Shown here: piece by piece, positions 1-53,053 of the stretch
Layout: each line of letters opens with the position of its first letter
How positions within the stretch are numbered: the first letter of the stretch is position 1
Source of the DNA: a virus
Lineage: Duplodnaviria; Caudoviricetes
Reading direction: 5' to 3' (one strand)
DNA length: 53,053 nucleotides
Virus record (IMG/VR): IMGVR_UViG_3300006919_000073
Span: 1-53,053 of that record
Notes under the pieces: model-generated
What the model saw: only the letters and a program-made list of their open reading frames with translations
The model's database searches: none
What the model was told of the DNA's origin: nothing
Made by a program: the position numbers and the translations under genes

Positions 1-423
1 GCTACCGGTGGTAACGAGAACTACATCAAGTTGCAGGAAGCAGCAGAACAGTTCAAGCCTCACAAGCTGACCTCTATCTGTGCCTTCCTCTCACCTGCTG
101 AAGGTGCTCACACGAGTATCATCACCAGTGGGTCATACGTCTTCGAGATGACTCAGGAGAAGAAAGACATCTTGACCAAGTTAAAAGAGTACAGCAAGCT
201 TAATCCCGCCTTTGTATCTAAGGCTGTGTTGCTTGCCATCATCGACCTCCGACGCTTGGAAGGATTCAGTATCGACCGGTTGTTCCACGCAATTGAGCTT
301 AACTTTGAGTCTATCATAACTCAGAGCGGAAGAGGGAATTGGTCCCGACACTTTGTTCGTTTCTACAACAAAGGTCTCCGCTCCGGTAAGCTCAGCACTG
401 ATGATCTACCTAGTAGCCACTGA
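1..423 (+). CDS. 5'-truncated phage protein, possibly the C-terminal part of a ParB-N-associated protein
   Basis: Frame is open from base 1 (ATGGNENYIKLQ...) to TGA at 421-423. The GNENYIKL and FYNKGLR segments resemble the C-terminal halves of phage ParB-like proteins (weak recollection). Confidence 0.45.
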   Translation, partial: ATGGNENYIKLQEAAEQFKPHKLTSICAFLSPAEGAHTSIITSGSYVFEMTQEKKDILTKLKEYSKLNPAFVSKAVLLAIIDLRRLEGFSIDRLFHAIELNFESIITQSGRGNWSRHFVRFYNKGLRSGKLSTDDLPSSH

Positions 424-2281
424 CCCGCAGAGTACCCTCTGCACAGATGGATATGAGTTTATGCCCTGGGATGCTGCAGTAGCAGCTCTCAGGGACAAGC
501 TCTACCTATTCATCGATATCGAAACCACAGGATTCAACTTCCAGAGCGACAGTATCCTCTCGATACAAGTCGCACACGACACCAACGACCAGTGGGTATT
601 CCTCTACAACAAGGAGGAACTGCCCGCTCTGTTCGAGACGTTCAATACCTGTAAGATGATGGTAGGTCACAACATCAAGTTTGACCTCAAGTTCCTGATG
701 CACCACGGATACCAAATCGAAGTACCTATCTACGACACCATGTTGTGTGAGCAGGTACTCGTCAATGGTACCAACCTACGTGCCGGTCTCGATTCTGTAG
801 TACAACGCTACTGCCAAGTACGTTTGGATAAGTCTGTCCGTGCCACCTTCTCTCGTGGTGGACAGCTATCAGAACGACAGCTACAATACGCTGCCGATGA
901 CGTAAAGTATCTCAAGCCCGTAATGCAGGCTCAGATATCTGCGCTCAAGAAGAATGACCTCATGCACATCGCTCGTCTCGAATGCCAAGCTTGCCTTGCA
1001 TTCTTGACCATCGAGTACAACGGTCTCACCCTTGACCGCCAGTCGTGGCTCGCAATGGTTGACAACCTCGCTCAGCAATCACGCCAGTCAGAGTCAGCAC
1101 TCAACACTATCATCGACACCGATTCTACATTCGAGTCCATACGCACTCCAGCGTCACAGCTCGATATGTTCTTACCAGAGTCCGAGGTAATGGGTTCCCG
1201 TCTCAATTGGGATAGCCCCGCCCAAACTCTCCGTGTATTCCAATGCATTGACAACAGCATCATGGGTACCTCTGAACGAGATACTATGAAGATTGCTGCT
1301 GTACATGAGATTGGTAAGATGCTTCGTCAATACCGTGAGCAGACCAAGAAGGTCTCTTCCTTTGGTGAGTCCTTTATGGCTCATGTGTATGACGATGGTA
1401 AGATTCACCCGCGCTTCGTTCAGATTAAGCGTACCGGCCGTGTGTCTTGCAAGGAACCTAACATGCAACAAATACCAGCAGACAATGCGTATCGGAACTG
1501 TTTCGTTACAGAACCCGACCACGTATTCGTATCTGCTGACTACTCGTCTCAGGAGCTATGTATCATAGCCCATGGATCTAAAGACCCGGTCTTCAATCAC
1601 GCCCTCCGTAATGGACACGATTTGCACAGCGTCTGCGCAGCACTTGTGTTCGGGGAACGGTGGAAGGAAGCCGCTGAAGACTCATGCGCTTTCGAGCAAG
1701 GCTTCGAGAAGTGTAGCTGCCCCGACCATAAGAAGCTGCGTACTGCAGTGAAGAGTATCAACTTTGGACTCGCCTATGGAATGGGACCGAAGAAGTTGTC
1801 TGAGACTATGGAGATTTCTATGTCAGAAGCCTCTACCCTCATCGAGAACTACTTCAAGGCCTTCCCTAAGATTAAAGACTTCTTGGAGGGCATGTCACGG
1901 TCTGGTGTCAAGAATGGTTTCATCAAGACATTCAAGCCGTGGGGACGTACCCGATGGTTCGACGATTGGATGCCGCGTGGTATGGATATGGCTACTAAGG
2001 GCCGTATCGAACGCGTATCTAAGAACACACCCATCCAGGGTACTGCTGCTGATATGACTAAGCATGCACTCGTGCTATGCTATGACCATATCAAAAAGAA
2101 TAACCTACCTGTAAAACTCGTCATGACCGTTCACGACCAGATCGATACGACTTGTCCGCGCGACTATGCCGAGGAATGGGCTGCCAAACTCAAAGAACTC
2201 ATGGAGCAAGCAGCTCAGCACATTATGGGGAATGACCTACTGAAAGCAGAGGTCGAGATTACAGACAAATGGAGCAAATGA
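401..2281 (+). CDS. polA: DNA polymerase family A with 3'-5' exonuclease domain
   Basis: ExoI DIETTG, ExoII GHNIKFD, ExoIII YAADD; TGRVSC..PNMQQIP; motif A ADYSSQEL, motif B KSINFGLAYG, NTPIQGTAAD, motif C VHDQI. The ATG at 401 (MIYLV) is preferred over the TTG at 353. Confidence 0.96.
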   Translation: MIYLVATDPQSTLCTDGYEFMPWDAAVAALRDKLYLFIDIETTGFNFQSDSILSIQVAHDTNDQWVFLYNKEELPALFETFNTCKMMVGHNIKFDLKFLMHHGYQIEVPIYDTMLCEQVLVNGTNLRAGLDSVVQRYCQVRLDKSVRATFSRGGQLSERQLQYAADDVKYLKPVMQAQISALKKNDLMHIARLECQACLAFLTIEYNGLTLDRQSWLAMVDNLAQQSRQSESALNTIIDTDSTFESIRTPASQLDMFLPESEVMGSRLNWDSPAQTLRVFQCIDNSIMGTSERDTMKIAAVHEIGKMLRQYREQTKKVSSFGESFMAHVYDDGKIHPRFVQIKRTGRVSCKEPNMQQIPADNAYRNCFVTEPDHVFVSADYSSQELCIIAHGSKDPVFNHALRNGHDLHSVCAALVFGERWKEAAEDSCAFEQGFEKCSCPDHKKLRTAVKSINFGLAYGMGPKKLSETMEISMSEASTLIENYFKAFPKIKDFLEGMSRSGVKNGFIKTFKPWGRTRWFDDWMPRGMDMATKGRIERVSKNTPIQGTAADMTKHALVLCYDHIKKNNLPVKLVMTVHDQIDTTCPRDYAEEWAAKLKELMEQAAQHIMGNDLLKAEVEITDKWSK

Positions 2282-2649
2282 AAGTCTATGCGGAGAACTC
2301 GTTTACGCGATACGAGCATCTCCCCATGCACCACCGGATGCTTTACTGGGTTGATTACCTCGATCGCCTTGTTAAGTTTTCCCTTTATGACCCCGACCTC
2401 AGTCCTGACAAACAACAGAGACTGATAAGCGAAATTCGCAGAGTAACTTCAATCATTAAAGTACTTCAAAATGAACCTATCCGCAGAACAATTGAGTCTA
2501 AAGCGACAGCAAAACCTAGCGACCCGAGACCGGTTGTGGAACGCACCAGTACCACAAGCAACAAGAACGTACGGTCCCGTCGCAAACTCCGACCTGCACG
2601 GCGTCGTGACGGAGCGAGTACGACAGCACGGACTGACAATAGTAAATGA
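2269..2649 (+). CDS. hypothetical protein
   Basis: Coupled to the polA stop (ATGA at 2278-2281 gives an alternative start). The C-terminal third overlaps the next gene. Confidence 0.5.
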   Translation: MEQMKVYAENSFTRYEHLPMHHRMLYWVDYLDRLVKFSLYDPDLSPDKQQRLISEIRRVTSIIKVLQNEPIRRTIESKATAKPSDPRPVVERTSTTSNKNVRSRRKLRPARRRDGASTTARTDNSK

Positions 2650-3241
2650 AGAGTTTAGCTCTGCATTGAAAGATCAGATCATGCTGTGTAAGCTGCACAT
2701 CAGCAGCCCTGAGACACCAGGTATCAACCGGGTCTTTGCCTTCATGAATAGCTACAACAAGATGCGTAAGGTATCCTTTGCATCTGGTGCTGTTGTCCTT
2801 GTATGCTGGAACGGTATGTTCTGGAGCGATGAGGGCACGTTTGCACGTCGTCACTACCGCAATGTGTGGGATGACATCCACTCAGCTGTCGACACGCAGG
2901 TCAACAAGATGCATACAGACTTCACCAACCTGATGGAGTTCAAGCATATGGCTGAGCAGGTAGACATTCAACCTAAGAGTGTAGCTTCACTTGCCGGTCG
3001 CATGTACTTCGACGGCATCTTGTCCCCCCGTATGCTCAGCGACCTCAAGAAAGAGACGTATGAGTCACAGGAGTGGGGCTTCAAGAAGACAGACGATGGC
3101 ATCTTGCTGCCTGACTCCTTGTGGAAGTTCTACAACAACTGCACTGAGGCAGCTAAGCGTGCTCCAGCACACGAAACTGTCGGTGTCCACAGCAAGATCA
3201 CCAAGTTCTTGGCTGATGCAGCCGGGTTCAGCATGAACTAA
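2471..3241 (+). CDS. DUF932/LGT_TIGR03299-like phage protein
   Basis: NSYNK, G...VCWNGMF, RRH and SLWKFYNNCTE match the DUF932 pattern (NSxD...VCxNG...W..yNa.Te). Confidence 0.7.
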   Translation: MNLSAEQLSLKRQQNLATRDRLWNAPVPQATRTYGPVANSDLHGVVTERVRQHGLTIVNEEFSSALKDQIMLCKLHISSPETPGINRVFAFMNSYNKMRKVSFASGAVVLVCWNGMFWSDEGTFARRHYRNVWDDIHSAVDTQVNKMHTDFTNLMEFKHMAEQVDIQPKSVASLAGRMYFDGILSPRMLSDLKKETYESQEWGFKKTDDGILLPDSLWKFYNNCTEAAKRAPAHETVGVHSKITKFLADAAGFSMN

Positions 3242-3480
3242 TGGACATCAGACAGCATGCCGAATGGCAAGAGGTTTTGGATAGGTTGAAGTCTACTGCT
3301 GACGACCTAGCCAAGACCTCTCGTCAAGGCAGATACCGCCTGTACAAGTGGCGTGCCTCTTACATTATAGAGACCGTCGCTGATGAACAGACAATCCTTC
3401 TACGCACCGATTTGAAATTAGCAATCAACGCTGCGAAGGAGAAAGGATTAGACCTGAGAGAAATCATATTAGACCTGTGA
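3241..3480 (+). CDS. hypothetical protein
   Basis: TAATG coupling to the upstream gene; 79 aa. Confidence 0.65.
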   Translation: MDIRQHAEWQEVLDRLKSTADDLAKTSRQGRYRLYKWRASYIIETVADEQTILLRTDLKLAINAAKEKGLDLREIILDL

Positions 3481-3665
3481 TGTATGTACTACGCAGCATG
3501 ACTCATCAAGGTACCGCCCGGTATCTTGTATGGGAGACAGGTACTAAAGAACAATGTGAGTATGCGCGTAACCGCATACCCCGTGTTCTACCTTTTCTCT
3601 CAGATGAATTTGAAATAGTAACCCTAGACGAACACAATGGCACATGCTTATCATCACGCTGTTAG
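3477..3665 (+). CDS. hypothetical protein
   Basis: GTGA/ATG coupling; fills the gap in a co-directional operon. Confidence 0.55.
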   Translation: MMYVLRSMTHQGTARYLVWETGTKEQCEYARNRIPRVLPFLSDEFEIVTLDEHNGTCLSSRC

Positions 3666-4047
3666 TTCTACTCGTCGCTTCAGAGGTACTGAATCAGACT
3701 ATCTTGCTATACACGAGTGGATTGATGGCTCTAAGGTGGCTTTTAGTGACCATCGCCACCGTGCTCTTCGCCATCATAGCTTTGGCGTTTACGCTTGTGA
3801 AGAACGGTTCGGAGTAACCATCACCAACAGCGACGGCATTGAGGTACCTGTTAGGACCATTGCCGAACAGCACATCATTGAAGACTTGGGATTCGTCCCA
3901 TCAGTACAAGACTGGTTAAAGAGCATCGATAAAGAGTTCTGGATGACCGGTCGCAAATTGAATTTGCCCAATGAAGAAATGCCCGACATGCAAACAGAAA
4001 ATCAAGCTGAAGAAGAAGGCCAAGCCAAAACCTCAGCCCAAGTTTAG
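3637..4047 (+). CDS. DUF6915-like protein
   Basis: MAHAYHHAVSS...YLAIHEWID.SK....DHRHRALRHHSFG...FG..ITNSDG..VPVR.IAEQHI.EDLG.VPS..DWL matches the DUF6915 consensus. Confidence 0.8.
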   Translation: MAHAYHHAVSSTRRFRGTESDYLAIHEWIDGSKVAFSDHRHRALRHHSFGVYACEERFGVTITNSDGIEVPVRTIAEQHIIEDLGFVPSVQDWLKSIDKEFWMTGRKLNLPNEEMPDMQTENQAEEEGQAKTSAQV

Positions 4048-4327
4048 AAACCGTGGTACTTACAGCAGTTGGATTACCCGATGTCAGAAGCTACATGACA
4101 GCACTTGTTTAAAATATGAAAGAGCCTGCATGGAAAAAGCACTACCGCTCTTTCATGAAGCTCGTGATGTATTCGATACTGGTGCTGTAGATGATGCTAT
4201 CGTCATTCTAAAAAAGGCTCGTGCTACGTTTTGGGAGGGCGAACGCTGGTGGTACACAACTACTTGGACTACCCGTAATAACCCGGATATCTGGCTACCA
4301 GGTAGACAACCTAATTACTTTTTTTAA
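3971..4327 (+). CDS. hypothetical protein with N-terminal CxxC and Lys-rich stretch
   Basis: MKKCPTCKQK; 118 aa within the co-directional gene run. Confidence 0.55.
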   Translation: MKKCPTCKQKIKLKKKAKPKPQPKFRNRGTYSSWITRCQKLHDSTCLKYERACMEKALPLFHEARDVFDTGAVDDAIVILKKARATFWEGERWWYTTTWTTRNNPDIWLPGRQPNYFF

Positions 4328-4329
4328 TC

Positions 4330-4800
4330 ATGGAAAAGATCCCGAGAAACATACTAGATGCTGTTGAAGACATCTACAAGAACAGTGAAGTTGACCCACG
4401 GGAATACCCTGGTGTCTACATCTACTGGCAAGGTTGTGGCGACAGTGGAGGCATTGACGACATCAGCTTCTTAAGCAAAGAGGGTCTCGACTTTGTGAAG
4501 CAAAACAACTACGCACCTATGCGGTGGGCACATGACATGAAAGATGTCCAGCAACACTGGGCCTGCCGCGTGCAACAAGGACGCTATCAAGCAGAACCAA
4601 GCCTGCAAGTAGTGTCTGGCGACGACCGTCAGGGCTATGACCTGGACCAATGGGTGTATGAGCACTTTGATGTATGTGAAATCAATGACGGTGGCTTTGC
4701 TCACTGCTTCATTGAGATGCCACATGGCAAGGTCTGGGGCAACAGCTACAACTGGGTGCAGACCGAAGAGTTGATACGAGACGATCGATATGAAGATTGA
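4330..4800 (+). CDS. DUF6878-like protein
   Basis: WQGCGDSGGIDDI and EINDGGF motifs (xGxGDSG...NxGG). This family commonly lies near DUF6915. Confidence 0.65.
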   Translation: MEKIPRNILDAVEDIYKNSEVDPREYPGVYIYWQGCGDSGGIDDISFLSKEGLDFVKQNNYAPMRWAHDMKDVQQHWACRVQQGRYQAEPSLQVVSGDDRQGYDLDQWVYEHFDVCEINDGGFAHCFIEMPHGKVWGNSYNWVQTEELIRDDRYED

Positions 4801-6028
4801 TCAACGTCGACTTAAGCGACAGAAGGAAGTGGTCGCTAAGTGGACGGAGGCTGGGCGGCGAGGGACACTTGAGGCAGTTACTGGATTTGGCAAGACCTTC
4901 GTCGCCCTCCTCATCCTCCAAGAGATGAACGACAAGCTGCCTACTGGCAAGGCACTCGTCGTCGTCCCTACACAAAACCTTAAGCAGCAGTGGGAAGACA
5001 GCATTGCAGACATGCACATTACCGGCGTGTCTGTAATGGTCATCAATACTGCTGTTAAGATGGAGCACGATGTAGACTTGTTGATACTCGATGAGATTCA
5101 CAACTACATGAGTGAGGTATTCCGTGGTATATTTGCGTGTACCGATTATCGATACATCCTCGGCTTGACGGCTACAATTGATAGAGAAGACCCTAGGTTT
5201 CATATCATTAGCCAAGCCGCACCGGTGTTTGAGACTATCTCTCTCCGGGAAGCTGTGCGGAACGAATACGTCTCACAGTTCCAAGTCTTCAACCTTGGTC
5301 TACGCATGGGCGAGAACGAGGAGAAGAACTACAAGCTGGTAACGGATGCCTACTATGAAGCATTCGCTATCTTCAACAACCGCTTTCATGTAGCACAACG
5401 ATGTCTACGTGACCGCAGTTATCTGTCTGTATTTACCCGTACACTATCGGGGTGGTCAGAAGAGCAGGTACTTGGTAAGGCCCGCGCATTCAACACCGCT
5501 ATGAACAAACGCAAGCAGCTCATCTACAAGAGTGCTACTAAGCGGGAGGCAGCGAAGAAACTCATTGAGATCTTCGACGTGCATACCATCACGTTCTCCG
5601 AGAGTGTAGAGTTTGCTCAGCAGATGTACAAAGAGACGCAGCCCTGGGGTGCAGCGTACCATTCAAAGATGTCCAAATACGCCCGCCAAAACGTATTGGA
5701 CTCTTTTGCAGATGACCGTACCGATGTACGTGTGATTCACACCGCACGTGCATTGGATGAGGGTTTTGATGTAAAAGGTATCGAGTTGGCTATTGTGTGT
5801 TCCGGTACTTCTAAGCCGCGACAAGACTTGCAACGGACTGGCCGTGCAATCAGGTTTAAGGAAGGAAAGACCGGAGTGATTATCAACCTTTACTTGAAAG
5901 ACACTCAAGATGAAAAATGGCTTAAGTCCCGACAATCAAAGTCGGCAAACATCCAGTGGGTCCACTCCATCGAGGAGCTACTCGCAAAGTGCAACGACTC
6001 TCTACTCCGAAATCCTGTTGCTGGTTAA
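4790..6028 (+). CDS. superfamily 2 DNA helicase (DExH; SSL2/ResIII-like)
   Basis: Walker A TGFGKT, motif Ia VVVPT, DEIH, LGLTAT, ALDEGFDV, QRTGRAIR. Confidence 0.93.
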   Translation: MKIDQRRLKRQKEVVAKWTEAGRRGTLEAVTGFGKTFVALLILQEMNDKLPTGKALVVVPTQNLKQQWEDSIADMHITGVSVMVINTAVKMEHDVDLLILDEIHNYMSEVFRGIFACTDYRYILGLTATIDREDPRFHIISQAAPVFETISLREAVRNEYVSQFQVFNLGLRMGENEEKNYKLVTDAYYEAFAIFNNRFHVAQRCLRDRSYLSVFTRTLSGWSEEQVLGKARAFNTAMNKRKQLIYKSATKREAAKKLIEIFDVHTITFSESVEFAQQMYKETQPWGAAYHSKMSKYARQNVLDSFADDRTDVRVIHTARALDEGFDVKGIELAIVCSGTSKPRQDLQRTGRAIRFKEGKTGVIINLYLKDTQDEKWLKSRQSKSANIQWVHSIEELLAKCNDSLLRNPVAG

Positions 6029-6191
6029 AGCCGGTAAGAGAAAGTGGAGCGATGAGGCGTGGCAGTTTCAACTGTCTCTTAGCGAAGAGACAAACATTGA
6101 AGCCAACCTTACTAGTGTGGTTAAAGCACTGGAAGAAGCCCGAGAAGTTGAACAGAAGATCATGCTAGGCTATGGTGTATCCGCTCGATAA
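5910..6191 (+). CDS. hypothetical protein (start uncertain)
   Basis: Fills the 6028-6172 gap and the C-terminal half looks helical. The annotated ATG overlaps the helicase by 119 nt. Confidence 0.4.
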   Translation: MKNGLSPDNQSRQTSSGSTPSRSYSQSATTLYSEILLLVKAGKRKWSDEAWQFQLSLSEETNIEANLTSVVKALEEAREVEQKIMLGYGVSAR

Positions 6192-6729
6192 GTACGTTGA
6201 CGTACTCCTAAAGCTGGATATCAGCCCAGTACAAGTATTGTTCTGCCAAATCATATATGAGCGGCGGCATGATCTTCTGTATCGAATTGCTCAAGAAGGT
6301 CAGATATTTCCTACCAAGTATCTCGATGACTTGGAGGCGAAGGGATTGATTATTGATACCAACCCTTCCGCTGACAGCAAGTATGCAGACTTTTATGAGG
6401 TAACCGATAAGTTTATCAATGCTTTCTACTCCGCTTCTACTACAGACGGTGAAGAGTTTTGGGCAGCCTACCCACCCTTCATCAATATCGATGGTAAGAA
6501 GATACCGGCGAAGGCAGTCAACAAAGAAGAGCTGATTCGCTGGTACCACAAACATATCGGTAGCATGCATGACCACAAGAAGGTGATGGCAGCTTTGAAG
6601 TATGCCAAAGACCAAAAGCTGATCAGCATGCGTATCGACAAATGGTTACAAGCTGAGACTTTCGTCGACCTTTGGGAGATGATGAAAGACCGGCCCGCTG
6701 AAGATTTGCCACATGACAGAATCCTCTGA
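6172..6729 (+). CDS. putative replication initiator/helicase-loader-like protein
   Basis: wHTH-like N-terminus (LDDLEAKGLI) and an EEFWAAYP motif typical of phage replication proteins. Lies directly upstream of dnaB. Confidence 0.55.
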   Translation: MVYPLDKYVDVLLKLDISPVQVLFCQIIYERRHDLLYRIAQEGQIFPTKYLDDLEAKGLIIDTNPSADSKYADFYEVTDKFINAFYSASTTDGEEFWAAYPPFINIDGKKIPAKAVNKEELIRWYHKHIGSMHDHKKVMAALKYAKDQKLISMRIDKWLQAETFVDLWEMMKDRPAEDLPHDRIL

Positions 6730-7693
6730 ACTCCAAGTACGCCCTATGCATGAGGTCGTGTCTGCTACACAGACTACGATTCACAACTACATGGACGGTA
6801 AAATCCCTGTGATGAAAACGCGCTGGGATAAAGTCAACAAGATGTTGCTGGGCGGGATGCAGTTCGGGATGGTCTATGTAGTAGCAGGAGCGTCAGGTCA
6901 CGGTAAGAGTATGTATCTCAACAACCTTATCCGCGACTTTACTTCTACTGCCTACAACAAGTTTGACAAACCGGTCAAGATTCTGCACTTCTCATTCGAG
7001 ATGTCTGCAGAGATGGAGCTGATGCGCCGGCTATCCTCGCTTGCTGAGGTGCCGCTGGACCGTATGCTACACGCAACGACAGCTCTTGATGATGTAGAGC
7101 GAGTTATGATTGAAGATAAGCTGGGTCAAATCAATGAGCCTTCTATCTATTTCATCGAGCAGCCTGGCAACAGGATGCAGATTGCTCGTGCAGTTTCACA
7201 ATTTGTCAAGCAGCATGGCGATTGTCACTACGTCATCTGCCTTGACCACACTCTGCTTGTAACTCCTATGCCGGGAGAGAACGAGATTCAGACTCTCGCG
7301 GAACTCGGTAAGATGTGTATTGAAATACGCAAGAGGTTTGGTGCTATGGTGCTTCTACTTTCTCAGCTCAACGACAAGATCGAAGGCGAGAAACGTCGAG
7401 ACCCTGACAGCCCTAACCTACACTACCCATTGAAGACGGACATCCATGGCTCTAAGCAGCTCTACCACGCTGCTGATGTAGTCATGGTGATACATCAACC
7501 GTCTTTGCTGGGCTTAGAAACGTACGGTAGGAAAAACCTACCGACGAGAAACCTAGTAGCATTGCACTGCCTCAAGAACCGTCACGGTCAAGCAGGTATT
7601 ACACTGCTCAAGAATAATTTGAGACATGGAATCTTTGAAGACTGGGACGGTGGAGATTCGCCAGCACGTAGAGACAACCCCTACGGTCTATAA
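6713..7693 (+). CDS. dnaB: replicative DnaB-like (SF4) helicase
   Basis: Walker A GASGHGKS, FSFEMS, LDHTLL, LLSQLN, ADVVM, KNRHG. Confidence 0.93.
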   Translation: MTESSELQVRPMHEVVSATQTTIHNYMDGKIPVMKTRWDKVNKMLLGGMQFGMVYVVAGASGHGKSMYLNNLIRDFTSTAYNKFDKPVKILHFSFEMSAEMELMRRLSSLAEVPLDRMLHATTALDDVERVMIEDKLGQINEPSIYFIEQPGNRMQIARAVSQFVKQHGDCHYVICLDHTLLVTPMPGENEIQTLAELGKMCIEIRKRFGAMVLLLSQLNDKIEGEKRRDPDSPNLHYPLKTDIHGSKQLYHAADVVMVIHQPSLLGLETYGRKNLPTRNLVALHCLKNRHGQAGITLLKNNLRHGIFEDWDGGDSPARRDNPYGL

Positions 7694-7973
7694 GAACTTC
7701 GTCGTCGGTACCATCTTAGTCAATAAGTGGGACTTAGACTCGATGCTTGCCAACAGAGGAAAGACCGGAAGCTTCACCGTTATCGGGATGCACAGGGTCT
7801 TTTGCTTTGTAGGCGATGACTACATAAGTATCAGAAACACAAGCGATTACACTGCTTCTGCGAGTGAAAGAGTTGTTGATGATGCCAAGCTTATTTCGTA
7901 TCTTAGAGAGCGCGCCCAGAAGTCACTGGGTGACGTCATTCAAGAAATAGAAGAAGGAGTATTTGATGATTGA
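7626..7973 (+). CDS. hypothetical protein
   Basis: Fills the gap between dnaB and the AAA ATPase; start uncertain. Confidence 0.55.
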   Translation: MESLKTGTVEIRQHVETTPTVYKNFVVGTILVNKWDLDSMLANRGKTGSFTVIGMHRVFCFVGDDYISIRNTSDYTASASERVVDDAKLISYLRERAQKSLGDVIQEIEEGVFDD

Positions 7974-8652
7974 ACCACAGAAAATCAAAGCGGCACAATC
8001 GCCGCAGCGCTTGTTTATCTATGGCAAGCCGAAGGTGGGTAAGACTAGTGCTGTAGCACAGTTACCCAAGCACTTGATTATCGACACCGAAGTCAAGGGA
8101 AACAATGGAGACCAACTTGTAGGTGGCACGTCATACTGTGACGGTGCTACAAGCGTAGTGGTTGATGGGCTACCTAAGCTCAAGCAATGTTTGGAATACG
8201 TGCAGGAGAACCCGGATGCTTATGATTTCATTGTGCTCGACACCATCGACCACATCGAGGCATGGGTAACAGATACTGTCTGCCGGTCACATAAGGTCAA
8301 GCATATTGGCGATATCCCGCACGGCAAGGGCTGGCATCTGATGCGTAGTCAAGTCATTGCTATCATTGAGCAATTTGCTCGTGCCTCTAAGCACATCATT
8401 ATCGTCGGGCACCAGAAAGATGGGCATGACGAAGAAGGTGTTGAGGTACAGAAAATCAATCTTACCGGTAAGCTGAAGACTCACCTCTGTTCTATCATGG
8501 ATGGTGTGGGCCGTATCGTTCGTGAGGACGACAAGCTTATGATTGATTTCCGAACTGGAGTTAATACTGACGCAGGGTGTCGTATCCCTACCCTTGCTGG
8601 TCAGTTTGTTGAATTGAAGTGGGACACAGTATACCCTGATACTATCAAGTAA
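7963..8652 (+). CDS. AAA_24/Sak4-like P-loop ATPase
   Basis: YGKPKVGKTS, IIDTE, VLDTID, G.GW, IIVGH. Confidence 0.85.
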   Translation: MMIEPQKIKAAQSPQRLFIYGKPKVGKTSAVAQLPKHLIIDTEVKGNNGDQLVGGTSYCDGATSVVVDGLPKLKQCLEYVQENPDAYDFIVLDTIDHIEAWVTDTVCRSHKVKHIGDIPHGKGWHLMRSQVIAIIEQFARASKHIIIVGHQKDGHDEEGVEVQKINLTGKLKTHLCSIMDGVGRIVREDDKLMIDFRTGVNTDAGCRIPTLAGQFVELKWDTVYPDTIK

Positions 8653-9278
8653 TGTACGGATTTGATGAACAAACCGGTGCTTCAGAAGGAGGCGCCCGTA
8701 TCCCCGCAGGCATCAACGAAAACGTGAGCCTCAAAGATGTCTTGTTTGAACCTCTTAAGTCGGATGGCACTGGCGACGACGTATTGAAGTTCTTGTTCAG
8801 TGATGCCACTGGTGCATCCTTTACGCATATCGAGTTTCCTATCGATGCGCCACGTCTTACCGAGCTGGCTAAAGGCTGGGGCAAGAGTCAAGCTGAAGCT
8901 GAGACCTACGTCAAGCAACAGTTTGATGCACAAGGTGAGCGTATCAAGCACATCCTTTCATGCTTTATCCCTAAGGACAAGTGTGTCTTCCGTGCTGCTA
9001 ACTTTCAAGAGTTTGCAGAGGGCGTCATCAAAATGCTTGGTGAAGAGTATGTGAATGTACCATGCCGTGTAAAGATTGTCTACAAGAAGAACAGTCAATA
9101 CACGACGTTCCCTAACCGTGCATTCAAGCCGTTCATTCAGCCTATGTCCATGCCCAATCGATTGACCATTGATCCGAAATGGGATATCGTAGAGGCTGCA
9201 CAACCGGACTCGTCTGGTGATGCATGGGCTGCTAGTGAGACTACCAAGCAAGAGACAGCTGACGAAGCTCCCTGGTAA
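8652..9278 (+). CDS. putative single-stranded DNA-binding protein
   Basis: Lies between the Sak4-like ATPase and primase; acidic tail ending ADEAPW, as in phage SSBs. Confidence 0.55.
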   Translation: MYGFDEQTGASEGGARIPAGINENVSLKDVLFEPLKSDGTGDDVLKFLFSDATGASFTHIEFPIDAPRLTELAKGWGKSQAEAETYVKQQFDAQGERIKHILSCFIPKDKCVFRAANFQEFAEGVIKMLGEEYVNVPCRVKIVYKKNSQYTTFPNRAFKPFIQPMSMPNRLTIDPKWDIVEAAQPDSSGDAWAASETTKQETADEAPW

Positions 9279-17525: not shown

Positions 17526-17762
17526 TCAGACCCAAGTCACCTTTATCGTCAGAGCTTTCTCTTTCAAGTCGTAGAACTCTGACCTCACGATCTGCTCAAT
17601 AATTGGGTAGAGGTAGCAATGCATTACATCCTCCTCACTTGTTTCTGTGAAGATGCGTTGTAACCCGTTATCACCTATTCCGGCATCAATGTGGATGAAC
17701 TTGAAGTCTTTCGAAACAACAGCCTTAACTACTTGATGGTATGTGTTGTTGACCTCTTTCAT
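17526..17762 (-). CDS. hypothetical protein
   Basis: Last gene of the minus-strand block; ATGA-coupled to the upstream micro-ORF. Confidence 0.6.
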   Translation of the reverse strand: MKEVNNTYHQVVKAVVSKDFKFIHIDAGIGDNGLQRIFTETSEEDVMHCYLYPIIEQIVRSEFYDLKEKALTIKVTWV

Positions 17763-17917
17763 CCGTAGGGGAATCCAGCCAACATTACCAGCAAATCAGC
17801 CGAGCCGATAATGCCATCACAGTTGTAATCAAACATTGAGTTATTTGCGGTTACAGGATTGCCATAAGCACCCAGTAAGCTCAACAAATTCATGAGGTAT
17901 GTCAGTCCATTAACCAT
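17759..17917 (-). CDS. 52-aa dockerin/EF-hand-like micro-protein (not in ORF track)
   Basis: MVNGLTYLMNLLSLLGAYGNPVTANNSMFDYNCDGIIGSADLLVMLAGFPYG*; contains a DxNxDGxIxxxDL Ca-binding loop. Confidence 0.65.
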   Translation of the reverse strand: MVNGLTYLMNLLSLLGAYGNPVTANNSMFDYNCDGIIGSADLLVMLAGFPYG

Positions 17918-17946
17918 ACCCTTCTTACGTTATGTAAGATGAAAGG

Positions 17947-18207
17947 TTACGGCGCAGGGACATCAATCCTGATAGCGTACACTCCAGGTATATCTGTTTC
18001 TACTAAACGGTACATGTGCCCTTGGTAATCATAGTACTCTGTATTCAGTACCATTTCATGCTCAAAGTGGGCTACCGGAAAATGCCCGTCCCATACAAGA
18101 GGGATTATTAGATCGGCATTAAACTTCTCAGGATGTACATACACATTCTTTGGGGCCGTCGTACATCCTACAAATAACAGTGCTAAAAGCAATACTACAG
18201 TTTTCAT
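17947..18207 (-). CDS. putative lipoprotein
   Basis: MKTVVLLLALLFVG-C signal peptide II with lipobox, from ATG 18207. Confidence 0.65.
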   Translation of the reverse strand: MKTVVLLLALLFVGCTTAPKNVYVHPEKFNADLIIPLVWDGHFPVAHFEHEMVLNTEYYDYQGHMYRLVETDIPGVYAIRIDVPAP

Positions 18208-18270
18208 AGACGGCAATGTAGCAGTGCTGCAAAGTCTATCGAAGTATTTATCGTATAAGAACACTTATGT

Positions 18271-20025
18271 TCAGCGGAATATTGTTACATGCCCTTGCAA
18301 GTCCAGCGTCAGACCACTCAAGCCTTTTGCTTTAATTACCCATACGTATACGCCATCAGCAACATAGTAATTACGAGTTGGTCCTTGCCCGTACCATTCC
18401 ACTTCAGGATCAAATGCCTGCCATATCATATCACCCCAGCGGTTGTACACCTGTATATGCCAATCTAACCAGCAGCTCGGGTCAGCCATTGCAGCATAAA
18501 AGCTGTCGTTGATACCATCATTATTTGGTGAGAAGGCATTGGGCACAAAGACAGATGAACAGTCTTCTTCTAGCAGGCCTTGCTCATCGCAGGGCAGCCC
18601 GGTCTCACAGTCTACGAATTGGATTTCATATTCATACACTGTGTCTGTCTCGTAGATGTATTCATAGAGTACAATCTCCTGAATCAATGTATCTACAACC
18701 GTAGTGTACACGGTATCGACTTGATATATCTCTAGGGTATCCGTGACATAGACATACTCAATTTCTGTCTCAGTCAGAATCAATGTATCCAGCACGTTGA
18801 TGTACACTGTATCGTACACATCTACGTACACGGTATCATAGATGTACCACTCCCATGGCACGTACACCGTGTCAACTACGAAGACTTCTAACGTATCAAC
18901 TACCAGCACTTCTACCGTGTCTGCCGGCAGCTCTACAATCACCGTGTCAGGGTCTAGTGTGACAAACTCAACAATCGTGTCAGGAGGTAGTGTGACAATT
19001 ACCGTATCTGCTTCTACCGGACATTCCGGTTCTTCTGGTAGATAGACCGTCGTATTGTTATTGCCTGTAATGACCTCCCCCGGTATGCTATCTAAGCTCA
19101 GGTTGAAGAAGCCTCCGCCTCCATAACTAGGGAATTCAAAAGGCCCTCCCGTTAACGCTTGCCCTCCACCTGGAGGTATCCAATAGATGGGGTTATCATA
19201 CCCACTGTAGCAATCGATTTGATCCTGAAACCAGAAGTCGATACAGTAAGACCAAATAGTATCCGGACCATAGTTCCACACCACATAGTCTACAGTGTAA
19301 AATGCTTCATCACCTATGCACCCTACATTAAATTCAACATCATCGATTACCCCGTCAGTCCAATCTGACTGCGGCATGCAGTTGACTTGAACCCAGTTAT
19401 CCATGAAGTTCTGATCGTCATAAACTCCTGACCCCCAAAAGGTACCGTCCCCATTAACACCTACCTCAGCCCAGCCACCATCAGCCGCATACATCGTAGG
19501 GCCATAGCTAATCTGCCATATCACGGCTTGAATACCCAAGTCTTGCTCCAGCCAGAAGTCAAATACATCAGGCAACGTCGAGAACATGCTCCCACTATTA
19601 TTCTGATAGAAGTCGTCTAATGGGAACGTCACGGTATCTCCGGTATAGTACGGAGGCTCTAAGTCGTACTCTGCCCATACATCCAGGTTTGTCCAGTTAG
19701 TAGGACTCTCTGTAGTAGTGGCGGAGTATACCCAACCCGGGTGGTTACTGTTGTCAGGAATAGATAGCCCCCATGGGAAGTCCCAGCCTTGATTCATAGC
19801 ATTGCAGTCAGCATCGACTGCCTGAAAGCCAAACTGTAACTCTGCAATACCGGTAGGACCAGCACTGCCGCCACAGTTTTGTGTGTTGTTGAAAGCGACT
19901 GTAATCGTATTCGCATTTACGTCGAACTGCAGTATTTGCAGGTCGCATTGTGCTACGTTTTTATACATAGCAAAAACGCCTAGCCATATGAGGCTAAGCG
20001 TTTTAGGTAGATTGAAAGGTGCCAT
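18271..20025 (-). CDS. secreted acidic protein with T9SS type-B (gliding motility-associated, CHU_C) C-terminal domain
   Basis: N-terminal signal peptide; C-terminus VFVPNAFSPNNDGINDSF...VYNRWG...W.G...DGVYVW.I...GHVTIFR; central DT repeats. Confidence 0.88.
   Translation of the reverse strand: MAPFNLPKTLSLIWLGVFAMYKNVAQCDLQILQFDVNANTITVAFNNTQNCGGSAGPTGIAELQFGFQAVDADCNAMNQGWDFPWGLSIPDNSNHPGWVYSATTTESPTNWTNLDVWAEYDLEPPYYTGDTVTFPLDDFYQNNSGSMFSTLPDVFDFWLEQDLGIQAVIWQISYGPTMYAADGGWAEVGVNGDGTFWGSGVYDDQNFMDNWVQVNCMPQSDWTDGVIDDVEFNVGCIGDEAFYTVDYVVWNYGPDTIWSYCIDFWFQDQIDCYSGYDNPIYWIPPGGGQALTGGPFEFPSYGGGGFFNLSLDSIPGEVITGNNNTTVYLPEEPECPVEADTVIVTLPPDTIVEFVTLDPDTVIVELPADTVEVLVVDTLEVFVVDTVYVPWEWYIYDTVYVDVYDTVYINVLDTLILTETEIEYVYVTDTLEIYQVDTVYTTVVDTLIQEIVLYEYIYETDTVYEYEIQFVDCETGLPCDEQGLLEEDCSSVFVPNAFSPNNDGINDSFYAAMADPSCWLDWHIQVYNRWGDMIWQAFDPEVEWYGQGPTRNYYVADGVYVWVIKAKGLSGLTLDLQGHVTIFR
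18630..19012 (-). repeat. degenerate coding repeat [VI]xDT[VLI]x[VE], about 8-aa period
   Basis: ADTVIV, PDTIVE, PDTVIV, ADTVEV, VDTLEV, VDTVYV, YDTVYV, YDTVYI, LDTLIL, TDTLEI, VDTVYT, VDTLIQ, TDTVYE. Confidence 0.85.
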
Positions 20026-20028
20026 TGG

Positions 20029-23000
20029 TTAATTGTTTAGTACTCGGTCTAGATTCCGAATCTGCCGCTGTATCGCTGCACTATGTGGTATCAGTTTACC
20101 GCCATGGTGCAACATCTTACTCTTGCCGGCATAGACTCCGGTTTCAATAGTCGGCTCGCCCCATGCAGTATCCCAAGTCGCCTCAGTCAGTTTAGCCAAT
20201 TGATTCATTGTGTCCAGTGCCGCAATCTTACCGCCACCCACAAGCTTATCGAAAGCCAGCGGATTCATAAAGGCAGTCTGGTCATTATGCGCACGGTTCA
20301 TCACATTCATCAGATAGTTCAACGTGTACTTAGACAGTGTCTCATCATCATCCTCGTCATCCAAGAGAGCTTGGATAGCTTGAATCATAAAGTACAAGTA
20401 CATCATGTGACGGAAGTTCGCTGCACTCTTGCGCATGTTCTCCTGGTCCACTTGACTTACATCATCGCTAAACTGATGCTTACGTCCAAGTACTGGCACC
20501 ATCAGAGGCAGCAGCATCTTGTGCAGTGACTTGCGGTGTTCCATCAACGTCCACCAACGACCCTTCACATTACGATCTAAGTACGGATCGTAACGCTCCT
20601 TTTCCATACGCTGAGCAATAGCTTCTGGCAACCAGCTCTTGAACTGCATCAACAGTGGGCCATAGAAAGTCTTCTTGATAGCGATAGGGCTATTGGGGTC
20701 ATAGTTACCGTGGATACGCTTGTTAACCTGGTCAATCTTATTTACCAGCTGAGCGTGCTTTTCTTCTCCCGGTCGGTAGCCATCAATCTGAATGATGCCG
20801 TTCTCGTCCATCTGCTCCCACAGCGACTTGCCGTTGACCTTAGTCTCAAGCAGTACCGCCATAGTACCTGCCCCATACACAAAGTATTCCGAGCTGCGTT
20901 GAATCTCATACATGCGCAACTTCTTGATGCCCATAGTAGACGCGGCACTGATACCGGCTTCGCTAGCATTCTTAGCATACTGGCTTGGGTCAAATCGAAT
21001 CTCCGTAAAGTCCTTCAACACATCCAGCGTAATCATCATGCCTTGAATCTTCTTGGCAGTAGCCGTCTGTGTGTAGCCTTTGTTCAGAGTCAAGTTGTTC
21101 AGGCTCGAGTGCATCATAGTAGCTAACGCCTTACGAGCTGCCCGTGGTCCAAACTCTTGCTGACCGGCACCATACTGCTCCACAGCCAGTGTGCCATAGA
21201 GAAGGTTTGTTGCAGCAGCCGGTAAGTTCCAGCCCATACCCTTAGCCTGAATCCACTGCTGCATACCATACGCAGTCTTCGCAGCACTGAGCTTAGGAGT
21301 AGCAGCATCGATCTGCTGTTGGATTTGAGCACGCTCCTCATCAGTGCGAGCATCTCGCAACTTCTCCTCCAGCTTGGCAATCTTCTCTTTATCGTCAGCA
21401 GTCCACATACGACGTGGTGCATTCACTGTTACGTCCTTTATGGTAGTATGCCCATAGAACTGATTGACCATAGTATCTACCACACGCATAATACGTGTAC
21501 GGTCTTCTGCCGTACGTGAAGCCAGCGGTACACCCATCTTACTCAGGATCTGACGCCCAAAGCTATTCTGCTGAGTTATCTGCGCTTGACTCATCACACC
21601 GCGAGTCATACGTACAGTATCCTCAATCTTATTCTTGCTTTCGTACGTCGTTGCCATCATCGCGAACGCCAAGAACGTACGGTCCATATTGTACTCGTAG
21701 TCTTCCGACTTAAGCTTATTGGTAAACCATACCGGCAGCTCTTCACGCTTGGCTCCAGTCACAGGGTCGATCAGCTGCGATTGCAAGTCCTCCTCAGTCA
21801 CAGTCATAGCCCGCAGCATAGAGTCAGTGACCGCATCCTTGCTCAAGCCACTGAAGTCACCCTTCATCACGTCGTTAATCATAGAGCGCTTGATAGCTGG
21901 CAAGAACAATCCGCTTTGGATTTGACTCTGGTCTACCGCATTGCCCATCTTATGCATAGGCAGGATAGCCATCATCTCCTTCATCTGCTTACGGTACTCC
22001 TTGTAGTACGCCACAGCAGCAGCATCCTCTTGCATCTCAATGAAACGCTCATCGTGGTACTCCTTCTTCGGCATATTGAAGAGGTAGCTATTGCGTGCTC
22101 CCTTAGGTGCCCGCGTCTTACCGTCGATATACTTCTTGTGCAGCGAGGGGTCGTTCTGTGCTACCCACTCCTTCTTCAGCTTTTCACGCTCGGCTACATC
22201 AGTGACTTCGACATCAATGATATCGAACTCTGCATTACGAGCATCAACAAACTGCTGGAGCAATACCTCCTGACGGGTAATCATCTCTTCTGCGCCATAC
22301 TTACCGTATGTCTTCTCGAGAGACAACTGATAGCTCAGGTTATCCTTACGCACAACAGTATCGCCACTGTAGTCGAAGAGACGATCCACATCCATGCGAC
22401 CGGTATTGGCGTGTAACCACTTGTAGTATTCACCAGGCTTATTGTCCTTACCGGCACGAGCCTGATTGTGAGCTGCTTCCCACTTGCCTCCAACAATAGT
22501 CAGAATCAACGGCATCGGGTTACCATCCTTGTCCTTCATCACGAAGCCTTCAAACCCGTGCTTCTTGAAGTAAGCGCCCTCCTGCATAGCCTTGGTCTTA
22601 TCCATATAGCTCTTTGCACGATCGTTAAACGCCACCTGTTGCTGACGTACCGCCTCCTTCATAACACCGTCTAAGAAACTCAACTCGATACGACCCTGAC
22701 GAGACGCATCCATGAAGTAGCTCACCAGACCTCCGATATCATCAATCTTCTCGAAGCTATCACTCTTCACATACTTCTCTCCTGCAGTGCCACGGAACCG
22801 AGCCTTAGCCTGTGCACGTAAGATAGCAGTCGCCTTCTCGAAGTAGTCCTCTCGCAAAGTAGCTGCACGGGCCACGAGCTTGTTCATCTCATCGCGGATT
22901 GGACCACGCTTGTCAATGATGCCACGAGCATCTGCATAGAACTCAATAACACTCAGCGCATTCTGCAAGGCTGACTGAGCCAGTCGCACATCGCCCGTAG

Positions 23001-26000
23001 TGTTTGCACCGCGTACCACATTCTCTGCGTCGTCCAACTCACGATTCGCCATATCGACAATCATCTCTAACGACGCGCCCCCTTCACTATCATCACGTAG
23101 CACACTCAGTTCCCGCTCCTCCAAGCCAATGCGCTCATTCAATCGCTTCACCAAGTACTTGTCATTCTTGTACCGGCTCCGCATCTCCTTCAGCTCTCTA
23201 ATACGCTTACGCTTGTAGTCAATCAGTTTCGCGAGTGTTTGCGTGTCCAAGCTAAAGTCATCAATATCTGTCTCAAGCAAGTCGTCAATCAAGTCATCGC
23301 TAGCCACATCATTCTGGTCCATTGACAAGTCCAGTGTCTTGATTGTGACTCCACGTGCTTTGGCATTCTTCTGGATCAAGTCCATAGTGAGTGCCGCTGC
23401 TTCGTGCGCGTATGTACCGGTCTTTACTTGCACCCCTAAGCCTTCAAGAATCTCACCGATATACTTTACGATACGGTCGAGCCATGTCTCGTTTTGGCTC
23501 AGCTTGATTTGACTCAGCTGTTGTGCAAACTCTGGACGAGAAAGCAACTCGGCTACCATCTCTTTCGCGCTGGTAAAGCCGTAGTACTTTTTCATATTCT
23601 CTTTGTCCATAGCAAAGTCATATGCCTCGCTAGCTACCAAGTCAGCCCGCATTGCCATCAGTGGCAGCTCACCGCTCAATACCTGCTTGCGCACTTGAAT
23701 ACCACGCTTGAACTTATTGAGATCATCCAGGTTCAGGCCCATCGCATTCAACAGCTCTGGACTTGTAGTCAACTGGGTATATACCTTCTCGACTTTAGCA
23801 ATGGCCTCCTTTACCTCTGCCGGCACACCTTTACGCTGTGCTGCATTCATAGACATTACGTCTGAGGTGTAGGCGTGTACCATTTCGTGAGCCAAGACAC
23901 GCACCAAGCGTGATGTATTGCCCGACTCTACCAGCTGCTTCTGCAACTTCAGTGTATGCGTACCACGATTGTATCCACCGACATTATCCATGTCTGCTAC
24001 AACAACCTTTACCTGACGCTCTTTCGGCAACTTAGACTCAAAGGCCAGCAACTGACGCAAAAGACGATTCTTCAGTACACCGTCACCGATCTCCTGAGTC
24101 ACAAACTCAGACACCGACATCTCACGAGATTGACCTTGAGCTGCAGATTCCATAGCTGCTTGCTCAGCAGGAGACATTCCCTGAGGCACATCGGCCGCAG
24201 GTGCTGCAGGCATATCCATACTCTGCGCTGCCATCTCTGCTGGACTCATCCCTTGAGGAACATCACTTGAATCAGTAACACCCGTATGTTGCGGACGGCC
24301 CGGCTCTACGTCATTGGTAGAGTCCATACCATTGACACTGCTTGCCTTATTAGACTTGTTAATGTCCAAGGTAAACTTGTGGTCCTCTTGAATTTCCTGA
24401 CCCGGTGTGAACTCCGTAGCGAAGTAACTGCCGCCAGCAGGGTAGGGACCACTAAACGCAAAGAACGAATCGCGTGTACCATTTGACACCTCCTGGACTT
24501 TGTACAAGCCTTTACTCGTGCGGAACCAGCCCATGTAACGCATCTCGCGAGTTACCATGCCGTCTTTCACGCGCTTCTTCTTGAAGTCCAGATGCTCTTT
24601 CATAGCTTCCTTATTCAAGTACTGCATATGCTCCGACATGTGCAGCATGATTTGATCGTGCGCTGCCTCATCAGCACGCCAGCCCGCATAAATCTCGTGA
24701 GTAAATCCAAGAGCTTCCTTGATACCTAACTCCTGCAACAACTCCGCAGGCAAGTACTTACCGTATCCCTTGGATGCCAGCTGCCGTCCCTGCAAGAGGT
24801 GATACACAACTAAGTCTTCAGCTAGTTGACGTACCGCTGCATCCTTTGATGTAGCTAACGCCAAGAATGCCGCGTGCATTTCAATTGGGCTGACATTTAC
24901 CTGACGATCACCTTGGAAAGACACACGTGGGTATCCCTTTGCCGGATTCACTTCAGCAATCAAGTGCTTGATAAACAGGTTATTACGCACTTCTGCTTTG
25001 GCTGCCTTTGCACTAATGAGCCTAGCAGCCATGTTATTCTCACTGGTAAAGAACTCCTGGCGCAATTCAGCTGCAGAACGTCCGCCTACCTTCTCTGCCC
25101 ACTGTGCATAGAGATAACCCTTCGCCATATTGAGGTAGTCTTGAGCAAACTCTGGCGACAGGTACATATCTCCCGTACTGTTTTCATCTTCCGAGTTCAT
25201 CAGCTCTACCGCCTTACCCATCATCTCCTGATACAGCGGAGTACGGTATACTGACTCACCCGGCAAGTCCAGCACCTCTTGAATCATAGCATTCAGGTCA
25301 CTGTAAACCTGACCAGATACCGTCATGCTCAACAGTTGCGACTCCAAGTTGTCGACGGTCTCCTTCAAGCCTTTAGCATCAGCTCCTTGCGCTGTCTGCC
25401 GCAATGCTTGTGCCGCCACCTCACGCTCCATATCAATCTCTGAGCGAGTCTTAGGCATCTTAGTGTCAAACTTCATCGCCTTAGCAAACTTGCCTAACGC
25501 TCTGCCTACTTGATCCAAGTTATTGAGAGCCATGTGAAGTTGGAAGGTCATAGCCGCCTTTTCCACTTCCGGCATCTGCTCTCCTTGCACCATTGCGAGC
25601 AAGTCTGTTTTGTTCAGACGCGGCAACCTACCACTACTCAAGGCTTCAGACACTCTCTGCGCATCTGCAAATCCTGCTTCTCTCAGGGTATTCATCGCCT
25701 GATCAAGCATAGTCTGATATTGAGATGACTGCCGTGCGCCTGTCAACTGACGTAATGCACTCTGATCCGCTGTAGCTGCCTGTACTAACGGAGTAGCCAT
25801 GAAGATACCAATGGTCTCCATGTTGTATCCCATGTTCGTCAGTGCAGACCAGTAGCCCCAAGTCTGGCTATTGATGTTCAGCTTAGCCAAAAGCTGATTG
25901 TTCTCGTTGTCTACCGCGTGGTTCAACAGCCGGCTAAACTGCTCTTGACGTGTGATTTTCGTTGGCTGCGTTTCGTAGTCCAACAAGAATGTATCGTCAT

Positions 26001-29000
26001 GAATATCAGTAACACCAAAGTAGCGAGCCTTATGAGAATCTTTCATCTCGTTGTCCCTATCAACTTGGATATTGACATGCAAGAGAACAGGCCCAAACTT
26101 CGTATCTCTCAAGTATTGCATAGCTCCAACACCAGCAGACATCTGCTCAATCTGTGCGTGCAATACATTTTGGCTAGCGAATACCCCAATTGCATCCTTA
26201 GCACTACGCGCTACGTCAGCCTTCAAGTCGTTGTACTCATACGCCATAGGCATACCGGTAGCTTCACGCATCAAGCCAAGCTGCTGACCCAACTCTTCAC
26301 TATAGCCGTCAGTAACAGGGCTATGGCGCTCGAGGAGTGCCGTAGCATCTTGACTACGAAGACTTGCGTGGTACACATCAATCTGACGGTTACGCGCCGA
26401 CTTACGACGTTCCTCTGCCGTACCGACCTCAGAACCTCCCCGTGCTACTTGCAAGGCTCCATCCACAAGAGATGTCTCATACAAGAAGCCGAACATCTTA
26501 TCGATATCGTAGTCCTGACCGATCTGTCCAACCAACTCCTCCGGTACAATCAGCGTATCTCCATATGACTTAGGCAAGAAGCCTACAATCTCAAAGCTCG
26601 CTGAAGACGCTTTCTTCTGACCCGGGATACGATATGCCAACACCTGGAAGATCTCCTGTGGAAGGCTATCCATATCAATTGTACCGTCCTCATTCTTAAA
26701 CTGCTCCAGCTTACCGGCATACTTCCATGGCATGATAATCTGATTGGGCTGCTCATATTGAGCAACCTTCAGCTTCTTACCATTGAACAGCTTTGACTTG
26801 CCCTTCTTTACCCAAACGATATCGCTTGCATCCATCCCATCAAGGGTCTGGTACTGCATGCCTGTTTCGGGTCGGATAGGACCACTGAAGCCGCTAATCT
26901 TTGGCTCAATCAGTTCCTTACGCAAGATGCTAATGAGCAGCTGCTCGATGCGTTGCGCACTTGGACCTTGACTCAGAGGCGTAAAGAAGGTGCCCGTCTT
27001 TTCGTCGTACTGCAGGTGAGCCAACTCATTGACATCGTAGTTACGGTCAATAGCCTCTTCTACAATACGTGCAGCCATACGCTTGGCATACTCCGGCCCC
27101 TGTACCAAGTTGCCGTTTTCTACACGCATATCGTACTTACTGGCAAAGATGTCCATACGAGCGCGTTGCTCTTGAGATCTTGCCTCCATGTACTCATAGT
27201 ACAAGTCCCGTCCGCTTACCGTCTCGCCGTCTAACTCAAACTCAACATCCTCATTTGCCATGTTCGCAAGAATCAACTTGGCTACCTGCGAACCATGCAC
27301 CTTTTCGGTCGACTTCGACACTGGTACTTCCTGCTGAATGCGAACGCTTTCACGCTTGTATTGAATCACCTGATCCTTAAGACCGTCTTGGATTTCGACT
27401 TTACCCTCAGCATCGTGCACATCCACCATATCAGCGAACGGATTGCCTACTTTCAACGCCGAAGTATATGCCGCCCGCTGGATGTTATTCGCCTCCATAA
27501 ACTGGCGCAACTCATCCAGGGACTGGTTCTTAGTCAACCCAGGTACCAATGGGAACGAGGCACTCTTGATATACAGCAGGTGCCCATCCTTACGCTCTAC
27601 CGTAACCGGCTTCATAGGCTGGAACCATCCCCGCTCTTGGTTATTCAGAGGCACACCCTCATTAACCTTACGAAGAATGCCCTCGAACTCTTTACGCCCA
27701 ATCTTACCCTGCGCATACAGGATAGACAAGTGCTCTTCTGCGGTAGTGTACTCAGCAGCATCAGCAGTATCGTAACCACGATATGCATCTAACTGCTCCT
27801 CTGTCATGCCCAACTCCTTGAGGTAGCTCAGGTGTGCGGACTCAGAAATCTTACGCTCTGGCATGACCAGACTACGGACGGTCTTGTTGTTAACGTCCTT
27901 GACTTCTTCAAGTACCGGCTTACCATTCTTCAATACAGGCTTACCGTCTTCATCGTAGGTAGCACGCATGGCGGTATACGACACTTCTGGAATGACGTTA
28001 CCCGGCGCAATCAAAGCAGCAAAACGCTTACCCATGTTGGTTGCCGTCTGCTCTGCGCTACCCTTAGCAAAGGCTCCTGGGTCACCCAACAATGCAGTAG
28101 TAACGTTCGTGTTGAAGTGCATAGCTTCAATGACATACTTCGCCACAAAGCCCATGAATGCGTGTTGCTTATTCATGTCATTATCGCGGAAGTCGCTAAG
28201 CTCCATACCTACATGCCGACGCACATAGTCGAACTCTTTCTTTGAAGGGTCAAAGAAGTTGAATCGAGAGATAGTATTTTCATCGCCCAGCTCGTACAGC
28301 ATGCCTTCAGCATCCTCCATAGCCTTACGGTAGGACTTATCTAACTGAGCTTCGTAAATGTCCCGAGCTGCTCTGTGAATCTCCGCATCGGTACGGTCTT
28401 GCATACCGTTGAGTGCAGGCATCAAAACAAAACGATCGTTACGCTGCTGCTTGGCATCCAAAGTTGCGAAGACCTCGCCTTTCTTCTTTGCCTGTACCGC
28501 CCGAATACGTGCCAGCTCTAAATCAATGCTTGCACGGATGGTAGTATCGTATGCTTCTTGCACATTAAAGAAGTCGCTTACACGATACTCAGCAGGCAGA
28601 CGCTGTTCACCAGCTGGTTCAACAGTCAAGCCTTTCATCTTAAGGGTCAGCGATGGCACCTGAATCAGAGGCATTGTATGCTTGTCTGCCAGTGTGGGCA
28701 TCATATGCCGGCTATACATCTGGCGACCCCCATCGATGTAAGTATTGTTATTGCCGAAGTATGCCAATCGTGCAAAGAGACGATCGCCTGGCTCCATCTT
28801 ATGGAAGTCACGCACATCGCCAAAGCCTGCTAGCATCTTGATTCCATCCACATAACCAAACTTGACATACGGACGATTCTTACGACGCCGCATGCTCATG
28901 AGCAATGGGTTGTTACGCAAGGTCCAGTCGGCCTCCATGTCTACAGCAAAGACGGCATTACCATTTGCGTCAGTTACCAGCTGCCCCTTGTCATCAAGCA

Positions 29001-32000
29001 CAGGTTCCATCAAATCTTGGAACATCTTCTGTGCATGCTTGGGAGCAGTGTATTGCCACCGCAGTTTACCGCTACCGTCCTTACTACTATTCTGAATAAG
29101 GTTATCCTGGTAGTTGGACAAGACCGCAATGAACCCCGCGATAGCAGGACGTGCACTTTCCCTGTCTTGCCCTGGATCAGTAATCGCTAACGTCTTGTCT
29201 TCCGATTCCAAGGCCTCTTGCATACCCATACGGAATGCTCCAAACAAGCTCTTGGCAGACTTCGGATTCACCAAGTCTTTCTCAATACCGCGCATAACCT
29301 CCACACCCAAACCAGAAGTCATCCGGTTGCGGCTTGTCAAAGCCTGTGGAGGGATGTTCATACCCAACTCAACAGCAAACAATCGGCTCAACTCTTGAGC
29401 AGCCTTTGCAGGATCGCTATTGTCTGTAGCAATCTTCTCCATTGCCGTGATGAACGACTTCAACTTTACATCATTCACCAATACAGTTCCATCCGGCTGT
29501 CGGGTATAGAAGCCTTTGATGATGAACTGGCTCTCCAGCTCTTTCATCACAAACTCCGTCATATTGGTATCGTTACTGCTGAACTGGTAGACGTTTGCTG
29601 CCCGTCCTGGATTCGGCCCAACTGATGCCTCGCCCTTGTCAACCTTCAGGCTCAAGAACTCTGCAATGTTCTTTGCCATGCCGACTACAAACTGGTTGCG
29701 CATCATATCGATACGGTCCAGCTCATTCTCCTTAAACGCGCTGTTTTCCACAGACGCGTCATCCAGAATGTTTAGAACCACCTGGAAGTATGGGTAGGTG
29801 CCCACATTCTCCTCCAGACGCTTCTTCATTGCCGGCCAGTTGTACTTAGCCCCAGCCATAGCTTGATTGAGGTGTCCAATCAAAGTGCGCTGGTTCACAA
29901 ACTTGCGCCCTAACGCTCCTACCGTAGTGGCATTGCTATGCACATGCTGCACAGTCATCAATGCCAACTTTAGTTCAAAGCGTAACGCTGCCTGTGGATC
30001 TACACCAAATGCAAAGTTGTCATCGAATGCAGCCATAGGATTGGCATCACGCTCAATATCCTCTGCAGTCTTGGCTTGACCTTCTACCACCTCATCGCGA
30101 TCCTGCTGCAATTCACGCACAGCATCTGCCAGTGTACCAGCTTCAAGCTTTACAATACCACGTGACTCTCGCAACAACTCCAAGAAGCCCAAGTCCATCA
30201 AGCGGTCGAAGCGCTTGTCCTCCAGCATCTTGTCAAACGTCTCGATGAAACGCTTTGCCTGCTCATACTTAGGATGCTCAGGCTGCTGGACTACCAGTTT
30301 AGCTGCCGCATATCCGGGCAACTCTAAGATGTCATTACGCACCTGACGCTTAAGGTCATCTGCCTTAATGCCTTCAATACGACCCGTGGTCTTACTATGC
30401 CGAAGCATACGTGTCGCCAGTCGACCGGTGATGAAGTTCAGTGCATCTTGTGTAACCTTTTGCGTCAAACCTTCAACAGAATACAGCTTACCTGCACGTT
30501 GCATAGGGCTGTCCTCATCAAAGTTCTCAGGCAACAAATCCAAATCCGCGAACTGCTCAAATTGCAAGAGCTGCTCTGGCGTAAGCTCTACCGGCTTGGC
30601 TTCAGTATCAGTACGATCAGTTGGCACTTCCACATCGCCCAACTCGATAGTCAGCCGCTCTACTGGATTACCGTAAGTCTTACCATCAATGACCAAAGGC
30701 ACACGTTCGTCAAACGACATGTGGTTCAGGTAGTATTGCTTAACGCTTACCGGACGATCGACTTGCACAATGCCCGTTTCACCGTCAACCTTAAAGCCTT
30801 CAAAGACTTGGCTCACATTGTCACGGTGCTCAAACGAAGTATTGCGACGCATAGCAGCAATGCGCTTGACTGCCTGAGCCTGAAAGCTCTTATTTGACAG
30901 CTTGTGCGAGCGTAAGAAACTACGCATCTGCTTGCCCGTATTCTTAGACTCAAACGTTGCAACATCATCATAGATACGCAGGCCTGGATCAACAGCACTA
31001 GGGTAGTAAATGAGAGCTGGACGCTTACCATAGGTTTTGTGCTCAGTAGAACCCACTTCACTATGTGTGCCGTTCTCGAGCATCAGGTACTGCTTAAGAA
31101 CACTGTGGAAGCTATCGACGAGACGCTTGTTATCGATGACGCCTGCTGCATTCCGGATATCCCATCCGAATGCCTCCTCCATGTTCTTCACAGTTGCATT
31201 CGCTGCATCCAGTGTCAGACCCATAGATTCATTCACCTTACCAGTGACCACCAGGGCCACAGCTCTTTCAGCAGCCAGCAATCCAAACGCCAACTCGTCG
31301 CCAACCGCACGCATATTAGCGGGAACGTAGAACAGGTCTCCACTCGCATTATCCTTGACAATTGCATATGGCTTGCTCAGAATATTCCGACCGCTATTGG
31401 TCAAGGGTTCTGACGCCATTGTCATATCCGGACGCGTGAAGAACTGGAACTCCTCTTGCTGACCGCGAGTGCTCCAAGCACCAATGTCAACTAAGTTCTC
31501 TTCTGTCAATACATCCTTAGCATCGCGAGGCTGTTCAATGCGTGTTCCCCCATACTCTGCCCGCGTAACAACCTTTACGCGAGCTGTACGTGGCTCAGCA
31601 AGTGATAAGAACAAGTCGTTTGTATCTGAGGTGCGCGGCTCAGTACGGAAGATGTTGCCACGGACACTGTAGTGAATTACGTCCGTCAAAACACCATCGA
31701 CCTCCTCTCGCCCTCGAGTCAGAGTGACCTCTTCTCCTACACGAACCCCATTTTGCGTGATGTCCTGTGATGCCTCTGGGTAGCGTGGATTCAGCTCGCC
31801 CGTCATACGCGGGTCGTCTACCACCACCTTCAAAGTGTACTCCTTTTTCTCTACCGCAGGATTTTCTGGCTCACTGTTGTCTACAGGCTGGGCACTCTGC
31901 TGCTCCTCATCGGCTACCTGTGCAGGTGACTTGCCTTGAGGTTCAGTAGGCACTACCGCTACAGGCTTCTTTTGAGATGGATCTACATCCTCTGCAACCT

Positions 32001-34938
32001 CCTGCTGCTCCTCAACCTCAGTCTCAGTATTTGCAGCTTCAGCAGGCGACACTCCCTCTGGCACCTCAGTAGTCTCAGGAGCTGGCTGGCTCAAGTCTTC
32101 AAACATGGCAGCACTTGGTGGCTGAAAACCCGGAGGTCCGTCCATACCATCAGGTGCTTCTTCGGCTTGCTGCTGTGCTTCAGCGGGTGACATACCCCGT
32201 GGCGTGTCTTGGTCTTCCCCTAAGTCCGCCGCTTCAGCACGACGTTCTTCTTCCATTGCCTCTTCCTCCTCATCCTCGGCACGCTTCACAACAGAACGCA
32301 CACTGTTCTCCATACGTGCGATAAACCGCTCGTAGCCTCCAGGCTTAGTCAAGTCGTTGAACGCCTCAATCATTTCCTGACGATCACGAGCAACTTCACG
32401 CAAATCCTCGCGCAGTTCCTCAATCTCAGTCATATCGACCTCAGTAACTCCACGCTTGCCCATAGCGGCAAGAGCACGGTTGTAGTTCACCAAGTCATCC
32501 AGCTGCTGATTGAAGCCTTCTAAATCGTAGTTATATGCGCCCGCCTTACCCTTAGCCCGGTATCCTTTGCGCAGTGCCTCTTTTTTCTCGAGCAGCTCTT
32601 TCAGCTTTGCATTACGCTCCTCGCTCTGTTCGGCAGACTCTACCTCATCAATCTCGTCCTCAATAGCTGTGAGCTTATCAATCTCAGCTTGGGTCATGCT
32701 AAGCTCTAACTCAAGCTGCGTACCATCTAAAATGGCATCACCATTCATGCCTTTGATGCGCTCTGATAATGATTCCGCAATGGCTTTCTCACGAGCATCA
32801 CGGTCTTTGGTATTGTACACCAAGTTGGCAATAGCATTGAGAGCGTCATGGTTTTCGCCACGGTAGATCTCTCTAGCCTTACGGTACGCATCCCGCACCT
32901 CATTCATACGCTTAGAGTACTGCTCGTATGCCTGGGTTTTACGCGAACGCAACTCCTCATCGGTCATATCCTGTGCAGCAGACCCTAACATCTCACGGTA
33001 GTCCTCAACAGACATACTATCAAGAAGCTCTTTGGCTTCAATCAAGCTGTCTTCAAATCGACCGGTAAGAATCTTACTGCTCGCATGAGAGAAGATAGAG
33101 TTGGCTTCATTGTCCTTGAGACCTTTGAAGTCATTCTGGTTCGCCATAATATCTGCCTGACGTACCAACCCTCGCTGCGTAACAGCATTATTCAACTCAG
33201 CAGCCAAGTGATTACCTACGTCACCTTCTTGCTCGTGCAGCTTGATGATGCGATCCATCACAGCATCACGCTCAGCATTGTCTTTCTTCACCTGAGTAAA
33301 GCCGCCGACAAATGCAGGACGTACCTTCTTACCTGTTTCAGGGTCGACTTCGCTGTAAGCATTGGCAATCATGATGTTAGGGATACCAAAGGCTCCCAAC
33401 AGCATACCAATACCTACCTCTTTCAAACCTTCAGCCGTACCATAGCTACCCTTAATACCCTCAATAAAACTACTGACAAGGTTTTCGGTATCCTTATGGT
33501 TACGGGGGTCATACCGGTGTGAGATATAGTCCTCAAAGCCGCGACTAATCACACCCTGTCCACCCTCTTCAACTAAGCCTTCATACAGTGCAGTACCTGC
33601 TACACCTGTACCTGGTGTCAAGCGACGCAAGTTTCGACCTGTCCGTGTGGCGCGGCTAGCATCTACGAGACGAGGTAACTGTCCCTCTTTGATGCCCATA
33701 CGCTTTGCCATCTGCTGACGTGCCTTAGCAGTCAGCTTAGTCGTATCTACAAACTTCGTCTGACGCAAACCGTTACGTAAGCCACTGCCAAAAAGCTTCG
33801 GGAACATCAGCATGTTCGAGGCTCCTACCAGTGCCATATTCGCCATGAATGCAGTATTACCGTATCCAGTAATCTCATCACGGAACGCTTCCTCCATCTC
33901 TGGCGTGTAAGAACCTTCGCCATTCTCCAACTCATACTCACGCTTATGATCTTCGCCTGCCGCGTTCATCATGTGGCGAGCTTCCATACCAGCCTCCATA
34001 CCAGCACCGGTAAGCAACTGACGACTCATACGTCCAGCAGCTGTCAACCCTGCTTTACGCGCTCCAGCTGCACCGCTTGCACGAAGTCCTGCCTCTGCCG
34101 CTTCACGAGTAGCCGAAGATGCCAACTGCGCTTCTGCTCGAACCACATCATCCAGCAGTTGTGTGCCAAGAACCCGCTTACCGCCAGTAACTGCTTTCTT
34201 CAACAGACGTGTACCGCGTGCAACGATACCTGCTGTAGCTGCAGCCTGAGCAGGTGCTGCACCTCCCAGTGTCAATGCAGTAGCCGCCGACAGTCCAAGC
34301 TCAGTAAGAATTGCACCAGCCACAAACGATACACCGCCAAGAACGTCATCGAATACAAAGTTGGTAACCTGCTGCATCCCGCTTTGATTACCACCACGCT
34401 TAATGTCAAAGTACTTATCGTACTCTTCTTGCGCATTATCTAAAGCGTTAGAAACCGCGTTGTCGTAAATCTTGTGGAACTCCCCATTGACTACCATACT
34501 AGGCAAGCCATAGAGTAACGTCGCAAAGCCTTGTGCAACATTGATACCGGTGTCCCCTACAAACTGGAACATACCGTTGCGAATCTTTTCTAAGTTGCCC
34601 TGCGCAGCTTGTGAACGGTTGTACACATCCTCAATGCCGGTATTGGTAAAGCCGTCATCTAACCCACTTACACGGGTAGACAGACCGCCCAACCACTTCT
34701 GATCTTTGAACTGGTCAAAGTCAATGTCTTGTTGCGCATCAAATGCATTATTGATTCCAAAGACACCGTCCTTAGATTCATACAGCATATCACTGAACTG
34801 ACCTAAGTCTAATTCAGAGCTTTTCTGTTCCTCTACGGGTTCCGGTTGACCCTGCAATGCATCACGAATCTCGTCTTCAGTGATGTTAGTATGCAGGCCA
34901 AGATTTACGAGGTTGTTTTTATCAGCCATTGATGCCAA
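20029..34938 (-). CDS. giant virion protein containing a crAss-like DNA-dependent RNA polymerase and a zincin-like domain
   Basis: 4969 aa; YRIPGQ and catalytic GQDYDIDK (DxDxD, 26497-26514), as in the phi14:2 gp66-type RNAP; LAHEMVH HExxH at 23875-23889. Confidence 0.88.
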   Translation of the reverse strand: MASMADKNNLVNLGLHTNITEDEIRDALQGQPEPVEEQKSSELDLGQFSDMLYESKDGVFGINNAFDAQQDIDFDQFKDQKWLGGLSTRVSGLDDGFTNTGIEDVYNRSQAAQGNLEKIRNGMFQFVGDTGINVAQGFATLLYGLPSMVVNGEFHKIYDNAVSNALDNAQEEYDKYFDIKRGGNQSGMQQVTNFVFDDVLGGVSFVAGAILTELGLSAATALTLGGAAPAQAAATAGIVARGTRLLKKAVTGGKRVLGTQLLDDVVRAEAQLASSATREAAEAGLRASGAAGARKAGLTAAGRMSRQLLTGAGMEAGMEARHMMNAAGEDHKREYELENGEGSYTPEMEEAFRDEITGYGNTAFMANMALVGASNMLMFPKLFGSGLRNGLRQTKFVDTTKLTAKARQQMAKRMGIKEGQLPRLVDASRATRTGRNLRRLTPGTGVAGTALYEGLVEEGGQGVISRGFEDYISHRYDPRNHKDTENLVSSFIEGIKGSYGTAEGLKEVGIGMLLGAFGIPNIMIANAYSEVDPETGKKVRPAFVGGFTQVKKDNAERDAVMDRIIKLHEQEGDVGNHLAAELNNAVTQRGLVRQADIMANQNDFKGLKDNEANSIFSHASSKILTGRFEDSLIEAKELLDSMSVEDYREMLGSAAQDMTDEELRSRKTQAYEQYSKRMNEVRDAYRKAREIYRGENHDALNAIANLVYNTKDRDAREKAIAESLSERIKGMNGDAILDGTQLELELSMTQAEIDKLTAIEDEIDEVESAEQSEERNAKLKELLEKKEALRKGYRAKGKAGAYNYDLEGFNQQLDDLVNYNRALAAMGKRGVTEVDMTEIEELREDLREVARDRQEMIEAFNDLTKPGGYERFIARMENSVRSVVKRAEDEEEEAMEEERRAEAADLGEDQDTPRGMSPAEAQQQAEEAPDGMDGPPGFQPPSAAMFEDLSQPAPETTEVPEGVSPAEAANTETEVEEQQEVAEDVDPSQKKPVAVVPTEPQGKSPAQVADEEQQSAQPVDNSEPENPAVEKKEYTLKVVVDDPRMTGELNPRYPEASQDITQNGVRVGEEVTLTRGREEVDGVLTDVIHYSVRGNIFRTEPRTSDTNDLFLSLAEPRTARVKVVTRAEYGGTRIEQPRDAKDVLTEENLVDIGAWSTRGQQEEFQFFTRPDMTMASEPLTNSGRNILSKPYAIVKDNASGDLFYVPANMRAVGDELAFGLLAAERAVALVVTGKVNESMGLTLDAANATVKNMEEAFGWDIRNAAGVIDNKRLVDSFHSVLKQYLMLENGTHSEVGSTEHKTYGKRPALIYYPSAVDPGLRIYDDVATFESKNTGKQMRSFLRSHKLSNKSFQAQAVKRIAAMRRNTSFEHRDNVSQVFEGFKVDGETGIVQVDRPVSVKQYYLNHMSFDERVPLVIDGKTYGNPVERLTIELGDVEVPTDRTDTEAKPVELTPEQLLQFEQFADLDLLPENFDEDSPMQRAGKLYSVEGLTQKVTQDALNFITGRLATRMLRHSKTTGRIEGIKADDLKRQVRNDILELPGYAAAKLVVQQPEHPKYEQAKRFIETFDKMLEDKRFDRLMDLGFLELLRESRGIVKLEAGTLADAVRELQQDRDEVVEGQAKTAEDIERDANPMAAFDDNFAFGVDPQAALRFELKLALMTVQHVHSNATTVGALGRKFVNQRTLIGHLNQAMAGAKYNWPAMKKRLEENVGTYPYFQVVLNILDDASVENSAFKENELDRIDMMRNQFVVGMAKNIAEFLSLKVDKGEASVGPNPGRAANVYQFSSNDTNMTEFVMKELESQFIIKGFYTRQPDGTVLVNDVKLKSFITAMEKIATDNSDPAKAAQELSRLFAVELGMNIPPQALTSRNRMTSGLGVEVMRGIEKDLVNPKSAKSLFGAFRMGMQEALESEDKTLAITDPGQDRESARPAIAGFIAVLSNYQDNLIQNSSKDGSGKLRWQYTAPKHAQKMFQDLMEPVLDDKGQLVTDANGNAVFAVDMEADWTLRNNPLLMSMRRRKNRPYVKFGYVDGIKMLAGFGDVRDFHKMEPGDRLFARLAYFGNNNTYIDGGRQMYSRHMMPTLADKHTMPLIQVPSLTLKMKGLTVEPAGEQRLPAEYRVSDFFNVQEAYDTTIRASIDLELARIRAVQAKKKGEVFATLDAKQQRNDRFVLMPALNGMQDRTDAEIHRAARDIYEAQLDKSYRKAMEDAEGMLYELGDENTISRFNFFDPSKKEFDYVRRHVGMELSDFRDNDMNKQHAFMGFVAKYVIEAMHFNTNVTTALLGDPGAFAKGSAEQTATNMGKRFAALIAPGNVIPEVSYTAMRATYDEDGKPVLKNGKPVLEEVKDVNNKTVRSLVMPERKISESAHLSYLKELGMTEEQLDAYRGYDTADAAEYTTAEEHLSILYAQGKIGRKEFEGILRKVNEGVPLNNQERGWFQPMKPVTVERKDGHLLYIKSASFPLVPGLTKNQSLDELRQFMEANNIQRAAYTSALKVGNPFADMVDVHDAEGKVEIQDGLKDQVIQYKRESVRIQQEVPVSKSTEKVHGSQVAKLILANMANEDVEFELDGETVSGRDLYYEYMEARSQEQRARMDIFASKYDMRVENGNLVQGPEYAKRMAARIVEEAIDRNYDVNELAHLQYDEKTGTFFTPLSQGPSAQRIEQLLISILRKELIEPKISGFSGPIRPETGMQYQTLDGMDASDIVWVKKGKSKLFNGKKLKVAQYEQPNQIIMPWKYAGKLEQFKNEDGTIDMDSLPQEIFQVLAYRIPGQKKASSASFEIVGFLPKSYGDTLIVPEELVGQIGQDYDIDKMFGFLYETSLVDGALQVARGGSEVGTAEERRKSARNRQIDVYHASLRSQDATALLERHSPVTDGYSEELGQQLGLMREATGMPMAYEYNDLKADVARSAKDAIGVFASQNVLHAQIEQMSAGVGAMQYLRDTKFGPVLLHVNIQVDRDNEMKDSHKARYFGVTDIHDDTFLLDYETQPTKITRQEQFSRLLNHAVDNENNQLLAKLNINSQTWGYWSALTNMGYNMETIGIFMATPLVQAATADQSALRQLTGARQSSQYQTMLDQAMNTLREAGFADAQRVSEALSSGRLPRLNKTDLLAMVQGEQMPEVEKAAMTFQLHMALNNLDQVGRALGKFAKAMKFDTKMPKTRSEIDMEREVAAQALRQTAQGADAKGLKETVDNLESQLLSMTVSGQVYSDLNAMIQEVLDLPGESVYRTPLYQEMMGKAVELMNSEDENSTGDMYLSPEFAQDYLNMAKGYLYAQWAEKVGGRSAAELRQEFFTSENNMAARLISAKAAKAEVRNNLFIKHLIAEVNPAKGYPRVSFQGDRQVNVSPIEMHAAFLALATSKDAAVRQLAEDLVVYHLLQGRQLASKGYGKYLPAELLQELGIKEALGFTHEIYAGWRADEAAHDQIMLHMSEHMQYLNKEAMKEHLDFKKKRVKDGMVTREMRYMGWFRTSKGLYKVQEVSNGTRDSFFAFSGPYPAGGSYFATEFTPGQEIQEDHKFTLDINKSNKASSVNGMDSTNDVEPGRPQHTGVTDSSDVPQGMSPAEMAAQSMDMPAAPAADVPQGMSPAEQAAMESAAQGQSREMSVSEFVTQEIGDGVLKNRLLRQLLAFESKLPKERQVKVVVADMDNVGGYNRGTHTLKLQKQLVESGNTSRLVRVLAHEMVHAYTSDVMSMNAAQRKGVPAEVKEAIAKVEKVYTQLTTSPELLNAMGLNLDDLNKFKRGIQVRKQVLSGELPLMAMRADLVASEAYDFAMDKENMKKYYGFTSAKEMVAELLSRPEFAQQLSQIKLSQNETWLDRIVKYIGEILEGLGVQVKTGTYAHEAAALTMDLIQKNAKARGVTIKTLDLSMDQNDVASDDLIDDLLETDIDDFSLDTQTLAKLIDYKRKRIRELKEMRSRYKNDKYLVKRLNERIGLEERELSVLRDDSEGGASLEMIVDMANRELDDAENVVRGANTTGDVRLAQSALQNALSVIEFYADARGIIDKRGPIRDEMNKLVARAATLREDYFEKATAILRAQAKARFRGTAGEKYVKSDSFEKIDDIGGLVSYFMDASRQGRIELSFLDGVMKEAVRQQQVAFNDRAKSYMDKTKAMQEGAYFKKHGFEGFVMKDKDGNPMPLILTIVGGKWEAAHNQARAGKDNKPGEYYKWLHANTGRMDVDRLFDYSGDTVVRKDNLSYQLSLEKTYGKYGAEEMITRQEVLLQQFVDARNAEFDIIDVEVTDVAEREKLKKEWVAQNDPSLHKKYIDGKTRAPKGARNSYLFNMPKKEYHDERFIEMQEDAAAVAYYKEYRKQMKEMMAILPMHKMGNAVDQSQIQSGLFLPAIKRSMINDVMKGDFSGLSKDAVTDSMLRAMTVTEEDLQSQLIDPVTGAKREELPVWFTNKLKSEDYEYNMDRTFLAFAMMATTYESKNKIEDTVRMTRGVMSQAQITQQNSFGRQILSKMGVPLASRTAEDRTRIMRVVDTMVNQFYGHTTIKDVTVNAPRRMWTADDKEKIAKLEEKLRDARTDEERAQIQQQIDAATPKLSAAKTAYGMQQWIQAKGMGWNLPAAATNLLYGTLAVEQYGAGQQEFGPRAARKALATMMHSSLNNLTLNKGYTQTATAKKIQGMMITLDVLKDFTEIRFDPSQYAKNASEAGISAASTMGIKKLRMYEIQRSSEYFVYGAGTMAVLLETKVNGKSLWEQMDENGIIQIDGYRPGEEKHAQLVNKIDQVNKRIHGNYDPNSPIAIKKTFYGPLLMQFKSWLPEAIAQRMEKERYDPYLDRNVKGRWWTLMEHRKSLHKMLLPLMVPVLGRKHQFSDDVSQVDQENMRKSAANFRHMMYLYFMIQAIQALLDDEDDDETLSKYTLNYLMNVMNRAHNDQTAFMNPLAFDKLVGGGKIAALDTMNQLAKLTEATWDTAWGEPTIETGVYAGKSKMLHHGGKLIPHSAAIQRQIRNLDRVLNN

Positions 34939-36454
34939 GATTCTTCATGATTTGCATGCCTAAGATCTGACGAACTTCTGCTTCACTCGATACAATAACA
35001 GGTTTTCCTCCCACGGTCGCACGTGTACCATCCTGGTTATAGATGGCATACATTCCGTCTTCTTTCTTCACGTCAAGTTGTGCAACTCCAGAGCTGAACT
35101 CATTCATCTCATTGTTGACGGCAAAGGCATGCAAATCTGGAGCGTACATCGATCCATACAATGGAATTGCAGCCCGTCGTACCACACTCGTGGACTGGTT
35201 GAAGTTAGCGAGCTGTGCATTAAAGCCGCCCATATTCTCCGTAACGTTGGCAATGTCACCAGCATTCATCTCAACGTAAGTCTTACCGCCAGCAATACGA
35301 TTGCCCTTGCTATCTACGGTCTTCATATTCAGCTCCAGTACAGGTAAGCCATTAGGCCCAACATTACCAGTTAATCGAACCGCTTCGATGTCATCATCAC
35401 TAATAGGTTGTGCTGAACCTTTGCGCGGCACAAAGTTGTTGAATTCGTCTAACGGTACAATGTCTCTATCACCTTGATACAGGAAGCGCAACTGGTTATC
35501 TAAACCACTGTCTTTAGCCTGGTCATCAAAGCTAATAGTTACCTGATCCGGACTCTCTAAATCTCCATCGGTAATCACGGTACCCCCTTGACCGCTGGCA
35601 AGGATTGCTTTGTTCTTAAGATTGCTATACTGGCCTCCGCTGTCAAAGTCCGTCTTGGTTGCACGGCCTCCACCTAAGTAGCGCTTACCGGTAGTGTACA
35701 GCTGGTTTTGCAACTCTTGAATTACCATACCCTTCTCTTCATTCGTGAGTCGAGTGTATGGCACAGCTTCCCCTCCGCGCTGACGTGCAGAAATCTGTTG
35801 AGCTAAGAAGTTTACATGCGTCCGCCCACCTGGTGTTCCTTGGTAGTAGTTCAGTGCGCCGTTCTCAGGGTCTTGAATAAACTCTTGCAAGGCTGCATCG
35901 CTCTTTACGATGTCCGTATTGCTACGGAAGACCTGATCCATAGCCTTACCAAAGTCTGGAATGCGTGTAGGAACCCCATTAAACTGGCGTACCTCATTGG
36001 TATTCGGGTCTACCGTACTAAAGAACTGCCCCATATCGCCGTCCATCATAACATTCTCCGTTCCCAACTGAGCAACCAATGCACGGTATTTAGCATCGGC
36101 CTCTTGATAGCGCTTGGTGTTATTACGTACAGCAGCGTATGTCTGGTCCCCCATCATATCGGAAACCATCTTCTTGATTTGACGTGAATACCCTGGCAAG
36201 TTCTTTTCCTTACTTGCCTGCTCGATACTCGCATCAACCTGATTCCACATATTCTGCAGAAACGCTTTATCTCCTTCTGGAGCCGCCGCAATCTGGTCAG
36301 CCAGCACCTGCTTCATCTTGCTTGTAGCCTGCTGAGTCTGCATGGCCTGCCGATCTAAGCGATCATACAGACGCGCTACAGATTGTGTAGGTACGCCCAC
36401 CATGCTGGGCTTGTACTCAACGAATTTTGGAATCTGTGGTAAGTATACAGCCAT
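34922..36454 (-). CDS. putative internal virion (ejected) protein
   Basis: 510 aa immediately upstream of the virion RNAP gene, the position of crAss-like cargo genes. Confidence 0.6.
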   Translation of the reverse strand: MAVYLPQIPKFVEYKPSMVGVPTQSVARLYDRLDRQAMQTQQATSKMKQVLADQIAAAPEGDKAFLQNMWNQVDASIEQASKEKNLPGYSRQIKKMVSDMMGDQTYAAVRNNTKRYQEADAKYRALVAQLGTENVMMDGDMGQFFSTVDPNTNEVRQFNGVPTRIPDFGKAMDQVFRSNTDIVKSDAALQEFIQDPENGALNYYQGTPGGRTHVNFLAQQISARQRGGEAVPYTRLTNEEKGMVIQELQNQLYTTGKRYLGGGRATKTDFDSGGQYSNLKNKAILASGQGGTVITDGDLESPDQVTISFDDQAKDSGLDNQLRFLYQGDRDIVPLDEFNNFVPRKGSAQPISDDDIEAVRLTGNVGPNGLPVLELNMKTVDSKGNRIAGGKTYVEMNAGDIANVTENMGGFNAQLANFNQSTSVVRRAAIPLYGSMYAPDLHAFAVNNEMNEFSSGVAQLDVKKEDGMYAIYNQDGTRATVGGKPVIVSSEAEVRQILGMQIMKNLGING

Positions 36455-36456
36455 GA

Positions 36457-37644
36457 TTATTGTTGTCTGTAGCCAGTAATATTACCTGCAGCATCATAAA
36501 TAGGCACCATGCCCCCTTGAGACTGACCTCCGGTTGCAGCTTGTTGTGCATTCATTGCTCCAGTATCGAACTGGCGACCAATGCCCTCCAGGGTATTAGC
36601 CATGTTAGTCTGGTAGATATTCTTTAAGTAGTCCTGTGCAGCCCCACTAATAACACTCAGTGGCTGCTGCTTTACTGCTGCTTGAGCTTGCGTCATAGCA
36701 TTGTCAAAATTAACCTGATCCTGCGCATACTGATTCAACATAGCGTTGTTCGTATTGCGGACCTGATTAGCCATCATCTCATAGCGGTTCAGTGCCTGCT
36801 GACGCATCTGCTCATCTGTCTGACGGATACGTGCTTCCTGCTGCAAACGCTGAGTATTCAAACTCTGCGCCAGTGCTGCTTGCTGTGTACCCTGCAAGTT
36901 GGTATTTGCACCAGCAGCACGTGAAGCCTCACGAGCATCCATCAACTGTTGCCCCACATTACTGCGGTAATCAAAGTTTGCAATTGTATTGAGGTTGGGA
37001 CGAGCTGGCCCCTCCATAGAGTTCAACGCACGCCGCTGGATACCTGCACTAGCTAAACTTGCTAAAGCCGGTACTGCCATAAGCGGAGACATCTTACCCA
37101 TATCGATGTTGTACTTATCGCCTTCACCCATGTCAAAGTCCTTCACAGGAGTTTCATCAGGCAACCCAGCTACCTTCTCCCCACCAATCTCTTCACCGCC
37201 TCCAACAGGATCTGTCTTAACTGGTGGCACCGTATCGATACCATCATCCAAGACATCATCTGTTACATCGCTTGTATCAGGAGCTTGACTACCGAACTGA
37301 CGTGGGTCAAACTGCGGGAAGTATGTCATACCCGCCTGCAAGCCTAATCGCTCTAATGCCATAGGTGTGCGGGTAAAGATGCTACCGCCGATACCAGAAG
37401 CGCGTTCAATGGTCGGAATAGCAGAGATGGCATCATCCGCTAAACCTAAGGTCTGCGTTTGCATTGCTGTACGTGCAGGCAACCCTGTCATTGGGTTGAT
37501 TGGAGCAAGTGCAGTAGTGCCTTGACGTGTGGTTTGCAGTCCAACGTTACGTACTGCAGGAAGACGTGAGCCAGGTAATGACAACCCTCCAGGTTGCATC
37601 CCTCCAAACTGTCCACCTTTTCCTCCGGCACTACCTGCAGGCAT
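36457..37644 (-). CDS. putative internal virion protein (probably the C-terminal part of the 37488-39956 gene)
   Basis: Gly/Gln/Ala-rich with a coiled-coil; overlaps the upstream ORF by 157 nt. Confidence 0.6.
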   Translation of the reverse strand: MPAGSAGGKGGQFGGMQPGGLSLPGSRLPAVRNVGLQTTRQGTTALAPINPMTGLPARTAMQTQTLGLADDAISAIPTIERASGIGGSIFTRTPMALERLGLQAGMTYFPQFDPRQFGSQAPDTSDVTDDVLDDGIDTVPPVKTDPVGGGEEIGGEKVAGLPDETPVKDFDMGEGDKYNIDMGKMSPLMAVPALASLASAGIQRRALNSMEGPARPNLNTIANFDYRSNVGQQLMDAREASRAAGANTNLQGTQQAALAQSLNTQRLQQEARIRQTDEQMRQQALNRYEMMANQVRNTNNAMLNQYAQDQVNFDNAMTQAQAAVKQQPLSVISGAAQDYLKNIYQTNMANTLEGIGRQFDTGAMNAQQAATGGQSQGGMVPIYDAAGNITGYRQQ

Positions 37645-39956
37645 TCTGAACTGCCCGCGCTTACACCGAGAATACCGCCAGCACCACCATCTAATACAAT
37701 GACACCCGACTGCCGAATCTGTTGCTCAGCCGTAAGTGCTCCTGTCTTCGTTTTCGATACTGGGGAAAGATCAATCGTTCGACCTGCAGCATTACGCGCA
37801 GGCACGTATGTTGGAGCCTGTCCTTGAGCACCCGTCCCAGGCTTGAACTTCATGCCCTGCACCCCCTTTACTGCGGGACCGCCAGTACCTTGTGGGAGCA
37901 TCTTTTGCCCCTGCCCTAAAAGCTTAGTCTCTTGCGCTACCGCTAAATTGAGCGCCGCCTCATCACCTGCTTGGAGAGCTGCTACGGCATCATCTCCTAA
38001 GCCCCGCCCAAGAGCTGCACTACCACGCGATACCGCAGCCGTACGAGCGGCAACAACTGCACTAGGTGCAATAAACTGACCTGCCAAACCATATGTTTGC
38101 TGGCGGTTCTGAAAGCGTGTTTGGAAGTCCGCGTCACCTGTATTGTAAGCCACGTAATCGCTGTAGGGGCTGTATCCGCCAACACCTACACGCTCAGTAC
38201 CAGACTCATCCGTAAACTTAAATGTACCCGGGTTAGCTGCAATCTCCATATAGATTGCGTCCATCTCGCGATCGTAACGCTTCTTATCTTGAGGGTCAAC
38301 AGAGGTAGTCGTATATGACTTACCCATATCACCCGCCATACGGTTGTATACCTTCTTAGGAGGCTTTACCCCGCGCTGTTCAGCTACCAGGTTTGCCACT
38401 TCTTTAAAGGACATACCCATACCGGATTGCAACTCAGATTCCTGCCCACCACCAATAGTCATTGAGACCATGGCGGCGTCCATATCCAAGCTCATATTTT
38501 GCTGAGTAGGATCTGCAAATACCGATGCGAAAAGAGACGCTCGGTCTCCATCCGTTGCTGGCCCATCTACATCATCCAAATACGGAATAGCATTGGACAA
38601 AGACTCTTGGATAGATTCTGGGCCTTTCCAGTCTTTGGCTCGAATGACATACTTGCCTTGGAAGCCAGAGCTACCAACACGACCGTATCCACCCTTTAAA
38701 CCGCCAAAAGCCTTATCCGGAACAATGACATTATAATCGCCAAACTCATTACGAGCATAGGTGATATTAGAACCGGGAATATTGTTGCCCGCCTCTGTCG
38801 CCTTAGCAGAGTTAAAGTCTAACCCAGCTAAGTCCATACCCTCTCTTTCTTGGTAGGCCTGAGGTGATGCTTGTGCAACTGGAGGTACTGCTTCTGCATT
38901 TTGCGCAAGTACAGCAGCCTTTTCTTGCTGCGCCTCAGGACTTAGCATAAAGTCCGGAGTATTCATTAAAGATGGGTCAGGAGCCGGAGTAGGTTGTGAT
39001 GCTGAAGCAGACGGTACAGCCTGTTGTGCAAACTGCTGCATTTTAGGCATTGCAGAGCTATACTGCCCATACTTCTCAGCCATCTTAGCAGGGTCTTGAG
39101 CAGTAGACTTTGGCAGCGTACCGCCAGATGCAACCACCGCATAGGTTCCATTAAGAACTTCTTGAATCTGCTCAGGAGTTGGATTGGGTGTACTAAGATC
39201 GAAATCCACATACCCCTCTACACCTTTACCGCTTTCCGCTGTAAAGTATGCAGCTGCCGCTCCAGCTACCTTGTCATCTAACAACAAATCAGGGTTATCA
39301 ACCAAGCGGTCATCTCCATATACCGCTTGACTAACCCGTCGGTAGTTATCCTTACCTGTTATTTGGACCAGCCCTCTACCTCTGTACTTGTAACCGTCCC
39401 CGTCAGCGCTATTACCCGCGACGTCATCGTAAACATAGTTGAAGAACTTTTCAGGATCTGCTTTAAGAGCATTGAGATCCTCGTCGGACATATCCGCAAA
39501 CTTTCTCTCGAAGCGGCTATTCAGTGTTCTAATACGTTCATTAGACGTATTAGCATAGTTCATTTCCTCGCGCGTACCAGAACCCCCGCTTTCTTTCTGG
39601 GTTACTGAAGCTACTGCCGCAGCAATCGCCGGACTCATACCGTACTCACTTGCAAGCGAATCAACCATAGCTTGCTGTGCTCCTGTCATACCGAACTCAC
39701 TAGCAACAGCGCCACTTGCACTACCGCCTAAGTTCATCTGTTGCACTGGCTGTGGCTGCTTGCCAACACGCATTTCCTCGTTCTTACCCTGCAAAGCTGC
39801 CAGAGCACTCTTGCCCTTTTTCATATTAAGCCGTGCACTATTGGCGAGCGGCCCTACAGGATAGCGGCGCAGAGTCTCCTCTTGCTTAGAGATATATGCC
39901 GCAAGCTGTTGAGCAACCTCGGCGGGCGTCATCATTTTTTTCTTCTTGCGACTCAT
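37488..39956 (-). CDS. internal virion protein with GH19 (chitinase/lysozyme-like) peptidoglycan hydrolase domain
   Basis: KESGG...EEMNY and GDGYKYRGRGLVQITGKDNY...LVDNPDLL, the GH19 phage lysin signature. Confidence 0.82.
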   Translation of the reverse strand: MSRKKKKMMTPAEVAQQLAAYISKQEETLRRYPVGPLANSARLNMKKGKSALAALQGKNEEMRVGKQPQPVQQMNLGGSASGAVASEFGMTGAQQAMVDSLASEYGMSPAIAAAVASVTQKESGGSGTREEMNYANTSNERIRTLNSRFERKFADMSDEDLNALKADPEKFFNYVYDDVAGNSADGDGYKYRGRGLVQITGKDNYRRVSQAVYGDDRLVDNPDLLLDDKVAGAAAAYFTAESGKGVEGYVDFDLSTPNPTPEQIQEVLNGTYAVVASGGTLPKSTAQDPAKMAEKYGQYSSAMPKMQQFAQQAVPSASASQPTPAPDPSLMNTPDFMLSPEAQQEKAAVLAQNAEAVPPVAQASPQAYQEREGMDLAGLDFNSAKATEAGNNIPGSNITYARNEFGDYNVIVPDKAFGGLKGGYGRVGSSGFQGKYVIRAKDWKGPESIQESLSNAIPYLDDVDGPATDGDRASLFASVFADPTQQNMSLDMDAAMVSMTIGGGQESELQSGMGMSFKEVANLVAEQRGVKPPKKVYNRMAGDMGKSYTTTSVDPQDKKRYDREMDAIYMEIAANPGTFKFTDESGTERVGVGGYSPYSDYVAYNTGDADFQTRFQNRQQTYGLAGQFIAPSAVVAARTAAVSRGSAALGRGLGDDAVAALQAGDEAALNLAVAQETKLLGQGQKMLPQGTGGPAVKGVQGMKFKPGTGAQGQAPTYVPARNAAGRTIDLSPVSKTKTGALTAEQQIRQSGVIVLDGGAGGILGVSAGSSECLQVVPEEKVDSLEGCNLEGCHYLAHVFLQYVTLDCKPHVKALLHLLQSTQ

Positions 39957-40996
39957 CGAATCATAGATAAAATTTCACTGGCATCGAAGCGCATTTCCGG
40001 CGCATCGCTAAATACATATGGGCTATCATGCTGTTGGCCCTGAGCATCTACAAACGGTTCTGTTGCACCTTTGGTTGGTACACCTCCCATTTCATGACTA
40101 GGACCGCTAGCACGGTACAAGTTTTTGCTAATACGATTATAGCCCCCTTGACCCATTGCCACTGGCGGATCGTTAGGCGAAGCTAAGATAACTTCATTCT
40201 TTTCAGTTTCATAGTCAGGCTGCCCCATAGGACCACCCATCCGCGCCATGTAGGAGTCTACCATCTGGCCTTGGTCGTCATACATGTTCTTGATCTGACG
40301 GCTGTACTCAAGGGTATTCTCTAAACGCAACTCGTTATTCTTTTTATCACGCTTGAGCTTTTCCCGTACAGCTTTCTGTTCTGCCGCTTTCTTCTTGTAT
40401 ACAGAGTATAGCGCTCCACCCACTATTGCGAAGGGAGCCACACCCGGAATCATAGAAGCATAAGGCAAGGCAGCTCCAGCCCCACTGAGGGCACCACTGG
40501 CGCCAGTCAGCAAGTCACCTCCTAGGTTTTCCTCATTAGCCCGGTCAGTATTGCCAATAGCTGTACCTAAAGCATTCAAGCCAGCAGATGCAGCTGCAAT
40601 TTTTGCTTGCCGCATATTAAACTGCTCCATCGCTTGAGGTACTTCCCCTGGAGCTAAGTCAGTCATATCTACTTGAGGTCCAACTAATCGTTCTAGCAAG
40701 CCCGGAGTCGCACTGCTCGTAGTACCTGGAGCAGCTCCCGGAAACTGTATGCTAGACTGTGGAGCAAACGGATTGAACTGCTGTTGCTGATAGGCAGCAT
40801 ACTCTTGGCCGAGCTGACCTGAGTAGTCTTGATACGGTCCTCCAAGATATTTCTTGTTTACTGCCGGCTCTGTTGTAAAGTTCTTAGGCCGCTTCTTTGC
40901 TTTAGGCTTGGCACGACGACGCCCATCTGGACCTGTACCTAACAATAGGTCAGTCAGATTACGTCGTTCACACCGGTGTCCATTAAATTTCTTCAT
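39953..40996 (-). CDS. crAss-like cargo/structural protein
   Basis: Gly/Ala hydrophobic segment plus ETEKNEVI...GPSHEMGGV...YVFSD, a motif I recall from crAss-like virion proteins. Confidence 0.6.
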   Translation of the reverse strand: MKKFNGHRCERRNLTDLLLGTGPDGRRRAKPKAKKRPKNFTTEPAVNKKYLGGPYQDYSGQLGQEYAAYQQQQFNPFAPQSSIQFPGAAPGTTSSATPGLLERLVGPQVDMTDLAPGEVPQAMEQFNMRQAKIAAASAGLNALGTAIGNTDRANEENLGGDLLTGASGALSGAGAALPYASMIPGVAPFAIVGGALYSVYKKKAAEQKAVREKLKRDKKNNELRLENTLEYSRQIKNMYDDQGQMVDSYMARMGGPMGQPDYETEKNEVILASPNDPPVAMGQGGYNRISKNLYRASGPSHEMGGVPTKGATEPFVDAQGQQHDSPYVFSDAPEMRFDASEILSMIR

Positions 40997-41124
40997 CCGC
41001 TACAGCTTTCGCAGTCATCAGGGTTTTCAATATTGCATGTAATCTCCCCGTTCTTAAGCTTGTCTTCCGACTTCTTAAGTTTTTCCGGGTCGAGAAAAGA
41101 GATGTCAAATTCTTCTTCTTTCAT
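40993..41124 (-). CDS. 43-aa peptide ending in a ribonucleotide-reductase-tail-like CxxC (not in ORF track)
   Basis: MKEEEFDISFLDPEKLKKSEDKLKNGEITCNIENPDDCESCSG*; ATGA-coupled to the next gene and fills the gap almost exactly. Confidence 0.7.
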   Translation of the reverse strand: MKEEEFDISFLDPEKLKKSEDKLKNGEITCNIENPDDCESCSG

Positions 41125-41128
41125 GAGA

Positions 41129-41434
41129 TTAGCATTTCCAACGTCGGCGAGCCTGACGAATACGTGAGTTAGGGTTATTACGAGTCTTTGCGCTTGAACG
41201 CTTGAGCTGTCCTAAAGATCGTGCACAATATGACTTGCGACGCTTGGCAGCCTTACTACCTTTTTTGACCGTACCAGTAACAGCTGTCTTAAGCTTACTG
41301 CCTGGGTTTGCCTTGCGATAGGCACGTACACCTTTTGCAGTCATTCCCGCACCTTTTTTGGTTGGGCGGTAGTTTGCTCCCTTGCCTTTGGTCGTTCGAC
41401 GAATAGGCGTTGATTTGCGGCGTTTTGTAGCCAT
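41129..41434 (-). CDS. small highly basic protein (DUF6321-like)
   Basis: GMTAKG...NPGSKLK...RRKSYCARS...NSR...ARRRWKC. Confidence 0.75.
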   Translation of the reverse strand: MATKRRKSTPIRRTTKGKGANYRPTKKGAGMTAKGVRAYRKANPGSKLKTAVTGTVKKGSKAAKRRKSYCARSLGQLKRSSAKTRNNPNSRIRQARRRWKC

Positions 41435-41640
41435 CACTTATCCATTTGATTGCGGGCGAGAAGAAGCTTGATTTCAGCCAAGTCAGTTGCAAGTTGTTCC
41501 AGAGAGCGTTCAATCTTCTTGTTGCCATTTTCCAAAGAATACACGCGACTAGTCAATTTGGTAACCTCTCCATGCAGTTTCACATAGACGCCTACCAAGC
41601 CAACAGCCAGCAGAATTAGTTCGTAGTCCGTAAGATCCAT
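41434..41640 (-). CDS. small membrane protein with coiled-coil
   Basis: One N-terminal TM helix followed by a heptad repeat. Confidence 0.65.
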   Translation of the reverse strand: MDLTDYELILLAVGLVGVYVKLHGEVTKLTSRVYSLENGNKKIERSLEQLATDLAEIKLLLARNQMDK

Positions 41641-41945
41641 TATCGTTTACGTTTCGTAGTTGTACGTTTTTTCCTACTCGTAGTGCGCTTTGCACCACGC
41701 TTGACCGGAGAAACACGTGTAGGCTTACCACCTGGATTGCCCTTACGGATCTTCTCACGAACCTTTCTGCGCTTCTCGCTTTTAGACATCTCTCCAGACG
41801 TCTTTGGGGTCTTGCTATTTACCCGCTTTGTTGGACGGCAGTACGGGTAGGGACGCTTTGATCCGCCCTTTGCCGACTTACGCCCACACGCTTTACCAGT
41901 GCGGACATCCTTCCACTCCTCTTTAAACCACCGACGCAAGCTCAT
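41640..41945 (-). CDS. small highly basic protein (DUF5872-like)
   Basis: LRRWFKEEWKDV..GKACGR...YPYCRP...KTP; Arg/Lys-rich tail. Confidence 0.75.
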   Translation of the reverse strand: MSLRRWFKEEWKDVRTGKACGRKSAKGGSKRPYPYCRPTKRVNSKTPKTSGEMSKSEKRRKVREKIRKGNPGGKPTRVSPVKRGAKRTTSRKKRTTTKRKR

Positions 41946-42166
41946 CGTCTGCGTGTTGTTCGGCGCGTCGTCTTACGAGTCGTGCTCTTTTTAGTAGTGG
42001 CTTTCTTCTTGCCCTTCTTGTAGCCAGACGCGGTTTTCTTTTTGCCCGAGCCATCTGGCTTAGTGCCTTTACAAACCTGCACAGCATACCCATTAGCATA
42101 CGCCGAAGGGTATACTTTATACTTGCGCTTAGCAGCTGCTTTGCCCCGGGCGCACAGCTTACCCAT
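41942..42166 (-). CDS. small highly basic protein
   Basis: CARGKAAAKRKYKVYPSAYANGYAVQVCKG plus a K/R/T-rich tail. Confidence 0.75.
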   Translation of the reverse strand: MGKLCARGKAAAKRKYKVYPSAYANGYAVQVCKGTKPDGSGKKKTASGYKKGKKKATTKKSTTRKTTRRTTRRR

Positions 42167-42396
42167 TACTTCCGGGTTTTACCGCCACGCTTCATCACGG
42201 GCTTCTTAGCAGCGCCGCCGTACATCTTAATATGTCCAGCAGCTTTCAAGGCGTTGATTAAAGCCGTAGGAGTCTTGCCCCCTTTCTTCATTTTAATCTG
42301 ACGCGTAGCTTCTGCCATCGCACCGCCGTAAGTCATCATAGGCCGCTTAGCAGCAGGCTTATTTTTACGCACAGGCTTTTTCTTGCCGTATCCCAT
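42166..42396 (-). CDS. small basic protein with MxxGG repeats
   Basis: MTYGG, MKKGG, KMYGG, MKRGG. Confidence 0.7.
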   Translation of the reverse strand: MGYGKKKPVRKNKPAAKRPMMTYGGAMAEATRQIKMKKGGKTPTALINALKAAGHIKMYGGAAKKPVMKRGGKTRK

Positions 42397-42456
42397 AGTA
42401 GTAAGTAATGTGAGAGCGCGTACTGAAATTCTATATCCTTAGCTACTTGTTCTCAA

Positions 42457-45400
42457 TTAGCGATAAGCCTTGCGCACCTTAGCATCTATGTCGTACAAAT
42501 ATAAACCAATTGTACTATCTGTAGTATTATCATAGCGAAGCCGCACTGTAGCATGGTTACCAGCAATACGACGCTGGTCAAACCAACTTTTGTCGTCATC
42601 AATATTTGTGTTGATCACGTCCCCCTCTTCATCAACGAACCGTAGAGTTCTGTCATCGACCAGGTCACGGAAATCATTCCACTTCCACATGGTGTCATCA
42701 CGGCGCAAGTTCGCAGTATGATCTAAGAGCCGGTCTTGAACCGCCCGGACCAATTGTGTCTCGCCGCTACATTGATAATCATTGTAGATGGTAGCATGCG
42801 TAAAGGTGCGGTCGTGGTCTACAAAGCCCAGCGTATCCTCATCGTGATCAAATGCTTTCGTATACCACTGGACACTACTAAACACAACACCCTGTGGATA
42901 CGATAGTACCGCATCAATATAAGAGTCGTATTTAATCGCATCAGGGCCTCCACCAATAAATCGGGTAAAGGGTTCTTGTAAGTCATTGTGACGAAATCCT
43001 ACCAACTCTGTCGTATCAGCAATCTGCCTACGGTTAAATGAATACAGCTCATTCTGAGTCCCAACCGCGCCGACCCAATTGTAGGTATGAAAACTTGTCC
43101 AGTTATTTAAGTCCAAGTTGTAGCTAAGCCACACATCCTTAGCCTTGGTACCTGATTGGTAATACGCAGGATCTTGGTTTTGTGAAGCATCATACGAAAA
43201 GTTTGGCAAGCTGCTGACATCCCACGTATTATCCCTAATGTGAAAAATCACCCGATTCCAGCGAGAGTCATATACAGACAGCACACCAGGATGATATCCA
43301 AAGACAGCCTCTGTATTCAGAGTAGTCTGATTAAGGTTGGTTAGCTTATTGAAGAAGTAGTCCCTCATGCCAAAAGCACTAATCTCTTGCAGCTTACCTC
43401 CGGCATACTGGAACACCTTGCCCATAGACGCATCTACATAGAAATACCCTGCCGGCGTAAGGATGCAGCTTAGCATATGCTGTGTGCCTCCATAACCATT
43501 AGGTGTGGGGATAACCTCTACAGGCACGGTACTGAAAATATCTCCAGTGCCAAACGCAATCTCACCAGCCGTAGTAGCAAACTTCTCTTTACCACGAGTC
43601 ACGTAAAGACTTTGCTCATGGTGAATCAGGAGCTTATCAATGTAGCTCTGCAAGTTTTGGATGCTCCCCCGGCTACGTGGCATTTCATAGCTATCAAAAG
43701 CAAGGAAGGTGCGGATATTGATATCCGGTTCGTCATTCGCTTGAGCCTGACTTCTATGGACCCGGTAGGGATAGGTGTTGGTATACGATTCTGTTGAGTC
43801 ATAAATACCCGGTTGGCGGAAATCATTAGACTTCAAGAACGTCACATCTACCGTGAAGTCATTGGTTTGATCTGGGGTTACCGGGCGGTCATTGCTACCT
43901 AAGTAATCGAATAAGCCCAACTTAGACTGGTCTGTGTCGATGTAGTACGGATTGGCTACCGTGTACATAGCAATATTGTGACCAATACGAATTGTGCCCG
44001 CTGTTGGATCAGGGGAGTACTTATCCGTGATATTACGACTATCATTTAACGGGTCAGCAGAATGGTGGTGCGTCCAGCCAGCCCAAGCCGTTGTACGATA
44101 TCGCATCTCGCTTACCGCCATATCTCCATTAACATGGAAGAAGCGAACCTTACCAACTTCAGTTACATTAGAATCAGTAGCTGCAATCAGATCTGCAATT
44201 TCTCCAGCATTAAGTTGTTGCGCATTATCGTACTGCGGCTCATCTAAAGTTCCCATTACAGGGGTACACGCTATCAGCTCTTGTGACGCGTATCCTTGGT
44301 ACACATCTTGACGAGCAACACAGAAGCTTGCAATAGGGGCAACACTAACCGGTGTTTCATTAGCGCTGGACTGGCTTGCGGTGTTGACACTGTAGATATT
44401 ATCTAACCAAAATCCTGATTTTGCAGACCGACTTTCACCTGTCCAGTTATTGATAAACTTGGCTTGGTAATAATCATACCCAGCAGCATTATTAGGGAAG
44501 TGCATATCCACACCCGTGATACTCTGGTCAATTTTAAAGTGCAAACATTCCTCGCCACCTCGGTTATCTATTTGTCGTTCGGAATCAATAATACCTGGCG
44601 ACAGATAATGCACGTCAGACACCGAACGTAAGCGCATGATTTCTGATGGGATGTGAAACGTAGCCGCAGACTTCATGTAATCGAAGTACATCAACCGATT
44701 ACGTATTTGCTCTGACTCAAAATTCCCGCCTTCCCACAACTCCCAAATATCAAAGTTGCTATCGGTGTCAACAATGAAATGCTGCCATTCTGAATTCGCT
44801 CCAGCAACTCCATCAAATGCTGTATAAGGTTCAGCCTGTTTGCCAATGATATGATCGAACCGGATGTAGTAGCGCCCCTCAGCTGGACTTACCCTTGGCT
44901 TTGCACGCATCATATCAAATGGGTGCATTCTGCCATAGTCCAGTATCATTTGGTTGAAAGCCGTAGTAGTCGCTAGAGCATCATCATTTGCCAGAGTCCT
45001 ACCGGTTACAGGATTTGTCCCACTTGGAGTACTGTTGTTGTTAATGGTATTAATACCATTTGTGGCTACGTGGTCTGTAAGGTTTTCACCTATAGCCTCA
45101 AGGCTGTAATGGTTATGAGCGCCATGAAACAACAAACTCTGCCCAAGAACTGTACTGTTATTGATTGTCCGCTTAGCGTGGTAGAACCGGACGCCCACAT
45201 AACCCTCAGGCATTGGAACATGCTCAAACTCTACCGCTAATGTGGGGCGATTACTTAGACTACTGAGATTTACACCTGTCTCACGATCTAACCATGCCTC
45301 TGTAGGCATCTTATGGTGACGAACCTTTTCGCCTGCCAGGGTGGTTTGGGTTATCGATATGAAACCTCCTCCACCGCCGTTATAAGAAAATCTTTTTTGA

Positions 45401-46803
45401 GCTGGGAAGTCGGAAGGATACGTCTCGTTTTGGTTTTCCCAAATACCCATACGACCCCGAGGTCTAGCGCCATCGCCAACATTATAATTGCCATTGACCT
45501 CACAAGTATCCCGGGCCATATAGTAATGCGTGTTGCCCGCCTCCTCATCAAACTTCAGGTAGTTTAACCTTCCATCTGCATACGCTGACATATTCGTAGC
45601 CAGAGTAGCAGTAGGGTCTACTGTTACAGTAGTATTTGCACCGAACAGGTGGGAGTCTGCTGCTTCTATTTCTAAGTTGATAGTTCCAGGTACCGGACGG
45701 CCTGGAATATGAAACGCTCTTGTTTCGCTACCATCACTACGCACCCATGCAACGTAAAATGCGTAAACCTCTCCCGGCATAAAGCGAAGACCTGCCGGAT
45801 ACTGCGTCTCATCCATCTCACGCCCTAAGCGTGTCGACCCATTTCCAGTCGGGCCATATGCCCAGATAGGTTCGATCCAATTTGCATATTGCTGCAAATC
45901 TTCCTCATCATGCTCTGTGACATTACCGAGGTAGAGACGGTTCTCATGAAAGGTCAGCGTTTTGGCAGAAGTATATACCTGAGGCTTAGCGGTAAGCTCT
46001 GCAACAGTAACCTCCCCATACGGATTAATGTTATCTACCAGTCGTGTCAAAGTACTGTTTCCCGCAGGAAAGCGCCTTTGAATCTTCGCCTCTAATGCGT
46101 TACCGGTAAAGGTTAACGAAGCAATCAAGATATATGGGTAGTCCGTGTCAATGTTGGACATCTCTACCTCGAACGTGCCCGCTTCTTCCTTTACTGGGAA
46201 AGGGCCAAACAACCCCTGCCATCCCGTACGACTACCATCTTCTTGCTCATAAGCTACACAGAAGAAGTGTGTACCAACAGGAAAGCCGCCGTTACCCGCG
46301 CCAACTTCAATATTTAAGTCAACCTGATTAAACTCTGGGAAGAGCTTATTGGTGGTCATGTCACTGTCGACATCAGACAAGTTCAGAATACGCAGCGGAT
46401 TCTCCCCATCAGTAAACACTACCTGTAGTTCTGCCGCAGCGTTTTGAAAGTGCGCCACCTTAAGAACTGTAGTATCGCTGAAGTTGAGATCGTTATCTTC
46501 TAGTACCAAAGTCGTCAAACCCGTACTAGCGGTATAACGGTAGATAGCACTTCCCTGACCAGCAGGTGAAGTGCTAGTGTATACAAAAAGCAAAAAGTCA
46601 TCCCCAGGCAAGGCGTGTGCTCCACACAGCGCTCTACCCCCAGCAATGCCTGTATCACCGGAACCCGCCAGCTTTTTGAGACCTGGCTCTTGCATAAGGG
46701 AGTCCAGCTCCTTACCGTAAATAAAATTCTGAGCACGACGGTATGTACCCTCCGGCATATTAGCCGAGGACACATCCTGGTTCATACCCTTGAGTGGCTT
46801 CAT
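42457..46803 (-). CDS. tail muzzle/stabilisation protein (P22 gp10-like)
   Basis: 1448 aa starting KGMNQDVS...Y..AQN, with FTDGENP.R.LN and NRLYLGN; typical crAss-like position downstream of the ring proteins. Confidence 0.78.
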   Translation of the reverse strand: MKPLKGMNQDVSSANMPEGTYRRAQNFIYGKELDSLMQEPGLKKLAGSGDTGIAGGRALCGAHALPGDDFLLFVYTSTSPAGQGSAIYRYTASTGLTTLVLEDNDLNFSDTTVLKVAHFQNAAAELQVVFTDGENPLRILNLSDVDSDMTTNKLFPEFNQVDLNIEVGAGNGGFPVGTHFFCVAYEQEDGSRTGWQGLFGPFPVKEEAGTFEVEMSNIDTDYPYILIASLTFTGNALEAKIQRRFPAGNSTLTRLVDNINPYGEVTVAELTAKPQVYTSAKTLTFHENRLYLGNVTEHDEEDLQQYANWIEPIWAYGPTGNGSTRLGREMDETQYPAGLRFMPGEVYAFYVAWVRSDGSETRAFHIPGRPVPGTINLEIEAADSHLFGANTTVTVDPTATLATNMSAYADGRLNYLKFDEEAGNTHYYMARDTCEVNGNYNVGDGARPRGRMGIWENQNETYPSDFPAQKRFSYNGGGGGFISITQTTLAGEKVRHHKMPTEAWLDRETGVNLSSLSNRPTLAVEFEHVPMPEGYVGVRFYHAKRTINNSTVLGQSLLFHGAHNHYSLEAIGENLTDHVATNGINTINNNSTPSGTNPVTGRTLANDDALATTTAFNQMILDYGRMHPFDMMRAKPRVSPAEGRYYIRFDHIIGKQAEPYTAFDGVAGANSEWQHFIVDTDSNFDIWELWEGGNFESEQIRNRLMYFDYMKSAATFHIPSEIMRLRSVSDVHYLSPGIIDSERQIDNRGGEECLHFKIDQSITGVDMHFPNNAAGYDYYQAKFINNWTGESRSAKSGFWLDNIYSVNTASQSSANETPVSVAPIASFCVARQDVYQGYASQELIACTPVMGTLDEPQYDNAQQLNAGEIADLIAATDSNVTEVGKVRFFHVNGDMAVSEMRYRTTAWAGWTHHHSADPLNDSRNITDKYSPDPTAGTIRIGHNIAMYTVANPYYIDTDQSKLGLFDYLGSNDRPVTPDQTNDFTVDVTFLKSNDFRQPGIYDSTESYTNTYPYRVHRSQAQANDEPDINIRTFLAFDSYEMPRSRGSIQNLQSYIDKLLIHHEQSLYVTRGKEKFATTAGEIAFGTGDIFSTVPVEVIPTPNGYGGTQHMLSCILTPAGYFYVDASMGKVFQYAGGKLQEISAFGMRDYFFNKLTNLNQTTLNTEAVFGYHPGVLSVYDSRWNRVIFHIRDNTWDVSSLPNFSYDASQNQDPAYYQSGTKAKDVWLSYNLDLNNWTSFHTYNWVGAVGTQNELYSFNRRQIADTTELVGFRHNDLQEPFTRFIGGGPDAIKYDSYIDAVLSYPQGVVFSSVQWYTKAFDHDEDTLGFVDHDRTFTHATIYNDYQCSGETQLVRAVQDRLLDHTANLRRDDTMWKWNDFRDLVDDRTLRFVDEEGDVINTNIDDDKSWFDQRRIAGNHATVRLRYDNTTDSTIGLYLYDIDAKVRKAYR

Positions 46804-47600
46804 CGTCCTAAACGTTCTTGAGTATTATTCCCAATAAAGAAATCGGAGTGTGCATTCATTCTTGGGACCATGCGCACCCACATATTTTTGAAACTCTCCA
46901 TCTTGTCGATAGATGGGTAAGCGGCATCGTTCTGTGCTTTCACGCAGTACTGGCCCCACTTCTGATCGGCTATCCCCCAATTCAGAAACGGGTGCGTGTA
47001 CCCTCCCATCATCATCTGCCTTACGATGTACCATTCAAGCGCCTGTTTGTAGTAAATATTATCAGGCACCTTAGGATACCCATCATCACACATAGGATAC
47101 GCAGTAAAGTGAACCTTTACCGTACCCTTTTCAAAAGATGTTTGCAGATAGTCAGGGTTGATGACATAGTAGTCCCCGCCGTTATAACTCGCAGCTTTTA
47201 TAGACTGGCGCTGCTTGAATGTGTCGTTGCCGGTAGGATGTTCCCCTGCTTGCGTCTCAAAGACTTTTGCAGTTGTAACATCGCTCGTATTGTAAGGCTG
47301 GGGATTGGTAGTGCGTTTCGCATTAGGCAGGTCGTATGATGCCGTATCAGTTCCATAGGGAAGAGCACTACCCTCATACTCAACTTGGATAATGTCCACC
47401 AACTCACACGGCAACAAAGCCCGATGATCTGCCACGGTAAGTTCCATAGCCTTCTTCTCCAAACCGGTATGGTAACCAATGAATTCCAGCGCCTCACCAA
47501 TCCATTCAACGGCATCGTTAACCCACGTATCTGTGGTAGGCTTTAGATCACGAAAGACCTTCGCGATAACAGCTTTTGATGAGACGGTTTTGTAAATCAT
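46800..47600 (-). CDS. tail ring/tubular protein
   Basis: MIYKTVS...WIGEAL..IG...LPCEL...Y.INP.Y.QTSF..G.V...AYP.CDDGYP.VPD; synteny with the muzzle gene. Confidence 0.7.
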   Translation of the reverse strand: MIYKTVSSKAVIAKVFRDLKPTTDTWVNDAVEWIGEALEFIGYHTGLEKKAMELTVADHRALLPCELVDIIQVEYEGSALPYGTDTASYDLPNAKRTTNPQPYNTSDVTTAKVFETQAGEHPTGNDTFKQRQSIKAASYNGGDYYVINPDYLQTSFEKGTVKVHFTAYPMCDDGYPKVPDNIYYKQALEWYIVRQMMMGGYTHPFLNWGIADQKWGQYCVKAQNDAAYPSIDKMESFKNMWVRMVPRMNAHSDFFIGNNTQERLGR

Positions 47601-48055
47601 TGTTTGAAGTTCAAGTAGGCAAATTCATCCGTACGAAGTTTTTCTACGAGCTTTCGCTTATTGCCACGACTCCCTGCTGTAGGAGCAAACGTGTACACGC
47701 TTTTATTCTTGACCAAACACCGGTGCTTATCCCAGTTCCACCGATAGTAATAATCATCGGTGTAGTAAACGAGCTTCTTTATACCCTGTTTCTTCAGGCG
47801 GTTGGTCTCACCCCAGTCAATAGTAGGCTTGTTAAAGGTACGAGGTATCTTTTTAATTCTGATAGAACCAAGCCGTTGGCCCATATTGAATACTTGTCCC
47901 TCTAGTATTCTCTCACTTACCCTCTTATTGAATCGACTGATGATGTGCTTGTACAAAGCGTACGTTACCGGCGAATCCGGGTTTAGCTGCTTGTACCATT
48001 TATAGGAGTCCTTAGTGCTAAACTTACTCGCTGAGCTGTACTTCGTCGCTGTCAT
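47597..48055 (-). CDS. IHF/HU-like DNA-binding protein of crAss-like structural modules
   Basis: I...FN......ILEG..F.M...LG.IRIKK...IDWGET...YYTD..Y.R..W.K; basic. Confidence 0.68.
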   Translation of the reverse strand: MTATKYSSASKFSTKDSYKWYKQLNPDSPVTYALYKHIISRFNKRVSERILEGQVFNMGQRLGSIRIKKIPRTFNKPTIDWGETNRLKKQGIKKLVYYTDDYYYRWNWDKHRCLVKNKSVYTFAPTAGSRGNKRKLVEKLRTDEFAYLNFKQ

Positions 48056-48674
48056 TCTGTCGATTCTCTAATTGCATCTCTGTTGCCAGAATGCTCTGTG
48101 TAATACGCTGCACCATATCCATTGAAATAGGATACTCCTTATCCTCACTAAACGCTGCTGTATTGTCGCAGCAGACGTGTCCTGCTAAGTCCTGCGGCTG
48201 CTCAAAGATGCCCTTTAGTAAAATCTTACTAGGACGTGCATTCAGGACATAGATTCGATCGTTGGCGTAGATGTACCGGGGCTGATTAGCTCCCCACTTC
48301 TGGTGCATTGCGTATTCCGCTTGCACACCAGTAGTACGCTGGTAAGGTTTTTTGCCATCTACTGTACCCACATAACCAAACTCGCTGCCATCATAAATGC
48401 GCACTGGTCGTGGGATGGTCTTCTTTGTGCGCCATACCTCACAACCGATATCCTCTACAGTGCAGCACTCCATAGCGTTAGCTGCCTCCATTTCTAAGCA
48501 GTCTAACTTCTGCACGAATTGACTAGGCAAACTATGATTACGCTTCTGGTCCTGGCGGATAAACTGCGCACGATAGTACCCCACCATAAACTTCAGCCGT
48601 TCAAGCAAAATGGTGTCATCAGCCTTCTCAACTTGAAGAGCAATGTTGTAGACGATTTCGTTTAGCGTTGCCAT
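48024..48674 (-). CDS. tail ring/neck structural protein
   Basis: Start MATLNEIVYNI at 48674 (the 48866 start overlaps the holin); YR...IRQ, GIFEQP, EYPI motifs. Confidence 0.68.
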   Translation of the reverse strand: MATLNEIVYNIALQVEKADDTILLERLKFMVGYYRAQFIRQDQKRNHSLPSQFVQKLDCLEMEAANAMECCTVEDIGCEVWRTKKTIPRPVRIYDGSEFGYVGTVDGKKPYQRTTGVQAEYAMHQKWGANQPRYIYANDRIYVLNARPSKILLKGIFEQPQDLAGHVCCDNTAAFSEDKEYPISMDMVQRITQSILATEMQLENRQNDSDEVQLSE

Positions 48675-49111
48675 GGTAGCTGATTTTTGTCGACTGTCCG
48701 GACAACGAAGTATCCGCCAATCGTAGTGATCAATACAGTCTCGTACATCTTTACCCAGACCTCCCGAATGGTGTAGTCCATTGCTAGAGTATCGAGTAAG
48801 ATGAACCCAATAAGAAAGGCTACCAGTACTAACACGATAAGCGGCCTCACATTCCGAGCCAACCAACTCTTACTAGAGACATCAGCTTGCCAGCGCTGGG
48901 TAATATTGTTTTCCAGCGAGACGCGCTCCTCTTGTTCAAGACGATCGAATTCTAACTTTTGCTCAGGTGTGAGGCTGCTATCGTTACTAACCAAGTTCTT
49001 TACTACCCCCAAGAGTCCGGCATCTGGTAATGCATCGGCTACTACATCGAATACTCCGGGAGCTTTGTCCTTGAGCCACGACCCGAGCTTGGTGTCGCGG
49101 ACTTTATTCAT
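48662..49111 (-). CDS. holin (3TM/GTA-holin-like)
   Basis: RWQAD...SWLARNVRP, two TM helices, GGYF..R..DK; next to the lysin candidate. Confidence 0.75.
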   Translation of the reverse strand: MNKVRDTKLGSWLKDKAPGVFDVVADALPDAGLLGVVKNLVSNDSSLTPEQKLEFDRLEQEERVSLENNITQRWQADVSSKSWLARNVRPLIVLVLVAFLIGFILLDTLAMDYTIREVWVKMYETVLITTIGGYFVVRTVDKNQLPWQR

Positions 49112-49266
49112 TAGAACTTAAATGTGAAGTTGAAGAAAGTAAAGCTGTACAGCTTAGAACTCAAGTCAACAATGAAGTCAAACACCGTAATGGTGCCGAG
49201 ACGAAGCTTGAAGATAAACTTATCTCCGTGCTTATTAGGGTTACCCCATCCATTCTGGAATTTCAT
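49111..49266 (-). CDS. 51-aa hypothetical protein (not in ORF track)
   Basis: MKFQNGWGNPNKHGDKFIFKLRLGTITVFDFIVDLSSKLYSFTFFNFTFKF*; TAATG-coupled to the holin. Confidence 0.6.
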   Translation of the reverse strand: MKFQNGWGNPNKHGDKFIFKLRLGTITVFDFIVDLSSKLYSFTFFNFTFKF

Positions 49267-49753
49267 CGAAGTCATGGATTTCAATTGTTACGGTACCTCC
49301 ATCCGCGAGATGGTTTGCTACAGGCGGGTACACATCAAAATACGCCTGGGTGCTATTATATAACTCAAACTCTCCGCCGCCTACCCGCTTAGGCCCATAG
49401 CCCAGCAGTAAACAACCGGAGGTGTGCTCGTCTGTATTGCCACAATGGATGAGGATGTACTCAAAGTTTGGCACATCCTGCAAGTGCAGCATTCCCTTAT
49501 GAATGTCTTTGAACCGGTGAGAGTACTTTGCATGGTACCCTCCTACTGTACGAAGCTTGATTTCGTAGGTACCAGCAGGGATGCGCGTTTCATGCATCAC
49601 CTTTTCCTCCCGGTACTCATCTTCTAATGTAAAGCAAAGATACTTTCTTTTGCCTTTGCCTTCGCCAGTACTCATAAAGAGTGTTCCCAGCGTACTGTCC
49701 CTGCCCGTACTTACACGGTACAGCTCAAGCTTCATGTGTTTAGGTTGTTTCAT
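49241..49753 (-). CDS. DUF5675 family protein (L,D-transpeptidase-like fold), candidate endolysin
   Basis: STLGTL, CFTLED, TRIPAGTY, DVPNF..ILIHCGNT..HTSGCLLLG. Confidence 0.8.
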   Translation of the reverse strand: MKQPKHMKLELYRVSTGRDSTLGTLFMSTGEGKGKRKYLCFTLEDEYREEKVMHETRIPAGTYEIKLRTVGGYHAKYSHRFKDIHKGMLHLQDVPNFEYILIHCGNTDEHTSGCLLLGYGPKRVGGGEFELYNSTQAYFDVYPPVANHLADGGTVTIEIHDFDEIPEWMG

Positions 49754-49890
49754 TGTGTGTGTGTTTTCTCATCGGCAAACCACATGTTGTTTATCAGGTC
49801 TACCAATTCGTTGATTTTCGCAATGCGTTGCGCAACAGTTGCATTCGATTGCAGCTTTTCAACTGGCCGGGGGTCTTGAATCTTTTCCAT
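49750..49890 (-). CDS. 46-aa hypothetical protein (not in ORF track)
   Basis: MEKIQDPRPVEKLQSNATVAQRIAKINELVDLINNMWFADEKTHTQ*; coupled at both ends (TAATG, ATGA). Confidence 0.6.
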   Translation of the reverse strand: MEKIQDPRPVEKLQSNATVAQRIAKINELVDLINNMWFADEKTHTQ

Positions 49891-52800
49891 TAGTCAACTA
49901 AGAAGAATCTGAAACGTCCGTAAATACGCGTGGTTGTAGTAAGGGTACCGGTGCGATTCTCTAGCAAAGGCAAGATAAAACCCCCATTAATCGCACTCGT
50001 TGTAGTGAAACTGCCGTGGTGCACCACCGTTGAGGTGTTTGGATTTGCTGTTATGTCTGACACTCGGCCACGTAATGTCACAGTACGCTCGCTATCTGTA
50101 CTGCCAGAAGCACTTAATGAGCCACTCCAAATACTGATTCCCCAAGTACTATTGAGTGGCGCACTTTGAATACGGAAGTTATAGTCGCACCGAACTTTTT
50201 TGTCAGTGGTATGCACCGGGAATCCACACATCTGCAACTTGTAATTATCAATTGTAGATGTCGTAGAATTTATGGTTTGCCCAGAGCCATAAACACTCAA
50301 GCCTGTTTGAGACAATTCTGTAGAGTGCGAATAAAAGAACTCTCCATACGAAAGATTCATCGCCACTGTTTCGCCACTATCAGTGCTGCTCCACGTATAC
50401 AAGCCCCCCATGTCCGCTAACCAAGTTTCACTCGCACCACCGCCACTAACAGTAGTCCAGCTTAAAGCCTTAGAACCATCAGTTGTAAGTACCTGACCAT
50501 TTGTACCGTCAGCAGATGGCAAGGTCCAAAGGCAGTTTGCAGCAATACTACCAGGCGCCTTGAACCCTACATACTCGTCACCACTTGCAGCAGGGTACTC
50601 CTTAAGCCTAATCTCGCCTGATGTATAACCACTAGTATTTTGGAATACTACAGGCTTGCTGAACTTGAATACATCTTCAGAGTCATCCCATAAAAACAAT
50701 GAAACGTAAGTGGAATCATAAAGACCGAAGTCGTACCCGGCTACAGTAATCTTTCGACTAGCACTAAGCGTGAAGTCAGTATTGCCAATGTTCGTATTGG
50801 TGTCTGAGATAGTCGTAAATGCCAACGATCCAGAACCATTAGTAGTGAGGACTTGACCGTTACTACCATCAACTGAAGGAAGTGTGAAGGTCAGACTAGC
50901 ACTAAGCGAATCAGGAGCTTTAAGTGCAACAAAGTTTGAACCGTTACCCGCTACTTCTCTCAAAGCAAGAGTTGCTCCAGACTGACCGCTACCCGCACCT
51001 ATTGTCACATTTCCGTCATCAGCAATAACAAGCAATTCATGATTTTGCGTACTACTACTCCGGAAGGTCAATTCGTTCCCGTCAAGAGTGACTAGATGAT
51101 CCGCATCTAATGTCAAGTCCGCATTAGCGATGTTGGTGTTCGTATCGGATACAGCATTAACCCAGCTAAACGTCCCATCACCATCAGAGGCTAAGAGCTG
51201 TCCGCTAGTGCCGTTACCCGCAACGTTCAACTCAGACGCACCGATAGCGCTGGCATTGATGTGGATTGCATCCAGTGTATTGTGGGCAATCTTAGCACCT
51301 GTAATAGCATCGTCTGCTATACGTGCCATATTCAACGTACCGGTCAGTGAAGCAGCACTACCGTCAAAGGCGTCTGTAATACCGTACCCACTAATTGTGG
51401 TCGGCTTACCCGTCAGGTCACCAAAGGCTCCTGAAAACAATGTGGGCCTGTTGCTAAGGCTGTTGTAGTCACCGTCAAAGAGGGTTGGCAAGTTTGTAAG
51501 ACTATTGTAGTCTCCATCAAACAATGAAGGCTTGCCTGTTAAGTCTGCGTACGCGCCGCTAAAAAGGGCGGTATCTCCTTCAAGTGCCGTGCCTGCAGTA
51601 GTCCCAAACCCGGGGAATGTGACTTTTGCCGTATTAGCTGCAACGCTAGTATTATTGCTTACCTCGGTGTCAAAGTCTGTAATTGCTGACGCAGTGTGAG
51701 TGTGTGCCGATGGCGTAAACGTTGACGGAACGCCTGTTAATTGAGAATATGCAACACTCAGTGCAGCCTCATGTGCAGTAACATCTCCTTCAGTAACCGT
51801 GTAGCTTGTAATGTACCCCGCACCATTAGTCAACTCATTGTTGTTAGTTGGGATAGTAGGCTTACCGGTCAAGTCAGCATAAGCACCAGAGAACAAAGCC
51901 GTATCACCCTCAAGGGCAGTACCAGCAGTCGTACCGAATCCGGGAAAGGATGTTTTTGCACTATTCGCTGTTATAGCATTGGCCTGTGCGGTCGTAATTG
52001 TAGTAGTGTCTCCTGCTAAGGCCGTAGTACTTGTAGTTCCAAGCTGCAAAAGCTCCGTATCTCCTTCGAGCGCTGTACCCGCTGTTGTGCCAAAGCCTGG
52101 AAATGATGTCTTCGCTGTGTTTGCAGTAATGGCGTTAGCCTGTGCCGTGGTAATTGTTGTCGTATCACCTGCAAGCGCTGTAGTCGAAGTAGACCCTAAT
52201 TCCAGCGCATCTGTAATGCCGTAGCCTGCAATCGTGGTAGGAGTACCCGTGAGGCTACTAAATGCACCATCGAAAGAAGAAGCCGAGTTGGTAATTGTTA
52301 CGGTACCTCCTGCACTATAGGCTAAGGAGATACCGCTACCCCCGACGAGATTTAAGTCACCGCCAGAGCTAACAGTCGTTCGCTGGGTACCACCAGTCTT
52401 AAGATTCCAAGATCCATAGTTGTCGGCGTGCTGCAATACGCTGGAAGCACTAATACGAGCATTGGCAAATGTGCCGCTACTAATAGAGCTTGCTGACAAA
52501 TTACTTACCGAGGCATTGTTGAAGTTTACAAGATGCGGGCTATTGGTAGAGCTGAAAGATAAATTTCTAAGTACAGTATTACCGGTTACACTCAAAGTAC
52601 TGCCTAAGCTGACTGCCGTTGTCGCACCAAAAGTCGCTGTTGCTTTGACTGCACTACTTGAGCCGTCAATGCTCAAAGCGGTCACAGAACTTTCGCTACC
52701 ACTTGCTCCTGCTTGAACAGCAAACCTGTGACCGCCTGGGCTACTCTCAGTAGAAGCGTAGAAGGTGTTACCGGTAGTTCCCGTTTGCAGTTTATTCTCT

Positions 52801-53053
52801 GCCGGCTGTATACGCAGAAAGGAACTAGTCAAATCCTTACTGTCGTCCAAGAAAATACCACGGTCGTTAGTGGTACTCTTGAGAGCTTTAGACAGGCTTA
52901 AAACGTCCGATTCAATGGACGAGATATCTGATTGAATTGTACTGATATCAGACTCGACATCACTGATATCGCTCGCATTCGTTGCAATACGGGTATCAAT
53001 CAGAGTTGCTCCAAATAGCGTACCTCCATTCAAGACAGAAATTACAGCGTCCC
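49890..53053 (-). CDS. tail fibre protein (5'-truncated by the window end)
   Basis: Frame is open to the window edge; coiled-coil followed by Thr/Gly/Ser-rich repeats, LTGKP repeats, and GQVLTTDGSG-type fibre modules. Confidence 0.85.
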   Translation of the reverse strand, partial: DAVISVLNGGTLFGATLIDTRIATNASDISDVESDISTIQSDISSIESDVLSLSKALKSTTNDRGIFLDDSKDLTSSFLRIQPAENKLQTGTTGNTFYASTESSPGGHRFAVQAGASGSESSVTALSIDGSSSAVKATATFGATTAVSLGSTLSVTGNTVLRNLSFSSTNSPHLVNFNNASVSNLSASSISSGTFANARISASSVLQHADNYGSWNLKTGGTQRTTVSSGGDLNLVGGSGISLAYSAGGTVTITNSASSFDGAFSSLTGTPTTIAGYGITDALELGSTSTTALAGDTTTITTAQANAITANTAKTSFPGFGTTAGTALEGDTELLQLGTTSTTALAGDTTTITTAQANAITANSAKTSFPGFGTTAGTALEGDTALFSGAYADLTGKPTIPTNNNELTNGAGYITSYTVTEGDVTAHEAALSVAYSQLTGVPSTFTPSAHTHTASAITDFDTEVSNNTSVAANTAKVTFPGFGTTAGTALEGDTALFSGAYADLTGKPSLFDGDYNSLTNLPTLFDGDYNSLSNRPTLFSGAFGDLTGKPTTISGYGITDAFDGSAASLTGTLNMARIADDAITGAKIAHNTLDAIHINASAIGASELNVAGNGTSGQLLASDGDGTFSWVNAVSDTNTNIANADLTLDADHLVTLDGNELTFRSSSTQNHELLVIADDGNVTIGAGSGQSGATLALREVAGNGSNFVALKAPDSLSASLTFTLPSVDGSNGQVLTTNGSGSLAFTTISDTNTNIGNTDFTLSASRKITVAGYDFGLYDSTYVSLFLWDDSEDVFKFSKPVVFQNTSGYTSGEIRLKEYPAASGDEYVGFKAPGSIAANCLWTLPSADGTNGQVLTTDGSKALSWTTVSGGGASETWLADMGGLYTWSSTDSGETVAMNLSYGEFFYSHSTELSQTGLSVYGSGQTINSTTSTIDNYKLQMCGFPVHTTDKKVRCDYNFRIQSAPLNSTWGISIWSGSLSASGSTDSERTVTLRGRVSDITANPNTSTVVHHGSFTTTSAINGGFILPLLENRTGTLTTTTRIYGRFRFFLVD
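51400..52270 (-). repeat. nested protein-level repeats in the tail fibre
   Basis: Two tandem ~50-aa units (TSTTALAGDTTTITTAQANAITAN.AKTSFPGFGTTAGTALEGDT) plus a partial third; several 13-aa LF[SD]G.Y..L...P units. Confidence 0.85.

Follow-up and report, generated by a model that had tools for sequence, protein, structure and literature searches.

A crAss-like phage gene with the sequence marks of a type-B cargo for the Bacteroidota type IX secretion system

The window analyzed here, the whole 53,053-nucleotide stretch of viral DNA in IMG/VR record IMGVR_UViG_3300006919_000073, holds next to its virion RNA polymerase gene an open reading frame (ORF) whose product carries what appears to be a bacterial secretion tag. 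Why would a phage make such a protein, and where would it go? The ORF and all sequence features that an earlier, sequence-only reading of this DNA had described for it were found in place (Table 1), including its start 3 nt past the end of the polymerase gene. That the gene belongs to a phage is borne out by crAss ring proteins 1 and 2 (CrAss_Ring_1, E 8.4e-49; CrAss_Ring_2, E 6.9e-34), by the crAss-type virion RNA polymerase, by a replication module in the same window and by the virus record itself. The 4969-aa polymerase ORF matches PDB 6VR4_A ('DNA-dependent RNA polymerase') with E 2.4e-19 at residues 2356-2819. Identity of ring protein 1 to its counterparts in named crAss phages is below 31%. 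The source is an uncultured aquatic crAss-like phage.

Table 1. Coordinates of the cargo gene, the predicted parts of its product and the neighboring genes.
Feature	Residues	Positions	Strand	Remarks
Cargo ORF	584 aa	18271..20025	minus	ATG start
Sec signal peptide (predicted)	1-25	19951..20025	minus	predicted cleavage between A25 and Q26
Conserved head	26-215	19381..19950	minus	acidic, Trp/Tyr-rich, begins with invariant QCDL
Optional CARDB-like Ig sandwich	216-337	19015..19380	minus	VIA fold matches
Stalk	338-471	18613..19014	minus	13 D-T-[V/I/L] units, ~8 residues each
Acidic Cys-bearing linker	472-492	18550..18612	minus	motif DCxTGxPC
Type-B T9SS CTD	493-584 and stop codon	18271..18549	minus	PF13585
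crAss-type virion RNA polymerase, upstream of cargo	4969 aa	20029..34938	minus	PDB 6VR4_A match
Small lipoprotein gene, downstream of cargo	86 aa	17947..18207	minus	lipobox L-F-V-G-C, read from sequence
Small ORF closing the operon	52 aa	17759..17917	minus	read from sequence
Small ORF closing the operon	78 aa	17526..17762	minus	read from sequence

The leader of the predicted product is basic at its N-terminal end and hydrophobic in its core, where the best 10-residue Kyte-Doolittle window scores 2.26. The viral loci fetched number at least 85, and the family alignment contains 87 members. In 86 of them the residue preceding the predicted cleavage site is A, G or S (46, 27 and 13 members, respectively) and the residue following it is Q. 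This junction fits the Bacteroidetes Q-rule (PMC5837995, PMC10653852), and among type-B ORFs of other viral contigs, distinct and complete ones, 28 of 36 show the same pattern. The signal-peptide call is heuristic, made from the combination of a hydrophobic leader and the conserved A/G/S-to-Q junction; as that combination is kept throughout the alignment with a single exception, the signal peptide proposed earlier stands as a prediction.

The C-terminal domain (CTD) matches Pfam family CHU_C (PF13585) over residues 493-567 with E 1.1e-14 and 54.7 bits (cut-off 27). The same scan brought up no further Pfam family at E < 0.01, and hence no match to a type-A tail model. TIGR04131 was the sole NCBIfam match (E 3.6e-7) and, at 30.2 bits, fell below its curated cut-off of 35, so that of the two models earlier suggested for checking the CTD one recognizes it above its cut-off and the other does not. 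All 87 family members match TIGR04131 at E <= 1e-3, the best at 2.3e-14. The CTD aligns with 14 cellular type-B CTDs end to end, down to its last residue, R584. The alignment has 12 invariant columns, which cover the PNxF[ST]PNxDGxND block, a Gly of the RWG turn, WxG and the final R. Identity between the phage CTD and cellular CTDs is 28-44%, and the nearest ones come from Flavobacteriales and Saprospiraceae. A fold search (VIA) matched it to 8glk_D (Z 8.8, rmsd 2.0 over 73 residues), PorU (Z 8.4), PorZ (Z 7.9) and the mirolase CTD (Z 7.4), solved CTDs which we take not to be of type B. The PF13585 match, the invariant columns reaching R584 and the T9SS CTD fold together uphold the earlier assignment of this domain as a type-B CTD of the T9SS (type IX secretion system). 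In the linker preceding it, all 87 members have C473 and C479; altogether, seven cysteines are conserved in 83-87 of the 87.

The window lacks a PorP/SprF-like partner for such a tag, as had been noted before: a six-frame search with PF11751 returned none at E <= 1. The same family was found in none of six phage records, i.e. the window and five related ones, four of which are at least 90% complete, while in control searches it was present in 8-15 copies in each of three cellular genomes. The two nearest cellular CTD bearers examined (L028 and L037) are orphans themselves, an MFS gene coming after the cargo gene. Of 12 type-B cargoes described for Flavobacterium johnsoniae, nine have an adjacent shuttle and three are orphans (Fjoh_1123, Fjoh_1720, Fjoh_4934) that rely on one shared unlinked shuttle, Fjoh_1677 (Paillat 2025, PMC12618676). 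In the light of these orphans, the earlier claim that a type-B CTD needs a PorP/SprF-like partner is to be softened. Since orphan cargoes can share an unlinked shuttle, the missing phage shuttle is no obstacle, and the product of the phage gene would act like an "orphan" type-B cargo on a host shuttle. Like the F. johnsoniae orphans, it combines a Sec leader and a type-B CTD with no neighboring PorP/SprF-like gene, which points to a shuttle encoded elsewhere; unlike them, it is phage-encoded, would have its shuttle in another genome and carries a passenger, the head and the DT glyco-stalk, that is almost phage-only. Shuttle specificity is described as strict for some pairs, with five motifs being insufficient for recognition, while structure prediction of complexes is reported to recover cognate pairs (Paillat 2025, PMC12618676). 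Given such strictness and the modest identity of the phage CTD to cellular ones, it may fail to find a shuttle. Overall, the product looks like a type-B-tagged Bacteroidota cargo without a shuttle of its own, in agreement with the sequence-only reading.

The repeats of the stalk, reported earlier as DT repeats and indeed present as 13 DT units spaced 8-16 residues apart, match the general O-glycosylation motif of Bacteroidota, D-(S/T)-(A/I/L/V/M/T) (PMC8550257, PMC12871550). All 13 D[ST] pairs of the stalk are followed by V, L or I, compared with 1.3 +/- 1.0 (maximum 5) in 2000 shuffles of the stalk. The whole protein contains 16 such sequons, compared with 2.6 in shuffles of the mature protein; their density is 27.4 per 1000 aa versus 3.2 in 32 other ORFs of the window. 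Of the 1054 D[ST]x triplets counted throughout the family, 1013 fit the motif. Unit number varies, and there are from 1 to 20 sequons per member (median 12). The DT units are thus a predicted array of Bacteroidota O-glycosylation sequons, a property overlooked in the earlier reading. Glycosylation of the motif is reported to be confined to proteins outside the cytoplasm, to extend to engineered motifs and to succeed across species (PMC12871550). The array would therefore mark the product as a non-cytoplasmic glycoprotein, and the view that the stalk is no more than a spacer or fibre was given up after the enrichment over shuffles was found.

The array also speaks against the protein being part of the virion, a fibre or decoration protein that would reuse its Ig-like domains and C-terminal sandwich for binding and have its repeats as the shaft of a fibre. 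Such a role would agree with the location of the gene, which ends the structural/cargo block right after the virion RNA polymerase; about 15 related loci have it immediately ahead of the terminase gene, the two overlapping by 4 nt in L023, and virion genes are found at such places too. Ig-like domains are present as well, and the stalk repeats, which are hydrophobic, beta-prone and without a model (AF2 pLDDT ~30), could equally build a fibre. Tailed-phage virions, however, assemble in the cytoplasm, and a virion part would have no evident place for a predicted cleavable Q-rule leader kept in nearly the whole alignment, for an array of sites glycosylated only outside the cytoplasm, for conserved cysteines or for a genuine secretion tag at the very end of the protein. 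Furthermore, the protein has no PHROG match, and so none to a structural family. We consider a place in the virion very unlikely.

The acidic, Trp-rich N-terminal domain described earlier corresponds to a head of ~190 aa with 25 D+E, 0 K+R and 10 W. It is the best-conserved region of the family, with 54-77% identity versus 40-76% for the CTD. Folded alone by AF2, it gave a model with pLDDT 83.4 and pTM 0.85. Searches with the model returned nothing significant: the best Foldseek match had E 0.11 and the best VIA matches, with Z up to 5.5, were generic Ig-like sandwiches. No Pfam or NCBIfam family matched the head, and the single match among PDB sequences (E 0.087) was disregarded. The model thus supports, at best, an Ig-like core and no further fold assignment. 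The domain that follows the head has VIA matches to 2l0d (Z 10.2, rmsd 2.8 over 107 residues) and to CARDB 3idu (Z 9.2); shorter family members are without it. Its CARDB-like designation comes from the fold search of residues 216-337 only, the CARDB-type clusters of the ESM Atlas having been set aside with scores of 0.79-0.84, too low to count.

Homologues number at least 352 proteins at E <= 1e-3, in aquatic phage contigs, a family size that excludes chance as the origin of the observed architecture. All 120 homologues among the matches listed carry PF13585. The head is nearly absent from cells: it was found, truncated, in one of 401 Flavobacteriales genomes, and a scan of 185,579 species genomes with a head pattern gave 104 pattern matches, none of which was confirmed. 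Among 1.84 billion representatives, the head matched 23 clusters. A tblastn search of 50,697 deposited phage records produced three CTD-only matches, none in a cultured phage. In BFVD, ranks 1-7 (E <= 2.9e-7) are taken by further proteins from uncultured phages, either tagged or without a name; structural proteins with a name, namely the tail fibre of Klebsiella phage KPN4, a tip attachment protein J and a Siphoviridae baseplate protein, come up only as weak matches with E from 3.3e-4 to 1.3e-3. Among 20 representative viral type-B ORFs, 19 have no Pfam family over the cut-off besides CHU_C.

Distribution of the head does not follow the relatedness of the phages. The close relative G004, whose PolA is 86% identical to that of the window, has a different head, while heads 62-74% identical to the one studied here are found in far more distant phages. 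Only the 60-kb phages G002 and G003 are called distant, because G001 shares with the window PolA (42%) and a polymerase-like stretch. Being best conserved, replaced in G004 and kept in distant phages, the head appears from these comparisons to behave as a selected, exchangeable module. Such exchange between phages had also been overlooked by the sequence-only reading.

These properties bear on the possibility that the product jams T9SS, i.e. that it occupies PorP/SprF-like shuttles or the translocon and displaces SprB-like adhesins, so that gliding stops or receptors are stripped, with the passenger being of minor importance. Stable binding of type-B cargo to its shuttle (Gorasia 2022, PMC9143113), coupling of SprF to the gliding track (Liu 2025, PMC12635249) and the mapping of Flavobacterium phage resistance to gliding and T9SS genes (10.1101/2020.10.02.323337, PMC9804748), all as reported in these sources, would be in line with jamming. 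So would minimal forms in viral contigs in which the leader is joined almost directly to the CTD (L161, 111 aa; L162, 134 aa). Yet a plug would need neither a head that surpasses all other parts in conservation and moves between phages as a module nor a glyco-stalk retained at variable length. Jamming as the main role is, in our opinion, quite unlikely.

The product could instead be a secreted enzyme or a released soluble binding protein, acting for example on capsule or slime and thereby freeing progeny or feeding the infected cell. The head, being without a known fold, has invariant or near-invariant residues E62, D71, H95, E187 and D204, and with these conserved His, Glu and Asp it could be an enzyme. 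The published type-A-tagged phage T9SS cargoes are described as hydrolases (Bellas 2020, PMC7468147), and one cellular ORF joins the first ~140 residues, the leader and part of the head, to an alpha/beta hydrolase. That fusion, which includes only 136 of the 190 positions of the head, could be a chimera of the assembly. The head, moreover, has no sequence match in Pfam, NCBIfam or PDB and its core is an Ig-like sandwich at best; the plan of a stalk plus a head is that of an adhesin, and type-B tags are linked to retention on PorP-like proteins (PMC9143113). For an enzyme or a released protein the prospects seem poor.

Genes around the cargo gene were compared among relatives. The order RNA polymerase, cargo is retained in L107, L109, L110, L115/L116 and L123. 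A 35%-identical homologue of the 86-aa lipoprotein lies directly 3' of the cargo gene in L110, and in L117 and L123 the genes after the cargo gene include homologues of the 78-aa ORF (71-73% identical). The lipoprotein gene matched neither a PHROG nor a Pfam family, and the small downstream ORFs matched no PHROG family. As fixed partners of the cargo, these genes were rejected: they have no homologues in 26 related loci and are sporadic in crAss-like relatives.

The small lipoprotein gene after the cargo gene, here and in L110, would suit a lysis or envelope-disruption apparatus, in which the protein would be sent to the outer membrane and assist in its rupture; so would a holin-like gene beyond four minus-strand ORFs after the cargo in L001 and L004, which are loci of type B. 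In the window, though, the holin-like gene (48662-49111) is 29 kb away from the cargo gene and a lysozyme-like domain is found in a separate 822-aa ORF (37488-39956). The absence of the lipoprotein from 26 related loci argues in the same direction, and we know of no spanin analogue of a 63-kDa glycosylated stalked protein. A lysis function is highly improbable.

We consider it probable, judging from its sequence features, that the gene encodes a phage-made T9SS cargo that comes to be displayed, as a stalked glycoprotein, by the infected Bacteroidota cell at its surface. Each step has its marks in the sequence, and the family, its confinement to phages and the swapping of heads are observed as well; from them we infer the in vivo route and the function, and secretion and surface display, like T9SS/gliding jamming and receptor masking, have that same standing. 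The product would be exported by Sec and cleaved by signal peptidase I at the A25-Q26 bond, and its new N-terminal Gln would be cyclised by the host glutaminyl cyclase. In the periplasm, the host O-glycosylation system would put its own glycan on the 13 stalk D-T-[VIL] sites (16 in the whole protein), and disulfides would form from the conserved cysteines. The type-B CTD would then route the protein via the T9SS translocon to a PorP/SprF-like shuttle of the host; with no shuttle from the phage, its behavior would be like that of orphan type-B cargoes sharing an unlinked one. Type-B cargo is reported to stay bound to PorP-like proteins (Gorasia 2022, PMC9143113). The uncleaved CTD would anchor the phage protein on the outer membrane, where the glyco-stalk would project the CARDB-like domain and the very acidic, aromatic-rich conserved head. 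A Bacteroidota host, already proposed by the sequence-only reading, fits the predicted Q-rule leader, the O-glycosylation sequons and the origin of the nearest cellular CTDs.

As for function, we favor a non-enzymatic binding head that would alter what the surface of the infected cell presents. It is possible, though we hold this tentatively, that the head occupies or masks the phage's own receptor, leading to superinfection exclusion and to less progeny being lost on debris. Phage surface and lipoprotein factors of superinfection exclusion such as T5 Llp are known, in which a phage-made envelope protein masks the receptor and protects progeny. The cargo is, like Llp, a phage-made envelope protein, if displayed, and is adjoined by a small lipoprotein gene, its function here being conjecture; it differs from Llp in size and in its predicted export by T9SS, and no sequence or fold relation between the two is known. 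Superinfection exclusion would be an odd choice for a lytic phage if the gene is expressed late, as it looks to be. A more doubtful option is an adhesin by which the infected cell would be tethered to particles or to neighboring hosts. In a broader picture, which we regard as unlikely, aquatic Bacteroidota phages would share interchangeable heads, all fitted to one frame made up of a Q-rule leader, a stalk glycosylated by the host and a type-B tag, and would re-dress the infected cell with them. The protein, cloaked in the species-specific O-glycan of the host, would load on SprF-like shuttles and maybe ride the gliding track like SprB, turning the cell into a carrier that adheres to fresh hosts or particles or is directed toward them, or into a moving decoy for competing phages, and exchange of heads among unrelated phages would track host surface types as tail-fibre exchange does.

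The general idea of a phage T9SS cargo has been in print since 2020, for type-A tags (Bellas 2020, PMC7468147). The Cryophage cargo described there resembles the present one in being a phage protein with a T9SS sorting domain that varies between variants and for which hijacking of secretion was proposed. As reported, however, type-A tags of Cryophage are found on recognizable enzymes and a PA14 protein, whereas the cargo studied here has a type-B tag with a different shuttle logic, no enzyme domain, a predicted glyco-stalk and a phage-confined head. Gut crAss-BACON cluster 2 phages are also crAss-like and infect Bacteroidota, with T9SS-tagged proteins near structural genes or the head module (de Jonge 2019, PMC6949934); they are described from the gut and with BACON repeats, while the present phage is aquatic and its cargo has a type-B tag and no BACON domain. 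A cellular parallel, SprB/SprF, shares with the phage protein a type-B CTD, the expected surface retention by a PorP-like barrel and the plan of a stalk with a binding part (PMC9143113, PMC12635249). Unlike SprB, the phage protein has only 584 aa, no SprB repeats and no shuttle gene.

Surface proteins that depend on the T9SS power gliding, adhesion and the breakdown of polymers in Bacteroidota and have been tied to the phage susceptibility of Flavobacterium. If the proposed display is true, infected cells of abundant particle-degraders in aquatic habitats would not be like uninfected cells in how they adhere or move or in their sensitivity to phages, and the gene would provide a testable case of a phage reprogramming the behavior of the infected cell. 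The family is large and modular, and its leader, glyco-stalk and type-B tag would make a natural chassis for flavobacterial surface display. Three Bacteroidota-specific marks in one gene are also a strong host-phylum marker for uncultured phages.

Finally, signals of transcription were searched for. A scan of positions 17300-20400 for sigma-70 promoters and terminators gave counts no higher than in shuffled sequence; the consensus used does not fit Bacteroidota. TAnnTTTG, the Bacteroidota -7 motif, is absent upstream of the cargo gene here and in 16 relatives, so transcription units were inferred from gene spacing. One metatranscriptome run, whose libraries may contain DNA, yielded two 151-nt contigs within the cargo gene and another five from the 3' portion of the polymerase gene; neither these contigs nor the gaps between them are taken to speak for or against expression. 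A contig from a marine plankton run skips positions 18530-19773 and is unlike the window sequence in between; the match, a weak one with a 22-letter side, possibly represents a variant with another passenger.

Gene content identifies the window as a distant crAss-like phage and not a bacterial contig. Genes for replication (family A DNA polymerase, helicases, primase) are grouped in a module on the plus strand. On the minus strand, a block encodes crAss tail ring protein 1 (E 8.4e-49), ring protein 2 (E 6.9e-34), a structural protein of 1448 aa and an 822-aa protein that bears a lysozyme domain, and ring protein 1 is less than 31% identical to that of any deposited crAss phage. Residues 2356-2819 of a 4969-aa ORF match 6VR4_A ('DNA-dependent RNA polymerase') at E 2.4e-19, an entry that we take to be gp66, a crAss-like virion polymerase from Cellulophaga phage phi14:2. 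The window comprises an entire virus record (53,053 bases), whose completeness was estimated at 66%. Near-identical DNA was found in sequencing runs labelled freshwater metagenome and marine plankton metagenome, and the phage is therefore termed aquatic, not marine; a 5,251-nt contig from a marine plankton run covers 17500-20404 of the window with 27 differences.

The sequence-only reading had proposed that a gene 3 nt downstream of the polymerase gene encodes a cargo of the host type IX secretion system (T9SS); ORF and spacing were borne out. Alignment of 87 relatives together with composition counts divided the protein into six parts, among which the signal peptide, acidic Trp-rich N-terminal domain and DT-repeat stalk of that reading were all recovered. 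In 86/87 aligned sequences the conserved block is preceded by A, G or S, followed by a Q. This junction is what signal peptidase I needs and conforms to the Q-rule of Bacteroidetes, described in the consulted text of two papers, by which the N-terminal glutamine freed by cleavage is turned into pyroglutamate by a glutaminyl cyclase (PMC5837995, PMC10653852). No other part of the family is as well conserved as the head (54-77% identity), which opens with an invariant QCDL. Modelled alone from 92 sequences, it gave a confident structure (pLDDT 83.4, pTM 0.85) with no significant structural neighbours: the best Foldseek match had E 0.11, and VIA returned generic Ig-like sandwiches at a best Z of 5.5. 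The CARDB-like domain is absent from shorter family members. Residues 26-492 contain 81 Asp and Glu and zero Lys or Arg. After leader removal the protein has a mass of about 63 kDa, and its pI is calculated to be near 4. Seven cysteines are conserved in 83-87 of 87 members.

Features of the cargo gene, its product and the adjoining polymerase gene
Feature	Position	Strand	Remarks
Virion RNA polymerase-like ORF	20029..34938	-	4969 aa; stop 3 nt before cargo gene start
Cargo ORF	18271..20025	-	584 residues
Leader	residues 1-25	-	[AGS]|Q junction
Head	residues 26-215	-	25 acidic residues, 10 Trp, zero Lys/Arg
CARDB-like Ig sandwich	residues 216-337	-	2l0d Z 10.2, 3idu Z 9.2 (modelled fold)
Stalk	residues 338-471	-	13 units of ~8 residues, DT at start of each
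Linker	residues 472-492	-	two cysteines, kept in 87/87 members
C-terminal domain (CTD)	residues 493-584	-	type-B T9SS CTD

The proposed type-B tag was checked against family models. Pfam CHU_C (PF13585) scores 54.7 bits on the CTD, against a gathering score of 27. The sole NCBIfam match of the protein is TIGR04131 ('T9SS type B sorting domain'), at 30.2 bits (E 3.6e-7) and under its cut-off of 35; the same model matches 87/87 family members at E <= 1e-3. Aligned with 14 CTDs from Bacteroidota genomes, the phage CTD extends to the very last residue with 12 invariant columns. Its modelled fold superimposes on the NucA CTD in 8glk (Z 8.8, rmsd 2.0 over 73 residues) and also matches the CTDs of PorU, PorZ and mirolase. 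The type-B assignment is considered sound, the TIGR04131 score being a blemish.

Every stalk D[ST] (13/13) is followed by V, L or I and fits the Bacteroidota O-glycosylation motif D-(S/T)-(A/I/L/V/M/T); 2000 shuffles of the stalk gave 1.3 +/- 1.0 sites with a maximum of 5. Family members together have 1054 D[ST]x in the stalk region, of which 1013 fit, at 1 to 20 sites per protein (median 12). Motif density is 27.4 per 1000 residues in the cargo gene, 3.2 in 32 other window ORFs and about 6.5 in two cellular type-B cargoes. According to the consulted portion of a review (PMC12871550), the motif is used solely in non-cytoplasmic proteins, its sites are generally near-fully occupied, engineered motifs become glycosylated, and one species glycosylates proteins of another. 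The stalk is thus predicted to be an array of host-type O-glycosylation sites.

Q-rule, sequon array and T9SS tag are therefore three independent Bacteroidota-specific extracytoplasmic marks in one phage gene, to which the seven conserved cysteines add. Since tailed-phage virions assemble in the cytoplasm, these marks are the main argument against the rival explanation that the protein, encoded next to a virion polymerase, is itself a virion part.

The sequence-only reading recognised no PorP/SprF-like partner in the window, and a search for the shuttle family PorP_SprF (PF11751) indeed gave no match there at E <= 1. Five related phage records, including four with a completeness of 90% or more, gave none either, while three cellular genomes with similar CTDs had 8-15 copies each by this search. 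In one of these, a type-B CTD gene lies just upstream of 12 of the 15 shuttle genes and three shuttles are orphans. Two cellular proteins were examined from among those with the most similar CTDs, one being the top match; both are orphans, and an MFS transporter gene comes after each. In F. johnsoniae an unlinked shuttle, Fjoh_1677, is described as common to three orphan type-B cargoes in the consulted text of Paillat 2025 (PMC12618676). With no PF11751 found in the phages, and with orphan cargoes and a shared shuttle described in cells, the phage protein fits the orphan type-B class.

From these sequence marks a route can be proposed. The cargo would be exported by Sec and cleaved at A|Q; in the periplasm the stalk would be O-glycosylated and disulfides formed; the type-B CTD would direct translocation by the T9SS; and a host PorP/SprF-like shuttle would capture the protein and hold it at the outer membrane, with the stalk projecting the Ig-like domain and head. 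On the cell surface, type-B cargo is described as remaining attached to PorP-like proteins (Gorasia 2022, PMC9143113). The head is strongly conserved and exchangeable and has no recognisable enzyme domain, the stalk varies in length, and the tag is of the retention type, which is the plan of an adhesin or masking protein; a rival is that the protein is a released enzyme. Flavobacterium phage resistance maps to gliding and T9SS genes in the consulted parts of two studies (10.1101/2020.10.02.323337, PMC9804748). Given this and the adhesin-like plan, we tentatively favour a function in which the protein masks a T9SS-dependent receptor or displaces adhesins of the host. That it makes the infected cell adhere is our second choice, and rather unlikely. 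Jamming of the host machinery by the tagged protein is a further rival.

A word-indexed search found at least 352 homologues at E <= 1e-3; all 120 homologues listed carry PF13585, some on contigs of up to 110 kb. A head-only profile searched against 1.84 billion representative proteins matched just 23 clusters, and CHU_C also ends 6 of 7 distant full-length head clusters. Head patterns were not found in 185,579 species genomes. A head HMM in six frames detected the head in one of 401 Flavobacteriales genomes, where the first 136 of 190 head positions meet an alpha/beta hydrolase at an abrupt junction in a chromosomal setting. In this ORF (L167:18488-19930, plus strand, contig G100:C47) the first ~140 residues, which cover the leader and some of the head, show 46% identity to the phage protein, and the downstream part is PAF-acetylhydrolase-like; its neighbours are UvrB, phosphoglucomutase and an M4/M36 peptidase with a type-A tag. 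Either the fusion is real and of phage origin or the ORF is a chimera of assembly; it may also be a clue to the host.

The CTD alone has at least 539 cellular relatives (28-44% identity), led by Flavobacteriales and Saprospiraceae. Deposited phage records gave three CTD-only matches, with no cultured phage among them, and some proteins of uncultured phages among the UniProt-derived viral models are named 'gliding motility-associated C-terminal domain'. A survey of viral contigs for T9SS CTDs, as the sequence-only reading had suggested, was made with the narrow pattern PNNDGIN and yielded 59 further type-B loci. Among their 36 distinct complete ORFs, 28 have a leader with the [AGS]|Q junction; in 21 the Q is followed by a Cys at the first or second position. 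CHU_C was above cut-off in all 20 representatives, 19 of which had no other Pfam family above its cut-off. In L115/L116:2023-3288, L114 and L129, small N-terminal Cys-rich units GCTDPxAxNYN...DDGxC replace the head and are a further head type of phage type-B cargoes, without a Pfam family. Minimal ORFs of 111-134 aa (L161:1887-2219, L162/L163:2854-3255) hold little beyond a Q-rule leader and type-B CTD and may be plugs or remnants.

Cargo genes occupy three settings. In crAss-like relatives (L107, L109, which is the same contig as L008, L110, L115/L116, L123) the gene directly follows that of the virion polymerase, whose C-termini are 41-59% identical. In a second group (L001, L004, L005) it stands alone on the plus strand amid minus-strand genes; terminase and portal flank it on one side, and on the other a holin-like gene lies beyond the four minus-strand ORFs that follow it; a role as lysis helper is another rival reading. 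In the third it directly precedes a terminase gene 41-49% identical to those of Flavobacterium, Cellulophaga, Tenacibaculum and Maribacter phages.

The close relative G004 (76.9 kb, 96% complete) is 86% identical to the window in PolA, 84% in ring protein 1 and 70-90% in most replication genes. Its cargo shares with ours 13/19 leader residues and residues 243-584 (47%) alone and carries a different, short N-terminal part. Only stalk and CTD (63%) are common to the window and L008/L109, behind yet another head. Conversely, the window head is 62-74% identical in the phage records G001-G003, although G002 and G003 have three small ORFs and nothing else in common with the window at E < 1e-5; PolA of G001 is 42% identical. 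Head type thus does not track the phage backbone, and the head is a module that phages exchange while keeping a common chassis. A contig from a marine plankton run (X9) matches both ends of the gene with 18530-19773 replaced by unlike sequence, one side being 22 letters, and weakly hints at a co-occurring variant with another passenger.

Type-A-tagged enzymes in 'Cryophage' were called a unique case of phage T9SS cargo in the consulted text of Bellas et al. 2020 (PMC7468147), and that of De Jonge et al. 2019 (PMC6949934) mentions T9SS sorting-domain proteins in gut crAss-like contigs. The 'Cryophage' tags are type-A on enzymes, whereas that of the window cargo is type-B. Full-text searches covering the main texts of largely non-subscription literature returned no paper that deals with a phage-encoded type-B cargo or with phages exploiting the O-glycosylation motif of the host. 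The window adds a large head family nearly restricted to phages, and it directly documents that heads have been exchanged between close as well as distant phages; the case is readily testable.

Directly after the cargo gene lies an 86-aa lipoprotein ORF (17947-18207, minus strand; lipobox L-F-V-G-C), with a 35% identical homologue in the same place in L110; 26 other related loci have none. The lipoprotein could be a second product that modifies the envelope, e.g. of exclusion type. Between the lipoprotein ORF and a 78-aa ORF, a 52-aa ORF (17759-17917, minus strand) without a PHROG family contains a dockerin/EF-hand-like calcium loop, D-x-N-x-D-G-x-I-x-x-x-D-L-L, and its stop overlaps the next start (ATGA).

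The virion RNA polymerase (20029-34938, minus strand) is just 37% identical between the window and G004, other genes of the pair being 70-90% identical, and thus evolves far faster than the backbone. Its residues 3642-3691 hold a weak SprT-like zinc-protease motif (21 bits, under cut-off). In the replication module an amidoligase-like ORF (11481-13446, plus strand), a glutamine amidotransferase/gamma-glutamyl cyclotransferase ORF (15677-16558, plus strand) and, further along, a histidine-kinase-type ATPase ORF may be a nucleotide or DNA modification set. Lysis functions are scattered across the window: a holin-like ORF (48662-49111, minus strand; phrog_3427, E 2.4e-17) is a neighbour of ring protein 2 and is well separated from the lysozyme/GH19-like domain within the 822-aa ORF (37488-39956, minus strand) in the block upstream of the polymerase gene. 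A phrog_1501 protein (49241-49753, minus strand) is encoded 29 kb from the cargo gene; in 60-kb phages (L004:7465-7935; L023:5433-5921) its 52-61% identical copies adjoin the cargo gene or lie about 2 kb off.
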